Origin: a bacterium
GTDB lineage: Bacteria; CSSED10-310
Assembly (NCBI GenBank): GCA_049652745.1
Contig: JBASEY010000033.1
Coordinates: 20,159 to 84,158 of the forward strand
Length of the DNA: 64,000 bases
Reading direction: 5' to 3'
Position 1 is the stretch's first letter; the number at the start of each line of letters is the position of its first letter. The position numbers and the translations under genes are program-made. Below, piece by piece: positions 1 through 64,000 of this stretch. The notes beneath the pieces were generated by a model, which saw only the letters and a list, made by a program, of their open reading frames with translations, had not been told where the DNA came from and did not search any database.

Positions 1-1
1 T

Positions 2-1780
2 GAACTGCTCGAGGCGGGAATGCAGAAGGATATTCGGCCGCTGGGTCGGTCGTCGCGCGGTCATGGAAGCGTGGCGGCGTACGATAACTCAAACCCGACG
101 CAATATTATTACGGCCCCGAAGAAGCCAATGTGCTGTATGCCGATGACATGCAACTGGCCGTAGCGGGAGGGGGATTGATGACAGCCTATGAGATCGGAT
201 TTTATACGGATGCGTCGGCTTCCTATCCGGTCACGGTCACCGCAAGGTTGTATAACGGGGCTCCCGACGGCGGAGGCACGGAGATTTCGGGCACGGCGAA
301 ATCCTGGACGATAACCGAGACCGGTTCCAATGCGTGGCTTTTAGTAAATGAACTGACTACGCCGATCACTATTCCGGAAACAGTCTATCTGGTCGTGTCG
401 TCGAACAGAGTAAATACCGGATGGATGGTATCTGGGCAAGCCAATTTAGGTTATACCGACGATTCATTTTGCCAAAAAATAAAGATTTGGATTTTCGAGT
501 TGTGGAGTTGTGGTCTAAGTTTCGAAGATGACGTTTGGGCCGGCTTCTATGCGACGATTTACCTCGATATGGAGCTCGATCCATGTGTGGAGTGTCCTCC
601 GGAAGGTGTTTTGGAGGGAGAGCCGCCTTGTGGAACGGGTTACGTCGACACCTATAACGGCGGCTGCAATAGTTCACCGGCGGTATTTCAACCGATTGCC
701 AACGGCGACATCATTTGCGGCCAGACCGGGACTTACGCGTTTGGTTCCGGCACCCATCGCGATACAGATTGGTTTGTGTTCACGTTGGCGGAAACCTCCA
801 TGGTCGAATGGCAGGCGTACGGCGAAGCTCCGATACAAGTCGCTTTGATCAAGCCTGGACTGGCGATTCCCGACGGATGTGCCGACCTGGAGGTCTTGGC
901 CGGCGCAATTTCCTATTACTGCGAACCGGCTCAGGTCCAATACTTATTGGATCCAGGAACATACTGGGCTTATGTGTCGATCAAATCAGGTTCCATTGGC
1001 TATCCTTGTGAAATTCCCTATGTCGCTGCGCTCAATTGGGGACCTGCGGCGTCGGAGACATGTGGTGCAGGAAGCATTTTTTCCCAACCTTTCGCCGGTG
1101 AAGTAGTCTACGTCAACTCAGATAACAATGCCGCCATATTGGCCGCTGATGATTTTTCCGGCGTGACAGCACCGATCAAGGTAGTGGAATGGTGGGGCGG
1201 CAACCTGAATAACAGCCCCAGTTGGCACGCCTGTTCCAAGCCCAACACGAATTTTGTCATCACATTTTACCAACCGGGCACGCTGCCGGGCTCTGTGGCA
1301 CGCCAGGAAACGGTGACGGCCACCCGTAGCGCCACCGGTCAGTACATATTCGGGAATGAAGGCTATGGATATAGTTATAAATACAGAGCTGAACTCGCCA
1401 CACCGCTCTCCTTATCCGCGGGCTGGATATCCATCGCTGCGGTCGACAGCGGAAGATGCTGGTTTATGTGGGGTGATGCCGGAGAGCCGCCGGCCAACGG
1501 CAGCCCTTACGTTCAAAACACGGGTAGTGGATGGGCGATAAGTACGGAACCGGATCAACACGTCGATCTGGCGTTCTGCTTGCTCGAAGAAGTCGTGATT
1601 CCAACGGAAACGCCTATTCCACCGACTGAAACGCCGATTCCGCCGACAAATACGCCGATCTCTCCGACAGAAACACCGGTACCTCCGCCCATTCCGTCCA
1701 CATCGCCTACCGGTCTATTTTTTGCATTGCTGGCGATCGGCATATTAATCGTATTGCCGGTATTGAGAAAAACGGTTTAA
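2..1780 (+). CDS. Secreted Cys-rich PPC-like surface protein, paralog A. It is 5'-partial because the frame is open to the window edge. The C-terminus is a Pro/Thr linker followed by a TM-anchor-like tail.
   Basis: Frame 2 is open from nt 2. One ~155-aa module has the Cys-rich motif CVECPPEG...CG..YVDTYNGGCNS...ICGQTG followed by RDTDWFVF...GTYWAYV (PPC-like D.DW[FY].F). The VEWWGGNLNNSP...NFVITFYQPG domain is shared with the paralog at 2368. The tail is (PTETPIP)x4-STSPTG-LFFALLAIGILIVLPVL-RKTV. Confidence 0.8.
   Translation, partial: ELLEAGMQKDIRPLGRSSRGHGSVAAYDNSNPTQYYYGPEEANVLYADDMQLAVAGGGLMTAYEIGFYTDASASYPVTVTARLYNGAPDGGGTEISGTAKSWTITETGSNAWLLVNELTTPITIPETVYLVVSSNRVNTGWMVSGQANLGYTDDSFCQKIKIWIFELWSCGLSFEDDVWAGFYATIYLDMELDPCVECPPEGVLEGEPPCGTGYVDTYNGGCNSSPAVFQPIANGDIICGQTGTYAFGSGTHRDTDWFVFTLAETSMVEWQAYGEAPIQVALIKPGLAIPDGCADLEVLAGAISYYCEPAQVQYLLDPGTYWAYVSIKSGSIGYPCEIPYVAALNWGPAASETCGAGSIFSQPFAGEVVYVNSDNNAAILAADDFSGVTAPIKVVEWWGGNLNNSPSWHACSKPNTNFVITFYQPGTLPGSVARQETVTATRSATGQYIFGNEGYGYSYKYRAELATPLSLSAGWISIAAVDSGRCWFMWGDAGEPPANGSPYVQNTGSGWAISTEPDQHVDLAFCLLEEVVIPTETPIPPTETPIPPTNTPISPTETPVPPPIPSTSPTGLFFALLAIGILIVLPVLRKTV
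1601..1684 (+). repeat. In-frame tandem repeat of four 21-nt units encoding (P-T-E/N-T-P-I-P/S)x4. It forms the linker before the C-terminal anchor of paralog A.
   Basis: Units ccaacggaaacgcctattcca, ccgactgaaacgccgattccg, ccgacaaatacgccgatctct and ccgacagaaacaccggtacct are directly visible. Confidence 0.8.
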
Positions 1781-1899
1781 GGGGTGAGCTTTATTTTGAA
1801 GACGGCGAGTGTTCGTGGTTTTTCAAAACACTTAAAAAGACTGTGGCGTTTGGGTTAACGGCAAGCTTCACCCGCAGACACTGACAATGTGTTATTTTT

Positions 1900-1938
1900 C
1901 CGCGGTGTGATATCGATGTCGCACTGCGGCTCTTTTTA
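1900..1938 (+). terminator. Candidate intrinsic terminator downstream of paralog A.
   Basis: Imperfect inverted repeat ccgcggtg...cactgcgg (7 of 8 bp), followed by the T-rich ctcttttta. It lies about 120 nt after the stop codon. Confidence 0.35.
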
Positions 1939-2079
1939 CGGGAACCATCTATGAAAAGGCAGACATTCAGAGAAATAAAAATTTCTTTTCGAACCTTTTT
2001 ATATCATTATAGGCAAACACTTTCACTTTGAAGATTTACCCCCAGACATCTGATCGATCGATTATTTTTTTTGCGCCGC

Positions 2080-2108
2080 TTGACAAATTCATTTTCTTCT
2101 GTTAGTAA
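2080..2108 (+). promoter_or_regulatory. Candidate sigma-70 promoter for the paralog B transcript.
   Basis: TTGACA at 2080-2085, a 17-nt spacer, then TAGTAA at 2103-2108. Confidence 0.35.
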
Positions 2109-2246
2109 TTATTATTGCTGTCAACAAACTCTACTGTGGTGTTGCGGTGTTGTATTTAGGGGATAAGTGTGAAGGGGGATGGTGATTTAATCACATGCTG
2201 GTGAATGCATTGACGCCACGGGCAATAGTCTCTACAGAGCAAATTC

Positions 2247-2290
2247 CGGTCTCCGCCGGAAGGGTGTATCCGGTATGGAGACCGTTTTTT
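2247..2290 (+). terminator. GC-rich hairpin plus U6 tract in the 5' leader of paralog B. It is a candidate attenuator or sRNA 3' end.
   Basis: cggtctcc at 2247-2254 pairs with ggagaccg at 2277-2284. An inner ccgga/tccgg pairing sits between them. tttttt follows at 2285-2290, 78 nt upstream of the ATG at 2368. Confidence 0.45.
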
Positions 2291-2367
2291 ATGTCTATAG
2301 CTCATGAAACAGGACTTGTTTCATTGAACTCAACAAACCGTGTAATGCGGAAGGGAGGAATTTTTCT

Positions 2368-4743
2368 ATGAAGAAAATGTTAATGTTAGGTTTTATCGTG
2401 CTGATTTTCTGTAGTTATGTCGCTGCGGAAACCGGCCAACTCAGCGCGAATACGCGCATAATTCAGCTCAATAGGATCGAAAAGAATATATTGAGCCCGC
2501 AGGTTTCTTCCGGCGATTGCAGTTCGGCATCGAGCTATCTTGCCAAATCAGACACGATCATCGAGAACCTGAGCCTGAACAAAATGGACTCGCCAATCAG
2601 CGCCGAGACAAAGCTGGATGCCCAGGTAATTCAGGAGCGGAACAGCCGTCAAAACTGTCCTGGTCTTCTGGCCTACAGCAATACTGACATCGAAGGTTAT
2701 TTTCCACCTGCGAACAACGTGAGCATAGCGGATGACATTATTTTGAATGTTGCGGGCGGAGGAGATCTGGTTTGCTATGAAATCGCATTTGCTTATGGAG
2801 CTTTCGTAGCCCCCCAAGTCAACGTCAACGCAGCCTTATACAATGGTCGTCCGGATCAGGGCGGGCAGTTGATTCCCGGCACCGAAGCAACGTGGGTGTT
2901 TGATTCCAGTGTTGAAGTGGGATATTATTACACCCTTACTGCAGAACTGGCAACGCCGGTTGCTATCCCGGAAATCGTTTTTCTTGTGATGAGTAAAAAC
3001 GCCGGTGGTAATGACAATGGATTTGCAGTTGCCGGAGCGGCGGAAATTGGGTATACGAACGATTGGTTTTGCATGCAAAATCCCGGCTGGATATGCGGCT
3101 ATTATTTCGGCGGCGACCCCTGGGCCGGATTTTTTGCAGAGTTGTATCTGGATATAGACCTGGAACCCTGTGTGACGTGTCCTCCCGGTGGGATCTTGGA
3201 AGCTGAACCGGCTTGCGGACCGGATTACGTGGATACCTACAATGGCGGTTGCAACAGTAACCCACCGGTTTTTCAGGCCATTTCCAGCGGGAACGTCATC
3301 TGTGGTCAGACCGGAGTGTTCGAAAACAGCGACTCGACCATTTCTCGTGATACCGATTGGTTCTCATTCACACTTGGCGAAGCCATGCTGGTCGAATGGG
3401 AAGTTTACGGTGAAGCTCCAATGCTTGCCGCAATTGCCAAACCGGGATCTGCCGGATGTGATGACTTTGAAGTTCTGGCCCTCGACACCGCAAATTATTG
3501 TGAAACTGTTTATCTTAGCGAAGTGTTGCCTGCGGGAACATACTGGGTTATCGCAATGGTCGATAATTTCTCAACATATTGGGAATGTGAAATTCCCTAT
3601 ATTGCATCGTTCAACACTATCAGCCTGACCCCGTGTGTGAGTTGTCCTCCCGGCGGTATTCCTGAAGGCGAACCTCCTTGCGGACCAAATTATAATGATA
3701 CGTTCAACGGCGGTTGCAACAGCACCCCATCCGTATTCCGACCTATTAGCAACAACAACGTCATCTGCGGCCAGACCGGTGTGTTCGATTATTCCGGAGA
3801 CACCTATCGTGATACCGATTGGTTTGTGTTCCAAGTCACTGAATACAGCTTGGTGGAATGGGAAGCCTACGGTGAAGCTCCAATGATGGTTGCTCTGATC
3901 GATCCGGGAGTAGCCATGCCCGATGGCTGCGCCGACATGTCGATTTTGGGTGTCGGCGTGTCACAGTACTGCGAAACCGCGACGATCAAACGCCTGGTGG
4001 AACCTGGCACGTATTGGGCTTTCGTATCGCTTGATACATTTAATGAATTCTTTGCTTGCGAGATTCCATATGTTGCTACGATTCACTGGGAACCTGCCGA
4101 TCCTGAAGACTGCGGTCCGGATACCATTTTCCCGCAGCCCTTTGCGGCGGAGGTCGTCTATGTCAATTCCGATGCCAATTCCGGTATCATCGTAGCGGAT
4201 GATTTTTCAGGTCTGACAGAGGCGATCACTGCGGTGGAGTGGTGGGGCGGCAACCTGAATAACAGCCCAACCTGGCATGGATGCACCAAACCCAATTCGA
4301 ATTTTGTCATCACCTTTTATCAGCCCGGAGCAGTTCCCGGGGCCGTCGTTTATCAGAAAACCGTCACAGCAGTTAAAACCCAGACCCTTCAGTTTGTATT
4401 TGGTAACACAGCTTACGGTCCTGTGATGAAATACAGAGCCGAGTTGCCGTCATCTGTCAGCATTCCCGCCGGGTGGATTTCCATTCAAGCTGTTGACAGC
4501 GGGACTTGCTGGTTCATGTGGGCTGATTCCGGAGCGCCGCCTGCCTCCGGCAGCGCTTTCGTTAGAGACTCAGGCTCAGGTTGGGAACTCGACGCGGAGC
4601 CAGATAATCAAGTTGATCTCGCTTTTTGCCTGATCGGCGGTGAACCACAACCCATTCCTGCCACATCACCCGTTGGTATCAGCATAGCATTGCTTGTCAT
4701 TGGAATTATGATCGCTCTGCCGATGCTGAGAAAATCTCTGTAA
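2368..4743 (+). CDS. Secreted Cys-rich PPC-like surface protein, paralog B. It has a signal peptide, two tandem ~155-aa modules, the conserved C-terminal domain and a TM-anchor-like tail.
   Basis: A GGGAGG RBS precedes an N-terminal MKKMLMLGFIVLIFCSYVAAETG. Two modules each carry C..CPPGG...CGP.Y.DT.NGGCNS...ICGQTGVF plus RDTDWF.F. The C-terminal domain resembles paralog A. The tail is SPVG-ISIALLVIGIMIALPML-RKSL. Confidence 0.85.
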   Translation: MKKMLMLGFIVLIFCSYVAAETGQLSANTRIIQLNRIEKNILSPQVSSGDCSSASSYLAKSDTIIENLSLNKMDSPISAETKLDAQVIQERNSRQNCPGLLAYSNTDIEGYFPPANNVSIADDIILNVAGGGDLVCYEIAFAYGAFVAPQVNVNAALYNGRPDQGGQLIPGTEATWVFDSSVEVGYYYTLTAELATPVAIPEIVFLVMSKNAGGNDNGFAVAGAAEIGYTNDWFCMQNPGWICGYYFGGDPWAGFFAELYLDIDLEPCVTCPPGGILEAEPACGPDYVDTYNGGCNSNPPVFQAISSGNVICGQTGVFENSDSTISRDTDWFSFTLGEAMLVEWEVYGEAPMLAAIAKPGSAGCDDFEVLALDTANYCETVYLSEVLPAGTYWVIAMVDNFSTYWECEIPYIASFNTISLTPCVSCPPGGIPEGEPPCGPNYNDTFNGGCNSTPSVFRPISNNNVICGQTGVFDYSGDTYRDTDWFVFQVTEYSLVEWEAYGEAPMMVALIDPGVAMPDGCADMSILGVGVSQYCETATIKRLVEPGTYWAFVSLDTFNEFFACEIPYVATIHWEPADPEDCGPDTIFPQPFAAEVVYVNSDANSGIIVADDFSGLTEAITAVEWWGGNLNNSPTWHGCTKPNSNFVITFYQPGAVPGAVVYQKTVTAVKTQTLQFVFGNTAYGPVMKYRAELPSSVSIPAGWISIQAVDSGTCWFMWADSGAPPASGSAFVRDSGSGWELDAEPDNQVDLAFCLIGGEPQPIPATSPVGISIALLVIGIMIALPMLRKSL
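3160..4089 (+). repeat. Two tandem 465-nt intragenic modules (3160-3624 and 3625-4089). A third copy lies in paralog A at about 575-1039.
   Basis: The protein-level repeats LEPCVTCPPGG...ASFN and LTPCVSCPPGG...ATIH are in register. At the nucleotide level they have diverged. Confidence 0.6.
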
Positions 4744-4751
4744 GTTTTTTT

Positions 4752-4801
4752 AGAATCCGCAACACAGCCGCAAGGATTACCCTGTTGCGGATTCTTTTTT
4801 T
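4752..4801 (+). terminator. Rho-independent terminator after paralog B.
   Basis: gaatccgcaaca..tgttgcggattc is a perfect ~12-bp stem. It is followed by cttttttttt. Confidence 0.75.
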
Positions 4802-4816
4802 AAAAGGAGAATGACA

Positions 4817-6862
4817 ATGAAAAGCCTGTTTCGATATTCGATACTGTCGGTGCTGATTTTCAGCCTTTCCCCTATCTATGCTCAGACTTGGGTCGAGGTT
4901 ACCGATAAGTTGGGGCTGACCGGCACACCGTCCTTTCGGATTTCGATCGTCGATCTGAACGGGGACGACTATCCCGACTTAGTGGTTCATGACGCCGTCG
5001 ATCATGCAAATTGGGATGTCATGAACAAAATGTATGTTTATTTGAATGTGGAAGGCGATACATCAGGCACTCGCAAGTTCATCGATTTCACTGAAGAATC
5101 CGGTATTCGTGCCAACAGGCGCGGGACTAAAGACGGCCGTCACTCCGACCTGGCTATTTTCGGTGATATCAATAACGACGGTTATCCGGACTATTTTGCA
5201 GGCGTGTATTACCATCGTCATACGTTCATACCCGAAAATATCGAATGGCTCGATACCAGCGAAGTTTTCTTGAATGACGGCACTGGCCGCTTCACGTTGG
5301 TTCCGGATACGCTCTTCTTCGACGGTGGTCTGACCAATGTTTCAAGCGCAGTTTTCGCTGATTTTGACCGTGACGGCAACCTGGACCTATTAGTCGGCAA
5401 TTGGTTCACCAAATATTTCGGCGGAACCGGCGACGTGTTCGCTCCAGATCAACTTTTCCGTGGCAACGGTGACGGAACGTTTCAAGACATGTCGGGAACA
5501 TCTGGCATACAGAACCCGGAAGTTCTCCAGCCGACTTACGGCGCTGCCGTCGCCGATGTCGATGAGGACGGATATCCGGATATTTTCCTCGGCAATTACT
5601 GTCGAGACAAATCGAAACACCTTCGAAACAACGGCGATTGGACCTTTACTGAAATTCATGAAACGTCGAATTACGGTCAATATGTCGGTCCCGGCAACTG
5701 CGCCTCCCACACCTGTTCATGGGGTTCCATGCCGCGGGATTTCAACAATGATGGTCATATCGACCTGTTCACGATCCTTGTTCACGGCTGTAGAAAAGTG
5801 ATGTCGGCGCCTTTGATCAACGATGGCACCGGCGTTTTCACCTGGGATTTCGATTGTATCAAAAGCCGCCTGGACGATGATCCGGCCAAACTGCACCATG
5901 GCGATCATTTTGCGACCTGGGTTGACTGGAACAACGACGGACTTGTCGATTTGATCCTGTCTGAAAACGGTTATGACAACAACCGGTTTTATATTTTTCG
6001 CCATGAACCGGATCACACACTCCAAGTCATTACACCGTCAACAGCGATGAGTGTTTTGAATACGGAAAATGTCTCGGTTCATAATGTTTCCGTTTTTGAT
6101 TTCGACCTGGACGGCGACGATGACATCATCATCGGCTCCGGTGACGGCGGACCTCTCCGAGTCTTCAGGAATGATATCGGGAACGCCAAAAATCATTTGA
6201 CGGCTACACTGGTCGGGGCCGGCAAACCAGGATTCAGCAACACATCGGCTATCGGCGCCAAAATTCAAGTGACCTACGGCGACACTACAATCACCCGCGT
6301 CGTGCGAGCCGGCGACGGCCATTTCGGCCCTCAAGTCCCGTTCAGACTGAATGTCGGTTTGGATACCGCCGCGCAGGCTGACCTGGTCACAATCACCTGG
6401 CCTAATCTTAGCCAGGATGTCTACAAGCTCAAAAAAATACCCGCCAATTCGCACATACGAATTTATGAGAATCCCGATCCGATTAAAAACGCGTCCGGCA
6501 CACGCCTATTCATCCCCACCGCTCATGTAACGCCAGGGGACCGCTTCAGCGTTTGGAGCTATTTATACAACAATTCCACACAAACCATGAAAAAGATTCC
6601 TTTTATGGCTGTCTTGGAAGTCGCGGGTATGTATTGGTTCTGGAACACCTGGTCGGAAGATGTCGGATATGATATTGTCGATGTCGACCCAGGCGTGACC
6701 ATGATAAACATACTGCCGGAATTTCAGTGGCCGGATACCGGAGACGGATCATTTGACGGCATCAGGTTTTACGCTGCCATGCTGAACGACTCGATGGACG
6801 ATATCATCGGCGGTTTTGACGGTTTGGGCTTCGCGGAATTTGGTTACGGCCCGAAAAAATAA
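4817..6862 (+). CDS. CRTAC1-family secreted protein with FG-GAP beta-propeller repeats and an ASPIC/UnbV domain.
   Basis: A signal peptide MKSLFRYSILSVLIFSLSPIYAQT follows an AGGAG RBS, spaced for the ATG at 4817. FG-GAP loops include DLNGDDYPDLVV, FDRDGNLDLLVGNW, DVDEDGYPDIFLGNY, FNNDGHIDLF, WNNDGLVDLIL and FDLDGDDDIIIGSG. The UnbV-like segment is AIGAKIQVTYGD...HFGPQ...VTITWPN. Confidence 0.8.
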   Translation: MKSLFRYSILSVLIFSLSPIYAQTWVEVTDKLGLTGTPSFRISIVDLNGDDYPDLVVHDAVDHANWDVMNKMYVYLNVEGDTSGTRKFIDFTEESGIRANRRGTKDGRHSDLAIFGDINNDGYPDYFAGVYYHRHTFIPENIEWLDTSEVFLNDGTGRFTLVPDTLFFDGGLTNVSSAVFADFDRDGNLDLLVGNWFTKYFGGTGDVFAPDQLFRGNGDGTFQDMSGTSGIQNPEVLQPTYGAAVADVDEDGYPDIFLGNYCRDKSKHLRNNGDWTFTEIHETSNYGQYVGPGNCASHTCSWGSMPRDFNNDGHIDLFTILVHGCRKVMSAPLINDGTGVFTWDFDCIKSRLDDDPAKLHHGDHFATWVDWNNDGLVDLILSENGYDNNRFYIFRHEPDHTLQVITPSTAMSVLNTENVSVHNVSVFDFDLDGDDDIIIGSGDGGPLRVFRNDIGNAKNHLTATLVGAGKPGFSNTSAIGAKIQVTYGDTTITRVVRAGDGHFGPQVPFRLNVGLDTAAQADLVTITWPNLSQDVYKLKKIPANSHIRIYENPDPIKNASGTRLFIPTAHVTPGDRFSVWSYLYNNSTQTMKKIPFMAVLEVAGMYWFWNTWSEDVGYDIVDVDPGVTMINILPEFQWPDTGDGSFDGIRFYAAMLNDSMDDIIGGFDGLGFAEFGYGPKK

Positions 6863-6954
6863 ACATTCTGTGAGCTTCACCATCACTTACCTACTGTAAG
6901 CTCCAAGAGAATAATGTAATGTGACCTTATATTCTTATTTAAGAAAGGCCTCCA

Positions 6955-8640
6955 ATGAAACGTTTTATATTTGTTACGATTATTTTCGCTTTGTCATCTT
7001 CTTCGGTGAGTTTCGCGCTGTTTCCTCGTGCTGAATTTCCGAAACCGTTGAACCCGGTAATCCGCGATTGTGATCGCTGGGATCTTCTGGTTGTCAAATT
7101 TCGTGAAAACACGGGGATTCGCCTTCGAAACGCGGATTTTGTATCGAAAAACAATGTCGATTTGACTGCGCTTTTTGAGCTTTTATCGTCTTATCCTGAA
7201 GTCAGATATGAACGATTATTTCGTCGTCCGGAGTATGTCTATGAAAATGAGAAACGCACTGGAGAACGACGAGTAGGACGTCAATTAGCGGATTTGAATC
7301 TGTATTTCGCTTTCGGACCTCCGGACAGGGAAACCGCGGAACGGTTATTAGTTGATTTAAACGCCTTGGAAATCGTGGAATGTGTTTACCCCGAGCCGAT
7401 TCCTCAGCTTGCTTTCATGCCCTCGGCCGGAAAGCGTGTTTTGCCGCCTTCGTATGTCCAGTATCAGGGCTACCTGAACGCTTCCCCGGTCGGTGTCGAT
7501 GTCGCCGCAGCACGCTCTTATCCAGGGGGTCGTGGAGAAAATGTCCGGATGATCGATGTTGAGCTGGCTTGGCGGTGGACACATATCGATCTGCCGACAC
7601 CTTTTTATCAAGGCGGTGTTCCATCGCAATTAGTGGACTACCGTCATCATGGAACAGCCGTGATGGGGATTATAACCGGTGTTGAAAACACCTATGGTAT
7701 AACAGGGATAGCTCCGTTAACCGAGGTCGGTGGTCAAGCGATAAATGAAGGTGACTGGCCTGAAAATGTCGGAACTTACTTTGACACAGCTTCCGCCGCC
7801 CTTGAACCGGGAGATATCTGGCTGATCGAATTGCATGGTCCTGGCCCTGCTGGTGATTACATACCAATGGAGTGGTGGCAGGCAAATTATGATGCGATCG
7901 CCAACTCCACCGCTCAAGGACGCATCTGCGTCGAAGCCGGCGGTAACGGCTCGGCAAATCTGGACGATTCCATCTACCAGGGCAAATTCAATCGATCCAC
8001 CAGGGATTCTTTAGCCATCATGGTCGCAGCCGGAACACCCTACAACATGAATCCTGAGTGGTTCACGAATTACGGGTCACGCATGGATGCAAACGGTTGG
8101 GGTTCCGCAATCTATACTACCGGCTACGGTGACCTTTATTCAGCAGGAGGCGAAGATTACTATTATACTTCTGATTTCGGCGGGACATCGGGAGCATCTC
8201 CGATCGTGGTAGGGGTTTGCTGCCTCGCCCAGTCCATTTACAAAGAGCTGACCGGAGGTGAAATACTGGACCCGGCCACTCTGCGAGCCGCCATTACAGA
8301 AACCGGCGCTCCCCAACCAAGCCCCGCCACCCAGTATATCGGTCCTCGTCCGAATCTGGCGGAATTATTGCTTCACGATATTTTCCAGCTCGAACCGACG
8401 CCGACACCCGTCCCAAGTAATACCCCGACGCCCGACTGTATCAATGACGGCGATGTCAATTTTGACGGCATCATATCCACTGCTGACGCGCAATTGACGT
8501 TCCTCATCGCAATCGGTCAATACTCCCCGACCTATCTTGAGGAATGTGCTGCAGACTGCAACGGCGACGGCTTGGTCACATCAGAAGATGCACAACTGGT
8601 TTTCTTGACAAGTTTAGGCACCGCAACCTGTGTGGATTAG
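6955..8640 (+). CDS. Secreted subtilisin-like (S8-type) serine peptidase with a C-terminal Pro/Thr linker and a tandem dockerin-like module.
   Basis: A signal peptide is present. The motifs are in D/H/S order: Asp in IDVE, His in HGTAVMGI, then AGGNGS and Ser in GTSGASP. The linker is PTPTPVPSNTPTPD. Two Ca-loop-plus-helix repeats follow: DVNFDGIISTADAQLTFL and DCNGDGLVTSEDAQLVFL (D.N.DG.....D). Confidence 0.7.
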   Translation: MKRFIFVTIIFALSSSSVSFALFPRAEFPKPLNPVIRDCDRWDLLVVKFRENTGIRLRNADFVSKNNVDLTALFELLSSYPEVRYERLFRRPEYVYENEKRTGERRVGRQLADLNLYFAFGPPDRETAERLLVDLNALEIVECVYPEPIPQLAFMPSAGKRVLPPSYVQYQGYLNASPVGVDVAAARSYPGGRGENVRMIDVELAWRWTHIDLPTPFYQGGVPSQLVDYRHHGTAVMGIITGVENTYGITGIAPLTEVGGQAINEGDWPENVGTYFDTASAALEPGDIWLIELHGPGPAGDYIPMEWWQANYDAIANSTAQGRICVEAGGNGSANLDDSIYQGKFNRSTRDSLAIMVAAGTPYNMNPEWFTNYGSRMDANGWGSAIYTTGYGDLYSAGGEDYYYTSDFGGTSGASPIVVGVCCLAQSIYKELTGGEILDPATLRAAITETGAPQPSPATQYIGPRPNLAELLLHDIFQLEPTPTPVPSNTPTPDCINDGDVNFDGIISTADAQLTFLIAIGQYSPTYLEECAADCNGDGLVTSEDAQLVFLTSLGTATCVD

Positions 8641-9251
8641 CTCCAATCAGCCTCTTCATGGATATCGATACATCTGACGACATCCTTTTGGACTTCACGG
8701 TATCGCAAACCGCTTTCGGGGCAAATCATGATTCCATCGTTATCCGGTTTTGACAGAGGAAGGCCGCGTCTGCCGACCCAACCTGTTCTGATCCCCGGCA
8801 CCCCCTTGATCAAAGCGTAATCGGGCACATCTCGTGTGACGACGGCTCCTGCAGCTATAAACGCATATCGTCCTACGACGATCCCGCAGAGAATCGTTGC
8901 GTTGGCGCCGATAGTACAGCCTTTTTTCAACAACGTTTTCTCAAACCGATCACGTCGGTTTATCCAGGATCTTGGATAAGTGACATTGGTCAGAACACAA
9001 GACGGTCCTAAAAACACATCATCTTCAATGATTGTGCCGGTATAAATCGAAACATTGTTCTGCACTTTGACATGGGATCCGATTTGCACATTAGATGCAA
9101 CGAAACAGTTTTGGCCGAAAACGCAATTTTCACCGATCTCGACATCCCGCATGATATGGGTGAAATGCCATATTTTGGTGCCGTCGCCGATGCGGCAGGG
9201 TTCATCGACATAAGCGCTTTCGTGTTTAAAATACACCTGATCCCTATCCAA
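8637..9251 (-). CDS. Hexapeptide-repeat (left-handed beta-helix) sugar N-acetyltransferase of the WbpD/PglD type.
   Basis: Repeated [LIV]G..... hexads run through GENCVFGQNCFVASNVQIGSHVKVQNNVSIYTGTIIEDDVFLGPSCVL...TIGANATIL. Confidence 0.75.
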   Translation of the reverse strand: MDRDQVYFKHESAYVDEPCRIGDGTKIWHFTHIMRDVEIGENCVFGQNCFVASNVQIGSHVKVQNNVSIYTGTIIEDDVFLGPSCVLTNVTYPRSWINRRDRFEKTLLKKGCTIGANATILCGIVVGRYAFIAAGAVVTRDVPDYALIKGVPGIRTGWVGRRGLPLSKPDNDGIMICPESGLRYREVQKDVVRCIDIHEEADWS

Positions 9252-9349
9252 CTGTATTGAATTATGATTGTTAACCGATTTATATCCTGTTCTGATGCAT
9301 CAGTTGCCTCCGACCCGGAATAATCAGATAACTCAGAAAGTTCCTATTC

Positions 9350-9907
9350 TCAAGTACCCAAAGACTCTGACGATTCCACTGGCTCTATAGGCGTTACATC
9401 AAGTTCCGTCATCGTCTCCAGAACCTTATCTACAAACTTCACTCCATCTTCTTCAGGCATTTCCGGCAGAATTCTAAAGGCAACCATCATGCCAAAACCA
9501 CTTTTCAAAGTCAGATACATCGCTTCGATATTTGCCGGTGTCGGAAAGGTGTGCTTGAAATACTCCGCTTTGACCGAATTGCCGAGAAGGTTTCGATCAC
9601 GTGTCGAGTCTGGTTCATCCGTCAAACCGAGAAATGTCGTTTTTAAATATTTAAAAACATCAGGTTCTTTCATTTCCATCATTTGCTGGAGTTCTTTGGA
9701 AGCTTTGACAAAGATGATTTCCGCAAGCATCTTATCCGGTTCAGCTTTCGCCGGATACATGAAGCTGACGGCATCCAATCCGATCTTCATAGGATCGGAA
9801 AGATCAAAATCTGATTTGAATTGAATTGTTTCCCAGGAATACTCCCGGCTAAAAGCTACAGCACCTACCGCTGCCAGAATACAAAAATAGACGACATACC
9901 GCTTCAT
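9350..9907 (-). CDS. Hypothetical secreted protein.
   Basis: The ATG at 9907 has an AGGAGG RBS 9 nt upstream. Signal peptide MKRYVVYFCILAAVGAVAFS. No recognisable family. Confidence 0.55.
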   Translation of the reverse strand: MKRYVVYFCILAAVGAVAFSREYSWETIQFKSDFDLSDPMKIGLDAVSFMYPAKAEPDKMLAEIIFVKASKELQQMMEMKEPDVFKYLKTTFLGLTDEPDSTRDRNLLGNSVKAEYFKHTFPTPANIEAMYLTLKSGFGMMVAFRILPEMPEEDGVKFVDKVLETMTELDVTPIEPVESSESLGT

Positions 9908-9976
9908 CGATTGAGCCCTCCTCAAAATGAAAGCTTTTTTAAACGCATTTAAGCTATGGTGATAGTCTTTCGATAT

Positions 9977-10702
9977 TTATTGTATATAACCCGGTAAATA
10001 CACATCATAAACCGGGTCAAGCTCCAGATTTCCATCTTTCTCAGCAAGTTTGCCCACAAATGCCGTCACATAGCCTGTTCCACCGTACATCGAAATATAT
10101 TTTTTGTGGTCATAATTTTTGGGACTTCGCAGTTGAATCATCATAAAGTCAGGAGTCAAGGCGCCTTCACCAAAAATTATGTTTAAGCTGGCGTTGTCAT
10201 TGAAGGGATTGGGATTGGTTTGAGCGGCAAAATAGATATATTGGTCTTTAGCGGCTTCCAAAAACAGTTTCACTCTTTCTTCTTTCGAGGTGATTTGTCC
10301 AGCGATGATTTTCTCGACAATCGGTGCGCTGTCGACAAAGCCTTTCGCTTCAGGTATTTCTTTCTCGATGACCTCACGCCTTTCAGGCGTAATTCTCCAA
10401 TCCATACCGCGGGTCTTCTGATAGACATTCTCTTCTTTCGGCTGCTCTTCTTTTTCCTCTTTTCCGGCAATATCCGAAGTCAGTTCCAATTTGTCCGATT
10501 TTCTGACAGAGGCTATATCGGATGCGTCTTTTCGAGTAGTAATTCGCTTTGCTTCATCTTTTACCACAGTATCGGCTGACTGTGCCTTTGGAGCCTCTTC
10601 CTTGGTAGCGACAGGTACGGGTTTCTGCTTATCGGAACCACAGCCCACGCCGATTAAACCGATGATTACCAAAATTAAAAAAAGCGTGACAAAATTTTTC
10701 AT
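9977..10702 (-). CDS. Hypothetical lipoprotein-like protein with a Lys/Glu-rich region.
   Basis: N-terminal MKNFVTLFLILVIIGLIGVGC-GSD is followed by a charged low-complexity stretch. No recognisable family. The start could also be the upstream in-frame ATG at 10720. Confidence 0.5.
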   Translation of the reverse strand: MKNFVTLFLILVIIGLIGVGCGSDKQKPVPVATKEEAPKAQSADTVVKDEAKRITTRKDASDIASVRKSDKLELTSDIAGKEEKEEQPKEENVYQKTRGMDWRITPERREVIEKEIPEAKGFVDSAPIVEKIIAGQITSKEERVKLFLEAAKDQYIYFAAQTNPNPFNDNASLNIIFGEGALTPDFMMIQLRSPKNYDHKKYISMYGGTGYVTAFVGKLAEKDGNLELDPVYDVYLPGYIQ

Positions 10703-10882
10703 GTTTTCTCTTTCCTCCATTCTTCTTGACTAAATTCACCTATCGTGTTTCATCTTCCTAAAAATTATATTCATAAATCCTTTAGAAGCAATACTATTCT
10801 TCAGTATATCAACGCTCACTTAAACGAAGACTCTCAAAATTTGAGATGCTATTTGTTTCTCTGCTTACCATCTGCCGCCGCT

Positions 10883-12211
10883 TTAAAGCCTCCAATGCGT
10901 AAAATTGATTTTTTTCGCATCTTCCATAGAAAACAGGCTTTTGACATCGACCAACACCGGCCCGGTTCGGCAGCAAATAGCCGCCAGGTTTTCCAATGAC
11001 CACTGCTCAATAATTTTTTTATGTTTTACCGCTATAATGACGGCATCATACGGCGCATTATCCTCCGGGGTTTGAACCAGATCCAGATCATATTCATTTT
11101 TGACATCATCTTTTCCGGCATGCGGGTCCCAGACGGTGACATCGGTTTCGTATTCATGCAATTCCTTGACAATGTCGATTACCCGTGAATTCCTGATATC
11201 GTTGATGTTTTCTTTAAACGTAAGACCCATAATCAAAACCTTGCTTCCTTGAACGGCTTTCCCTGCTCGAATCAGAAGCTTGACGGTTTTCTCCGCAATA
11301 AATTTTCCCATTGAATCATTGATGCGCCGCCCCGCCAAGATGACCTCCGGTCGATATCCCAGGCTTTCAGCTTTGAAAGTCAAGTAATACGGATCGACCC
11401 CGATACAGTGTCCTCCGACAAGGCCGGGTTCAAAACGAACAAAATTCCATTTGGTTGCCGCCGCATCCAAGACATCATGAGTATCGATACCTATCATGCC
11501 GAATATCAACGCCAATTCATTCATCAGGGCAATATTCAAATCCCTCTGCGTATTTTCTATCACTTTTGCCGCTTCCGCCGTTTTGATATTCGGTGCATGA
11601 TGAATGCCCGCGGTTATCACTCGGCCATAAACATCACCCAAGAATTTGCTCGTTTCCGACGTATCACCAGAGACGACCTTTACAATTTTATCAACGGTAT
11701 GCAGCTTATCTCCCGGATTCACCCGCTCCGGAGAATAGCCGACAAAAAAATCCGTTAGATGTCGAAAACCGCTCTCCTGTTCCAAAATAGGAATACACTC
11801 ATCTTCAGTCACGCCTGGGTAAACAGTCGATTCATATACGATGACGGTATTTTTTGCCATGTTTTTTCCTACGACCCGTGTTGCTGAGATGACAGGTGAA
11901 AGATCCGGCAATTTATAGGAATTGACAGGCGTCGGAACGGTGATGATAACAAGGCGGCAACGGGAGATGGCGGCAGGGCTGGACGTGAAAATCATGCTGG
12001 TATGTCGAAGTTTTTCAGCGTCAACCTCTCCGGTGACATCCTCCCCCGCCTGAAGCCCTGCAATACGTCCCTGATCGGAATCATATCCGACGACATTGTA
12101 CTGCTCGCTGAGATGCATCGCTAAAGGTAAACCCACATATCCCAGACCGACTACGCAAATTTTTTCTTCCCCTGTCACAAAGCGGTTAAAGAGATCATTC
12201 CATCCTGCCAT
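10883..12211 (-). CDS. Nucleotide-sugar dehydrogenase, in the UDP-N-acetyl-D-mannosamine / UDP-GlcNAc 6-dehydrogenase family.
   Basis: N-terminal NAD fold KICVVGLGYVGLPLA. The family domains are present, including the catalytic Cys region GGHCIGVDPYYL. Confidence 0.8.
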   Translation of the reverse strand: MAGWNDLFNRFVTGEEKICVVGLGYVGLPLAMHLSEQYNVVGYDSDQGRIAGLQAGEDVTGEVDAEKLRHTSMIFTSSPAAISRCRLVIITVPTPVNSYKLPDLSPVISATRVVGKNMAKNTVIVYESTVYPGVTEDECIPILEQESGFRHLTDFFVGYSPERVNPGDKLHTVDKIVKVVSGDTSETSKFLGDVYGRVITAGIHHAPNIKTAEAAKVIENTQRDLNIALMNELALIFGMIGIDTHDVLDAAATKWNFVRFEPGLVGGHCIGVDPYYLTFKAESLGYRPEVILAGRRINDSMGKFIAEKTVKLLIRAGKAVQGSKVLIMGLTFKENINDIRNSRVIDIVKELHEYETDVTVWDPHAGKDDVKNEYDLDLVQTPEDNAPYDAVIIAVKHKKIIEQWSLENLAAICCRTGPVLVDVKSLFSMEDAKKINFTHWRL

Positions 12212-12563
12212 CGCGATATCCCTCTCTTCCCCATCCATAAAGCCGAAATGCTTAATTATCGGTTTTCATATTCAAAAATGATTCATCAATCAGCATCCAA
12301 ATACTCGAATATCATAGATGATAACCATTCTGAAGAGCAATGGAGCGCAGAAAGGAATATGAAGAATTCGTCATAAATCTATGTGTTCATATTTCAGAAA
12401 AAGGCATTTATCGATACTTATCAATCCTCTTCAGAGCTAAAAAGCTGAAAAGAAGGAGATAGGAATTATAGAAACTCGCTGTAATTAAACCTTGAGCCTC
12501 ATTCGCACCCATGATATTGTTCTTGGGCTGTTTAAATGACGTTCTTATAAAAGGAGTCACCGG

Positions 12564-12890
12564 ATGCAGGCAGAATTTTACATAGTCACCACTACGGTCG
12601 GCAACGAAACGACGGCGGCGGAGCTTGCCCGCCGGATCGTCGAAGCCCGTTTGGCTCGATGCGTACAAATCGTGCCGAGAATCCGATCGATTTATCATTG
12701 GGACGGTGAAATCTGTGATGATGAAGAAAGTTTGTTGATCCTCAAAACAGCTCGGAAAAATCTCGATCAACTTTTAAAAACCTTACCGACTCTCCACCCT
12801 TACGAGGTGCCTGAAATTCTGGTCACACCGGTTACGGACGGTCATAAACCTTATTTGAAATGGTTGGATGAGTGGATATACGGGGATTGA
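12564..12890 (+). CDS. cutA: Divalent-cation tolerance protein CutA.
   Basis: CutA1 fold sequence YIVTTTVGNETTAAELARRIVEARLARCVQIVP...YHWDGEI...HPYEVPEI. An AAAGGAG RBS is present. Confidence 0.8.
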   Translation: MQAEFYIVTTTVGNETTAAELARRIVEARLARCVQIVPRIRSIYHWDGEICDDEESLLILKTARKNLDQLLKTLPTLHPYEVPEILVTPVTDGHKPYLKWLDEWIYGD

Positions 12891-12892
12891 CC

Positions 12893-13345
12893 ATGAGCGC
12901 CCGGACGATCACAGAAAACAAAAAAGCGCATCGCAATTACGATATCGAGGCGACGTGGGAAGCCGGCATAGCTTTGGTCGGCACCGAGGTTAAGTCGTTG
13001 CGGGCCGGAGGGGCCAATTTGAAAGACTCGTATGCTCGAATCATTCATGGTGAGCTGTTCTTGGTAGGTTGCCATATTTCTCCCTATTCCCATGGCAATC
13101 AAATGAATCACGACCCCGAGCGACCGCGTAAACTGCTGATGAAAAAGTCGGAAATTCGCCGTTTGATCGGCAAAATCAACGAACGAGGTTATACTCTTGT
13201 GCCTTTGAAATTGTATTTCAACGACCGAGGCATCGCGAAGGTGTTGTTGGGGCTGGGCAAAGGCCGGACTCATTCCGATAAACGCAGTGTGATCCGGGAA
13301 CGTGACATCCAGCGCGACATGGCCCGCGAACTTCGTAGATACTGA
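12893..13345 (+). CDS. smpB: SsrA-binding protein SmpB.
   Basis: KKAHRNYDIE...GIALVGTEVKSLRAGGANLKDSYA...GYTLVPLKLYF...GKGRTHSDKR matches SmpB throughout. The ATG lies 2 nt after the cutA stop. Confidence 0.9.
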   Translation: MSARTITENKKAHRNYDIEATWEAGIALVGTEVKSLRAGGANLKDSYARIIHGELFLVGCHISPYSHGNQMNHDPERPRKLLMKKSEIRRLIGKINERGYTLVPLKLYFNDRGIAKVLLGLGKGRTHSDKRSVIRERDIQRDMARELRRY

Positions 13346-13522
13346 AATGGATCGCACTTCAAACAGGATTCAGCGGGCGGTTTCACCTACGACCACCCTT
13401 TTCCAACATGGACATTGCTGACGATTCCGATTACACTATGATCTGATCATGACAAGGATGAACAATCAGTTTTTCGATATGTTCACCGGGAAAATTGACA
13501 CCGATTAACCAGGGAGGTTTTT

Positions 13523-14710
13523 ATGGCCGGAAAGCGAAGCATGGATGATTTAAATGTTATGGGGAAGCGTGTTTTTATGCGTGTGGATTTCAATGTTCCG
13601 ATCAAAAACGGGCAAGTTGCCGACGACAAGCGTATTCAAGCGGCACTGCCATCGATTCGTGCCGTCATTGAAAACAATGGAAAACTGATACTTGCATCTC
13701 ACCTGGGTGACCCCAAAAACGGGCCGGATCCCGCTTTCAGTCTTAAACCCGTGGCGGAGCGTCTTTCCGAGCTGATCGATCGGCCGGTCATTCTGGCGCC
13801 GGATTGCATCGGTGAATCTGTTGGTCTGCTGATATCCAAAATGCAAAACGGCGATGTCATCCTATTGGAAAACCTTCGTTTTCATCCCGGCGAAAAAAAG
13901 AATGATCCGGCATTCGCAAAGGCCCTTGCCGAGCATGTCGATGTTTATATCAACAACGCCTTCGGAGCCTGCCATAGAGCCCATGCATCGATTGTCGGCC
14001 TGCCGGCGCTGATCCCTGAATCCGCTGCCGGGCATCTCATCATGAAAGAAGTGGAATATCTAGACACTGCCGTCCGCCACCCGCGCCGACCGTTCTATGC
14101 TCTGCTGGGCGGCGCAAAAGTATCAGGAAAACTGGCCTTGATAAAAAATCTGCTCCCGAAAGTCGATGGTATTCTGATCGGCGGTGCCATGTCTTACACC
14201 TTCATGAAAGCCTTGGGCAACGAAATCGGCAAATCACCGGTCGAATATGATCTGATCGAAACCGCGCTTGAAACACTTTTACTGGCTGAAGAAAACGATA
14301 AACTGTTCCTGCTTCCATTGGATACCGTCATAGCTCCCTATCCCGAACCCGGGGTTCCTCATCGGATTGTCGAAGCAGGAACCATCCCATCCGATATGGA
14401 AGGATTCGATATAGGCCCGAAAACCATCAAGCTTTACAGCAGTTACCTGGAAAAAGCCGGCACGGTTATCTGGAACGGACCGATGGGCATGTTCGAAATT
14501 CCTGAGTTTTCCACCGGAACCTTCACTTTGGCGCGTGTGCTGGCTGCATCCGGCGCGATCAGCATTGTCGGCGGCGGCGATTCGGCGTCAGCAATGAGAA
14601 AAGCGGGTGTCACGGACCAAATGACCCATGTTTCCACCGGAGGCGGCGCCAGCCTGGAATACTTGGAGGGAAAGGAACTCCCTGGTATCGCTGCGCTTCC
14701 GAACGCCTAA
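13523..14710 (+). CDS. pgk: Phosphoglycerate kinase.
   Basis: GKRVFMRVDFNVP, the hinge and C-terminal nucleotide-binding motifs GGGDSASA, and a GGGAGG RBS. Confidence 0.95.
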   Translation: MAGKRSMDDLNVMGKRVFMRVDFNVPIKNGQVADDKRIQAALPSIRAVIENNGKLILASHLGDPKNGPDPAFSLKPVAERLSELIDRPVILAPDCIGESVGLLISKMQNGDVILLENLRFHPGEKKNDPAFAKALAEHVDVYINNAFGACHRAHASIVGLPALIPESAAGHLIMKEVEYLDTAVRHPRRPFYALLGGAKVSGKLALIKNLLPKVDGILIGGAMSYTFMKALGNEIGKSPVEYDLIETALETLLLAEENDKLFLLPLDTVIAPYPEPGVPHRIVEAGTIPSDMEGFDIGPKTIKLYSSYLEKAGTVIWNGPMGMFEIPEFSTGTFTLARVLAASGAISIVGGGDSASAMRKAGVTDQMTHVSTGGGASLEYLEGKELPGIAALPNA

Positions 14711-14739
14711 CGAACAGAAACCGATTCCGATCTCACTTT

Positions 14740-15906
14740 TTATACCCGGTCAATCGCCGATCGCGCTTTGAAATATACCTGCTTCAATGGAATACCATGT
14801 TCAATAGCGATTTTCCGGCAGTCTTCGTATTCCGGTGAAATCGTTTGACCGGAGCAGGTAACCCTCACTTGCCCCCATGGCGTTTCAGCCATTTTGATTT
14901 CTCTTGGAACACTGGTGCGCAGCACCCGGGTTTCCCGAACTCCCAGCGTGCGGGTTTCGGCGAATAAAACCGCTTTGGCTTTTTCAACTGCTTTTTCTTT
15001 GCATAAAACACGCAACAGATGACCGGGACGACACTTTTTGCGTAGCGTTCCCAACATTGTGACATCCAGAACGCCATCGACCGCAAGCAGTTTTTCAAAG
15101 CAATATCCCAGAATTTCCGGTGTGTCGTCATCGATATCCGTTTCCAACATGACCAATGACTCTACGATAAAATCCCCTTTGCTGCTCTCCGACTCAATTG
15201 CGCCGATTATCGCCCTCAACACATTCGCTCGATCACCGTCATCTCTGGCGCCGGCGCCGTGACCGATTTGAAGGGGAATCAGATTTCCGGGCGGGTCGAA
15301 GGAGTCGATAAACTCAGCGGCCAGAGCCGCGCCTGTCGGTGTTGTGCGCTCACCCGGCAGACCATCGATAAGAACTGGGATGTTTTTCAAAATCAAAGCA
15401 GTAGCCGGCGCAGGGACGGGGACGACACCATGCGAAAAGGTGACGGTGCCGGAGCCGGTGTTCAAAGGTGTTGAATAAATTTTTTCGACTCCTAATACAT
15501 CCAAACCCCAGGCAACACCCAATATGTCCACGATGGTATCCAATCCGCTCACCTCGTGAAGGTGAACCTTTTCCATTGATACGCCATGCACCTGGGATTC
15601 CGCGGCGACTATTCTTTCAAAAGCCGACAACGCTCTTTTGATCACGGTATCTTTCAATCCGGAGCCGGAAATGGCTTCCCGAATATCCGACACATGCAAA
15701 TGGCGATGAACATGAGGTGTCACTGTCACAAATGTTGCCGTAATACCTTTTTTCACCGTTTTTTGAATATCGACCTCATCGTCGGCAACACCTATAGAGC
15801 GCAGCATATCTTTGAATTTCGATGCATCTAACCCGGCATCCAGCAAAGCTCCTAAAAACATATCTCCACTGATTCCGGCTTGGCACTGCAAATACAATAC
15901 TTTCAT
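14740..15906 (-). CDS. larC: LarC-family (DUF111) nickel-insertion protein. It is a homolog of the nickel-pincer cofactor biosynthesis enzyme.
   Basis: N-terminal MKVLYLQCQAGISGDMFLGALLDAGLD is the LarC N-terminal signature. The ATG at 15906 has a strong AGGAGG RBS. The GTG at 15924 is less likely. Confidence 0.8.
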   Translation of the reverse strand: MKVLYLQCQAGISGDMFLGALLDAGLDASKFKDMLRSIGVADDEVDIQKTVKKGITATFVTVTPHVHRHLHVSDIREAISGSGLKDTVIKRALSAFERIVAAESQVHGVSMEKVHLHEVSGLDTIVDILGVAWGLDVLGVEKIYSTPLNTGSGTVTFSHGVVPVPAPATALILKNIPVLIDGLPGERTTPTGAALAAEFIDSFDPPGNLIPLQIGHGAGARDDGDRANVLRAIIGAIESESSKGDFIVESLVMLETDIDDDTPEILGYCFEKLLAVDGVLDVTMLGTLRKKCRPGHLLRVLCKEKAVEKAKAVLFAETRTLGVRETRVLRTSVPREIKMAETPWGQVRVTCSGQTISPEYEDCRKIAIEHGIPLKQVYFKARSAIDRV

Positions 15907-15973
15907 CGGTGTATCCTCCTTCACGCTTGTTTGATATCGACTATCATTCTAAACTATCGATTAAAGGGTGTGG

Positions 15974-15986
15974 GACCTGACAGGTC
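15974..15986. promoter_or_regulatory. Perfect 13-nt palindrome in the divergent larC/kinase intergenic region. It is a candidate operator.
   Basis: GACCTG-a-CAGGTC is seen directly. Confidence 0.25.
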
Positions 15987-16024
15987 TCCGCAGCCCCAGA
16001 ATATCGGAAGCTCGGGTAAACGCA

Positions 16025-19000
16025 ATGACAAAAATTCGGTTGATGGTTTTCCTGATTATAACGCCGCTGGTTTCATCGATCGGCTTCGGCTCCGATTTTT
16101 CAACTCCCCGACCCACCGCTTCAATCACAAATCCATCGACGGAAAACCCGTTATCCGTCTTTTTGGAATCACTGGACAGGTTTATTCCGTTTGTTCATGA
16201 CCAATTGCACGATCTCCCTTCATCCGATGAAAAGCAACTGTTTGAAAACCTTGCATCGCTTCAAAAGCAAATCGATCGGGAAACAGCGAAACAGTCTCTG
16301 CCTTCGATAGCTGGAACTGCGCTTTTTACTGAAACCGGTGCCTGGTCGGCCTGGTCCGGCGTCATCGAGGATCTACCCGGAAACTGGATGGAATACATTG
16401 CAACCTCAGAATCCGGAGCCGGTATCGTCGTTTTATATGAAACTCCGGCAAAGGCCATCATTGTTCATCTGACCAAAGGCGACTATCGAATAGCGATGAC
16501 CCAGATAATTCTGATCGATCGATCGATTGATGGAATCCAACCGGATGGGATGATGATACAGGGTAAACATAACCATTACTTGTTCAGATATTTATCACCT
16601 TTTGACAGATTACCCGGCGTGATGCCATTGAGTTCAAATTTGAGTGAATCCATTTTACCGGATATTTTGCTTCCCATTGAAGATATCGCCGCTAAACAAT
16701 CATTTTTTGGAAATGAATGTTTGCCTGAATGGTTACGTCCATTATTCGATCCGCATTTTTTTGCTGGAAATTTTCTCGGCCTTCATTCTGCCGGCATGCT
16801 GCTTGTTGCCGGGCTGATCGCTTGGAGCTTGACCCATCGCCTTGTCACATTTCAACCCAATCGTCATCGAAAAAAACTTTTAGTGGTTTTTACGGCCTTT
16901 TCATCATTAGCAACCATCTTTTTTGTTTCTCGATTGGCACACTCACTCATCTCCGATACCTCCTTTGCATGGTGGCCGGAGTTTCCTATCGAATACAGCC
17001 TGGCTACTCTTGCACTTCCGCTTTCAGCTCTTTTATTGGCCGGAGCCTGGATGCGCTGGATTTTTTTCCTGTTATTATCGCTTATTCAGTCACGATCAAG
17101 ATCAGACTCTCCATTCAAAAAGCATCATATACCCGGTTGGTTATGCCAAATATCCGCGATTGCCTTGCTGTCTCCCTATTTAATCTCGCTAAGCGGCGCA
17201 ACGATTCGACAGAATATCTCCAGCCGCCTTCAGAACTGGATCAATGAACGCGAGCGCCTGCTGCCGCTTGCTTTGGAAAACAACCTGGACATTCTCTCAG
17301 CAGATGAAATGCTCTATCATTGGGAAGACGGCGCTCCCTTTTCGAATACGGCATTTCATCTTTGGCGCAAAAGTGACCTTCACGTGTTCGAAGCGGATTT
17401 CGCTGTTCAGATACTCGATGAAAACGGAGTCATTCTGCAACAATTTTCTCCGTTTTTCACTCCGGATACGTTACATCCTGAAATTTTAGACCAGTCATTG
17501 GCGGTTGACACAGGCCGCTTAATCATTCCGCCGCGGCTTCATCACCATTCGATACACTCGCCTTTGATAGGAATTACCGCTGTCGAAACAGACGATGACA
17601 TGTTTGTTTATCTCGTCATACAGATAGCCATGGAGCCCGGCGCAATAAAACCTCCCCCCCATCGATGGGGCGACGCTATCACTGTTCATGTTGCTCGGCG
17701 TGAAGATTCATCTGAATTGCACCGAGACATACCCGCCGTTTTACAGGCGGAATGGTTTGAACATCCGCCTTCGGAACCCAAATGGATCGATGATGAGTCC
17801 GGACGTTTTCAGGCGCTGCTTTTTAGGTTGCCTTATTCCGACCCGACGCAGCCAGAAATTCTGGTCGGCCTGCTTCCCCGCATTTCTTTCGAATCCCATC
17901 TGGCCGGCATCGCTAGGCTCGCTTTATTATCCATGTGTCTTTTGATGCCCGGTTTAGCTTATTTTGAAATCAAACATATCGTTCGTTCCCGAAAAGAAAA
18001 AACCTATGGGTCTTTCACACGCCAATTGCTGGGCGCTTTCCTGTTGCCGGTGATCGCCTTGCCATTGATTTTTGCGGTCACTCTTCATCGCGTTATCGAT
18101 GATTCTGAAACCGAATTCCAAAAGGAACAAATGGCACAAATGCTTCAACAAACCCTTATGCAATTGAAAGAGCATACCATTGAACAGGCGAAAATCCTTC
18201 GTTCGAACGTCGAACACCACTTTTTCAATGAATATGATCCGGATTTTTCTGGTGTAATGGGTGGCACTTGGTTGGTTCTGGATGAATTCGGTCGGGAGAC
18301 AATGTCCGGTGCAACTCCTTCGATTCACGATCTACCATTGGAAACGATCAGCCGGGTCTTTCAAGAAACCTATTATCGAGGTCGTGCTGCAGATGAGATT
18401 GTCTTTCAATCCAGATCTCCCGGCGAGCTTACCGCTCAGGTGATTCTGGCATTTCCCCAATTTCCCGCCATGAATTCGAACGACGAAGTTTTCCAGGGCA
18501 CTTTTGTATGTGAAATACCTATTACCGATGACGCTTGTCGCTCACTCGATGAATTTTCAGATTCACTGATTGCAATATACTCACAAGGTTCGATTTCGGC
18601 CTCAAACAGACCGGAATTGTTCCAAACCGGCTTGATATCGAACCGCCTCGATGCATCTTTGTACCGGTCACTGGTTTTTCAAAAGAGAGATACACTCTTG
18701 AAATTCGATAGAACGCATGGTCAGTATTCCGTTACCGGCGCATTTTATTCAGAATTCAGCCATGTCATTGGCGCTGCAACCATGTCTTTCACACGATTTC
18801 CTTTTACAGCTCAGCATTCGAAAGCCAATGAATGGCTTTTTCCGACGACACTATTTCTGCTCGTTTCGGGAATACTCTTTTCGCTTTATTTCGGGCGACG
18901 GATTGCTCGTCCGGTCAAAGCGCTGACAGAGAGCGCCCTGGAGGTTTCAAAAGGCAATTTCAACGTTATCGTTCCGGAACATGGCGCCGGGGAAATCCGG

Positions 19001-20134
19001 TTGTTGACCCGCACATTCAACATCATGACGCGTGATCTCGAGGTTCAGCGGATCGATCTGCAAGAGCGCTATACCTTTATCAACGCCTTGCTGGCGAGGA
19101 TGTCATCAGCTATTTTGGCTGTAGACAATACCGGTAACATTTTGACTTGGAACGAGGCTTTCCAAAATCTCTTTCCAACATCCGGCATAGATGGAGAAAA
19201 TCACAAAATTGACAGAGTTTTCATGGATATTGGGATTCCTGAACTGAAAATGATTTTCGATGGCTACGTTTCCGGATCGGTCGAAGATCGACATGTTTTT
19301 CGTTTTTTCAGGGAAGGTCGAATAGTTCATTTAGCGGTCACGTTTGCCAAATTGCAGTTCCCCGGCAGGTTGACAGGGATTTTGATCGTCATGGACGATA
19401 TCACTGATACCGTACAATCATCAAAGCTCCAGGCATACAGTGAAATGGCCAGACGCATCGCTCATGAAGTCAAAAATCCCTTGACACCCATTCAATTGTC
19501 CATCGAACATCTTCGTCAGGCATGGGAGGACGGCGCCGCCGATTTTCCGGCTATATTCAATCAATGCCTTTCAATGGTTCTGGAGGAAGTGAGAAGTCTT
19601 GAACGGATTTCGACGGAGTTCAGTCGGTTTGCACGTTTTCCCAAGCCGTCTTTTCAATTGGATGATATGCGGCATGTCATCAATGAGGTGGCGGCAATGT
19701 ATCCGGCAGCCTTGACCGGTACGACTTTTCAGGTGGATCTGCCTGATGACCCGCTTCTTTGCCGCTATGACCACGATCAGATCAAACGCGTTTTAATCAA
19801 CCTTGTCCAAAATGCACTTCAAGCAATGGACAACAAGGGTGTTCTCAAGCTGAAAGGCAGTCGCGACGGCAATTGGATCAAAATCGAGATCGTTGATACC
19901 GGACCGGGTATGGATAAAGAGACGTTGATGAACCTTTTTGAACCATATTTCAGCACGAAAAAAGAGGGGGCCGGATTAGGCCTTGTCATCACCAAAGCCG
20001 TAATCGAGGCACATGAAGGGATTATCCAGGTACAAAGCGCGCCAGGGGAAGGCACAAGTTTCATTTTTCGCTTGGCGGCCGCGGATTCAATAACTCCCAT
20101 CAGGGAAGAAAAAGGTGGGTTCAATGCAGAGTAA
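16025..20134 (+). CDS. Large multi-pass sensor histidine kinase, NtrY-like, with HAMP, PAS, HisKA and HATPase domains.
   Basis: There are three clusters of TM helices. A HAMP-like segment follows the last TM (RRIARPVKALTE). The H-box is HEVKNPLTPIQLSIEHLRQ. The ATP lid is GAGLGLVITKAVIEAHEGIIQVQSAPGEGTSF. The start is uncertain, between the GTG at 15968 and the ATG at 16025. Confidence 0.8.
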   Translation: MTKIRLMVFLIITPLVSSIGFGSDFSTPRPTASITNPSTENPLSVFLESLDRFIPFVHDQLHDLPSSDEKQLFENLASLQKQIDRETAKQSLPSIAGTALFTETGAWSAWSGVIEDLPGNWMEYIATSESGAGIVVLYETPAKAIIVHLTKGDYRIAMTQIILIDRSIDGIQPDGMMIQGKHNHYLFRYLSPFDRLPGVMPLSSNLSESILPDILLPIEDIAAKQSFFGNECLPEWLRPLFDPHFFAGNFLGLHSAGMLLVAGLIAWSLTHRLVTFQPNRHRKKLLVVFTAFSSLATIFFVSRLAHSLISDTSFAWWPEFPIEYSLATLALPLSALLLAGAWMRWIFFLLLSLIQSRSRSDSPFKKHHIPGWLCQISAIALLSPYLISLSGATIRQNISSRLQNWINERERLLPLALENNLDILSADEMLYHWEDGAPFSNTAFHLWRKSDLHVFEADFAVQILDENGVILQQFSPFFTPDTLHPEILDQSLAVDTGRLIIPPRLHHHSIHSPLIGITAVETDDDMFVYLVIQIAMEPGAIKPPPHRWGDAITVHVARREDSSELHRDIPAVLQAEWFEHPPSEPKWIDDESGRFQALLFRLPYSDPTQPEILVGLLPRISFESHLAGIARLALLSMCLLMPGLAYFEIKHIVRSRKEKTYGSFTRQLLGAFLLPVIALPLIFAVTLHRVIDDSETEFQKEQMAQMLQQTLMQLKEHTIEQAKILRSNVEHHFFNEYDPDFSGVMGGTWLVLDEFGRETMSGATPSIHDLPLETISRVFQETYYRGRAADEIVFQSRSPGELTAQVILAFPQFPAMNSNDEVFQGTFVCEIPITDDACRSLDEFSDSLIAIYSQGSISASNRPELFQTGLISNRLDASLYRSLVFQKRDTLLKFDRTHGQYSVTGAFYSEFSHVIGAATMSFTRFPFTAQHSKANEWLFPTTLFLLVSGILFSLYFGRRIARPVKALTESALEVSKGNFNVIVPEHGAGEIRLLTRTFNIMTRDLEVQRIDLQERYTFINALLARMSSAILAVDNTGNILTWNEAFQNLFPTSGIDGENHKIDRVFMDIGIPELKMIFDGYVSGSVEDRHVFRFFREGRIVHLAVTFAKLQFPGRLTGILIVMDDITDTVQSSKLQAYSEMARRIAHEVKNPLTPIQLSIEHLRQAWEDGAADFPAIFNQCLSMVLEEVRSLERISTEFSRFARFPKPSFQLDDMRHVINEVAAMYPAALTGTTFQVDLPDDPLLCRYDHDQIKRVLINLVQNALQAMDNKGVLKLKGSRDGNWIKIEIVDTGPGMDKETLMNLFEPYFSTKKEGAGLGLVITKAVIEAHEGIIQVQSAPGEGTSFIFRLAAADSITPIREEKGGFNAE

Positions 20135-21494
20135 ATTGATACTTGTAATCGACGACGAAGTGGGTATTCGGCGCAGCCTGCGAATGATTTTGGAGTATTC
20201 AGGATATGCTGTCGAAGAAGCCGCCGATGGAGAATCAGGTCTTTTTGCGGCACGAAAACATAGACCGGACTGTGTTCTATTGGATATAAAGATGCCGGGG
20301 ATGGACGGCCTGGAGGTTTTGGAGATATTGATGCAGGATTATCCGAGCCTACCGGTCATCATTTTGTCGGGCCACGGCACAATTGAAACGGCCGTCAAGG
20401 CCACTCGAACAGGCGCTTTCGATTTTCTTGAAAAACCCCCTAAAAAAGACCGTATTTTATTGGCTGTCAGAAACGCTTTGAATATAGGCAATCTGGAAGC
20501 CCGCGTCAAAGCCGCCGACGGCGATATGGCCGAAACGGTTATTGTAGGTGAGTCGAAAGCTATTCGAGCCGTCATGGAAATGGTCGAACGTGTCGCCCCG
20601 TCTCCCCTTCCAGTTCTGATCCAAGGTGAAAGCGGCACCGGGAAAGAATTGATCGCTCGGGCAATTCATGAAAAATCTCTACGACGCCAAGGGCCTTATA
20701 TCCAGGTCAATTGTGCGGCAATTCCGGAAGACCTTATCGAAAATGAGCTTTTCGGACATGAGAAAGGCGCGTTTACCGGCGCTGGAGAACGTCGAATCGG
20801 CAAATTTGAAAAGGCGCATCAAGGGACTATTTTTCTGGATGAAATCGGAGATATGTCGTTGAAAACACAGGCCAAGGTTTTGCGTGCCCTTCAAGAAGGC
20901 GAATATCAACGTGTCGGAGGCAACAGAACGCTTCATTCGGATGTTCGCGTCATCGCCGCCACCAACCAAAACTTGGAAGCGTTGATACAAGAAGGCGCGT
21001 TTCGGGAAGACCTGTTCCATCGAATAAACGGTATCCCAATCAGGGTTCCAGCTCTACGTGAACGAACGGAAGATATCCCGCTTTTAGTCAAATACTTTGC
21101 GGAACGATTTATACTGGCCAATGGAATCCGTGCGCCGGGCTATTCCAAAGACGCCGTCGAATGGCTCAAGAAACAACCCTGGAAAGGAAATATAAGAGAA
21201 TTGAAAAATTTCGTCGAGCGCCATCTTATCCTGTGTACAGAAAATCAAATCGATGCCGCCTACCTGAGTCGTTTAAATGAAAGCTCCGAGATAAATCCAG
21301 GTCCACCCGACGGATTCGCTCCCCATCGGCATGCATCTTTACAAGATTTCAAGGAAGCTGCAGAAAAAACGTTTTTGATCCAAAAACTTCAGGAACACAA
21401 TTGGAATGTCAAAGCGACAGCCGAAGCGATCGGCACACCCCGCTCGAATTTATATAAAAGAATGCAGTATTTCGGGATTGAACGATCGAGTTAA
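20124..21494 (+). CDS. Sigma-54-dependent response regulator, NtrC/NtrX-like, with REC, AAA+ and Fis-type HTH domains.
   Basis: REC segment ILVIDDEVGIR...LLDIKMPGMDG. Walker A is GESGTGKELIARAIH. ESELFGHEKGAFTGA is the GAFTGA sigma-54 contact. A C-terminal HTH is present. The gene overlaps the end of the kinase gene. Confidence 0.85.
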   Translation: MQSKLILVIDDEVGIRRSLRMILEYSGYAVEEAADGESGLFAARKHRPDCVLLDIKMPGMDGLEVLEILMQDYPSLPVIILSGHGTIETAVKATRTGAFDFLEKPPKKDRILLAVRNALNIGNLEARVKAADGDMAETVIVGESKAIRAVMEMVERVAPSPLPVLIQGESGTGKELIARAIHEKSLRRQGPYIQVNCAAIPEDLIENELFGHEKGAFTGAGERRIGKFEKAHQGTIFLDEIGDMSLKTQAKVLRALQEGEYQRVGGNRTLHSDVRVIAATNQNLEALIQEGAFREDLFHRINGIPIRVPALRERTEDIPLLVKYFAERFILANGIRAPGYSKDAVEWLKKQPWKGNIRELKNFVERHLILCTENQIDAAYLSRLNESSEINPGPPDGFAPHRHASLQDFKEAAEKTFLIQKLQEHNWNVKATAEAIGTPRSNLYKRMQYFGIERSS

Positions 21495-23017
21495 AAATCG
21501 ATAAGCGAAACACGTGTTGTAACGACTTTGTTGGGATCGATCCACTTTTCAAAATGTTTCAACCACCACAGCGTGACAGCACGCCGCAATTTCCAAGCGG
21601 TCCGCCTGATACCGACGAAATAACCCCAATAAACCAGAAAAAACAAACTCTTGCCCCATATGCTTCCCCGGTTGTCCAAAATGAAGCGGATAACCGTCCC
21701 CGGTGTCTTCGGAACCGCTCTCATCAAACGATTTAATAGGGTGGGTTGATATCGAAAAAATTCCTCGTTATACAGCTTGTCATTCCCCTCCGATACCAGG
21801 CCGTCGGCAACCGCACGTTCTTCCAGACTTGTTTTTGGATAGAAAATCAAGCTGACAATCCCGACAAAAAACGGTTTTTTTAAATAAGAAAGAACCCGAA
21901 CGGTTTCCGCCGACTCTTCCTCCGTTTCATAGGGATTGTCGGTAATCACATCGACACGAACATCGACGATTTGTTTACGATATTCATGCAAAATGGTCAT
22001 ACATTCAAAAAACTGTTTATGGCTGACCTTTCGCTGATAAACTTCTTCAGATACTCTTGGACTACCGGACTCTAAACCGACATGTACCCCGACCAGCCCG
22101 GCAGGCACAAGCCTCTCGATCCGTTCCCGCGTCACGGCCACAGGATTGGCCCAGCAATAAAACGGGAGCCCGACATGCTTTTTATAGAGTTCTGAAAACG
22201 ATGCAAACCATTCCCTGTCTCCATAAAAAAACGAATCGTCCATAAACACAAAGCCTTTTAAATCCGGGAAGCGTTTTTTGATCAGGATCATTTCGTCGAC
22301 AAAATGCTCGGGGGATCGACGTCGTAAATAGGGACCACCCGCCACGATACGCAACGCTGAATTACAGCAATAGGTGCAGTTGTGAGGGCATCCTCTGCTG
22401 GACATAACGTAATGGGTATCCATGAAGCCGGGGATATAAGAGCGCCAAATCGCTTTGGATACAGCCTGCATCCGCTTGGCGTGGAAGACGGTATGCGTAT
22501 CTGAATCATGATCCGGAAAAGGAAGATCACTTAAATTGTCTTCTCTGTCAGCAGGAGGATTTCTGATGATTTCACCCTTGGCCGTTCGAACCCAGATACC
22601 AGGAATCGACATGAACGATTCTCCCGCCGACATGGCTTTTACCAGAGCGCTCATAGGCTTTTCACCTTCGCCTATACAGACCATATCGGCATAATCAAGG
22701 CACTCTTCAGGCGCCAAAGTTGGATGGATGCCGCCCCATATAACCGGAGCTTTACAGATTTTCCGTATGGCTTCATGTATGGACACCGCCCGCCTCCAGT
22801 GGCTGCTCATCAAGCTGAATCCGATTAGATCAGGTTTTTTTTCGACAACCCATTCTGAAATGTCCATCAGTTCCCGCTCCGATTCCAACTGGTCAAATTC
22901 TTTAGGAATAAAGAGAATTTGAACGTCATATCCTTCTCTTTTCAAAACGGCGGAAATCATTCTCACCCCGAAACACACCAAAGTATTTTCAACACTGATC
23001 AACAGAATTTTCATCAA
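21491..23017 (-). CDS. Class B radical SAM enzyme with a B12-binding domain.
   Basis: The N-terminal cobalamin-binding Rossmann segment is KILLISVEN...DLIGFSLMSS. The radical-SAM cluster motif is C-PHN-C-TY-C. The gene overlaps the methyltransferase upstream by 4 nt. Confidence 0.8.
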   Translation of the reverse strand: MMKILLISVENTLVCFGVRMISAVLKREGYDVQILFIPKEFDQLESERELMDISEWVVEKKPDLIGFSLMSSHWRRAVSIHEAIRKICKAPVIWGGIHPTLAPEECLDYADMVCIGEGEKPMSALVKAMSAGESFMSIPGIWVRTAKGEIIRNPPADREDNLSDLPFPDHDSDTHTVFHAKRMQAVSKAIWRSYIPGFMDTHYVMSSRGCPHNCTYCCNSALRIVAGGPYLRRRSPEHFVDEMILIKKRFPDLKGFVFMDDSFFYGDREWFASFSELYKKHVGLPFYCWANPVAVTRERIERLVPAGLVGVHVGLESGSPRVSEEVYQRKVSHKQFFECMTILHEYRKQIVDVRVDVITDNPYETEEESAETVRVLSYLKKPFFVGIVSLIFYPKTSLEERAVADGLVSEGNDKLYNEEFFRYQPTLLNRLMRAVPKTPGTVIRFILDNRGSIWGKSLFFLVYWGYFVGIRRTAWKLRRAVTLWWLKHFEKWIDPNKVVTTRVSLIDF

Positions 23018-24015
23018 CCTTGTCTCCTAAACGGTTCGACTCGGAATCCTCCCAGCAATGCTTGTAAAATATAACATTCTGACAATCGTCTTCTTTTCTG
23101 AAACCGTTCCGTATTCACAGGAATAATCACGATGTGATCCAATGCCGCTTGTGGAAATTTCACCGCCAGTTCAGCGTCTATCCATAAAAGACAGGCTGTT
23201 GTCCTCGGAGTCAAAACACGTCTTTTCCAGGCGGCCTGATGTTCATATTTTCCCAGCAGCATATGATGGATCGCTTCTTTTGCGCTGTGTCCAAGTTCCG
23301 TTGTCGTGAGTGTAAAATCGTAATACGATCGGCGTTGAATCAGCGATGTGCAGTCAGCCCATGCCAACCTGTTCAGAAGTGAATTAACCATTCGCGTCCT
23401 GGCGCCCAGATATATACTGTTTGGACCGCCCAAAACCCGTATATCTCGATCGGTAAAAAAATGGATATGAGCGTGCGGTTCCTTGGGATCCAACGTTTCG
23501 AAATGGCGTTTTTTCGCCGCTTCATCCTGCGCCCGCGGAGTGCTCAACACAACGAATCGTCGCGCAACTCTTACCAATTCTTTGATGACGACTGCTGGAT
23601 CGATGACATGCTCCAGCACCTCTGTACACAGACAGATGTCCATTGATTGATCACGGAAAGGCAATTGGTGGGCATCGGCTGCGGCTCCAAGCCCTTTGAA
23701 CATCTCACCACTGCGAACCAATGCTCGGTCGGAAAGGTCAGTCCCGTAGACAGCGGTACCGAAGAGGTGACGAATCAAAGCCGGACCGTATCCATCGGCG
23801 CTTCCGACATCCAACAGCGTTTCAAACGGCAGGCGGTTCAAAGTCTTTAATACGGCGAACATTCTAGCATATTCTTCCAGTCTGAAAGCCGCTGCATTGA
23901 ACCCATATGCAGGCTGGTTGGGAATGTAAACGCCGTCCTGATCATACAAATCAAAACGTTTGTTCAGCCAAGCGCGCGTTTCGCGGGTATATTTTCGTGC
24001 ATTTAGTTCATTCAA
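23014..24015 (-). CDS. Class I SAM-dependent methyltransferase with a C-terminal extension.
   Basis: Motif I is LLDVGSADGYG and post-I is VYGTDLS. TTG start with an AAGAGG RBS. Confidence 0.7.
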   Translation of the reverse strand: MNELNARKYTRETRAWLNKRFDLYDQDGVYIPNQPAYGFNAAAFRLEEYARMFAVLKTLNRLPFETLLDVGSADGYGPALIRHLFGTAVYGTDLSDRALVRSGEMFKGLGAAADAHQLPFRDQSMDICLCTEVLEHVIDPAVVIKELVRVARRFVVLSTPRAQDEAAKKRHFETLDPKEPHAHIHFFTDRDIRVLGGPNSIYLGARTRMVNSLLNRLAWADCTSLIQRRSYYDFTLTTTELGHSAKEAIHHMLLGKYEHQAAWKRRVLTPRTTACLLWIDAELAVKFPQAALDHIVIIPVNTERFQKRRRLSECYILQALLGGFRVEPFRRQG

Positions 24016-24176
24016 GGATTCAGCCTCTTAACCATGATATAGCCCTTCACTTTGTTTGTCACCTGTTCCAAAAGCGAAATCGATAGTGCTTTTAGCTAAA
24101 AATCACCTTCGTTTCCATTCAAATTTGTAAATTAATTTGTTAAAATGGTTGCTTTCGAGGTTAGGAGGTAATCCCC

Positions 24177-25205
24177 GTGAACAACGATTCCAATACAGCA
24201 CATTCATTTCCACATTTTCAGTCGATTATGGACAGCATCGACAATCTGCCGGGGCATCGCATACTTGTTTTGGGGGACATCATGGTAGATGAATATATTT
24301 GGGGCGAAGTCATGCGGATCAGCCCTGAAGCTCCTGTTCCGGTGGTTCATGTTCAAAATGAGACGATGCAATTAGGCGGTGCGGCAAATGTCGTGCATAA
24401 TTTAAAATCTTTGGATGCCGAAGTCGAGTTGGTAGGTGTGATAGGGTCTGACGATCTTTCCAGAAGAGTTCTGGCGGCCTTGGATCGACTACAGATCGGC
24501 CATTCGGGAATCAGATTGATCCAGAATCGGGAGACGATCCGAAAAACCCGTATAATCGCTCACAATCAACAGGTAGTACGAGTCGACCATGAGAAAATTC
24601 TTCCTCTGGAGCCGGAAGTGGAAACATTTTTGATCGATTATTGTTTACATCGTTTGCGGGAAGTCGAGGCGGTGATCATCTCAGATTATGCAAAGGGGAC
24701 CTTGACTAAAAGACTGGTTCAATCCGTCATTCAGGCCTGTCGGAAAATGGGTAAAATTTGTGCGGTCGATCCTCGGGTAAAAAACCATGAATTTTATGTC
24801 GGTTGTTCCGTCATCACTCCCAACCATCTGGAAGCGGCTTTGATGACGGGTATTGCGATGGACTCCGACTGGGACCGAGCGCTTCAGCAGGCTGGTAAAC
24901 AGTTGTTGTCCTCACTTGCAACCGATGCCGTGCTGGTCACTTGTGGCGAAAGAGGAATGGCGATTTTTCTACCGGATGAACCTGCTCAACACATCGATAC
25001 CGTTGCGCAAAGTGTTTTCGATGTCACCGGTGCAGGCGATACGGTCATCAGCGCTTTGACCCTGGGTTTGACAGGCGGTTTGAGCTATTCTGAAGCCGCC
25101 GTTCTGGCAAACTTCGCCGCTGGTATCGTCGTTGGAAAAGTCGGGACGGCAACCGTTACTCTCAATGAAATAAAAAAAGCGGTTCGATTGTATGCACGTT
25201 GCTGA
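24177..25205 (+). CDS. hldA: D-glycero-beta-D-manno-heptose-7-phosphate kinase. This is a stand-alone HldE domain I, in the PfkB family.
   Basis: ILVLGDIMVDEYIWGEVMRISPEAPVPVV and the PfkB C-terminal motif DVTGAGDT are present. GTG start with an AGGAGG RBS. Length 342 aa, with no adenylyltransferase domain. Confidence 0.8.
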   Translation: MNNDSNTAHSFPHFQSIMDSIDNLPGHRILVLGDIMVDEYIWGEVMRISPEAPVPVVHVQNETMQLGGAANVVHNLKSLDAEVELVGVIGSDDLSRRVLAALDRLQIGHSGIRLIQNRETIRKTRIIAHNQQVVRVDHEKILPLEPEVETFLIDYCLHRLREVEAVIISDYAKGTLTKRLVQSVIQACRKMGKICAVDPRVKNHEFYVGCSVITPNHLEAALMTGIAMDSDWDRALQQAGKQLLSSLATDAVLVTCGERGMAIFLPDEPAQHIDTVAQSVFDVTGAGDTVISALTLGLTGGLSYSEAAVLANFAAGIVVGKVGTATVTLNEIKKAVRLYARC

Positions 25206-25956
25206 TTCAAAAGCCAAATCCGTCTTGGTCATTCCAGCCCGGTATGCCTCGACCCGCTTCCCAGGCAAACCATTGGCTCTTATCGACGGCATCCCGATGA
25301 TCGTACGTGTTCTGAATCAGGCAAAAAAAGTCAGGCGTGTATCCAAAATCGTTGTGGCCACCGATCATGACGATATTCGATCGACCGTGGAAAACGCCGG
25401 CGGATATGTCGTTATGACATCGTCGGATATTGCCACCGGTACTGACAGAGTGGCTGCCGCCGCTGCCGACATAGACTGTGATATCGTCGTCAATCTGCAA
25501 GGTGATGAACCATTGATAAATCCTGATCACATTACTCAAGCCATCGAAGACCTTCAATCCGACCCCGGGGCCGACATGGCGACCTTGGCTTGCCCGGTGC
25601 ATGACCCGGCGGATATTCTTAATCCCAATGTCGTCAAAGTGATCATTGACGCATCGAGTTATGCCGTCTATTTTTCCCGGGCTCCCATCCCCTATACGGC
25701 GGATGCCGTGCCGACGGACTGGAAATTTTATCTCAGACACATCGGGCTTTACGTATTCAAACGGTCTTACTTGTATAAATTTGTCTCTTTAGAACAGGCC
25801 TGGAGCGAAAAAGTAGAAAAACTCGAGCAGCTCCGTGCTCTGCATCATGGCGGAATTATTCGCGTATCCTTGGTCGATTCGATGAGTCCAGGGGTGGATA
25901 AACCCGAAGACATTGCTATAATAGAACAATTACTGCGTAAACAAAGTGAACGCTAA
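25192..25956 (+). CDS. kdsB: 3-deoxy-manno-octulosonate cytidylyltransferase (CMP-Kdo synthetase).
   Basis: [27 protein letters not shown] and [11 protein letters not shown]. Confidence 0.9.
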
Positions 25957-25975
25957 ATGCCAGGAGTATTATGGA

Positions 25976-27583
25976 ATGGAAACTAAGTACATTTTTGTAA
26001 CCGGTGGAGTTGTATCTTCGTTGGGCAAAGGGATTGCCTCGGCGGGGATTGGAGCGCTGCTTGAAAGCAGAGGGTTTCGCGTCACACACTTAAAATTCGA
26101 TCCTTATTTGAATGTCGATCCAGGCACCATGAGCCCGTTACAACATGGCGAAGTTTTCGTCACCGATGATGGCGCCGAAACCGATCTCGACTTGGGTCAT
26201 TATGAGCGGTTTACTCAATCGACTATGAAGCAAGCGAACAATGTCACGGCTGGGGCGATTTACAACACTATTCTTACGAAAGAAAGGCGGGGTGACTTTC
26301 ATGGTGGAACCGTTCAGGTTGTGCCGCATGTCACTGATGAAATCAAAAACAGAATAACAAAGCTGGCGCCTGGATTCGATGTCGTCATTGTCGAACTCGG
26401 CGGCACGGTTGGAGATATCGAAAGTCTTCCGTTTTTAGAAGCGATCCGCCAGTTCCGGTACGATGTCGGCCCGGATAATACGCTGTATGTGCATCTGACT
26501 TTAGTCCCATATATTCGGGCGGCACGTGAGATCAAAACCAAACCCACTCAACACAGTGTCAAAGAATTACGCGAAATCGGTATTCAACCCGATATCCTAC
26601 TCTGCCGAACTGAAATGCCTCTCAGCGACCAGATAAAACGAAAGATATCTCTGTTTTGCAACGTGGACACACGCGCCGTCATCGCAGCGCCCGATGTCGC
26701 CAGTATTTATCAAGTCCCGCTGGAATATGCCCGGGAGGAACTGGATGACCTGGTGATCGAAAAGTTACGATTGCCGAATTTGCCACCCAATTTAGACGAA
26801 TGGAAGTCAATTGTTCACACGCTCAATTACCCGAAACACAAAGTGCGCATTGCTGTTGTCGGCAAATATGTGCTTTTAAAAGATTCTTATAAAAGTCTTG
26901 CTGAGGCTTTCATCCATGGCGGTATAGCCAATGAAACTCAAGTGGATTTGAATTGGATCGATTCCAGCCAGTTTGAAAAACACGGGCCGGAAACTCTTCT
27001 GAAAGGTCACAGCGGTATTCTTGTTCCTGGAGGTTTTGGGGATCGGGGTGTCGAGGGTAAAATTCTTGCCGTCCAATATGCTCGCGAACACCGAATACCT
27101 TATTTTGGTATCTGTCTGGGTATGCAAGTTGCCATCATAGAATTTTGCAGAAACATCTGTGGCTTGGAGGATGCCAACAGCACAGAATTCAATGAAAACA
27201 CGTCAAACCCTGTTATCGATCTGCCTACGGGCCAAGATAAACAAGCGAAGATGGGGGGTGCTCTTCGACTGGGAGCTTATCCTTGTCATTTGATGGATAA
27301 CACCATCGCTCGAAAAACATATGGCAGCGAAATCATCTCCGAGCGGCACCGGCATCGTTACGAATTCAACAATACCTACAGACAGTTGATTGAGGACCAT
27401 GGCATGATCATCAGTGGAGTATCCCCAGATAAAAGCCTGGTGGAAATAGTTGAAATCAAGGACCATCCCTGGTTTGTCGCCGTGCAATACCGCCCGGAAT
27501 TCAAATCATCTCCGCGCAAACCCCATCCGCTGTTTGTCGCTTTTATCAAAGCTGCACTGGAAGAGAGTGAATGCCAAGGCTGA
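25976..27583 (+). CDS. pyrG: CTP synthase.
   Basis: N-terminal [24 protein letters not shown]. The glutamine amidotransferase region is [12 protein letters not shown]...GICLGMQ. AGGAG RBS. Confidence 0.95.
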
Positions 27584-28503
27584 AATTGTTATGGAAAGCA
27601 TTCAAACGCCGGTCAATAGGAATCATTGTCCTTTCCGTCGCATATATCATCGCCAGGGTTCCGCAAAAATATGCCGATTTTCTGGCGAGATTTTTAGGCA
27701 AAGCCGTGTATCGCCTATCGAAAAAAACACGTGAAAGAATTTTAAACAATCTTATTTTGGTTTACGGCGATTCAATGGATGAGCATGTACGCCATGAAAT
27801 GGCGCTTAAAATTTGTTTAAACTTGGCGTTTCACATCGTAGAATCCGTACGTTTAGCCGTCATTGGCCCCGAGATGGTACGAATGATGATCGATGACAAT
27901 CAATGTGAGGAAATTCTTAACGCACACCTGGAAGCGGGAAAAAGCATCATGATCGTCACCGCTCATTATGGAAACTGGGAGCTTTTTGCTGCCAGAATCG
28001 CACAAATAGCGCCGTTGACTGTTCTGGCTCGAAGAAACAACAATCCATATATCGAAGCAGCTATCGCTCGTGCCAGAGAAAAACATCGTGTCAGAGTGTT
28101 GGATAGAAGCGATCCGGGGACACCGCGGGAAATGATTCAAATGGGACATGAAGGCGGCCACATAGTTGGAATCCTTGTCGACCAGGACACGATCAAGATT
28201 CAAGGGATATTTTCAAACTTTATGGGCTTGCCGGCATTGACGCCAAGCGGCCCGGCGGCTGTTGCTATACGTCAACTATTCACGGTTTTTATCGGGGTCT
28301 TGAAACCGATAGCAGACCATAAACACAAAATTATCTTGAACGGTCCGATCCCTATCCCGACGAATGGATCGAGGGAACAAAAAATTCAACTTCTCACCGA
28401 TATATTCAATCAACATTTAAGCGATATTATATTAGAAGACCCTCTATATTGGGTCTGGAATCATCGTCGATGGCGCCATAGACCGGAAGCGAGCGGGAAC
28501 TGA
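27571..28503 (+). CDS. lpxL: Lipid A biosynthesis late acyltransferase, LpxL/HtrB family.
   Basis: An N-terminal TM segment. The HX4E motif is HYGNWE. The family architecture is present. The gene overlaps the pyrG stop. Confidence 0.75.
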
Positions 28504-28505
28504 TT

Positions 28506-29651
28506 ATGCCGTGGCTGGTTTCAATAGCTCTTTTTCTAGGCATTTTACTCGGTATCATTATTGGGTTTAAATGGAACTCCAGCGGTAAATCCCAAGCATT
28601 ACAGGATGAAACGAACAAATACCTCGGCAGCGCTCTTTTAGCGCTCGTCAACCATAACCGTGACAAAGCGATGGAGCAATTATCCTTTCTAATCGGTAGA
28701 ACAACAGAAAACATCGAAGCTTATATAGCCTTGAGCAACCTTTATCGAGATAAAGGATGGTTTCATCGTGCCATCGATATCAGAAGGCGTTTATTAGCCC
28801 GCGCAATCATCACTCCCGAGCAGCGTCGGACAATCATGCTGGGTATGGTTTTTGATTACCAGAGGGCCGGATTGGTCGGACGTGCAATCGAGGCCATGAA
28901 AATCATTATTGATATGACGGAACCATCACAAGAGGACTACGAAATTCTAGCCGGTCTTTATGAATTGTCAGGCCGGCTGCAGGATTCGGCAGAAGTTTGG
29001 CGCAGAGTCGGGCATGACGAAAATTACGCATATGTTCGAACGGAATTGGCTCGAGTGATGATTCAAAACGGAAATCTGGATGGAGCTAAAAAGCTGTTGG
29101 TTCATACATTGAAAGTTCATCGGAACAATCCCGCGGCATTGCTGCTTTTAGCAGACTTGAATGCCCGATCAGGTAAAACCTCACGAGCGGAAAGACTGTT
29201 TGACCGGCTTCAAAAAATTCGGCCGGATTTGACGGGGGTCATTGCAGACAACTTGGAAAAAATAGCGACAGAGACAAATCATGCGCAAACTCAGGCTTTT
29301 TTCCTGCACTTGTTGGAAACACAAAAATCCAGGCCGAGAGTTGCTGTCCGATATGCTGCATATCTGGTCAAACTAGGTCGTTTAGAAGACGCACGACAAA
29401 TAATCGAAAATATAAAGACGGATGAACTCGCGCCGGAAACGATGACTCGTCTTGTATTGGTCGCGTATCAGAGCGGTGCGGTCGAATCTGCAGCTCGATA
29501 TGGGTTGGAGACTATCCAGAGATATCTTGATAACAAGGCCTTTGTTTGTCATGCTTGTAAAGAACTCGTTTATATTTTTGAATGGAAATGTCCTAAATGC
29601 GGACGCTGGGGAACCATCCGAAGCCGACGTTCCTACTCGAAACAGCCGTGA
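28506..29651 (+). CDS. lapB: LPS assembly protein LapB (YciM): N-terminal TM, TPR repeats and a C-terminal rubredoxin-type zinc ribbon.
   Basis: The TM segment is MPWLVSIALFLGILLGIIIGF. TPR-like helices follow. The C-terminus is C-HAC...C-PKC-GRWG. Confidence 0.8.
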   Translation: MPWLVSIALFLGILLGIIIGFKWNSSGKSQALQDETNKYLGSALLALVNHNRDKAMEQLSFLIGRTTENIEAYIALSNLYRDKGWFHRAIDIRRRLLARAIITPEQRRTIMLGMVFDYQRAGLVGRAIEAMKIIIDMTEPSQEDYEILAGLYELSGRLQDSAEVWRRVGHDENYAYVRTELARVMIQNGNLDGAKKLLVHTLKVHRNNPAALLLLADLNARSGKTSRAERLFDRLQKIRPDLTGVIADNLEKIATETNHAQTQAFFLHLLETQKSRPRVAVRYAAYLVKLGRLEDARQIIENIKTDELAPETMTRLVLVAYQSGAVESAARYGLETIQRYLDNKAFVCHACKELVYIFEWKCPKCGRWGTIRSRRSYSKQP

Positions 29652-29664
29652 AAGGAAAACAAGG

Positions 29665-30324
29665 ATGAAATCGATACATTTTCTTGTGCTGGCCATCAAC
29701 TTCTCGACTTTGATGTGCCATTCGGCATTTGCATTCGTTTTGCCCTCTACCGTGACGACTGAACAATGGCAAGACAGCTATATGGCAAAATGGCAGTCCG
29801 GGAATGAAGGTGATAAAGTCGATGCCATCGAACAACTCGCCGCCCTGCTTCTTTTGTTGCCACCCTCAGATTCAATGGGATCGATCACCAGCGAATCTCT
29901 GGAACGGTTTATACAAATATCTCCGGATGCTTTGATGGCTCAAGCTTTTTATTCACTCCAAAGCGGTAACCCGAAAATCGCTTCTCAACGTCTTCTGGAC
30001 ATCATCCTCAAATATCCTGACGAGCCGCGGATCAATCGCTTTCGAATCGCTCTTGCTCGCGCTTTCAGGGAAGAAGGAAAATATGACCTTGCCGCGGCGC
30101 AGTTGGACCCTTTGATGAACTTGATTACCACAGATGGAAAATGGGCAACATTGGAAAAAGTGGATTTGTTGCATAAAACGGGTGATTTCAAAGGCGCCGT
30201 TCAGATACTCAAATTATTGGCTCCGGCCGTCGAGGGGTCCGGATATTTTGAATATCGTGTCAAACAAGCCCTGGCCGCGGCTGGCACTGAACACATGTTG
30301 CGACTTCAAATGGAGACTGAATGA
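29665..30324 (+). CDS. Secreted TPR-like helical protein (hypothetical).
   Basis: The ATG at 29665 has an AAGGAAAACAAGG RBS. Signal peptide MKSIHFLVLAINFSTLMCHSAFA. The gene overlaps the mutS start (ATGA). Confidence 0.55.
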   Translation: MKSIHFLVLAINFSTLMCHSAFAFVLPSTVTTEQWQDSYMAKWQSGNEGDKVDAIEQLAALLLLLPPSDSMGSITSESLERFIQISPDALMAQAFYSLQSGNPKIASQRLLDIILKYPDEPRINRFRIALARAFREEGKYDLAAAQLDPLMNLITTDGKWATLEKVDLLHKTGDFKGAVQILKLLAPAVEGSGYFEYRVKQALAAAGTEHMLRLQMETE

Positions 30325-32921
30325 CAGGCGCCGGTTCGACACAGACGCCCATGATGCGGCAATATAAAGAACTCAAAGCTAAATATCCCGACGCTATTTT
30401 GTTTTTCAGGATGGGGGATTTTTATGAAATGTTTGGGGATGACGCCATTAAGGCCGCCCCTATCCTGGATGTAGTACTGACATCTCGGGATAAAACCAGT
30501 GATGAAAAAATTCCGATGTGCGGAATACCTTGGCATTCAGCTAATAGCTATATTGCAAAACTAATTGAACACAACTTAAAAGTGGCTATCTGCGAACAGC
30601 TCGAAGATCCCAAACTGGCCAAAGGTATCGTCAAGCGCGGCATCGTTAGAATTATCACTCCAGGAACGATTCTTGAGGACAATCTTCTTTCTTCCAAAGA
30701 AAACAATTACCTTGCCTGCCTGGCAGCCGCTTCTAATCGTTTTGGTATCGCGCTTCTGGATGTGTCGACGGGTGACTTCAGAGCTACGGAAATCCCGAAC
30801 ACTCCGGATCCACAAGCGTATAAAGATGAATTGAGACGATGGCCGATTAGAGAGTTGTTGCATCCTGAATCTTTTGAGCCGGTCGGCATCGATAAAACTA
30901 TCAGAATAAACGCTCTTGAAGACTGGATTTTTACAAAAGATCACGCAATTGAACGAATACGTGAACATTTCGGAGTCATGCATCTGGATGGATTCGGTCT
31001 CCAGGAGTCGCCTGCCGCAACTCTCGCCGTAGGAGCCCTGTTGGATTACCTCAAATCCACTCAATTGGCTGCCCTAAAACATATATCGAGCTTGCAAACC
31101 TACCATAACGATCAATTCGTTTTCCTCGACAGCGCCAGCCAACGCAACCTGGAGCTGTCTCGGACAATGATGGATAACCGCCGGGAAGGCAGCTTGCTCC
31201 ATTTTCTGGATGAAACATGCACGGCTATGGGCAGCCGCCTGTTGAAGCAGAGATTGGAACAGCCTCTTCGTGATCCCAATGCTGTTGACCAAAGACTTCA
31301 AGAAGTCGATGGTTTTTACTCTGACGGCGATTTTCGATCACTTGTCAGAAACGAGTTGGAAAAAATTGCCGACCTGGAACGGCTCATGGGTCGAATCACT
31401 GCGAAAATAGCAACCCCCCGTGATCTCTCCGCTCTGCGGTTCAGTCTCCACCGTTTACCGGCTCTGAAAACAATCGTGTCCAAATCCAAAAACACCCGCC
31501 TTCAATTCTTAGGTGAAGCCATAGACCCGGTGGATTTTGTCCGCGATCTTTTAGATCGATCTATTCAAGACAATCCGTCGGCCACGTTAAAAGACGGCGG
31601 CGTCATTCGTGATGGTTTCAACACGGAGCTTGACGGTTTTCGTGCTGCGGCCAAAGATGGAAAAAAATGGATCGCACAACTTCAAAAGCAAGAAATGGAA
31701 GCGACGGCAATTCCATCTTTAAAAATTCGATACAATAAATTGTTCGGTTTTTTTATTGAGGTAACAAATACACATTTAGATAAGGTGCCGGACAGGTATA
31801 TCCGCCGTCAAACACTGGTTAATTCCGAGCGGTTTGTCACGCACGAATTGAAAGAAATGGAAGAGACTATTTTAGGCGCTGAAGAGAAGATGTTGGCGTT
31901 GGAAGCTGAACTTTTCAATGAAATCAGAGATTCCATCGCTGAATCGGTTGCTCGGGTTCAACAAACAGCCAGAGTTATAGCAGAATTGGATGTTGCAGCA
32001 ACCGCTGCGGAACTGGCGGTCACATATCGTTATAGGCGACCTGAAATTCGTGCGGGAAATGATCTGATTATCATGGGAGGTCGTCATCCCGTAGTGGAAA
32101 GAATGGCATTGGATAGGGGTTTTGTGCCCAATGACACCTACTTGAACGGGGATGAAAACCGTCTTGTCATTTTGACAGGTCCGAATATGGCTGGGAAAAG
32201 CACATATATTCGACAGGTGGCCTTGATCGTATTGATGGCGCAGGCCGGCCTTTACGTTCCGGTGGATAGCGCCGTCATTGGAACAGTGGATCGAATTTTC
32301 ACGCGTGTCGGTGCGTCGGATAACTTGGCAGCAGGCCAATCGACATTCATGGTTGAAATGAGTGAGGCGGCTAACATATTGAACAATGCGACAAGTCAAA
32401 GTCTTGTGATATTGGATGAAATTGGTCGCGGCACATCGACGTTCGACGGGCTTTCGATCGCCTGGGCTGTTGCTGAATATCTTCATGGAGTGAAGTGTCG
32501 CACACTTTTTGCCACGCATTATCATGAGCTGACCGATCTATCTGAGAGGCTTGACAGCGTTAAAAACTTCAATGTCGTTGTCAAAGAATGGAAAGACCAA
32601 GTTATGTTTTTACGCAAAGTTGCGCCGGGAGCCGTCGACAAATCATATGGTATTCAGGTTGCGCGGTTGGCGGGTCTGCCGGCTCAAGTGATCGAACGAT
32701 CTAAAGAAGTTTTGGCAGCTCTTGAATTGAAAGAAAGCGGTCGTGTCCCGGAAACCGGCAGCGCAAAAAAACCTCGTGTCATCCAGCCAAGCCTTTTCAT
32801 GGAAGCGGATACCCCGCTCCTATACGCCTTGAACACAATCGATATACAGAAGCTGACTCCTTTGGATGCATTGAATCTGCTGGCCAAATGGAAAGCCGAG
32901 TATGGGAAAGGACAAAAATAA
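30321..32921 (+). CDS. mutS: DNA mismatch repair protein MutS.
   Basis: N-terminal TPMMRQYKELKAKYPDAILFFRMGDFYEMF. The Walker A is GPNMAGKSTYIRQ. The helix-turn-helix C-terminal region is present. Confidence 0.95.
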   Translation: MTGAGSTQTPMMRQYKELKAKYPDAILFFRMGDFYEMFGDDAIKAAPILDVVLTSRDKTSDEKIPMCGIPWHSANSYIAKLIEHNLKVAICEQLEDPKLAKGIVKRGIVRIITPGTILEDNLLSSKENNYLACLAAASNRFGIALLDVSTGDFRATEIPNTPDPQAYKDELRRWPIRELLHPESFEPVGIDKTIRINALEDWIFTKDHAIERIREHFGVMHLDGFGLQESPAATLAVGALLDYLKSTQLAALKHISSLQTYHNDQFVFLDSASQRNLELSRTMMDNRREGSLLHFLDETCTAMGSRLLKQRLEQPLRDPNAVDQRLQEVDGFYSDGDFRSLVRNELEKIADLERLMGRITAKIATPRDLSALRFSLHRLPALKTIVSKSKNTRLQFLGEAIDPVDFVRDLLDRSIQDNPSATLKDGGVIRDGFNTELDGFRAAAKDGKKWIAQLQKQEMEATAIPSLKIRYNKLFGFFIEVTNTHLDKVPDRYIRRQTLVNSERFVTHELKEMEETILGAEEKMLALEAELFNEIRDSIAESVARVQQTARVIAELDVAATAAELAVTYRYRRPEIRAGNDLIIMGGRHPVVERMALDRGFVPNDTYLNGDENRLVILTGPNMAGKSTYIRQVALIVLMAQAGLYVPVDSAVIGTVDRIFTRVGASDNLAAGQSTFMVEMSEAANILNNATSQSLVILDEIGRGTSTFDGLSIAWAVAEYLHGVKCRTLFATHYHELTDLSERLDSVKNFNVVVKEWKDQVMFLRKVAPGAVDKSYGIQVARLAGLPAQVIERSKEVLAALELKESGRVPETGSAKKPRVIQPSLFMEADTPLLYALNTIDIQKLTPLDALNLLAKWKAEYGKGQK

Positions 32922-32925
32922 TCGT

Positions 32926-33456
32926 TTAGCCGGAAACCTTTTTTTTCTGTTCGAAAAACGTGACAAGCTGCGGGTTATCTTTGAGGAAATTGATCATTTG
33001 GTATCGATTGCGACCTTTAAAACCCATGGACTCATAAAGGTGAACGGCTGCCGGGTTATCCATGTCCGTTAAAAGATCGATTCGTACCGCTCCTGAGGCA
33101 ACGGCAAAATCCAGAAATTTCCTCATCAAAGTTTTACCAAGGCCTTTGCCTCGAAATTCCGGAAGAATATATACAAGGTCTAACATCATGACGATATCGG
33201 ATGATGACATCGATATCCTATCATATGCCCGGATATATCCGGCCGGTTTTTGTTCCTCCAATAAAATCAATGGATGGTATATGGCGGAATTGTTGCGGTA
33301 AAACTCCATTTGAACATGCCAGGCCTTCGCATCGTGGCTCAAACCATATTCCTGATCATAGATTCGATGAATCTCGAATAAATGGTCGCGATCCTCAGGA
33401 AAAACCATTTTTCGAAATATGAATTCCCGATTCAAGTGTTCGTTTTCAGACTCCAT
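32926..33456 (-). CDS. GNAT-family N-acetyltransferase.
   Basis: The acetyl-CoA binding motif is RGKGLGKTLMRKFLDFA. Confidence 0.7.
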   Translation of the reverse strand: MESENEHLNREFIFRKMVFPEDRDHLFEIHRIYDQEYGLSHDAKAWHVQMEFYRNNSAIYHPLILLEEQKPAGYIRAYDRISMSSSDIVMMLDLVYILPEFRGKGLGKTLMRKFLDFAVASGAVRIDLLTDMDNPAAVHLYESMGFKGRNRYQMINFLKDNPQLVTFFEQKKKVSG

Positions 33457-33472
33457 TCCTTACCTCCCCATT

Positions 33473-34603
33473 TCATTTATAGGCTTTTTCAACGCCGGAT
33501 TTCTGCCACAAATCGATATAGAAATTTTCAGTCCGGCGAACCATTTCCTCCATTGAAAAAGATTGCGCGATCCGGAGAGATTCCCGGCCCATTCGAAGGC
33601 GGGTTTCCGGATTGTTCACGATTGTTCTCAAAGCTTCGATAAAAGCTTTGCTGTCCGACGGTGGTACCAATAGCCCGTTTATTTCATGCCGTATGGCTTC
33701 AGGATTGCCCCCGACAGCAGTTGTGACAATAGGCAGGCCACATGCCATGGCCTCGATCAAAGCATTTGAAAAACCTTCTTTTAAGGATGGCATAACAAAT
33801 ATATCCAAAGCCCGATAAAAATCACGCGTATCATTCGTGAATCCAAGCAGATGAAAAAAATCCAAAGCGCCGACACTTTGCGCATACTCGAGTAATTCTT
33901 GTCTCAAAGGTCCATCTCCGGCAATATAAAAATGTACTCCCGCATTTTGAAAATCCGGATCTGCCGCAGCTTCAACTAGAACGTGAAGAGCCTTGATCGG
34001 CATTAAGCGCGCGGCACATCCCACTTTCAGATTCCCGTCGAAAATGGGAGTGTCATCGTCTTTACCGGGACAAAAAAATCGAGTGTCCACTCCGTTATAG
34101 ATAACCTTTTGGCGCGATTCCGGCAATGAAATCCGCTCGATATAATTCTGTCTGACGCTTTCGGATACAAATACCGTACAGTGCCTAAACCTACTGACAA
34201 TTCGGTCTGTAAAAATCTGGCCGGCATCATCCCAGCCTTCAATAGTATGTATGTTAGCGACAATGACAGGTGTTCCTGCTATCTTTGCCGCAACAGTTCC
34301 AGAAATATTCGCCCGGTACATATGTGTATGAACAATATCAATTTTTTGCTCTTTGAGATATTTTCCAAGCTTCCACAAGCCCTTCGGCGACCAACGGGAA
34401 GAAATCGGTTTTTCAATAACCGGAATGCCTTTTTGAACAAGCTCCGGGGCTAGTTCACCAGCAGATTTCAAGCAAACAACCCTGGCTTCGAAACGCGATT
34501 TATCCAATAACGGCAACAGCGTTGTAAGTTTTTTTTCTACCCCTCCCGGCCACAGACCGCTGATAATCCTTGCTACTTTTAAAGGTCTATTGGGCTCTTT
34601 CAT
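33473..34603 (-). CDS. Glycosyltransferase family 4.
   Basis: The GT4 C-terminal motif is EGFSNALIEAMACGLPIVTTAVGGNPE. Confidence 0.8.
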   Translation of the reverse strand: MKEPNRPLKVARIISGLWPGGVEKKLTTLLPLLDKSRFEARVVCLKSAGELAPELVQKGIPVIEKPISSRWSPKGLWKLGKYLKEQKIDIVHTHMYRANISGTVAAKIAGTPVIVANIHTIEGWDDAGQIFTDRIVSRFRHCTVFVSESVRQNYIERISLPESRQKVIYNGVDTRFFCPGKDDDTPIFDGNLKVGCAARLMPIKALHVLVEAAADPDFQNAGVHFYIAGDGPLRQELLEYAQSVGALDFFHLLGFTNDTRDFYRALDIFVMPSLKEGFSNALIEAMACGLPIVTTAVGGNPEAIRHEINGLLVPPSDSKAFIEALRTIVNNPETRLRMGRESLRIAQSFSMEEMVRRTENFYIDLWQKSGVEKAYK

Positions 34604-34604
34604 A

Positions 34605-35726
34605 TCAATTCGATGTGCCCTCTGTTCCGCTCAGCAAGTTTTCATACACAGCCGCTGTCTTGCGAACCGTTTCGCGTATATCGAACACGGTTTCGACACG
34701 TTTCCGACCTGCTTTACCCATGATAAGCCGTTGCTCGGAACTATCGATCAAATCGGCGATTTTTTCCGCCATTGCAGATGGATTCCGGATCGGTGTAAGC
34801 CAGCCGGTCACGCCGTCGACAACAACCTCTGGAATTCCGCCGGCACGTGTCGCAACAACAGGTTTCGCCATGGCCATGGCATCCAGAATAGACGTGCAAA
34901 GACCCTCCATTTTTGAACTCATACAGAAAATATCACTTGCAGCAAGTATATGTTTGATATCGTTTCGAAATCCAAGCATCAGAAATCGATCTTTTAGAGG
35001 CGACTTGTGGACAGCGTTCTGCAGATCGTTCCAGAGTTCACCGGCTCCGATTAAAAGAAAAACCGCTTGCGGATATCTATCAGCAAGTAGCTCGGATGCT
35101 CTGAAAAAAGTCAAAGGGTCTTTGTGTGGAGCCAAAGCGGCAACCATGGTCACCAGCACTTTTTCGAAGTCCAAGCCCAGTTCGGAACGCACTGCTTTAC
35201 CTTTGTCATCAGGCTCGAAGGCTCTGACATCGATTCCGCTGTAAATCGTTTCAACCTTGTCGGATGGAACTCCGTCGGCAATTAGAATATTTTTTATGGC
35301 ATTGGAGACAGCTAAAATTTTGTCGGCTCCGATAAGATATTTTTTCACAGAAAAATTCATGAAACGTGTTTTCAGCGGAAAATCCGTTCTTTTTGAGTAA
35401 ACCACTTTTAAAGGGCGCCTACAAAAGAATTTGGCTAATGCGGCGGAAATCAGGCCGTGTGAAGTATGTACATGAAAAATATCAGCGCCATAGGTACGGG
35501 CGCCTTTCCAGAGGTCCTGAAACTGCCGAAAAGAAATCTCGCCTGTCGATCTGAGTATAATAGCAGGGATTTCCATCGAACGGACTTTATCCATCAGGGC
35601 GCTTTTCAGCGGCGCTGCGACGATAGACCGAACACCATGCTCAGAGAGGTGGCGAACAAGATGAAACACCTGCCCTTCGCCCCCTCGCCAGGTGCGTTCG
35701 GTATTGACATGGACGACAGTTATCAT
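34605..35726 (-). CDS. Glycosyltransferase family 4.
   Basis: EGLCTSILDAMAMAKPVVATRAGGIPEVV. The stop abuts the start of the next GT4 gene (TGATATG). Confidence 0.8.
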   Translation of the reverse strand: MITVVHVNTERTWRGGEGQVFHLVRHLSEHGVRSIVAAPLKSALMDKVRSMEIPAIILRSTGEISFRQFQDLWKGARTYGADIFHVHTSHGLISAALAKFFCRRPLKVVYSKRTDFPLKTRFMNFSVKKYLIGADKILAVSNAIKNILIADGVPSDKVETIYSGIDVRAFEPDDKGKAVRSELGLDFEKVLVTMVAALAPHKDPLTFFRASELLADRYPQAVFLLIGAGELWNDLQNAVHKSPLKDRFLMLGFRNDIKHILAASDIFCMSSKMEGLCTSILDAMAMAKPVVATRAGGIPEVVVDGVTGWLTPIRNPSAMAEKIADLIDSSEQRLIMGKAGRKRVETVFDIRETVRKTAAVYENLLSGTEGTSN

Positions 35727-35926
35727 TTGCCGCTGTTTTTGCCGGAATCTATCGAAACAGCTTCATCGATCATCATGACAGGAATATCGTCGATTATCGG
35801 GTATACCAATCGACAAGCATAACAAACCAAACCATCTTTCTTTTCCGTCAGTTCCAATTCGCCTTTACAGGCGGGACACACCAGAATGTCAAGCAGTTCT
35901 TTATCTATTGCCATGTAAACCTCCAT
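35723..35926 (-). CDS. ycaR: Trm112/YcaR-family small zinc-ribbon protein (UPF0434).
   Basis: LLDILVCPACKGEL...GLVCYACRLVYPIIDDIPVMMIDEA. Confidence 0.7.
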   Translation of the reverse strand: MEVYMAIDKELLDILVCPACKGELELTEKKDGLVCYACRLVYPIIDDIPVMMIDEAVSIDSGKNSGK

Positions 35927-36866
35927 CCATTATCGACTTCAACCAGTCGATTTCCTTCGCCAACCCGTCTTTCAACGATATTTTTGGTTCATATCCTAGA
36001 GCATCGGCGGCAGCGGAGATATCCGCGGCTGTATGCCGAACATCACCTTTCTGGGTCCCTTCCTTCTGCAAGTTCAAAGGGATGCCCAGCAGATCCTCAA
36101 TGATGGTGATCACTTTATTCAAACTGATCCTGGAACCTCCACCGATATTCAAAACACGCCCTGATAGTCCAGGTAGTATTCCAGCATTGTAGGTAGCATC
36201 GACAGCATCTGCGACAAAGGTAAAATCGCGAGTTTGACTGCCGTCGCCATATATTGTCAAAGGGCGGTTTTCCAACGCTGAACGGATAAACTTGTGAAAA
36301 GCCATGTCGGGGCGTTGGCGCGGGCCGAAAACAGTGAAATATCGCAATGAAACCGTTGGAAGGCCATAATTCACCGTATAGAGAATACACAGGTTTTCAC
36401 CGGCTAATTTGCTGACGCCGTAAGGTGAAATCGGTCGAGGACAAACATGCTCACTCATTGGAAAAGCGTCCACATCGCCATATACAGATGATGACGATGC
36501 ATAAATCAAGCGCTGAACACCCGCTGTCCGAGCAGCTTCCAACACACGCTGGGTCCCCAATATATTGAAATCCGTGTATATACTGAACTGGCTGCCCCAA
36601 CTGGATCTGACGCCGGCCTGAGCTGCCAGATGGAAAATGACATCCGCGTTTTTTACGATTGAACTTATATCTTCTTTGACAATATTTATCGGAAAAAACC
36701 TGAAACGTCGGTTTTTACGGCAACAATTAAGGTTGTTTTCTTTGTATTCTCGGGGATAATAATCCGTAAAACAGTCTATTCCAATGACATCATGCCCTTC
36801 CGACAGAGCTTTTTCCGCTAAATGCGATCCAATAAATCCCGCAACACCGGTAATCACAATTTTCAT
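35901..36866 (-). CDS. NAD-dependent epimerase/dehydratase, an extended SDR of the UDP-glucuronate decarboxylase / UDP-sugar 4-epimerase type.
   Basis: Rossmann fold KIVITGVAGFIGSHL. The catalytic YxxxK is in SPYGVSKLAGE. Confidence 0.8.
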   Translation of the reverse strand: MKIVITGVAGFIGSHLAEKALSEGHDVIGIDCFTDYYPREYKENNLNCCRKNRRFRFFPINIVKEDISSIVKNADVIFHLAAQAGVRSSWGSQFSIYTDFNILGTQRVLEAARTAGVQRLIYASSSSVYGDVDAFPMSEHVCPRPISPYGVSKLAGENLCILYTVNYGLPTVSLRYFTVFGPRQRPDMAFHKFIRSALENRPLTIYGDGSQTRDFTFVADAVDATYNAGILPGLSGRVLNIGGGSRISLNKVITIIEDLLGIPLNLQKEGTQKGDVRHTAADISAAADALGYEPKISLKDGLAKEIDWLKSIMDGGLHGNR

Positions 36867-36868
36867 GT

Positions 36869-37915
36869 TTATTTCTCCAGATTCAGTTCCCAGCCGGGGC
36901 CTGTGCGTCCAATCAAATCAGCATGCAACGATCCGATTCGAACTTTGATTTGCAACTTCAACGGAACTGCTATCGTTTCGTCTGACAACCAGAATACAAC
37001 CTCGCTGCGCCTTTTCTCAAACATCCTGCCTTCCCATGTTGGAAGTGGTCTTCCCTGCAGCACCCGTCGGCTGATATTATCCGCCAAAGATAGAGGTGTT
37101 GTCGACGAAAACGTTATTTCAACAGGATAATTGCTTTTACCCTCCGAATTACTGTTCATTCGAACAACGGTGTTATCCCCCGGCTTAAATCTTCGCATGG
37201 CGTAAACACAAGCTATCGGATCCTTGCTGTTGGGCGGCAAATCATGCTCATGATCACCGGTCCAGGCCTTTCGCCGCCCTTGATCATAACGGGTTTCTTG
37301 AAACTTCCTGTATTTTCCTTCCCGCACATTTTTACTGTAGTAAATGGAATTGAACGTTTCTGGATCCATGATGCTCGTGAATACATCCCTAACTTTGAAA
37401 AAAGTAGAAAACGTCTTATTCGTCTCACCGGTTACAATAACCTTATATACCGCTTTTCCGTCATAATCAGATTGGGCATCCAGTTTCATCGTTATCGTAC
37501 CGGCGTTTATTCCCATCCATGATACTCTGTACGTCAAAGTTTCGCCTTCAGTGAAAATCGGGTTTTCCAACCGATGCTGAATATCTTTCCAGCTAAAAAA
37601 AGGGTTCTCTTCCATAAATACCGGCATATCGAATGAATCTTCATCAATATTTATCTGCTCTGTAGTCGTATTTTTATTTTGCAAATTTTCCATTTCTAAA
37701 TTTTCAGACTTGTCTTGATTCAAAAAATTCTGCATATCGTTATCCATCGATGTCAAATCGGTCGAAGCGCCGGCAATAGAATTTGAGATGTCCTCAATAA
37801 AGCCGTGTCCCAACACAAGCGAGAGAATGACAAACATCAGAAACAGCGACCGAAAGCGGGGTTCAATTCTGTTGTTCTTGTAAAATTGATGCCAAAACAA
37901 AAACATTCCTTTCAT
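36869..37915 (-). CDS. Signal-anchored hypothetical protein, possibly DUF3108-like, embedded in the LPS operon.
   Basis: The ATG at 37915 gives MKGMFLFW...RSLFLMFVILSLVLG. The track's TTG at 38020 would overlap rfaF by 47 nt. The family assignment is unsure. Confidence 0.45.
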   Translation of the reverse strand: MKGMFLFWHQFYKNNRIEPRFRSLFLMFVILSLVLGHGFIEDISNSIAGASTDLTSMDNDMQNFLNQDKSENLEMENLQNKNTTTEQINIDEDSFDMPVFMEENPFFSWKDIQHRLENPIFTEGETLTYRVSWMGINAGTITMKLDAQSDYDGKAVYKVIVTGETNKTFSTFFKVRDVFTSIMDPETFNSIYYSKNVREGKYRKFQETRYDQGRRKAWTGDHEHDLPPNSKDPIACVYAMRRFKPGDNTVVRMNSNSEGKSNYPVEITFSSTTPLSLADNISRRVLQGRPLPTWEGRMFEKRRSEVVFWLSDETIAVPLKLQIKVRIGSLHADLIGRTGPGWELNLEK

Positions 37916-37973
37916 TAAAAAATCGGCTGTTAGTCTGGGAATCGAGTATTCGGCGCCAGTCAATCTTAATGTT

Positions 37974-39017
37974 TTACCTTTTACGAAGCGCGGTTTCAAC
38001 TGTGTCGAGAACTTCCTCAACGGAAATGCTTCTCATACAGCGATGATCCATCGGGCAGGTACGATATTTACAAGGCCAGCAGTCAACTTGGTGATGCAGC
38101 ACGATATGCCGTTCTCCGTAAGGCCTGCTGAATAATGGGTTTGTCGGCCCAAAGAGGGCGATGGTCACCACAGATTTCAATGCCGCCGCTACATGCATCA
38201 TGCCGGAATCATTGGAGACGCAAATTCCTGCTTTTTCGATAAGCGCCGCCTGAGCCATGATGGAATAATCCGCAGCCATACTGAAACCTCTTTCAGATGC
38301 ACCTGCCAATATTTCGTCACTGACGGTTTTCTCGAGTCTGCCCCCCAAAAATACTACTCGAGCATTCCATCTTCGCACGGCTGCATTTAGAAAATCTGTG
38401 ACAAGATCGGGCGGCCAGCGCTTGGCTGATCCGAAAGCGGCTCCAGGAGCTACTGGAATTATCGGACCGTTACCAGGCAACCTCTCGATAAAAGCGGTCG
38501 CTTCTTCCCTGTCATGATCCGTAAGAAAAACCTGGGGACGATAACTGGTCTGTGATTGTCCGACAATATATTGCGCAATGGCAAGATATTGCTCGACCTG
38601 GTGGTGCACCATGGCATCTTCGGATAGATGGACAGGGTAATTCAACAGCATCCTTCTCAAATCATTGGGCCGACCGATTCGCACCGGTATTCCACCAGCA
38701 TAAGCCAGCAAGGCGGATTCAAAATTCTGTTGAAAAAGAACGGCTGTTGAAAAGTCCCGTTTTCTGATTTGTTTGACCATTTTGAAAAATGCGCGTATTC
38801 GGCCGGGAAACCGTCCAGGATTATATACGATCACCTCTGATACCGCAGGATGATTTTTAATCACGTCCTGCACCCATGGCTTCAGCAGCACAATCAATTT
38901 CAAGTCAGGGCGAAGGTCATGAAGCATCTCCAGGGCTGCGGTTGCCATAACGGCATCACCAATCCAATTCGGCATTCGAACAAGAACATCGCTGTTTTTT
39001 TCTATGATTTCATTCAT
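37974..39017 (-). CDS. rfaF: ADP-heptose:LPS heptosyltransferase (GT9, RfaF/RfaC-like).
   Basis: VLVRMPNWIGDAVMATAALEMLHD is the GT9 N-terminal signature. The ATG at 39017 overlaps the upstream stop as ATGA. Confidence 0.75.
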   Translation of the reverse strand: MNEIIEKNSDVLVRMPNWIGDAVMATAALEMLHDLRPDLKLIVLLKPWVQDVIKNHPAVSEVIVYNPGRFPGRIRAFFKMVKQIRKRDFSTAVLFQQNFESALLAYAGGIPVRIGRPNDLRRMLLNYPVHLSEDAMVHHQVEQYLAIAQYIVGQSQTSYRPQVFLTDHDREEATAFIERLPGNGPIIPVAPGAAFGSAKRWPPDLVTDFLNAAVRRWNARVVFLGGRLEKTVSDEILAGASERGFSMAADYSIMAQAALIEKAGICVSNDSGMMHVAAALKSVVTIALFGPTNPLFSRPYGERHIVLHHQVDCWPCKYRTCPMDHRCMRSISVEEVLDTVETALRKR

Positions 39018-39934
39018 TTTGGTTCCCATTGTTGTAGCACCGCTTTGGGAACCTTTGTCTTCCATCGCCGATGAAACCAGAAATACCAATCGGGATACCG
39101 GATGATCGCTTCCTCTAATAACGCCGCATAACTGCCCATCACTCTTCGGGTATCCTCTTCGACATTACCGGTCATCTCACGTTTTAACCTGGAAAACTGA
39201 ACCTCCCAAGTACCATCCCGTTGCGGATAGCAGAATGCCATGATTACTGCACAACCGGTTTTTGAAGCGATCTGTCCCGGACCTCTGTAAAAAGAGGTCG
39301 GACGATTGAAAAAAGGCAACCATAAACCTCCGCTTCGCCCGTTTTGATCAACCAGCATTCCAATAATTTCATTTTCTTTTAAATGCCGAAAAATGCGCAG
39401 AGCTGATTGGCTTCTCATGATCTCACCAAAACCCATGTCGGCATGTATCTGCGTAAACCATTTATCCAATCGTCGATTCTTCAACTTGTTTCGGATTATT
39501 TTCAACGGCGCTTTACCATGAACAGCCACGGCTGAAGCCAACAATTCCCAATGGCCAAAATGAGCTGAACAGACGATTATTCCTCTCCCCTCTTGCAAAG
39601 CTTTTGGAAATTCTTCCACGCCGACACATCTGACTTTTTTCTCCAGTGTCTGCATGTTTTTCCGCGCACTAAGCCATTCCCCGGTCAGCCGACCAAAATT
39701 GGCATAAACTTTTTTTATCAATCTCACTCTTTCCTGTCGAGCCATCTGTGGAAATGCTATTTGCAAATTATTGTCCACAACTCGATACCGAATGCGTAAC
39801 ACTCTCGCCATCGATCCCAAAGCCATGCATATACGATAAGCCAATGTATCGGGCATCACGCTGATCACATATAACAAGCCAAGTATAGGAAGAGTGACTA
39901 GGGTGTCAAAAAAATCTGTCAGCCTTTTTTTCAT
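39014..39934 (-). CDS. Second lipid A late acyltransferase of the LpxL/LpxM family.
   Basis: An N-terminal TM segment. The HX4E motif is HFGHWE. It is paralogous to the gene at 27571. Confidence 0.7.
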   Translation of the reverse strand: MKKRLTDFFDTLVTLPILGLLYVISVMPDTLAYRICMALGSMARVLRIRYRVVDNNLQIAFPQMARQERVRLIKKVYANFGRLTGEWLSARKNMQTLEKKVRCVGVEEFPKALQEGRGIIVCSAHFGHWELLASAVAVHGKAPLKIIRNKLKNRRLDKWFTQIHADMGFGEIMRSQSALRIFRHLKENEIIGMLVDQNGRSGGLWLPFFNRPTSFYRGPGQIASKTGCAVIMAFCYPQRDGTWEVQFSRLKREMTGNVEEDTRRVMGSYAALLEEAIIRYPDWYFWFHRRWKTKVPKAVLQQWEPK

Positions 39935-40983
39935 GATTCCTGCCGGCTCTTTATCATGCTCACTAAATGAGATATGAATTCTTCTTCCCGATCTATTTTA
40001 ACAACTATATCTAAAACACATACAGGCAAAGAAGCATTTAAATTTCGAGGGTAGCGGGATTCATCTTTCGCCGTTATTACCGCATGCGTACACTTCATTT
40101 TTTGAGCATTATGGATTTCCTCGAACCACTCGGCTTTCGTCAAAGCTTTATGGTCGCGGAAAGGTTTTTCATATTGAATGTTCAATCCGAATTTTTCAGC
40201 GGTTCGTTTGAAGCCGGATGGAGAACCAATCGAAGAGATCAATGCAATACGATTATTTTCACCGGACAAATCCATTTCTTGGTCGGTCCATACTTTTCGA
40301 ATACCGACAGGAACGTGGCTTGAGAAAAAAATCATTGTCGGATTTTTCTGGGAATGCAGCCATTTAAGATCATTTTCTGCCGGTTCGGAAATATCTGTGT
40401 GTGAGAATACGATGATATCCGCCCTTATCAGCCCGTCAACAGTCTCACGAAGTCGTCCTAACGGAAGCAATTTATCCTGAGTAAAAGGAAATCGAGAATC
40501 CAGCATTACGATATTGCAGTCGCGTGCAAGCCGTCGGTGCTGAAATCCATCGTCCAGCAACAGGCAATCGACGGCGTCTCGATCGATAATCCAGCGTGCA
40601 CCTTTTGCTCGATCATGAGAAACGACGACAGGTATTTTCGTCAAAACACGTGCCATCAAGGCTGTTTCATCTCCGTACTCTCGGTGATCGGCGTTTTCAG
40701 GCACCTTTTCCGGGTGGCGCCCTTTCGTGCCGCCGTAACCCCGACTGATAACCGCTGGTTTCAAGCCGGATTTCCATATCGAGTGGGCCAACTTTATGAC
40801 AAGAGGAGTCTTCCCTGTTCCTCCCACCGTCAAATTTCCCACGCTGATTACCGGTTTAGAAACCCTGATTTCCTTGAGAATCTTATTATCGTACATCCAG
40901 TTTCGAGATTTCGTCACACAGGAATAAGCTGAGCTAAGGCGTTTTGAGAACCAAAGAGGTAAAATATCCGCAACAGCTTTCAT
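39931..40983 (-). CDS. lpxK: Tetraacyldisaccharide 4'-kinase.
   Basis: The P-loop is ISVGNLTVGGTGKTP. Confidence 0.85.
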   Translation of the reverse strand: MKAVADILPLWFSKRLSSAYSCVTKSRNWMYDNKILKEIRVSKPVISVGNLTVGGTGKTPLVIKLAHSIWKSGLKPAVISRGYGGTKGRHPEKVPENADHREYGDETALMARVLTKIPVVVSHDRAKGARWIIDRDAVDCLLLDDGFQHRRLARDCNIVMLDSRFPFTQDKLLPLGRLRETVDGLIRADIIVFSHTDISEPAENDLKWLHSQKNPTMIFFSSHVPVGIRKVWTDQEMDLSGENNRIALISSIGSPSGFKRTAEKFGLNIQYEKPFRDHKALTKAEWFEEIHNAQKMKCTHAVITAKDESRYPRNLNASLPVCVLDIVVKIDREEEFISHLVSMIKSRQES

Positions 40984-42344
40984 GAGTTTATATCCCTTTT
41001 GCAGCCGATATTCTTTTTTCGATCCAATTCAAGCACATTTGAATTGTAAATCAAGCGGCGGATATGCGTTATATGCCTTTCAACAGCACCTCGATTAGCC
41101 TCCACGACCGCTAACGCGTTTTGGCCGACTTGTGCAGCCAGTTCAGGATTAAAAGAGAATTCCAGGATTGCTTCGGCAAGTTCTTGCGACGATTTCACGG
41201 ATCTACCGGCATCATAAATGAGAAGTTGGTTGACGGCGTCGGCGAAGTTCGCCGTAAACGGTCCAAACAGAACCGGCTTAGCCAATGCGGCCGGTTCCAG
41301 CACATTATGGCCGCCGATCGGCTGAAGGCTTCCCCCGACAAAAGAGATCGACCCAGTCGAGTATGCTTGAAAAAGCTCACCCATAATATCCAGAACAAGA
41401 ACCTGGCACGCCTGCCGATTTTCCGCGGGATATTGATTAAAACGTTCATATTCTGTACATCGAAAGGGTTTCAAGCCGGCTTTTTTTACCAGGTCACAGA
41501 CTTCATCGGCACGATTGACGTGCCTGGGCGCCAGTATCATTTTGAACTCGGGCAACTGTTTTAAAACACTGTTAAAAGCCTCACAAATAATTTTTTCCTC
41601 AGTAAGATGCGTGCTGCCGGCGACAAAAACTCGAGAAGGGTCATGCCAATTCAATACTTTTATACAATTTAGAACGATCGACTGAGTTTTCTCAGGCGTA
41701 CCCCTATCATATTTAACGTTTCCTGCATTGATAACCGTTTCTTTTAAAGCGCCTAACGCTATAATCCTTTCAGCATCCCGTGCACTTTGCATGATGAAAG
41801 TATCGACATTAGACAGCACCGGTTTGATAAACCATTTCAGTTTTAGATATTTAGGAAAAGAGCGGTCGGAGATGCGGCCGTTGGCGATGAGTATCGGAAT
41901 ACTCCGTTTATGACAAGCTTTTATCATATTCGGCCAGATTTCGGTTTCCATAATGATCAGTAGTGATGGCCGAATGGTTGATATAAAGCGGTTGACGATC
42001 CACGGCAGGTCAAAAGGAGTTTGGTAGACTTCTTCCAGACAATCCAGTTGCTTTTTGGCTGTATTGTACCCGGTATCGGTGTTGGACGTTAGATAGAAGC
42101 GAGTAGAGGGATGCCGTTTTTTAAGTTCTTTTATAATTGGTTCAGCAGCGAGTATTTCACCGACGCTTGCCGCATGTATCCAGATAGTCAATCCGGTTTC
42201 ACTGTTTTTGGGGTTTGAGATTCTAGCGATACGTTCCGAAAAGCCACGTTTGTATTTTCCATGCCAAAGTATCTGATGCAAGTACCAGGGCACGATCAAC
42301 GGTAACATTATTATCAGCGCAAGGGTGTAGACCAATTGGATCAT
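40980..42344 (-). CDS. waaA: 3-deoxy-D-manno-octulosonic acid (Kdo) transferase.
   Basis: IWIHAASVGEILAAEPIIKEL is the KdtA N-terminal signature. The GT30 fold is present. Confidence 0.85.
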   Translation of the reverse strand: MIQLVYTLALIIMLPLIVPWYLHQILWHGKYKRGFSERIARISNPKNSETGLTIWIHAASVGEILAAEPIIKELKKRHPSTRFYLTSNTDTGYNTAKKQLDCLEEVYQTPFDLPWIVNRFISTIRPSLLIIMETEIWPNMIKACHKRSIPILIANGRISDRSFPKYLKLKWFIKPVLSNVDTFIMQSARDAERIIALGALKETVINAGNVKYDRGTPEKTQSIVLNCIKVLNWHDPSRVFVAGSTHLTEEKIICEAFNSVLKQLPEFKMILAPRHVNRADEVCDLVKKAGLKPFRCTEYERFNQYPAENRQACQVLVLDIMGELFQAYSTGSISFVGGSLQPIGGHNVLEPAALAKPVLFGPFTANFADAVNQLLIYDAGRSVKSSQELAEAILEFSFNPELAAQVGQNALAVVEANRGAVERHITHIRRLIYNSNVLELDRKKNIGCKRDINS

Positions 42345-43558
42345 CGATCGAGTTCACTCATATATTCTAGCTGATTTTCGACAAAATTCAGTACGGTTTC
42401 AGCAGCCTTGTCCGAAGGGTCGAAAGAACCGAATTGCAATCGAAATCTGTCAAGATTGTCGAGCATTTCAGCCAGTATATCCTTGTTTTGCAGAATGTGT
42501 CGAGTCTCGATCAACAATCGATCCACAGATAAATCTTTTTGGATCAATTCCGGCACTGCTTTTTTCTTTAATATCAAGTTTGCAAAGCTGATGTTTTCGA
42601 CCTGGATCAGCATTCTGGCAAGTAGATATGTAAGGCGGCTTGATCGATAGACGACGATATGTGGAACTCCGAGCAAAGCGGTTTCCAGCGCGGCGGTTCC
42701 TGAAGTCACCCATGCAAAATCGGCGCTTTTCAAAACAGTCAGAGTGTCATTTTTCACGACACAGATAGAATTATTTGATTTAGACATATCGATAGGAAGC
42801 TTGTGTTCGGATATTGTGTCTGCCAGGGCGATAATTGTATGTATTGTTTTCGAGGAGTCAGGTCCAAAGGGACAAGCTGCGGCTAGTTTTTGTTGAGCTT
42901 CAAAAAACAGCGGTAGAATTCGATGGATTTCATTGTATCTGCTACCAGGAAGCAAGCCCAAGACAAAATCGGAATCTGACAGGCCCAACTTTTTTCTACA
43001 TTCGCTCCTTTCAGGAACTTTGTTGATTCGATTTAAAACCGGGTGCCCCACAAATTGCGCTTGTACTCCGCGAAGGCGGTACCATTCTTTTTCAAAAGCG
43101 AACAGCACCATCATTTGGTCAACATATTTTTGAATAGTTTCAACACGGCCGCTTCGCCAAGCCCACAATTGCGGGCTGACATAATAAATGACGGGCACAT
43201 TGAGTTTTTTCAGCTTTTTGGCAAGTCGAAGGTTAAAATCAGGATAATCGACAAGAATAGCAGCGACAGGCTTTTTTTCTTTAACCCTGCTGATAATTTG
43301 ATTCATTACACTCATAATTCGAGGAATTTTCAGAACAACTTCAGTTATTCCAGTCACACCCAGATCATCGACTCTATACCAAAGATCAACGCCTTCCGCT
43401 TGCATCGCCGAGCCTCCAACGCCGTAGAAAGCGCTTTTCGGCTGAATCTTTCGTATCGATCTCACCAGGGCGGCGCTCAACAAATCACCCGACAATTCAC
43501 CTGCAACTATCAGAAAATCATAGGAATAGTGCGCTTGTTTTGCTGGAGTTTTTCTCAT
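42341..43558 (-). CDS. lpxB: Lipid-A-disaccharide synthase.
   Basis: FLIVAGELSGDLLSAALVRSIRK...FYGVGGSAMQAEG. Confidence 0.9.
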   Translation of the reverse strand: MRKTPAKQAHYSYDFLIVAGELSGDLLSAALVRSIRKIQPKSAFYGVGGSAMQAEGVDLWYRVDDLGVTGITEVVLKIPRIMSVMNQIISRVKEKKPVAAILVDYPDFNLRLAKKLKKLNVPVIYYVSPQLWAWRSGRVETIQKYVDQMMVLFAFEKEWYRLRGVQAQFVGHPVLNRINKVPERSECRKKLGLSDSDFVLGLLPGSRYNEIHRILPLFFEAQQKLAAACPFGPDSSKTIHTIIALADTISEHKLPIDMSKSNNSICVVKNDTLTVLKSADFAWVTSGTAALETALLGVPHIVVYRSSRLTYLLARMLIQVENISFANLILKKKAVPELIQKDLSVDRLLIETRHILQNKDILAEMLDNLDRFRLQFGSFDPSDKAAETVLNFVENQLEYMSELDR

Positions 43559-43652
43559 CTCATCAATAAACTAGCATGGTTTCATCTGCATAAAAAGGGG
43601 TTATTTTTTAATTGACATGTCGAAACTCGCTAATTAGAGTTTCCACGATGTC

Positions 43653-43725
43653 GGGCCATTAGCTCAACTGGCAGAGCAGCGGACTCTTAATCCGAAGGTT
43701 GAAGGTTCGATTCCTTCATGGCCCA
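43653..43725 (+). tRNA. tRNA-Lys (anticodon CUU).
   Basis: Manual fold. The acceptor gggccat pairs with atggccc. The D-stem is gctc/gagc. The anticodon loop is cuCUUaa. The T-arm is gaagg-TTCGATT-ccttc. The discriminator is A and no CCA is encoded. Confidence 0.85.
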
Positions 43726-43977
43726 TAAAGCTGAAATAAATGGCAACAAGCTTTCTGTAAACCCGAATCGATTACTGAAAAATATAAACTCGATTAATCT
43801 TGTACAAGACACAAAATCGGTTAGTGGACTTGATATTTTTGATTCAAGTATCGCAATAATGCAATAAACAACGTGCTTCTTTTTTTACGTACAGGCAAAA
43901 TCATTGACAGATCGGCTTCAAAAAAGATAGAATTAAAGCTGATTAGCGTGTTTTTTTTGGAAAAAGGAGAATGTGTA

Positions 43978-46900
43978 ATGAAGATTAATCAGTATTTATT
44001 ATATCTATTACTTTTCCTTGTTGTCTTCAATTATGGTGTTTTAGCTGATACTCAATGGATCGACATGGTCAGCCCGATAAATCACAGTCAATGGAAGAAT
44101 ATTGCCGTTGGTGATCTCGATACTGATGGTATTCCGGATATTGTTGCTGCAAACCCTGATCCTAACGAACAGTTTTCCGATTATTCCGGTTTACCGGTCT
44201 GGCTGGGACAAATTTATAGTGGTTCACAGGCACCTTTTTATTGGGGGCTCTCTAGAGGTTATGAAATTTCGGGGACCAGCGTCAGTATGCCTCTCCCTGA
44301 TCCTAAAAATACTGCATCTCCGCATGTTTCATGTGTTTTCATTGGCAATACATGCAATTTAATGGGTGAATGGACTATGGAAATCGCCGAAAAGGCTCGA
44401 ATAAACCAGTTGTATGTTGTTTCCGGCGGGTCCGATTTCAATGCTGCGATCCCTTCCGGTGTATTTTGGCCTGATATATATCATCTGGATTATGATACGT
44501 GGAAATTTACTCAGATTGAATCCGGCAATTCATTCAAGGTGTTCAGTGAACGATATGGGCAACAAAGCAACAATCTGACGTTAGGAGTTCCATATACTTC
44601 CGATAGAGGGCAAATTGAGATTCTGGTCACACGGAAGACTAAAGGCAATGCACAGGATCCGGAAATTTTCCATATTGTTACTCAGCCTGCATTGGCCAAC
44701 GTGTATACCATCGATCGAATCAGTTACCCTGAAAGGCGGTATTTGACAGATAATACGGGTAATACTTTGATCAGACCCAGCGCCATCTTTGTAGATCGCT
44801 CATCCTTGATGCAGTTGCGTTATGATCCCAAACCTTTTGACGAGCCATTGACTAAGGGGCAAAAATGGTATTTTCATACCCCCCACGGACCGAAAACCAA
44901 TGAAGCATACAACTCAGTAAAATTGTTTGATGTCAACAGAGACGGGCAATTGGATATCGTTGCTGCGGGTCCCAATGGCATCGATATTTTTCTTCAAACC
45001 GGGCCGGCTATGAGCGATTGGGGATTTCAACCTATCAATCCTCGTAATGGTGTTCCGAACAATGGTTTTGTTGCATACTTAGGCGTAGGCGAAAATGAAA
45101 ACAATCACGTATATCCCAATGTCGTCAGGGACGATGTCTGGGTGGCTGAATATAAAGACGGCTTTTTTTCTGCTTATGGTTTATTTACCCATGCCAGCGG
45201 CCCAAGGTTTTTGCCTTATGAGCAAACATCAACTTACTGCCGCGAATTGACAATCAAGAGTATTACCGGCGGGCCGTTTATAAATGGAGACAAGTTTTAC
45301 TTTTCGGTCAAACGCGTAAACTGGGATATAAGATCCGGTCCGGACACATCCGCCGATTACACTGACATATTGGTCGATGATATCACAAGGAACGGTTATG
45401 CAGATATCATCGCTTCAAAAGCCACCGGCGGTTTTGATTATTTTTCTTTTAATGGAACAAATTGGATCAAGAAAGAGGGAATTACTTTCGGTAATGTCGT
45501 TACCAGTATGCTTCTCAAGGACGTCGATAATGATGGTTGGCTTGACTTGATAGCGTCCAGTAATCGAGGGGTGCATGTTTGGAGAAAATTGCCCGGCGGC
45601 GGATGGGATAGAGACACCGGACCGGCACAAGACAGATCGTTTTTGGGAGTGACTGCGGCGGATTTCAACAAAGACGGTTTCATGGATATAGCTGCAACTG
45701 AAGATCTTGGTGGAGATGTGGGCGCAATTCAAGTATGGTATTTCGATTCAGAAAAAGGTTGGTTTCAGCGTTCGCGGGCATCCGTCCCGACTCCTGATCC
45801 GAATAACGTCGGAAATGGTTTCATGAGTGTCGTCAAGGTTTCTCATATTCTCACTATTCCTGAGATTTGGACGCTGACATGCGATGTCGAAATGGCGAAT
45901 AGTGGCTTATTTCGGGTAACAGGGAGCCGTTCAGGCATCCAGTCGAAGATGGCAAGAGTGGGTGAAGCCTATATTTCTGACAGAGGTCAGGTTGAATTTA
46001 CGATTTTTGATGGTTTGGTAGATTACGCCGTCAATGACAAGTTTACTTTTAGAACGGGGCGGGGACCATTGGAGCTAAGAAAATTTGGCGCTATTGCCGC
46101 CTCCGACCTGAATAAAGACGGCAATATGGATATTTTTGCCACTTCGCTGAACAATTTCGGCATCGGTATCTGGCTGGGCAATGGGCATTATGGGTGGCTG
46201 GCCGAGACACCACCCGAATCCAGCAGCTCGTGGCAAACCCTTTCCGCAGACGTTGATCTGAATTTCGACGGTCACCCGGATATCGTCGCAGGAAGTTATT
46301 CACCTGGTGGAGGTATCCAGAACGGAATAAAAATATGGGTCGGCAAACATAGCTCTCCCAACGTCTGGAAAGATTGGATTTATAAGCCGATCATCAATGG
46401 AAGGTTTAATAAAATTGTTCATGCCGATTTCAACAATGACGGAAATCTTGATATAGCTCTGACCAGTGATGACCCGTCAAATGAGGGAATCTGGTTGCTG
46501 ACAGGGAACGGACAGGGAGATTTTGAGAAAATCACCACTCCTATAAGCGATGATACCAATTATTTTTCCATTTGTGCCGGTGATTTTAATCAGGATGGCC
46601 TATGTGATATCGCCGCAGGCAAAAAAGGCGAAGGATTCGACGTTTTCCTGAACGGCCCCGATTTTAGCTGGAGTAACAATACCAGTTCGATCATGGTAGG
46701 CGAAATTTACGATATCACCGCTGCGGACATCGATCGGGACGGGCATCTGGATTTGATCATCGCCCAAAACTACATTTCATCTGATCGACCGGGAGTGATC
46801 GTTTATTTCAACGATGGGAAAGGCAATTTTTCTGATTCGCAATCGATGCCGTTGTCGGCAACTGTATACAGCCATTGGAGTGTAGACGCCATCGATCTGG

Positions 46901-48984
46901 ACAACAATGGAATCCTGGATATCATCACGACGAATGCTTCAGGAAACCCCGGCACTTTTATTTTCTATGGATTTTTGGATGACGATGATCGGCTCAACTA
47001 CAATTCTTATACTATAATCGTCGATCCTCAAGGACATGATCACAATTATGGTTTGGCGGTTGCAGATTTTAATCTGGATGCTCAAAAAGAATTTGCAACG
47101 GGGAGTGATGGACATGGCGGCCTTGGATTCGTAGGCTTTGGAAGTCATTTTGAAGAATGTAATTTTATGTGGACAACTCTCGGCTTTGGTAAAATACGCG
47201 ACATAGCCGTTGCAGACATCACCAATAATGGATATCCGGATATCGTGATTTCTACTGAGCAAAACGGTGTTCAAGCCTATAAAACAGTCCCCGGTTTTCC
47301 CGGTCAACATTCATTTTCATTTGCGCCTTTAAAACATCCTGCCGGCACAGGTGATTATGTCGGCATAACGGCGGCGGATTTCACCAATGACGGTTTGATC
47401 GATGTCATTGCTTCCAGGAATCAGAGTTCGGGAGCCTCAGGTCTTGATATGTGGATTAGTTATAGAGACTTTTCCTTACCGCGTATCACAAACACTTATC
47501 CCAAAAATAACACCACGTTTAATGTCGGTGCAGATACTGATGTATATGTGAGTTTTTCGAAAACAATGGATCCTTCGACTCTGACCTACGAAAATATACA
47601 GATTACAAAAGACGGAAATCCTATCGGATATTCTATTGTCACACTGGATTCCAACCACACGATACGAATCACGGCAAGCGAGATGGTCAGGCATGCACAG
47701 TATACTGTGACCATTGTCGGCGGTTTTGAAGGTGTTCGTGATCAGAACGGTAACATGTTCGACGGCAATCAGGACGGCCAAGCCCAGGAATCGCCATACG
47801 ATGATTATGTGTTCAGTTTTATAACCATCGATACGATTCCGCCATCGGTTCCAACCGGTCTTTTAGCCACCCCTGGGGATGCTGAAGTGTCCCTCAGGTG
47901 GCTCCCAAATAATCACCCCATTTTGGATTCGGATTTGGAAGGATATTATGTCGTCTGGCAGGTTGCTGACCACTCAGAACCGGAAAATTACAAGTTTTAT
48001 TCTAAAGAAGAGCTTGGAGTGCCTCCGAGAATCACTATTCGTGGTGTAAAAAACTTGGTAGAATTGGAGCTGTCGGTTGTATCTCGAGACTTTGATTACA
48101 ATGAATCTCTTTATAGTGAGAGAGTGAGAGTTCTGCCATATCCGGAACGCCCACAAATTTGGTGGGGGGGGACGTATGACACTCTTGTCACGTCAAATGA
48201 AGGCGGTTATATGACGTTGCTGGCATTTGTCGTGGATCCCAAAGGGACAATTCAAAACGTTGAACTCTACTATGAAGACATGCCGACCGGGGCTTACCTG
48301 ATCGATGGAGGCCATCCGGATTTTCCCTCAGGGCTGGGATTGTATGCACTTCATGGCCGAGTTGACCCGCTGCATACAGGCTATCTCGAAATTCCATTTC
48401 AGATGGTCGCTCATAGCACCAGCGGTTTAAAAAGCGCTATGTGGCCTTATTTGCATATGCAGCGCGATATTCCCGGCAGCGGCGGCAGCACGGCAAGCCC
48501 GCGACCCGGTTCGCTTGAAAGATATTTCGCCCTCAAACACCAGCAGTTCATCCGACAAACTGAAATACCTTTTGAGCGCCAACGACCATCGACGTCACCA
48601 GACAGACCACAGATTCTCTGTGCCGGCTTCACGGCCAACCCAGAAGCCGATTTCGAATTCGGAGCTCGTAATTGGTTGACAGCCATAGTCGTCGACCCTA
48701 ATGATGGAGATGGTTACAGTGACATCCAGACTGTCGAGCTGATTTATCGCAACGAGAGATATCCTCTTGTCAATACCGGTATAGCGAATTTTGGTTTTGC
48801 AGATGAGCTGGAGTTGACGCCGGTTATTTGGGGTATTGACCTGACCTGGTATGGTGAAGAGACTGATCCTGAAGGCCCCAACGGAAGACAACATTACCTT
48901 GAAGGACCGCAGCTGATGAAAATTCAAGCTGTCGATTATGATGGAAATGCCAGTGATATATGGCCTTACTTTATTGTAAACTAA
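43978..48984 (+). CDS. Giant secreted FG-GAP repeat protein (1668 aa) with at least two beta-propellers and C-terminal Ig-like and fibronectin-III-like domains.
   Basis: GGAGA RBS. Signal peptide MKINQYLLYLLLFLVVFNYGVLA. There are at least 14 FG-GAP Ca-loops, including DLDTDGIPDIVA, FDVNRDGQLDIVAAG, DVDNDGWLDLIAS, ADFNKDGFMDIAAT, ADFNNDGNLDIALT and ADIDRDGHLDLIIA. An Ig-like segment and an FN3 segment (PPSVPTGLLATPGDAEVSLRW) follow. Confidence 0.85.
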   Translation: MKINQYLLYLLLFLVVFNYGVLADTQWIDMVSPINHSQWKNIAVGDLDTDGIPDIVAANPDPNEQFSDYSGLPVWLGQIYSGSQAPFYWGLSRGYEISGTSVSMPLPDPKNTASPHVSCVFIGNTCNLMGEWTMEIAEKARINQLYVVSGGSDFNAAIPSGVFWPDIYHLDYDTWKFTQIESGNSFKVFSERYGQQSNNLTLGVPYTSDRGQIEILVTRKTKGNAQDPEIFHIVTQPALANVYTIDRISYPERRYLTDNTGNTLIRPSAIFVDRSSLMQLRYDPKPFDEPLTKGQKWYFHTPHGPKTNEAYNSVKLFDVNRDGQLDIVAAGPNGIDIFLQTGPAMSDWGFQPINPRNGVPNNGFVAYLGVGENENNHVYPNVVRDDVWVAEYKDGFFSAYGLFTHASGPRFLPYEQTSTYCRELTIKSITGGPFINGDKFYFSVKRVNWDIRSGPDTSADYTDILVDDITRNGYADIIASKATGGFDYFSFNGTNWIKKEGITFGNVVTSMLLKDVDNDGWLDLIASSNRGVHVWRKLPGGGWDRDTGPAQDRSFLGVTAADFNKDGFMDIAATEDLGGDVGAIQVWYFDSEKGWFQRSRASVPTPDPNNVGNGFMSVVKVSHILTIPEIWTLTCDVEMANSGLFRVTGSRSGIQSKMARVGEAYISDRGQVEFTIFDGLVDYAVNDKFTFRTGRGPLELRKFGAIAASDLNKDGNMDIFATSLNNFGIGIWLGNGHYGWLAETPPESSSSWQTLSADVDLNFDGHPDIVAGSYSPGGGIQNGIKIWVGKHSSPNVWKDWIYKPIINGRFNKIVHADFNNDGNLDIALTSDDPSNEGIWLLTGNGQGDFEKITTPISDDTNYFSICAGDFNQDGLCDIAAGKKGEGFDVFLNGPDFSWSNNTSSIMVGEIYDITAADIDRDGHLDLIIAQNYISSDRPGVIVYFNDGKGNFSDSQSMPLSATVYSHWSVDAIDLDNNGILDIITTNASGNPGTFIFYGFLDDDDRLNYNSYTIIVDPQGHDHNYGLAVADFNLDAQKEFATGSDGHGGLGFVGFGSHFEECNFMWTTLGFGKIRDIAVADITNNGYPDIVISTEQNGVQAYKTVPGFPGQHSFSFAPLKHPAGTGDYVGITAADFTNDGLIDVIASRNQSSGASGLDMWISYRDFSLPRITNTYPKNNTTFNVGADTDVYVSFSKTMDPSTLTYENIQITKDGNPIGYSIVTLDSNHTIRITASEMVRHAQYTVTIVGGFEGVRDQNGNMFDGNQDGQAQESPYDDYVFSFITIDTIPPSVPTGLLATPGDAEVSLRWLPNNHPILDSDLEGYYVVWQVADHSEPENYKFYSKEELGVPPRITIRGVKNLVELELSVVSRDFDYNESLYSERVRVLPYPERPQIWWGGTYDTLVTSNEGGYMTLLAFVVDPKGTIQNVELYYEDMPTGAYLIDGGHPDFPSGLGLYALHGRVDPLHTGYLEIPFQMVAHSTSGLKSAMWPYLHMQRDIPGSGGSTASPRPGSLERYFALKHQQFIRQTEIPFERQRPSTSPDRPQILCAGFTANPEADFEFGARNWLTAIVVDPNDGDGYSDIQTVELIYRNERYPLVNTGIANFGFADELELTPVIWGIDLTWYGEETDPEGPNGRQHYLEGPQLMKIQAVDYDGNASDIWPYFIVN

Positions 48985-48988
48985 CAGT

Positions 48989-49639
48989 TTGCAGGATGTT
49001 CCCTGGGGAGAAATGCTCCAGGGAACAATCGTTGAATTGAGAAATACCGGACAAGCTTTGGAATCAAAACAGGATACCATTCGCGCATTTCTTGCCCTTC
49101 CTGTCGATATCTCTGTAGTTGACCGAATTCATAGGGCATCGGAAATATTGAAAACCTCCATTTTCCCTGAAGCTCGATGGGTAAAACCGGAACACTTGCA
49201 TATCACCCTGAAATTTTTCGCCGAACTTCCAGAAAAGACCATTCCTTCCATCAAGAACATCATGGAACTTTGTGCTGAAAATATGCATAGATTCACTTTG
49301 GAACCAACCGAACTCGATGCTTTTCCAAACAAAAAATTTCCTAAAGTCATTTGGCTGGGCGTTAAATCCGATACCGACGATCACAAAAATCTCACCACCA
49401 CTATCGAAAAAGAATGCTCCCGTTTGGGCTTTCCAATGGAAAACAAAAAAGACATTCCTCATATTACGATGGCAAGAATTCGGAATCCACAACCCGGCAA
49501 ATGGCCGGAACGCGACCTGATTGTTAAATTATTTGACAAAATGCCGCGTTTTAGTGTAAATTCTATGAAGCTGATTCAAAGCACGTTGTCTTCACAGGGA
49601 GTTCGATATAAGCAATTGTATGAAGTATTTTGGGATTAA
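48989..49639 (+). CDS. thpR: RNA 2',3'-cyclic phosphodiesterase (2H-family LigT/ThpR).
   Basis: The two H-x-T-x motifs are HITLKFF and HITMARI. The true start is probably downstream of 48989. Confidence 0.7.
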   Translation: MQDVPWGEMLQGTIVELRNTGQALESKQDTIRAFLALPVDISVVDRIHRASEILKTSIFPEARWVKPEHLHITLKFFAELPEKTIPSIKNIMELCAENMHRFTLEPTELDAFPNKKFPKVIWLGVKSDTDDHKNLTTTIEKECSRLGFPMENKKDIPHITMARIRNPQPGKWPERDLIVKLFDKMPRFSVNSMKLIQSTLSSQGVRYKQLYEVFWD

Positions 49640-49671
49640 ACTTTTATTAAAGATAATTGGAGGTTTCAAAT

Positions 49672-50733
49672 ATGGCAAAAAAGGTATCTGTGGATTCAGG
49701 GAATCGTGAACAGGCGTTGAGTAGTGCGGTATCTCAGATTGAACGTCAATTTGGCCGTGGCGCTATTATGCGTTTGGGGGATACAGGTCCTCGTTTTGAT
49801 ATACAGGTCATTTCGACCGGCAGCATTACGTTGGATATCGCCACCGGCATTGGTGGTTATCCGAAAGGACGGATTATTGAAATATATGGTCCGGAATCTT
49901 CCGGTAAAACGACGCTTGCGCTGCATGCTATTGCCCAAGCCCAGAAAAGCGGTGGTATTTGTGCTTTTATCGATGCAGAACATGCATTGGATGCGGCTTA
50001 CGCGAAGCGGCTCGGTGTCAACACCGACGAATTGTTGATATCACAGCCGGATACAGGTGAACAGGCTCTGGAAATTGGTGAGTTATTGGTTAGAAGCGCT
50101 GCGGTGGATGTGGTGGTCATCGATTCTGTTGCTGCGCTGGTTCCTCGAGCAGAGCTTGAAGGTGACATGGGGGATGTTCATGTCGGTTTGCAGGCTCGAC
50201 TGATGTCTCAGGCCCTCCGAAAATTGGCCGCAGCTATTTCAAAGTCCAATACATGTTTCATTTTCATCAATCAGATACGTGAAAAAGTCGGCGTTATGTT
50301 TGGAAACCCGGAAACGACTTCAGGGGGCCGGGCGTTGAAATTTTATTCATCGATGCGGATTGAAGTGAGGCGAGTATCGCAGATCAAGGAGGGAGAGGAG
50401 ATTCTGGGGAATCGAACGGTTGCGAAAGTGGTTAAAAACAAGTTGTCGGCGCCATTTAAAAAAGCTGAATTCGATATCATATACGGTGAAGGGATTTCTC
50501 GTGAAGGAAGTCTGTTGGACATCGCTTTGAACATGGACTTGATATTGAAAAGCGGTGTATGGTTTTCTTATGGTGAGACACGTTTAGGTCAGGGAAGAGA
50601 AAATGCCAAGCGGTTTTTGAAAGAAAATACTGATTTGGCAAATGAAATCGAGCTGAAAATCAGACAATCCGGCGCCTTATTGAATTGGCGGGCGTCGGAA
50701 GAAACGAGTTCTGAGGCATTCGACGATTTTTGA
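49672..50733 (+). CDS. recA: Recombinase RecA.
   Basis: [19 protein letters not shown] and [18 protein letters not shown]. Confidence 0.95.
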
Positions 50734-50859
50734 TCCTATACTCGTTCAAGGCTCAAGCAGATATTTCATTCTGTAGCTTGACTGTAATCGGTTTCACTGC
50801 GTAAACTGTTGACTCGCGTGATGGATCGGCATCACTCGGCTATCGGAGGATATAAATCG

Positions 50860-52059
50860 ATGGACCTTAAAGAGTTGCTGCGTATAGCGACAGAGCGTGG
50901 AGCTTCAGACGTTCATATCAAGGTAGGGCGGCAGCCCGTCTTACGCATTAACGGTGTATTGGTTCCGATGCTGGAAAAGAAAAGGCTGATGCAGGAAGAA
51001 ATCACCGCTGTCGCTTTTGAAATAATGAATGATTATCAAAAGGAAAAGTTTAAACGAAACAATGAAATTGATTTGGCTTATAGTGTTCCCGGCTTGGGAC
51101 GCTTTCGAGTGAATGTATTCAGACAAAGAGGTACGATAGGTTTGGTTTTCAGATTTATTCCAATGCGAATTAAGTCTTTGGACGAACTTCATCTACCCAA
51201 AATTCTGCAAAAGATCGCTCTTGAGGAACGCGGTTTGGTTTTATGCACCGGAACGACGGGAAGCGGTAAATCGACGACTTTGGCTGCCATGATCGACTGG
51301 GTCAACGAAAACCGTACCGTGCATGTGATGACCATCGAAGATCCGATTGAATACCTTCACCGAGATAAAAAAGCAATAATTAATCAAAGGGAACTGGGAA
51401 CTGATACTTTTTCGTTCTCGGATGCTCTCCGCTCAGCCCTCAGACAGGATCCTGATCTCATTCTTGTCGGTGAAATGCGGGATTTTGCCACGATTGAAAC
51501 AGCTTTGGCGGCGGCGGAAACCGGCCACATCGTTTTCAGCACTTTACACACCACGGATGCCACTGAAACCATACAGCGGATTATTGCATTCTATCCCCCT
51601 TATCAACAACAACAAATCCGGCTACAATTGGCTTCCGTTTTGAAAGCAGTCATTTCCCAGCGTCTTGTTCCAAGAGCGGATGAAAAAGGACGCGTGCCCG
51701 CAGTTGAAATTCTCCGTTCGACAGCCCTGATACGTGATTGCATTATCGATCCGTTAAAAACGGTCGGTATTCGTGATGCCATCGAACAAGGGGTATCGCA
51801 ATACCGAATGCAAAGCTTCGATCAATCACTTCGTATGCTGGTAAAAAGCGGTTTGATCACTTACCAAGAAGCGTTAAGGCGCTGTTCCAACCCTGATGAT
51901 TTTGCATTAAAATTTAAAGGCATAACGACTACAGCTGATCTAGCTTTGGAAGACATGGAAGCTGTTATAAGAACGGAAATGCACAGTGATGATAATGAAA
52001 ATCCTGAAAATATGACTCAATCGTCTGATTTTGATTTCTCAAACCAATTCAGCCCGTGA
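50860..52059 (+). CDS. pilT: Type IV pilus retraction ATPase of the PilT/PilU family, with an acidic C-terminal extension.
   Basis: Walker A is GLVLCTGTTGSGKSTTLAAMIDW. The Asp box, Walker B and His box are IVFSTLHT. GGAGGA RBS. Confidence 0.8.
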   Translation: MDLKELLRIATERGASDVHIKVGRQPVLRINGVLVPMLEKKRLMQEEITAVAFEIMNDYQKEKFKRNNEIDLAYSVPGLGRFRVNVFRQRGTIGLVFRFIPMRIKSLDELHLPKILQKIALEERGLVLCTGTTGSGKSTTLAAMIDWVNENRTVHVMTIEDPIEYLHRDKKAIINQRELGTDTFSFSDALRSALRQDPDLILVGEMRDFATIETALAAAETGHIVFSTLHTTDATETIQRIIAFYPPYQQQQIRLQLASVLKAVISQRLVPRADEKGRVPAVEILRSTALIRDCIIDPLKTVGIRDAIEQGVSQYRMQSFDQSLRMLVKSGLITYQEALRRCSNPDDFALKFKGITTTADLALEDMEAVIRTEMHSDDNENPENMTQSSDFDFSNQFSP

Positions 52060-52108
52060 TACATCTTCGCCATTTTTATGTCGAACAACCCTGTATAAGG
52101 ATACTCTG

Positions 52109-54796
52109 ATGAAAACTTCGTACGAAATTCGATCAGAATTTATAGATTTTTTTCTTAAACGTGGTCATTCGTTTATCAGAAGTGCGCCATTGTTTATCCC
52201 GGAAGATCCGACTTTGCTGTTTACCAATGCGGGAATGAATCAGTTCAAATCTTATTTTTTGAACCTGGTCGAACCCGTGACCAAGCGGGCAGTCAATTCA
52301 CAACGATGCATTCGCGTCAGCGGTAAACACAATGATCTTGAAGAAGTCGGTATCTCTCCTCATCACCACACACTGTTTGAAATGCTGGGTAACTGGTCTT
52401 TTGGGGACTATTATAAAAAAGAGGCCATTCAATGGGCTTGGGAATTATTGACGGGAGTCTGGTCTTTACCGCGGGAAAAGCTTTGGATTACGGTTTTTCG
52501 GGACGAAAAAGGTGAAATACCGGAAGATGTTGATGCCTATCGTTATTGGAAAAATATGCCAGGGGTGGACCAGGATAAAATTCGCTTTTTTGGCCGAAAA
52601 GACAATTTCTGGGAAATGGGGGAAACAGGTCCTTGCGGCCCTTGCACCGAAATTCATATGGATCGAGGCCCGAGTTTTTGTGATAAGCACGATGTGCCGG
52701 AGCATGTGTGTCGCGTCAACGGTGATTGTAGACGAATTGTCGAGCTCTGGAATCTGGTTTTTATTCAGTACAATCGAATCGATGAAAACACTTTGGAAGA
52801 TCTTCCCAAGCATCATGTTGATACTGGGATGGGTCTCGAACGCATCACAGCGGTGCTTCAAAACGCTCCAAGCAACTACGAAACAGATTTGTTTTTGCCT
52901 ATTATGGATGAACTCCAGAATTTAGCCGGTCAGACTGATGAGCAACGAAAACAGACTATCACCGCTTATCGGGTTATTGCCGATCATATCCGTGCCGCTT
53001 CATTTTTACTGGCGGATGGGGTCATGCCGTCCAATGAATGGCGAGGCTATGTATTGCGAAGAATTATTCGTCGTGCTGTACGGTTTGGAACGAAGATTGG
53101 GTTTGACAAGCCCTTTCTTTATCGTATTGCAGATGCGTTTATTCGGATCATGGCCCCGGTTTATTCAGAACTGAGTGACAACTCCACACATGTTTCAAGC
53201 ATGTTGAAATCAGAAGAACAACGGTTTTTCAAAACTTTGGAACAAGGTCTTCCTCGAGTCACGGAAGTAATAGAGTCGGCTCGTAAATCGGGTTTGACAA
53301 TGATACCGGGTGAAGAGATTTTCAAACTTTACGATACATATGGATTTCCTGTTGATATCGCCAAGGAAATTGTGAGCGAAGCGGGGATGAAGTTTGATAT
53401 CACTGGTTTTGAAGATGCAATGAATTCTCAGCGCAATCGCGCTCGAAACGCCTGGAAAAAGGATTCGGAGATTTCAGAACAGGGCTTCTGGACCCGATTG
53501 CATGATAAGCTGGGGTCTATTACCTTTACAGGATATGACACTATAAACGATTCTGGAAATATTCTGGCTATCGTCGATTCTGAAGAACTCGTCAATTCAG
53601 CATCTCATTCAGAAAAAGAATTCTTTTTTATTGTCGATCCGACACCATTTTATGCAGAAGCTGGTGGCCAAGTGGGTGATACCGGAGTTTTAGAAACATC
53701 GTCATCACGAATCAAAGTGCTGGACACGGTCATGATGAATAGTGGTTTCCCTGTTTTAAAAGGCCGAGTTTTGCAAGGAGATGTTAGGGTTGGCGATACA
53801 GTAACAGGCTCGGTTCACGCTTCAAATAGAAAAGCGACTGCTCGCAACCACACCGCCACCCATCTTTTACACCACGCGCTTCGGCTTATTCTCGGTGAGC
53901 ATGTCAAGCAGGCAGGATCTCTTGTTTCACCTGAACGCATGCGATTCGATTTCACTCATTTTGCAAGTATAACACCCGACGTCCTTGGTGAGATCGAACG
54001 TGGAGTCAATGATGCAATTCTTGCTGATTTGCCGGTGATGACTGAAATTATGGCCCTTGATGAAGCTGTGGCCAGTGGCGTCATAGCTCTTTTTGGTGAA
54101 AAATATGATGAATCGGTGAGGGTTGTTCGCGTTCCAGGGGTATCGGCGGAGCTTTGTGGAGGCACCCATGTCACCCGAACAGGTGAAATCGGGCTGTTTA
54201 AAATTTTGTCAGAGTCTGGAATTTCAGCAGGAGTGCGACGCATAGAAGCGGTGACAGGATATGAATCTCTGAGAAAATTCAATGAGTGGGTAACGATTGT
54301 TGACAATGTAGCCACGACTTTAAAAGCGCCGCCGGATGCTCTGATTGACAAGATTGAAAAAATGCAGAAGCGCTTGCGTGAGTTAATGCGTGAAAATGAG
54401 CATGTTAAAGAGGGTGTCATAAAGCGTGAGTTGGAATCGAAACTGGATTCCCCCAAAATCATTGGCGGTGTAAAAACAGTTATTCATTCTGTCACAGGTC
54501 TTCAGGTCAATCAATTACGAGACCTTGCGGATCTGATCAAACAACGTTTGGGCTCATGTATCGTTCTTTTGGGATCGGTTGTCGATGATCGGGTTTTTTT
54601 CATTGCAGCGGTAACTCCGGATCTTACCCGAACGGTTCATGCCGGCAAGTTGGTGGAAAAAATTGCCAAGCTGGCCGGCGGTGGCGGAGGGGGCAAACCG
54701 GATATGGCTCAAGCCGGAAGCTCTCAACCCGAGCGTTTGGATGGCGCATTTGAACAAGCGGAATCCATAATTGCATCGTTATTATCAGGAGGTTGA
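52109..54796 (+). CDS. alaS: Alanine--tRNA ligase.
   Basis: The N-terminal class II core is FFLKRGH...PLFIPEDPTLLFTNAGMNQFK. The editing domain has HTATHLLHHALR and CGGTHV. The C-terminal DHHA1 domain is present. Confidence 0.95.
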   Translation: MKTSYEIRSEFIDFFLKRGHSFIRSAPLFIPEDPTLLFTNAGMNQFKSYFLNLVEPVTKRAVNSQRCIRVSGKHNDLEEVGISPHHHTLFEMLGNWSFGDYYKKEAIQWAWELLTGVWSLPREKLWITVFRDEKGEIPEDVDAYRYWKNMPGVDQDKIRFFGRKDNFWEMGETGPCGPCTEIHMDRGPSFCDKHDVPEHVCRVNGDCRRIVELWNLVFIQYNRIDENTLEDLPKHHVDTGMGLERITAVLQNAPSNYETDLFLPIMDELQNLAGQTDEQRKQTITAYRVIADHIRAASFLLADGVMPSNEWRGYVLRRIIRRAVRFGTKIGFDKPFLYRIADAFIRIMAPVYSELSDNSTHVSSMLKSEEQRFFKTLEQGLPRVTEVIESARKSGLTMIPGEEIFKLYDTYGFPVDIAKEIVSEAGMKFDITGFEDAMNSQRNRARNAWKKDSEISEQGFWTRLHDKLGSITFTGYDTINDSGNILAIVDSEELVNSASHSEKEFFFIVDPTPFYAEAGGQVGDTGVLETSSSRIKVLDTVMMNSGFPVLKGRVLQGDVRVGDTVTGSVHASNRKATARNHTATHLLHHALRLILGEHVKQAGSLVSPERMRFDFTHFASITPDVLGEIERGVNDAILADLPVMTEIMALDEAVASGVIALFGEKYDESVRVVRVPGVSAELCGGTHVTRTGEIGLFKILSESGISAGVRRIEAVTGYESLRKFNEWVTIVDNVATTLKAPPDALIDKIEKMQKRLRELMRENEHVKEGVIKRELESKLDSPKIIGGVKTVIHSVTGLQVNQLRDLADLIKQRLGSCIVLLGSVVDDRVFFIAAVTPDLTRTVHAGKLVEKIAKLAGGGGGGKPDMAQAGSSQPERLDGAFEQAESIIASLLSGG

Positions 54797-54799
54797 TAC

Positions 54800-55615
54800 A
54801 TGTCGGAAAATAACTCTAAAAATATCCCCGAAGATATTGTCAAGCGTATCGATGAATATGACAGGAATCTAAATATCTGGTCATACTATGACCTTCTATA
54901 CATTCCTCGTAATTCTGACAAATCCATGGTAAAGAAAGGGTATTACAAGATCGTGCAACTGATGCATCCTGATCGATACGGTTTAGATCTCGAAGAGGAT
55001 TACAAAGCCAAGCTGGAACGTATTTTTAATGAGATCAATATCGCTTATAACACTTTGATGGATGACACTGAAAAAGCGAAATATGACCAGTCGTTGTATT
55101 ACGCGGAAGATCACGCACAGCCGTTAAAAGTGAGTAACGATGTTGTAGTGGCCAGGGCTCAGTATGCAAGAGGAGTCAATGCTTTGAAAAAGCAAGAAAT
55201 CGTTCCGGCAATTGAATTTTTTCGCTCTGCCGTGCAATTGGACCCCGACGTTTCCGAGTATCATGCCAAATTGGCCTTTGCGCTTGCAAAGCACAATCTG
55301 CCACGTGTTCGACGGGAAGCCATTGAACATTGCAAACAGGCTATTTCAATGCAAAATGAAAACCCTAATTACCATGCTTTGATGGGATTTATCTATCAAA
55401 CATTGGGAGATCCTCAGGAGGCCAAGGTTCACTACAGAAGAGCGCTTTCCTGGGATCCTCAGCATCAACGGGCCAGAAAAGAAATTCAAAAGATTATCGA
55501 AGAAGAAAACGAGCAGAAAAAACAGAGCAGCCTGAAACATAAAATTGTATCTTTTCTGCGTCCTCCATCTCCAAAGCCTACGGATCGAGATAAAACCAAG
55601 AAACGTACACGCTGA
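54800..55615 (+). CDS. J-domain protein with TPR repeats.
   Basis: J-domain with HPD in YYDLLYIP...KKGYYKIVQLMHPDRY. TPR-like helices follow, then a basic tail. Confidence 0.7.
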   Translation: MSENNSKNIPEDIVKRIDEYDRNLNIWSYYDLLYIPRNSDKSMVKKGYYKIVQLMHPDRYGLDLEEDYKAKLERIFNEINIAYNTLMDDTEKAKYDQSLYYAEDHAQPLKVSNDVVVARAQYARGVNALKKQEIVPAIEFFRSAVQLDPDVSEYHAKLAFALAKHNLPRVRREAIEHCKQAISMQNENPNYHALMGFIYQTLGDPQEAKVHYRRALSWDPQHQRARKEIQKIIEEENEQKKQSSLKHKIVSFLRPPSPKPTDRDKTKKRTR

Positions 55616-55653
55616 TATGCAGTTTTTCAAAAACCCTCCATCGGCATCTCGGT

Positions 55654-56397
55654 ATGATAAAGCTTGAAAATGTTCATAAGGCTTTTGGTTCTTCAGTTAT
55701 TCTGAAAAAAATCAACCTTCATGTCGGTGAAAATGAATCCGTTGTGGTTTGTGGTCCAGGAGGAAGTGGGAAGACCACTCTATTAAAATTATGTCAAGGC
55801 CTTGTTAAACCTGACTCCGGCAGAGTGTTGATCGACAACAGAGACATCGGAAAGATTCCTGACACCGAACTGATGGAAATGCGAAAGAATATCGGTATGC
55901 TTTTTCAATACTATGCTCTGTTCGATTCAATGACAGTTGCACAAAATGTCGGTTTTTATCTGGCCAATCATACCGATCTGACACCGGAGGAAATTGAACA
56001 CAGAGTTCGTGATAATTTGAAGCTTGTTCGGCTTGAAGAATCTTATGATTTGATGCCGTCAGAATTATCCGGAGGCATGCAAAAGCGTGTCGGTATCGCC
56101 CGCGCCCTGACGCATAGGCCGAGTATTATTCTATATGACTCTCCGACCGACGGGCTGGATCCCGTTACGGCGGATGCCATTGTCGACATGATTTTATCGA
56201 TAAACAAACAGTTCGGCATCACGTCGCTTATTGTATCGAATGACATGAACACCATATTTCGCTTGGGGAATAGAATTGCATTTTTGTACAATGGCAACAT
56301 ACATGCCATAGGAACCCCGGATGATATTATCCATTCTGAAGACCCGTATGTTTACCAGTTTATCAGAGGATTGGGACAAGGGCCACTCTATGAGTGA
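55654..56397 (+). CDS. ABC transporter ATP-binding protein (MlaF-like). No permease lies adjacent.
   Basis: Walker A is GPGGSGKTT. The ABC signature is LSGGMQKRVGIARAL. Walker B is ILYDSPTDGLD. Confidence 0.8.
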   Translation: MIKLENVHKAFGSSVILKKINLHVGENESVVVCGPGGSGKTTLLKLCQGLVKPDSGRVLIDNRDIGKIPDTELMEMRKNIGMLFQYYALFDSMTVAQNVGFYLANHTDLTPEEIEHRVRDNLKLVRLEESYDLMPSELSGGMQKRVGIARALTHRPSIILYDSPTDGLDPVTADAIVDMILSINKQFGITSLIVSNDMNTIFRLGNRIAFLYNGNIHAIGTPDDIIHSEDPYVYQFIRGLGQGPLYE

Positions 56398-56565
56398 CGA
56401 GCGGCGCCTTCATTAAATTCTGGCATTTCTCACCAGCTCCGGCACGGTCTTAAAACCATGGCAAAATAAAACGGATTATTCAAAGTCACAAGTATTTTGG
56501 CTTGAGATCTTGAATTAGGCATTGGATCCGTCTTTGAATTTCATGAAAAGTTGGATTTAAAAAGG

Positions 56566-56592
56566 TTGACGGACATCACTGTTTTATATAAA
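56566..56592 (+). promoter_or_regulatory. Candidate sigma-70 promoter upstream of the PilZ gene.
   Basis: TTGACG at 56566-56571, a 15-nt spacer, then TATAAA at 56587-56592. Confidence 0.3.
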
Positions 56593-56639
56593 TAACAAGT
56601 TTGGGGAGGATCATCTTTTATTTTGGAGCAAAAGGAACA

Positions 56640-56984
56640 ATGACTAATAAAAATGGGGAACGCCGACGTTCGGAAAGGTTGAAAACCATCAATCTGATCT
56701 CCTATAAGAGCAAATCGGCTGCCGGTGAAACGATTGCCGCCGGCATGGCTCAAACTGTTGATTTGTCTGAAAATGGGGTATTGGTCAAACTTCAACAGCC
56801 TTTAAACGATCCGCATACAGTGGAATTTGAGGTGGCTTTAGATGATGAAATTATTCTGTTATCAGGGCAAGTGATCGAACAGGTGCAAGCATCTGATGGG
56901 GTTTGGTTGATCCGTGCGGATTTCGGTGTCTTGCGGCCGTCGATACGGCATAAATTGGTCACTTTCATGATGAATCTTCGCTGA
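56640..56984 (+). CDS. Stand-alone PilZ-domain (c-di-GMP-binding) protein.
   Basis: The RxxxR motif is RRRSER. The D/NxSxxG motif is DLSENG, about 30 aa downstream. Confidence 0.65.
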   Translation: MTNKNGERRRSERLKTINLISYKSKSAAGETIAAGMAQTVDLSENGVLVKLQQPLNDPHTVEFEVALDDEIILLSGQVIEQVQASDGVWLIRADFGVLRPSIRHKLVTFMMNLR

Positions 56985-57086
56985 ATTAGTTATATAAAAC
57001 CATCATTTTCTATTGATTGTCTTGTATATAGCCCCGGTTTTATTATAAAATGGGCTATTAAGCAGCTGGAAAGGCAGAGAGCAAAA

Positions 57087-58739
57087 ATGAAAAGAATTAT
57101 TACCCTTATTTTAATGATATTAATGATTTCACTTTGTTCATATTATCCCGTAAAAGCTTTTTTCCGATTTTCATCCAACACCGTTGACGCTCCTGAAATT
57201 ACGCACCCGAAAAGTGGATCGCGTTACATTCCCGGTACTACTCCTCCGCGAATTGAATGGACGAAAGTGCCCGGCGCCATCGAATATGAGCTTCAACTTG
57301 CTCTGAACAGCGATTTCGATGAGCCGTTTTCTGTTTTTTTTGATGACTGCTTTTGGGACTTATCTGAACTGATTGCTCAGGAAATCTGGGATGATTTAAG
57401 TATTTATTTATTTATTCAAGTTCGAGCCATTCAGAAAAATCATCTTACGACTGAATGGTCTGAGCCGATCGAATTTGCGAAATCCGTCGCTTCAGCTCCA
57501 AAAATCCTGTCGCCTGTCGATGACGCACGGTTTTTGCCCCAAAAACCTATGCCCGTATTTAAATGGTCCTCGCCGGCTTTCATTCATCGATTTGCAATTG
57601 AATTTGCTTCCGATAAGTTTTTTATCAACTCTTTTGGTATTTTTGAGATCGATTCTTCCATTGTCGACTGCAACATTATGGGTGATCAGGAGTTATGGGA
57701 TCCATTTATCGGCACCTTTTATTGGCGGGTCTGGGGGTTAGAAAACGGTTGGGTGCCTACGCCGCCGACAGCGGCTTATCGTTTTTCCAAAACAGTCATG
57801 AACCCTCCAACTCTTCTCACACCGGAAGACCAAAGTCGCTACCCTGCATCAAGTGCTCTTCCGGTTTTTGAATGGAAACCGCTGGCGCACCATCCCAATG
57901 AGTATCATATTCAATTCGTTTATAATGATGATCCGTTCCCTGCCGGGGGAAGTTATATTTTAACAACCATACCGATATTCACATTTGATTCGGTCGGCAT
58001 TACCCAGGATATTTGGGATTCTTTTTATGGTACCTTGTACTGGCGTGTAGCTGGTCTTGATGAGTTTGGCAACCCTGGCGGCTTCAGCGATTCGTTCCGT
58101 TTATCAAAAATTGCCGCCTTGAATTATATGGCTTTTGGTGATTCGATTACCGGCGGATACGGCGCCTCCGATTTTGAAACCGGTTATGCAGGCTATCCTC
58201 GTCAACTTCAGCGAATGCTTCGGGAAACCCGATCAAATCAGATAAATGTCTTCTGTGAAAAAGACACTTCATGGTTTTCAGGCTGTCATGCCTATACCGG
58301 AAGCGAGAAAATTGGAAATGCAGTGAGAACCCATGGGCCGCAATATAGCTTAATAATGCTTGGAGTTGTTGATATTGTCGATCCAGGCGCTTCGGGTTGT
58401 GATCATAATGATTGTCATACAATTGAGCATTTGACGACTATAATCGATATCGTACGCAGTTATTATTCGATCCCCTTCCTTGCCACGCTTACACCTGTCA
58501 ATCCAGTCTCCACACGTGCTCATCTTCAGGATAAGATCGATAGATTAAATGATGAAATCCGTGACCTTGCCTTTTCGAAAGGCGTCACTCTGGTTGATCT
58601 CGATGAGGCATTTTTAGATGCATCTATGCCTCTTCCAAGCTACTTCACTTATGATCCGAAAACCAAGGAGCCGGACTGGGCGCATTTTAACGATTCCGGC
58701 TATTTGCTTATTGCGGAAACATGGTTAAATTATTTATAA
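57087..58739 (+). CDS. Secreted SGNH/GDSL hydrolase with three N-terminal ~90-aa beta-sandwich-like repeats.
   Basis: Signal peptide. Three repeats each end in a YWRV-type segment (IQVRAI, GTFYWRVWGL, GTLYWRVAGL). The C-terminal domain has GDSL in YMAFGDSITGG. The catalytic DxxH is in DWAHFND. Confidence 0.75.
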   Translation: MKRIITLILMILMISLCSYYPVKAFFRFSSNTVDAPEITHPKSGSRYIPGTTPPRIEWTKVPGAIEYELQLALNSDFDEPFSVFFDDCFWDLSELIAQEIWDDLSIYLFIQVRAIQKNHLTTEWSEPIEFAKSVASAPKILSPVDDARFLPQKPMPVFKWSSPAFIHRFAIEFASDKFFINSFGIFEIDSSIVDCNIMGDQELWDPFIGTFYWRVWGLENGWVPTPPTAAYRFSKTVMNPPTLLTPEDQSRYPASSALPVFEWKPLAHHPNEYHIQFVYNDDPFPAGGSYILTTIPIFTFDSVGITQDIWDSFYGTLYWRVAGLDEFGNPGGFSDSFRLSKIAALNYMAFGDSITGGYGASDFETGYAGYPRQLQRMLRETRSNQINVFCEKDTSWFSGCHAYTGSEKIGNAVRTHGPQYSLIMLGVVDIVDPGASGCDHNDCHTIEHLTTIIDIVRSYYSIPFLATLTPVNPVSTRAHLQDKIDRLNDEIRDLAFSKGVTLVDLDEAFLDASMPLPSYFTYDPKTKEPDWAHFNDSGYLLIAETWLNYL

Positions 58740-58776
58740 AGGCAGTAATGTATGCAATGACGAAATCTAGTAGGTT

Positions 58777-61212
58777 TTGGGGTCAAGGTTGAAAAAAAAC
58801 AAACGCAAAGCCAAAAACAGCAGGGTGGATTCACCAAAAAGATCTTTTTTGAAGTTCAGTTTTGACACCTTTTCGACTTTTTTTAAATCGCGCCTTTTCT
58901 TTGAATCTTTAGGCATTATATTAATCAGTTTAAGTGTATTTCTGGCCATTGGGCTGGCAACTCTGCGAATAGATAACAATAATATCCCTTTTAGCCGATG
59001 TGGCCATGCCGGGGCGCTGTTGGCTAAGTTTCTTATTACCGCTTCAGGCCTCTTATCTATATCCTTCCCCCTTTTTTTAGCTACGGTGGGAATAATTTTT
59101 TTCAGGTTTAGACAGATCGAGCATAAGCTGCTCAGACTGGTCGGATTCGTTTTTTTCCTTTTCGCCGGCACTGCATTGCTCAGTCACCAGCTTTCCATTT
59201 CTCCTTTTTGGAAAGATATTCCTCATTCGGCCGGTGGATGGCTTGGTGATCTTTTTGTGCTGCCTTTAAACAAACATTTAGATTATTTGGGCACCACATT
59301 GACTCTGATCACATTGATTTTAATTGCCGTTACTTTCTTAACCGGAATTTCTTACTATAGAATTTTGTCTCGAGTTTGCTCAAATACAATCAAGGGATTC
59401 AATTCACTGGCAATAGGGCTTAAACAACGGCTGAACCGATGGATGAACTATCGTAAAAAAATGCGTAGACTTAAGATTAAACAAAAATTACTCGAATCAT
59501 CCCTCGACGCAGAAAAAAAGAGCGAACGTAAAACACATGATGAAGCCCAGCAGGAGCTTTCAAGCGTGCCTGAAAAGCCAATCGATGTATCCGAAGCGGC
59601 GACGAGTCCGAGTGAAATCATACCAATACACATCAACGACTCATACAATGTGACTACTCCTGAAGTGAATTCAATATCTCCGCAAAAGATATCGGCTGAT
59701 CACCATATGGAATCACCGAAATCTCCTTTCACCCGAACCCTGGAGTATGAGTATCCAGACATAATGATGTTGAAGAATCAGCCGGAAGCCGGCGAAAAGG
59801 AAACCTACGACGAGCTGGTTGCCAAATCTGAAAAACTTCTTAGAAAATTGAATGAATTCAGTATAGATGGTCGGATTACGGAGATTTGCCCTGGCCCTAT
59901 CATTACGCGATATGAATTTGAGCCTGCTCCGGGAATAAAAATTTCAAAAGTGATCACTCTTTCGGATGATCTAGCGTTGGGAATGCGCTCCCGCTTTGGT
60001 CTTCGCGTGGTGCCTATACCTGGAAAATCAGCGCTTGGCATTGAAATACCCAATCAGAGCAGAGAGTTGGTCAATCTGAAAGAAATTTTATTATCTGAAG
60101 AATTTCAAATAGAGAAAACCAAGTCTTTGTTGAGCTTGCCTTTAGGCAGAGACACTGCCGGGAAACCCTATATCAGCGATTTGAAACGAATGCCGCATTT
60201 ATTGATCGCCGGCGCAACGGGTTCCGGTAAAAGTGTTTGTATAAACACAATTCTTGCAGGTCTTCTATTCATTACCAGGCCGTCTGAGCTGCGATTTCTT
60301 TTAATTGATCCAAAAATGCTTGAATTAAGTGATTTCAATGGGATACCTCATCTGCGCGAGCCTGTCATCACCGATCCCAAAATTACACCCGATGCTCTGA
60401 ACTGGGCTGTATCCGAGATGGAACGTCGCTACCGTTTACTCGCGGATGAAAAAGTCAGAAACATCGATCAATTCAATGCCAGAGTTACCTCTCCTCAATA
60501 TGAGGGTGAAAATGAGTCTCTTCCTTATCTGGTTATCGTTATTGATGAGTTGGCGGATTTAATGTTGACGGCAGCCTCCACAATCGAAGACGCGATTCAG
60601 CGCCTGGCGCAAATGGCTAGAGCGGCAGGTATACATTTAATTATAGCAACTCAGCGGCCTTCTGTTGACGTCATTACAGGTGTAATCAAGGCTAATCTAC
60701 CTTGCAGACTGGCATTTCAGGTCGCATCAAAAGTTGATTCCCGGACAATTTTGGACACGGTTGGCGCCGAAAAACTGATCGGCCTAGGAGACTGTATCTT
60801 CATGCCTCCAGGAACCTCACAGTTGTTGCGCCTTCATGGCGCTTATATCAGTGAGTCGGAGATCAAACGTTTGGTTGAACATTTAAAACAGCAACCCTCA
60901 GATGAGCTTGATGAAGAATCCATTTTCAAATCGGTTGAAAGCGCCGAAGACGATTTGGAGGGTACGGATGACCCGCTGTATAATGATGCGGTACGGCTTG
61001 TTTTATCTTCCGGAGTCGCTTCGATCTCGATGCTCCAAAGGCGTTTGAGAATAGGCCACAGCAGAGCGTCCAGGTTGATTGACTTTATGGAATTATCCGG
61101 AATTGTAGGCCCGCATATCGGATCGAAGACCCGCGATATATTGGTCGATCCGGATGAATATCTAGGACGTCTCGACGACATTGAGGAATCAGGTATTAAT
61201 GATCAAATTTAA
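58777..61212 (+). CDS. ftsK: DNA translocase FtsK/SpoIIIE.
   Basis: There are 4-5 N-terminal TM helices and a linker. The motor Walker A is LIAGATGSGKSVCIN. Walker B is LVIVIDELADL. The gamma domain is RRLRIGHSRASRLIDFMELSGIV. The TTG start is uncertain. Confidence 0.85.
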   Translation: MGSRLKKNKRKAKNSRVDSPKRSFLKFSFDTFSTFFKSRLFFESLGIILISLSVFLAIGLATLRIDNNNIPFSRCGHAGALLAKFLITASGLLSISFPLFLATVGIIFFRFRQIEHKLLRLVGFVFFLFAGTALLSHQLSISPFWKDIPHSAGGWLGDLFVLPLNKHLDYLGTTLTLITLILIAVTFLTGISYYRILSRVCSNTIKGFNSLAIGLKQRLNRWMNYRKKMRRLKIKQKLLESSLDAEKKSERKTHDEAQQELSSVPEKPIDVSEAATSPSEIIPIHINDSYNVTTPEVNSISPQKISADHHMESPKSPFTRTLEYEYPDIMMLKNQPEAGEKETYDELVAKSEKLLRKLNEFSIDGRITEICPGPIITRYEFEPAPGIKISKVITLSDDLALGMRSRFGLRVVPIPGKSALGIEIPNQSRELVNLKEILLSEEFQIEKTKSLLSLPLGRDTAGKPYISDLKRMPHLLIAGATGSGKSVCINTILAGLLFITRPSELRFLLIDPKMLELSDFNGIPHLREPVITDPKITPDALNWAVSEMERRYRLLADEKVRNIDQFNARVTSPQYEGENESLPYLVIVIDELADLMLTAASTIEDAIQRLAQMARAAGIHLIIATQRPSVDVITGVIKANLPCRLAFQVASKVDSRTILDTVGAEKLIGLGDCIFMPPGTSQLLRLHGAYISESEIKRLVEHLKQQPSDELDEESIFKSVESAEDDLEGTDDPLYNDAVRLVLSSGVASISMLQRRLRIGHSRASRLIDFMELSGIVGPHIGSKTRDILVDPDEYLGRLDDIEESGINDQI

Positions 61213-61876
61213 TGAGATAATAAAACATCTTCTTTTTTGTTCGATTTTTATATTAGCCCCGACTGCTCAGCAAACCTCACCACCGGATAGATTGAGTGGT
61301 CTCGTGGAAAAACTTAACACATATCAGGCGTATAGTTTAACTTTTAAACAAGCAAATCAACATATGTCGACTGGTATGGAGAAAAAAGCGGAAGGTCTTT
61401 TGTTCATTCAGAAACCTGATCGCTTTGAGTGGATTTACAGTAGCGAGCCGCAAAACAAAATAATTTGTGATGGATATCACATCATGATGCTGCTGCCTGA
61501 TACCCAACAAGCGATGATCGACAAATCCGCCGAGCATGCCGTTATCTGGTCGCCCTTGGCAATACTCACGCCTTCAAACTTAAATACGCATTTTCGAGTT
61601 GTCTTACTGGACAACTCGGATTTTTCCAGCAGGTATCGGCTGTACCCATTGAGAAACGACCAGCCTTATGAATATGTAGAAGTGATAATTTATGAAGCTT
61701 CCGCTGAAAAGTTTTTCAGTCTGGTCATCATGGATCTGGCGGGAAGCGTAAATACTTTGGATTTCGGGGCTCTAGTTATTTCGGAAGAGCCAAAATTGAT
61801 TGTATTACCTCCAGTTCCAGATAATTTTGATGTAACGGATTTTTATGGTAACCCCCAAAATTTCAGCATTTTTTAG
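61181..61876 (+). CDS. lolA: Outer-membrane lipoprotein carrier protein LolA.
   Basis: A signal peptide and the LolA-like core LFIQKPDRFEWIY...KIICDGYHIMML. The conserved ftsK-lolA synteny supports the call. Confidence 0.65.
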   Translation: MRNQVLMIKFNEIIKHLLFCSIFILAPTAQQTSPPDRLSGLVEKLNTYQAYSLTFKQANQHMSTGMEKKAEGLLFIQKPDRFEWIYSSEPQNKIICDGYHIMMLLPDTQQAMIDKSAEHAVIWSPLAILTPSNLNTHFRVVLLDNSDFSSRYRLYPLRNDQPYEYVEVIIYEASAEKFFSLVIMDLAGSVNTLDFGALVISEEPKLIVLPPVPDNFDVTDFYGNPQNFSIF

Positions 61877-61889
61877 AGGAGCCTTCTCA

Positions 61890-62543
61890 GTGGAAAAATC
61901 GTTTCCGAAATATGCATTATTTTGTGCTTCGCTTTTATTGCTGTTTGGCTGTATTAGGCCACGTTATTTCACGACACCTCAGGATACGGTGTACCAGCTT
62001 GCCGATTATGAGATTGCGTTGCGTCATTGGGGCATGCATGACGAAATCCATCAACGGTTCATCAGTCTAGCCGATGGATATGCAGTTTATCTAGGATGGG
62101 AAGTGCGCCAAGCATTTATCAATGCGGTACGCGACCGACTGAATCCTAGGCTCGAATCGCTGGATAAAATAGTTGAGCGGAATATTCGCCAGTTTGAAAA
62201 TGGGCATGAGTTTTATTTGGGACTTTACTGTTATCAAAAAGAATGGTGCAGACTCAGCGGTGAAGACCCTGTTTGGAATCTGACCCTGGAAAACAATCGA
62301 GGGGTGAAAATGCGCCCTCTTTTAGTTGAAGAAGTGGATATTTCACCAGATCAAGCCTGGATGTTTCCTGAAGAGATGACAACTGGTAAGACGATTTTCA
62401 GAGTCGTTTTTCCGAAAACTGATCCAGCGGATCAGCCGATAATTGACTCGCAAACAAGTTTTTTTATCCTAAAATGCCATTCTTTACTTGGCAAGTTGGA
62501 ATTTAAATGGAAATTAGAACCGATTCCAGATAAATTCAAATAG
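61890..62543 (+). CDS. Hypothetical lipoprotein.
   Basis: The GTG at 61890 lies 9 nt after AGGAG. The signal with lipobox is KYALFCASLLLLFGC. The track's upstream start would overlap lolA. Confidence 0.5.
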   Translation: MEKSFPKYALFCASLLLLFGCIRPRYFTTPQDTVYQLADYEIALRHWGMHDEIHQRFISLADGYAVYLGWEVRQAFINAVRDRLNPRLESLDKIVERNIRQFENGHEFYLGLYCYQKEWCRLSGEDPVWNLTLENNRGVKMRPLLVEEVDISPDQAWMFPEEMTTGKTIFRVVFPKTDPADQPIIDSQTSFFILKCHSLLGKLEFKWKLEPIPDKFK

Positions 62544-62556
62544 TGATCCATCACGC

Positions 62557-63981
62557 CTAATTTTGTAAAGATAGAGCTGGTATTCGATTCCACGGGTATC
62601 TATCGAACCACCTCCGTGGATGGATGAGTTTATAGTTAATTTTACCGTTCAGCATTTCAATACCCAGTGATAGTCCATGGAATTTTACATACAAAATTCC
62701 TGTTTTTGCCGATTGAGATAAGCTCAGTTTGGCCTTGACATCCAACTGCTCGCCTTTCAGGTCGAGATTGTCTATTCCAAAACCATTCCTGTCTAGAATG
62801 ATAAACCCTTCACCGCGAATGTTTTCAATCATAAATATATCACCCAACGAGCTGATTATTCGATTTCTATCCTCGAACATCGTAAGTATCGGGCCGGTAT
62901 CCCTCATCTTCAAATCCAGCAAGCCGGCAAATTCAATAGGTTTTCCGAAAACCAACTCACCTTGAATTGCCTCAAGCCCAATCCACCAATCCGGATCGGC
63001 ATTCATCTCAACACTGTCGACATGATCAAGAGAAATTATCGTGTCGGCAATGTCGAATCTACCGGATAATACATTTTTGCTGTTCAGCTCCAAACGGATT
63101 TCAGGATCACCTTTGAAACGCGTCTCCATCAAAGCGAACTCCGTCTTTCGGCCGGAAATGTTCAAACGGGATTTTCCGGCACCGTTTTCAATATTCACAT
63201 CAGCTTGTATGCGACCTGGTGTTCCGGGAAAAATAAAAAAACCTGAACGTTTTGGTAGAAAATCATTGATTATGCTTAAATCCGGAATCGTTGAATCTGG
63301 GATATTAAACTTAATCTCTAAATTGGAAAATCCACGATTCAAGTCTACCAGTAAGCTGGATGCATAAACAGTGAAAGGCTTTATGCCAAAGCCTTCAGAA
63401 ACCATTCCATCAGCTAGGAGAGTGACTTTATGTAATTTCAGACTGGATGAATCCAATTGTAATTTCGCGTCGCCTTGTATATTTTCAAAATGAATTAAAT
63501 CGTCAAACCAATGTTTTTTGTTATTTAAAAAAATATCTATCAAAGGTTGAGAGTGAGATAATGTGACTTGCACGGCGCTGTTTAAATGTATGACATCATC
63601 CCATACCATTTCGGTATCTGAGATAATTATTCCCGCGCTCCATGAATCCCGCTCCTTCGCGCTTGTAGGTGGGTGATGCATGTTATCGATATGCAATTCT
63701 GTATCTTCCAGGTGGATTCGACGAAATGTCGGATCATCGGTTTTCATGATGGTCCTAAATTGGCAATTACCTTTGAAGGTTTCACCACCTAGATTTAAAC
63801 CAATTTCTTTGCCTGCCAAGGTCAACTCAACTTGGCTCAGTCGGTTTGTAATTTCGGCATGTGTGGCCAGTGACCCATAGCCGCCGGGAATGATTTTGAA
63901 ACCCGAACTCGGCGGAAACAACTCGTTATATTTGCTAAGATCATCTATTGCCGTTTCGATTATATCCAATTCAACAGCCAT
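62557..63981 (-). CDS. Hypothetical protein with no recognisable motif.
   Basis: A long minus-strand ORF lies at the window edge. The annotated start is 63981 and the remaining 19 nt give no further context. Confidence 0.4.
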   Translation of the reverse strand: MAVELDIIETAIDDLSKYNELFPPSSGFKIIPGGYGSLATHAEITNRLSQVELTLAGKEIGLNLGGETFKGNCQFRTIMKTDDPTFRRIHLEDTELHIDNMHHPPTSAKERDSWSAGIIISDTEMVWDDVIHLNSAVQVTLSHSQPLIDIFLNNKKHWFDDLIHFENIQGDAKLQLDSSSLKLHKVTLLADGMVSEGFGIKPFTVYASSLLVDLNRGFSNLEIKFNIPDSTIPDLSIINDFLPKRSGFFIFPGTPGRIQADVNIENGAGKSRLNISGRKTEFALMETRFKGDPEIRLELNSKNVLSGRFDIADTIISLDHVDSVEMNADPDWWIGLEAIQGELVFGKPIEFAGLLDLKMRDTGPILTMFEDRNRIISSLGDIFMIENIRGEGFIILDRNGFGIDNLDLKGEQLDVKAKLSLSQSAKTGILYVKFHGLSLGIEMLNGKINYKLIHPRRWFDRYPWNRIPALSLQN

Positions 63982-64000
63982 CTCTGGTGAGTCCTCGGTC

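Follow-up and report, generated by a model that had tools for sequence, protein, structure and literature searches.

A coupled methyltransferase and cobalamin-binding radical-SAM gene pair beside lipopolysaccharide genes in CSSED10-310, a candidate cassette for tailoring surface-glycan sugars

The gene pair and its products

The window analyzed here, a 64,000-nucleotide stretch of contig JBASEY010000033.1 (assembly GCA_049652745.1) from a bacterium of the CSSED10-310 lineage, carries a methyltransferase (MTase) gene and, downstream of it on the same minus strand, a B12 radical-SAM (rSAM) gene (Table 1). The pair forms a transcription unit separate from and divergent to hldA-kdsB-pyrG-lpxL-lapB, and lies at the edge of a ~20-kb LPS region extending from hldA to lpxB. 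The divergent LPS operon of the original prediction was confirmed: hldA, kdsB and pyrG scored above curated cutoffs, and the genes labelled lpxL (143 bits vs 248) and lapB (147 vs 363) were family-level matches under the equivalog cutoffs. No hopanoid genes were found in the annotated parts of the window (about 13.5-43.6 kb). The intergenic region between the pair and hldA contains a sigma-70-like site (GTGACA-17-TATCAT, 24062..24034, minus strand, 10/12 matches), a type of site whose number was not above shuffled expectation, and no match to a sigma-54 site (TGGCAC-N5-TTGC) was found in this region.

Table 1. Features of the gene pair and of the adjoining intergenic region (window coordinates).
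Feature	Coordinates	Strand	Basis
Class I SAM-dependent methyltransferase, 333 aa	23014..24015	-	ORF list; Pfam Methyltransf_11
Rossmann-type methyltransferase core, residues 61-194	23434..23835	-	Pfam Methyltransf_23; conserved motifs
Helical insertion of MTase, residues 208-286, ~80 aa	23158..23394	-	AF2 secondary structure; translation
Stop/start junction and Shine-Dalgarno inside MTase 3' end (AGGAGACAAGGTTGATG)	23012..23030	-	sequence; overlaps in relatives
Cobalamin-binding (class B) radical-SAM protein, 507 aa from ATG at 23014	21491..23014	-	ORF; Pfam
N-terminal B12-binding Rossmann domain, residues 3-125	22640..23008	-	Pfam PF02310, E 2.5e-21, 76.2 bits vs cutoff 32.1
Radical-SAM core, residues 206-374	21893..22399	-	Pfam PF04055, E 9.6e-19, 68.6 bits vs cutoff 29.5
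CPHNCTYC, CxxxCxxC [4Fe-4S] cluster motif, residues 209-216	22367..22390	-	translation
C-terminal aromatic/basic helical tail, residues 452-504	21503..21661	-	composition; AF2 long helix
161-bp divergent intergenic region common to the pair and hldA	24016..24176		between ORFs

The MTase and rSAM genes are coupled across GGTTGATGA, with the junction sequence ...AGGAGACAAGGTTGATGAAA. They had been predicted to form a two-gene operon with a 4-nt overlap; the operon and its coupling held, but a 4-nt overlap is valid only for the longest rSAM ORF (21491..23017, minus strand, 508 aa), which starts with TTG. Because every rSAM homologue in the alignment begins with MKxLLIS, translation likely starts instead at the ATG at 23014, giving a 1-nt TGATG overlap with AGGAG 9 nt upstream. 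Overlaps of 4 nt or 1 nt recur in relatives (L001, L002, L004, L005, L093 and L094), which argues that the coupling is real and conserved; among the loci that keep the pair, only L007 has a gap (15 nt).

The cluster motif, radical-SAM core and B12 domain place the rSAM protein in class B, with predicted cobalamin binding. This agrees with the class assigned originally from CPHNCTYC, as both Pfam domains exceeded their cutoffs and C209, C213 and C216 were invariant in a 40-homologue alignment. The AF2 model (pLDDT 93) superposed in Foldseek on TsrM, MgmA and OxsB. The best match was TsrM (E 3e-20, TM 0.63), followed by MgmA, AprD4 and OxsB, and these nearest solved folds share 17-19% identity with the protein; a PDB sequence search returned only TsrM, AprD4, TokK and 9ccb (E 8e-7 to 1e-3). 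The tail comprises 12 aromatic, 10 basic and 2 acidic residues, a character that recurs across the family and fits a membrane-bound substrate. No true transmembrane segment was found in the protein, and the tail may be an interfacial membrane-binding segment.

The partner protein is a class I SAM-dependent MTase: its Rossmann fold carries the glycine-rich SAM motif, and strand 2 ends in an acidic residue. It matched Methyltransf_11 with 56.7 bits (cutoff 21.2), while no NCBIfam model reached its cutoff. Among 26 homologues, D69 and G71 of the SAM motif LDVGSADGY were invariant and D93 was ~90% conserved. Further conserved core motifs are E132/E135/H136 and PHAHIH at 180-185, and the protein carries a conserved N-terminal W-LN-RF helix. 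The original prediction had described a ~150-aa C-terminal extension. Sequence does continue past the Pfam match, but in the AF2 model (pLDDT 94) it forms a helical insertion between the last two strands (201-207 and 291-299) and a terminal helix, rather than a separate appended domain. The insertion region is conserved in orthologues, many of the 295 profile hits extend over the whole profile, and the insertion is likely a substrate-binding lid. This MTase subfamily is also found apart from any rSAM gene (L142).

Gene context of the pair in relatives

The MTase gene lies directly upstream of the rSAM gene in 8/9 orthologous loci with 52-80% identity (the window, L001, L002/L003, L004, L005, L007, L093 and L094), and the lineage keeping the pair includes the candidate phylum CSSED10-310. 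The expectation that relatives would keep the pair beside LPS genes was therefore borne out for the pair, and for the LPS genes in close relatives, to which direct adjacency is confined. The pair adjoins the LPS operon in the window and L001; immediate hldA-kdsB adjacency was retained only in the 71%-identical relative and was rearranged at 57-64% identity. In L002 and L004 the arrangement is inverted, with the LPS genes 5-7 kb away, and in L094, L005 and L008 adjacency to the operon is absent. Since adjacency is limited in this way, the placement in the window represents lineage synteny and not independent evidence.

Independent contexts came from non-syntenic homologues with 37-54% identity, which lie in or beside surface-glycan/envelope genes at 6/6 loci examined (L007, L090, L006, L009, L091 and L092), each with at least three such genes within 8 kb. 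Several of these loci have the rSAM gene inside co-directional operons with Wzx and glycosyltransferases. L007 (54% identity) reads MTase, Wzx, B12-rSAM, MTase, rSAM, a 110-aa ORF, a Lip_A_acyltrans gene and GT2, and its acyltransferase is not orthologous to the lpxL gene of the window. L090 (42%) contains Wzx, an rSAM/SPASM protein, two B12-rSAMs, GT4, GT2 and an epimerase; L006 (40%, Patescibacteria) contains GT4, PMT_2, GT2, GT9, Wzx, a deacetylase, three B12-rSAMs and methyltransferases; L009 (37%) contains Wzy_C, six GT4, DegT and epimerases; and L091 and L092 (38-40%) contain LptD, GT2 or PMT_2, and four epimerases. A rough NJ tree placed the window clade as sister to clades with these glycan contexts.

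Furthermore, the 82 neighbours at 12 additional metagenomic loci included 7 epimerases/dehydratases, 6 class I MTases, 5 GT2 and 4-5 more B12-rSAMs, as well as DegT, PMT_2, TylF and NeuB. At L100 an MTase::GT2 fusion lies directly upstream of the family rSAM gene, and L128 is beside a NeuB/NeuC/CMP-transferase cluster. Fifteen more distant family loci (30-36% identity) had heterogeneous neighbourhoods, with no family present in more than 2/97 neighbours. Some adjacency to glycan genes is expected by chance, because glycan clusters are large and common. Altogether, the envelope-directed role proposed originally gains independent support from the six non-syntenic loci and the enrichment at the 12 metagenomic loci, the position of the window pair at the edge of the LPS region is in line with it, and the context evidence tilts toward a sugar rather than a lipid target.

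Relation to characterized enzymes

No NCBIfam model reached its curated cutoff with the rSAM protein. The best-scoring model, TIGR04072 ("lipid biosynthesis B12-binding/radical SAM protein"), matched in two partial stretches over the radical-SAM core with 122.4 bits against a cutoff of 360, far too low for a ladderane-type identity, and the context here consists of glycan genes, not the fatty-acid synthesis genes of the ladderane-cluster type. The identities of HpnJ (third-best match, 80 bits vs cutoff 577.6) and HpnR (49.1 vs 650) were likewise rejected, and HpnP was absent among the 25 NCBIfam matches listed. The analogy to hopanoid and lipid methylases in the original prediction therefore found no support in these scores. 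HpnJ, HpnP and HpnR belong to the same superfamily as the rSAM protein and tailor envelope components. For HpnJ, the proposed target is a head group derived from a sugar, with a radical rearrangement or similar conversion of a hopanoid-linked amino sugar. Models for BchE, TsrM-type enzymes (the TsrM model giving 49 bits vs 500), PhpK, KedN5, Sden_1168, ApyD, BzaD and the MCR glutamine methylase scored 35-75 bits against cutoffs of 360-750. The chemistry of the rSAM protein cannot be read from its sequence, because similarity to characterized enzymes stays at the superfamily level; the original prediction took the same position on the substrate, and we agree.

Structural comparison led to related enzymes with other substrates. 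TsrM (PDB 6wte/6wtf) and MgmA (PDB 9ccb) share with the rSAM protein a B12 Rossmann domain, a radical-SAM barrel and a C-terminal helical region (TM about 0.6), but they are only 18-19% identical to it and act on tryptophan and protein glutamine, respectively, TsrM being a non-radical methylase. OxsB catalyzes a ring contraction and AprD4 the dehydration of a sugar diol; the latter is described as not using cobalamin despite a similar N-terminal domain.

For the MTase, the best PDB folds were AtmM, RebM and MitM, which matched over the core only. AtmM and RebM, sugar 4'-O-methyltransferases that methylate a glucose hydroxyl, share its class I fold (top Foldseek E 6e-11, sequence E about 1e-3), but TM is 0.4-0.5 and identity 17-19%, and they have neither the 80-residue helical insertion nor the N-terminal W-LN-RF helix.

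Proposed activity and alternative readings

We propose, with somewhat less than even confidence, that the pair is a co-translated sugar-tailoring cassette for a membrane-anchored cell-surface glycan. In an organism of Gram-negative type, the most plausible such glycan is LPS (its core or outer chain) or a precursor of it carried on a lipid or a nucleotide. The case for glycan tailoring is a contextual one throughout; radical C-methylation is assumed as the most likely chemistry of the rSAM protein. The MTase would use SAM to methylate an O or N atom in an SN2 reaction, with its helical insertion serving as a substrate lid; an unactivated carbon would be the target of the B12 radical-SAM enzyme. 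In such a reaction, the [4Fe-4S] cluster on C209/C213/C216 would reductively cleave SAM to yield a 5'-deoxyadenosyl radical, which would abstract H from an sp3 carbon of the sugar; the substrate radical would take a methyl group from methylcobalamin in the N-terminal domain, and the resulting cob(II)alamin would be reduced to cob(I)alamin and re-methylated by a second SAM. We infer not only the glycan substrate and the methylation chemistry, but also the membrane-proximal location and the order of the two steps.

One sugar C-methylase of class B, MoeK5, acts on a lipid-linked saccharide. GenK/GenD1 (gentamicin) and MoeK5 (moenomycin) are precedents for sugar C-methylation by class B enzymes, and are likened here by description: class B architecture, action at sp3 sugar carbons, and clusters with glycosyltransferases and SAM methyltransferases (PMC9204698). 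However, these enzymes belong to actinomycete antibiotic pathways, whereas the pair is found in a primary envelope-glycan gene context in uncultured anaerobes.

The target could also be a surface-glycan sugar on which the rSAM protein performs a radical rearrangement, ring contraction, dehydration or oxidation, leaving the class I enzyme as the sole source of methylation. Non-methylating members of class B are listed in reviews (PMC9204698, PMC12931638), the four best structural matches include AprD4 and OxsB, HpnJ ranks third among the NCBIfam models, and the glycan context of relatives fits such a reaction equally. We nevertheless consider it unlikely, as methylases are by far the largest characterized group of class B (PMC12931638) and the top structural matches, TsrM and MgmA, are methylases; the family scores, all far below cutoffs, do not really test either possibility.

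A lipid target, with the pair C-methylating an acyl chain of lipid A or some membrane lipid, appears rather improbable. It would be consistent with the lipid-biosynthesis label of TIGR04072, with LpxL-family acyltransferase genes near the pair in the window, L001, L002 and L004, with the unrelated LpxL-family paralogue directly downstream of the pair in L007, with the aromatic/basic tail, suggestive of a membrane-bound substrate, and with the known B12-rSAM lipid methylases HpnP/HpnR and Gmm (PMC11214058). Against it are the low TIGR04072 and HpnR scores, the occurrence of close homologues in Patescibacteria, which are without LPS, and the composition of the Pfam-labelled relative loci, which contained glycosyltransferases, flippases and nucleotide-sugar enzymes instead of fatty-acid, isoprenoid or hopanoid synthesis genes. 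Finally, the pair might tailor a small metabolite, cofactor or peptide unrelated to the envelope, its LPS position being inherited synteny, which would fit the loss of hldA adjacency at or below 64% identity, the separate transcription unit and the heterogeneous neighbourhoods of distant family members, but this too is improbable, given the six independent glycan/envelope contexts and the absence of genes for a precursor peptide, PKS, NRPS or cofactor pathway immediately beside the pair at every locus examined.

More tentatively than for the pair itself, we suggest a large uncharacterized B12 radical-SAM branch dedicated to surface glycans (LPS, O-antigen-like chains, S-layer or other glycans) across uncultured anaerobes, including CSSED10-310, Patescibacteria, Omnitrophota, DPANN archaea and marine groups, and locked to a dedicated MTase in the window lineage. 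Nearly all known cobalamin-dependent radical-SAM enzymes come from pathways for antibiotics, cofactors, pigments and lipids. In two reviews of the class, from 2022 and February 2026, the words "polysaccharide" and "lipopolysaccharide" occur in neither, and "glycan", looked for in the latter, is absent from it. With such a branch, radical C-alkylation would join the envelope chemistry of bacteria and archaea, surface-glycan structure in anoxic communities would be linked to the supply of vitamin B12, and there would be a functional handle on many of the "B12-binding radical SAM" genes left unannotated in genomes of candidate phyla.

A rationale for the tight coupling of the two genes may be found in the cystobactamid pathway, where CysS is paired with an O-methyltransferase: an ordinary methyl transfer is followed by extension of that same methyl group by the B12-rSAM enzyme. 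The likeness to the window pair, a class I MTase with a class B rSAM enzyme, is pure analogy, with no support from sequence or context, and in cystobactamid biosynthesis the group modified belongs to an aromatic acid rather than a sugar. CysS is an iterative methylase (PMC12931638). The pair might produce an unusual alkyl decoration, such as a C-methyl branch next to an O-methyl group or a CysS-like conversion of methoxy to ethoxy/isopropoxy on an LPS sugar.

Gene pair, junction and flanks

The genes of a class I methyltransferase (MTase) and a B12-binding radical-SAM protein (rSAM) meet at the junction AGGAGACAAGGTTGATGAAA. The 4-nt overlap of the original prediction is true only of the longest rSAM ORF, which starts at a TTG. 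Because every rSAM homologue in our alignment begins with MKxLLIS, the ATG at 23014 is the likely start; it gives a 1-nt TGATG overlap with the MTase gene and has a Shine-Dalgarno sequence 9 nt upstream. The predicted translational coupling stands with either start.

Domain matches bore out the predicted neighbours hldA, kdsB, pyrG, lpxL and lapB, of which hldA (RfaE domain I), kdsB and pyrG exceeded curated cutoffs, whereas 'lpxL' and 'lapB' match at family level and score under the equivalog cutoffs. On the far flank, the rSAM gene faces two convergent genes, which encode a 1388-aa histidine kinase (HAMP/PAS) and a sigma-54 response regulator. The response-regulator gene (20115-21494, plus strand) shares 20 nt (20115-20134) with the 3' end of the histidine-kinase gene, and its stop shares 4 nt (21491-21494) with the rSAM 3' end, leaving no space for a terminator between the latter two; the same convergent overlap was observed in L001 and L004, two loci with homologues of the pair. 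Control of the pair by this regulator was rejected, since the regulator genes are convergent with the pair and not co-transcribed, and no sigma-54 promoter match was found upstream of the pair. Horizontal transfer was also rejected, as the GC content of the pair (0.48) matches that of its flanks. No riboswitch or other RNA element was found in the window, its only Rfam match being a single tRNA (43653-43725, plus strand) just upstream of lpxB. A gene for LarC (nickel-pincer cofactor; 14740-15924, minus strand) lies between pgk and the histidine-kinase gene.

Features of the MTase-rSAM pair and of the adjoining LPS locus (window positions, or residues where stated)
Feature	Position	Strand	Description
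MTase ORF	24015..23014	-	333 aa, upstream gene of pair
rSAM ORF	23017..21491	-	508 aa from TTG; 507 aa from ATG at 23014; downstream gene
B12-binding domain	rSAM residues 3-125	-	76 bits (Pfam)
Radical-SAM core	rSAM residues 206-374	-	69 bits (Pfam)
CPHNCTYC motif	22390..22367	-	translation of rSAM gene
LPS locus, plus strand	from 24177	+	hldA, kdsB, pyrG, LpxL-family gene, LapB-like gene, TPR gene, mutS
LPS locus, minus strand	to 43558	-	GNAT (32926-33456), two GT4, NAD-epimerase, DUF3108, GT9 heptosyltransferase, lpxK, waaA, lpxB

Family assignment and predicted structures

The rSAM has both Pfam domains and the CPHNCTYC motif, as in class B (cobalamin-binding) enzymes. Neither the rSAM nor the MTase reached any NCBIfam cutoff, and no Pfam model beyond two generic domains did so. 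The best NCBIfam score of the rSAM was to TIGR04072 ('lipid biosynthesis', ladderane-cluster type; 122 bits vs a cutoff of 360), and the scores of TIGR04013 (80 vs 251), HpnJ (80 vs 578) and HpnR (49 vs 650) were likewise below their cutoffs; membership of either protein in a curated family was therefore rejected. Searches of PDB sequences with both proteins gave superfamily-level matches only. The AlphaFold model of the rSAM (pLDDT 93) superposed best on TsrM (E 3e-20, TM 0.63), then on MgmA, AprD4 and OxsB, at 17-19% identity. As judged from the predicted model, this superposition confirms the class B architecture, and the rSAM sits near none of the characterised enzymes. A long helix makes up its last 53 residues, of which 12 are aromatic, 10 basic and 2 acidic; this character recurs throughout the family and marks a putative interfacial membrane-binding tail. 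Transmembrane anchoring was rejected, with no TM segment predicted in either protein.

The MTase is a class I SAM methyltransferase (Methyltransf_11, 56.7 bits vs a cutoff of 21.2, residues 68-152) whose SAM-binding motifs are intact in the homologue alignment. It does have the extra sequence that was predicted as a ~150-aa C-terminal extension, but the AlphaFold model (pLDDT 94) places residues 208-286 as a helical insertion that separates strand 201-207 from strand 291-299, ahead of a terminal helix; in the model this insertion looks more like a substrate lid than an added domain. The best structural matches were the sugar O-methyltransferases AtmM and RebM, together with MitM, although the likeness is confined to the core (TM 0.4-0.5).

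Distribution and gene contexts of the pair

Homologous loci in other genomes and metagenomes are designated by L-numbers, with identities to the window rSAM. Members of the rSAM orthologue clade are 506-507 aa long at 48-80% identity and come without exception from metagenome-assembled genomes; one or more of them are assigned to CSSED10-310, a candidate phylum described from anoxic sulfidic sediments (PMC8248873). The specific MTase lies immediately upstream of the rSAM in 8 of the 9 orthologous loci, L008 being the sole exception; the genes overlap in the window, L001, L002/L003, L004, L005, L093 and L094, and are 15 nt apart in L007. A word-indexed search (~22 proteins) had suggested that the partner MTase is restricted to this clade, a view that was dropped because an exhaustive profile search gave 295 cluster representatives (E<=1e-30), of which many are full-length. 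Among longer relatives, the fusion partners (one SLH domain, one Trm112p-like domain) were uninformative. Since the subfamily is wider than the clade, and the nearest out-clade relative, in L142, has no adjacent rSAM, the fixed pairing is a feature of the window lineage. In L142 (8403-11710) the MTase stands alone, bordered on one side by a 138-aa Mg_chelatase_C fragment and on the other by a full ComM/ChlI-like gene. A fragment of a phage integrase is also close by, and the MTase may have inserted into a gene of the comM type.

The window pair adjoins a large LPS locus of ~20 kb (~24-43.5 kb; 24177-43558, annotated except for 39089-39931), in which pyrG and mutS are embedded among LPS genes. 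Conservation of the pair beside LPS genes held in L001 (71%), which is fully syntenic, but the arrangement is altered in L002 and L004 (57-64%), where inversion of the LPS block leaves the pair with a GNAT gene as its neighbour and at a distance of 5-7 kb from lpxL-lapB. Against window 24177-33456, L002 1-8004 and L004 1-8001 show an apparent inversion from hldA through mutS to GNAT, so that a 176-aa GNAT gene, instead of hldA, is divergent to the pair. The upstream genes are unrelated in L094 (63%), and the LPS context is lost in L005 and L008 (52%). Because hldA-side synteny is confined to close relatives, the placement in the window reflects shared ancestry and is not independent evidence.

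Independent evidence for the predicted envelope context came from other loci: glycan or envelope genes occur at each of the six non-syntenic loci (37-54% identity), and in a rough NJ tree the clades with such contexts are the nearest sisters of the window clade. L007 encodes MTase, Wzx, B12-rSAM, MTase, rSAM, a 110-aa ORF, an LpxL-family acyltransferase that is not orthologous to the window lpxL, and GT2. L090 has Wzx, an rSAM/SPASM protein, two B12-rSAMs, GT4, GT2 and an epimerase; L006 (Patescibacteria) has GT4, PMT_2, GT2, GT9, Wzx, a deacetylase, several methyltransferases and three B12-rSAMs; and L009 is an O-antigen-like cluster (Wzy_C, six GT4, DegT, epimerases). In L091 and L092, an arylamine-type acetyltransferase and DUF4416 come next after the rSAM, and the vicinity also holds LptD, GT2 or PMT_2, and four epimerases.

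Two of these arrangements have features of their own. One operon in L007 (3262-9521) holds two MTase + B12-rSAM units (286-aa MTase, Wzx, 538-aa rSAM, 331-aa MTase, 506-aa rSAM), and in the NJ tree the second rSAM falls immediately outside the orthologue clade, suggesting that the unit was duplicated. In L091 (8001-10920) and L092 (8001-10803), from a sister clade at 38-40% identity, the co-directional rSAM, N-acetyltransferase (PF00797) and DUF4416 genes form what is, by gene order, a conserved triad, with thioredoxin, AccD-like carboxyltransferase and LptD downstream.

Proposed role and more distant relatives

We tentatively propose that the pair is a cassette that tailors a sugar on a membrane-anchored surface glycan; in the window organism this glycan is probably LPS or an LPS precursor. 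The MTase would methylate a heteroatom, and an unactivated carbon would be the target of the B12-rSAM, most likely through radical C-methylation from methylcobalamin. Sugar C-methylation has precedent among cobalamin-dependent rSAM enzymes in GenK/GenD1 and MoeK5 (PMC9204698). AprD4, OxsB and HpnJ are equally near to the rSAM, and non-methylating radical chemistry on the same substrate is an unlikely but reasonable alternative. A lipid target, favored by the TIGR04072 match, the LpxL-family genes nearby and the membrane-binding look of the rSAM tail, appears quite improbable: lipid-synthesis genes are absent from every Pfam-labelled context, and homologues are present in LPS-free Patescibacteria. 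That the pair has no envelope role at all seems similarly improbable.

The architecture of both proteins offers nothing new; the rSAM represents an uncharacterised subfamily within a known class of enzymes, and its gene context is fairly consistent and suggestive. In full-text searches of incomplete coverage, no paper dealt with this rSAM family or DUF4416, or described B12-rSAMs at LPS, O-antigen or glycan loci. By word search, 'polysaccharide' and 'lipopolysaccharide' are absent from two reviews of cobalamin-dependent rSAM enzymes (2022 and February 2026), as is 'glycan' from the February 2026 review, the one searched for it. A widespread glycan-tailoring branch of B12-rSAMs is conceivable, if somewhat doubtful.

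The matches listed by a family-profile scan of the genome collection were distant relatives at 26-36% identity. Fifteen distant genome loci (30-36%) had heterogeneous neighbourhoods, against the glycan trend; their ORF calls were crude, and we considered them uninformative and counted them neither way. In a remoter branch, the 82 neighbours at 12 metagenomic loci included 7 sugar epimerases/dehydratases, 6 class I methyltransferases, 5 GT2 and 4-5 further B12-rSAMs, plus DegT, PMT_2, TylF and NeuB, as raw counts. In L100 the gene immediately upstream of the family rSAM encodes a 560-aa MTase::GT2 fusion, and in L128 (3956-14051) the family rSAM adjoins a second B12-rSAM and a nonulosonic-acid-type cluster. 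The L100 genes (1206-12693) are read in one direction as a single operon, which comprises three B12 radical-SAM genes, a free class I MTase, PMT_2 (GT-C), MTase::GT2, GT2 and two sugar epimerases. The L128 cluster consists of two dehydratases/epimerases, a UDP-GlcNAc 2-epimerase, NeuB, a CMP-cytidylyltransferase and GT2, and parallels kdsB (CMP-Kdo synthetase) beside the window pair, a likeness that may be coincidental.
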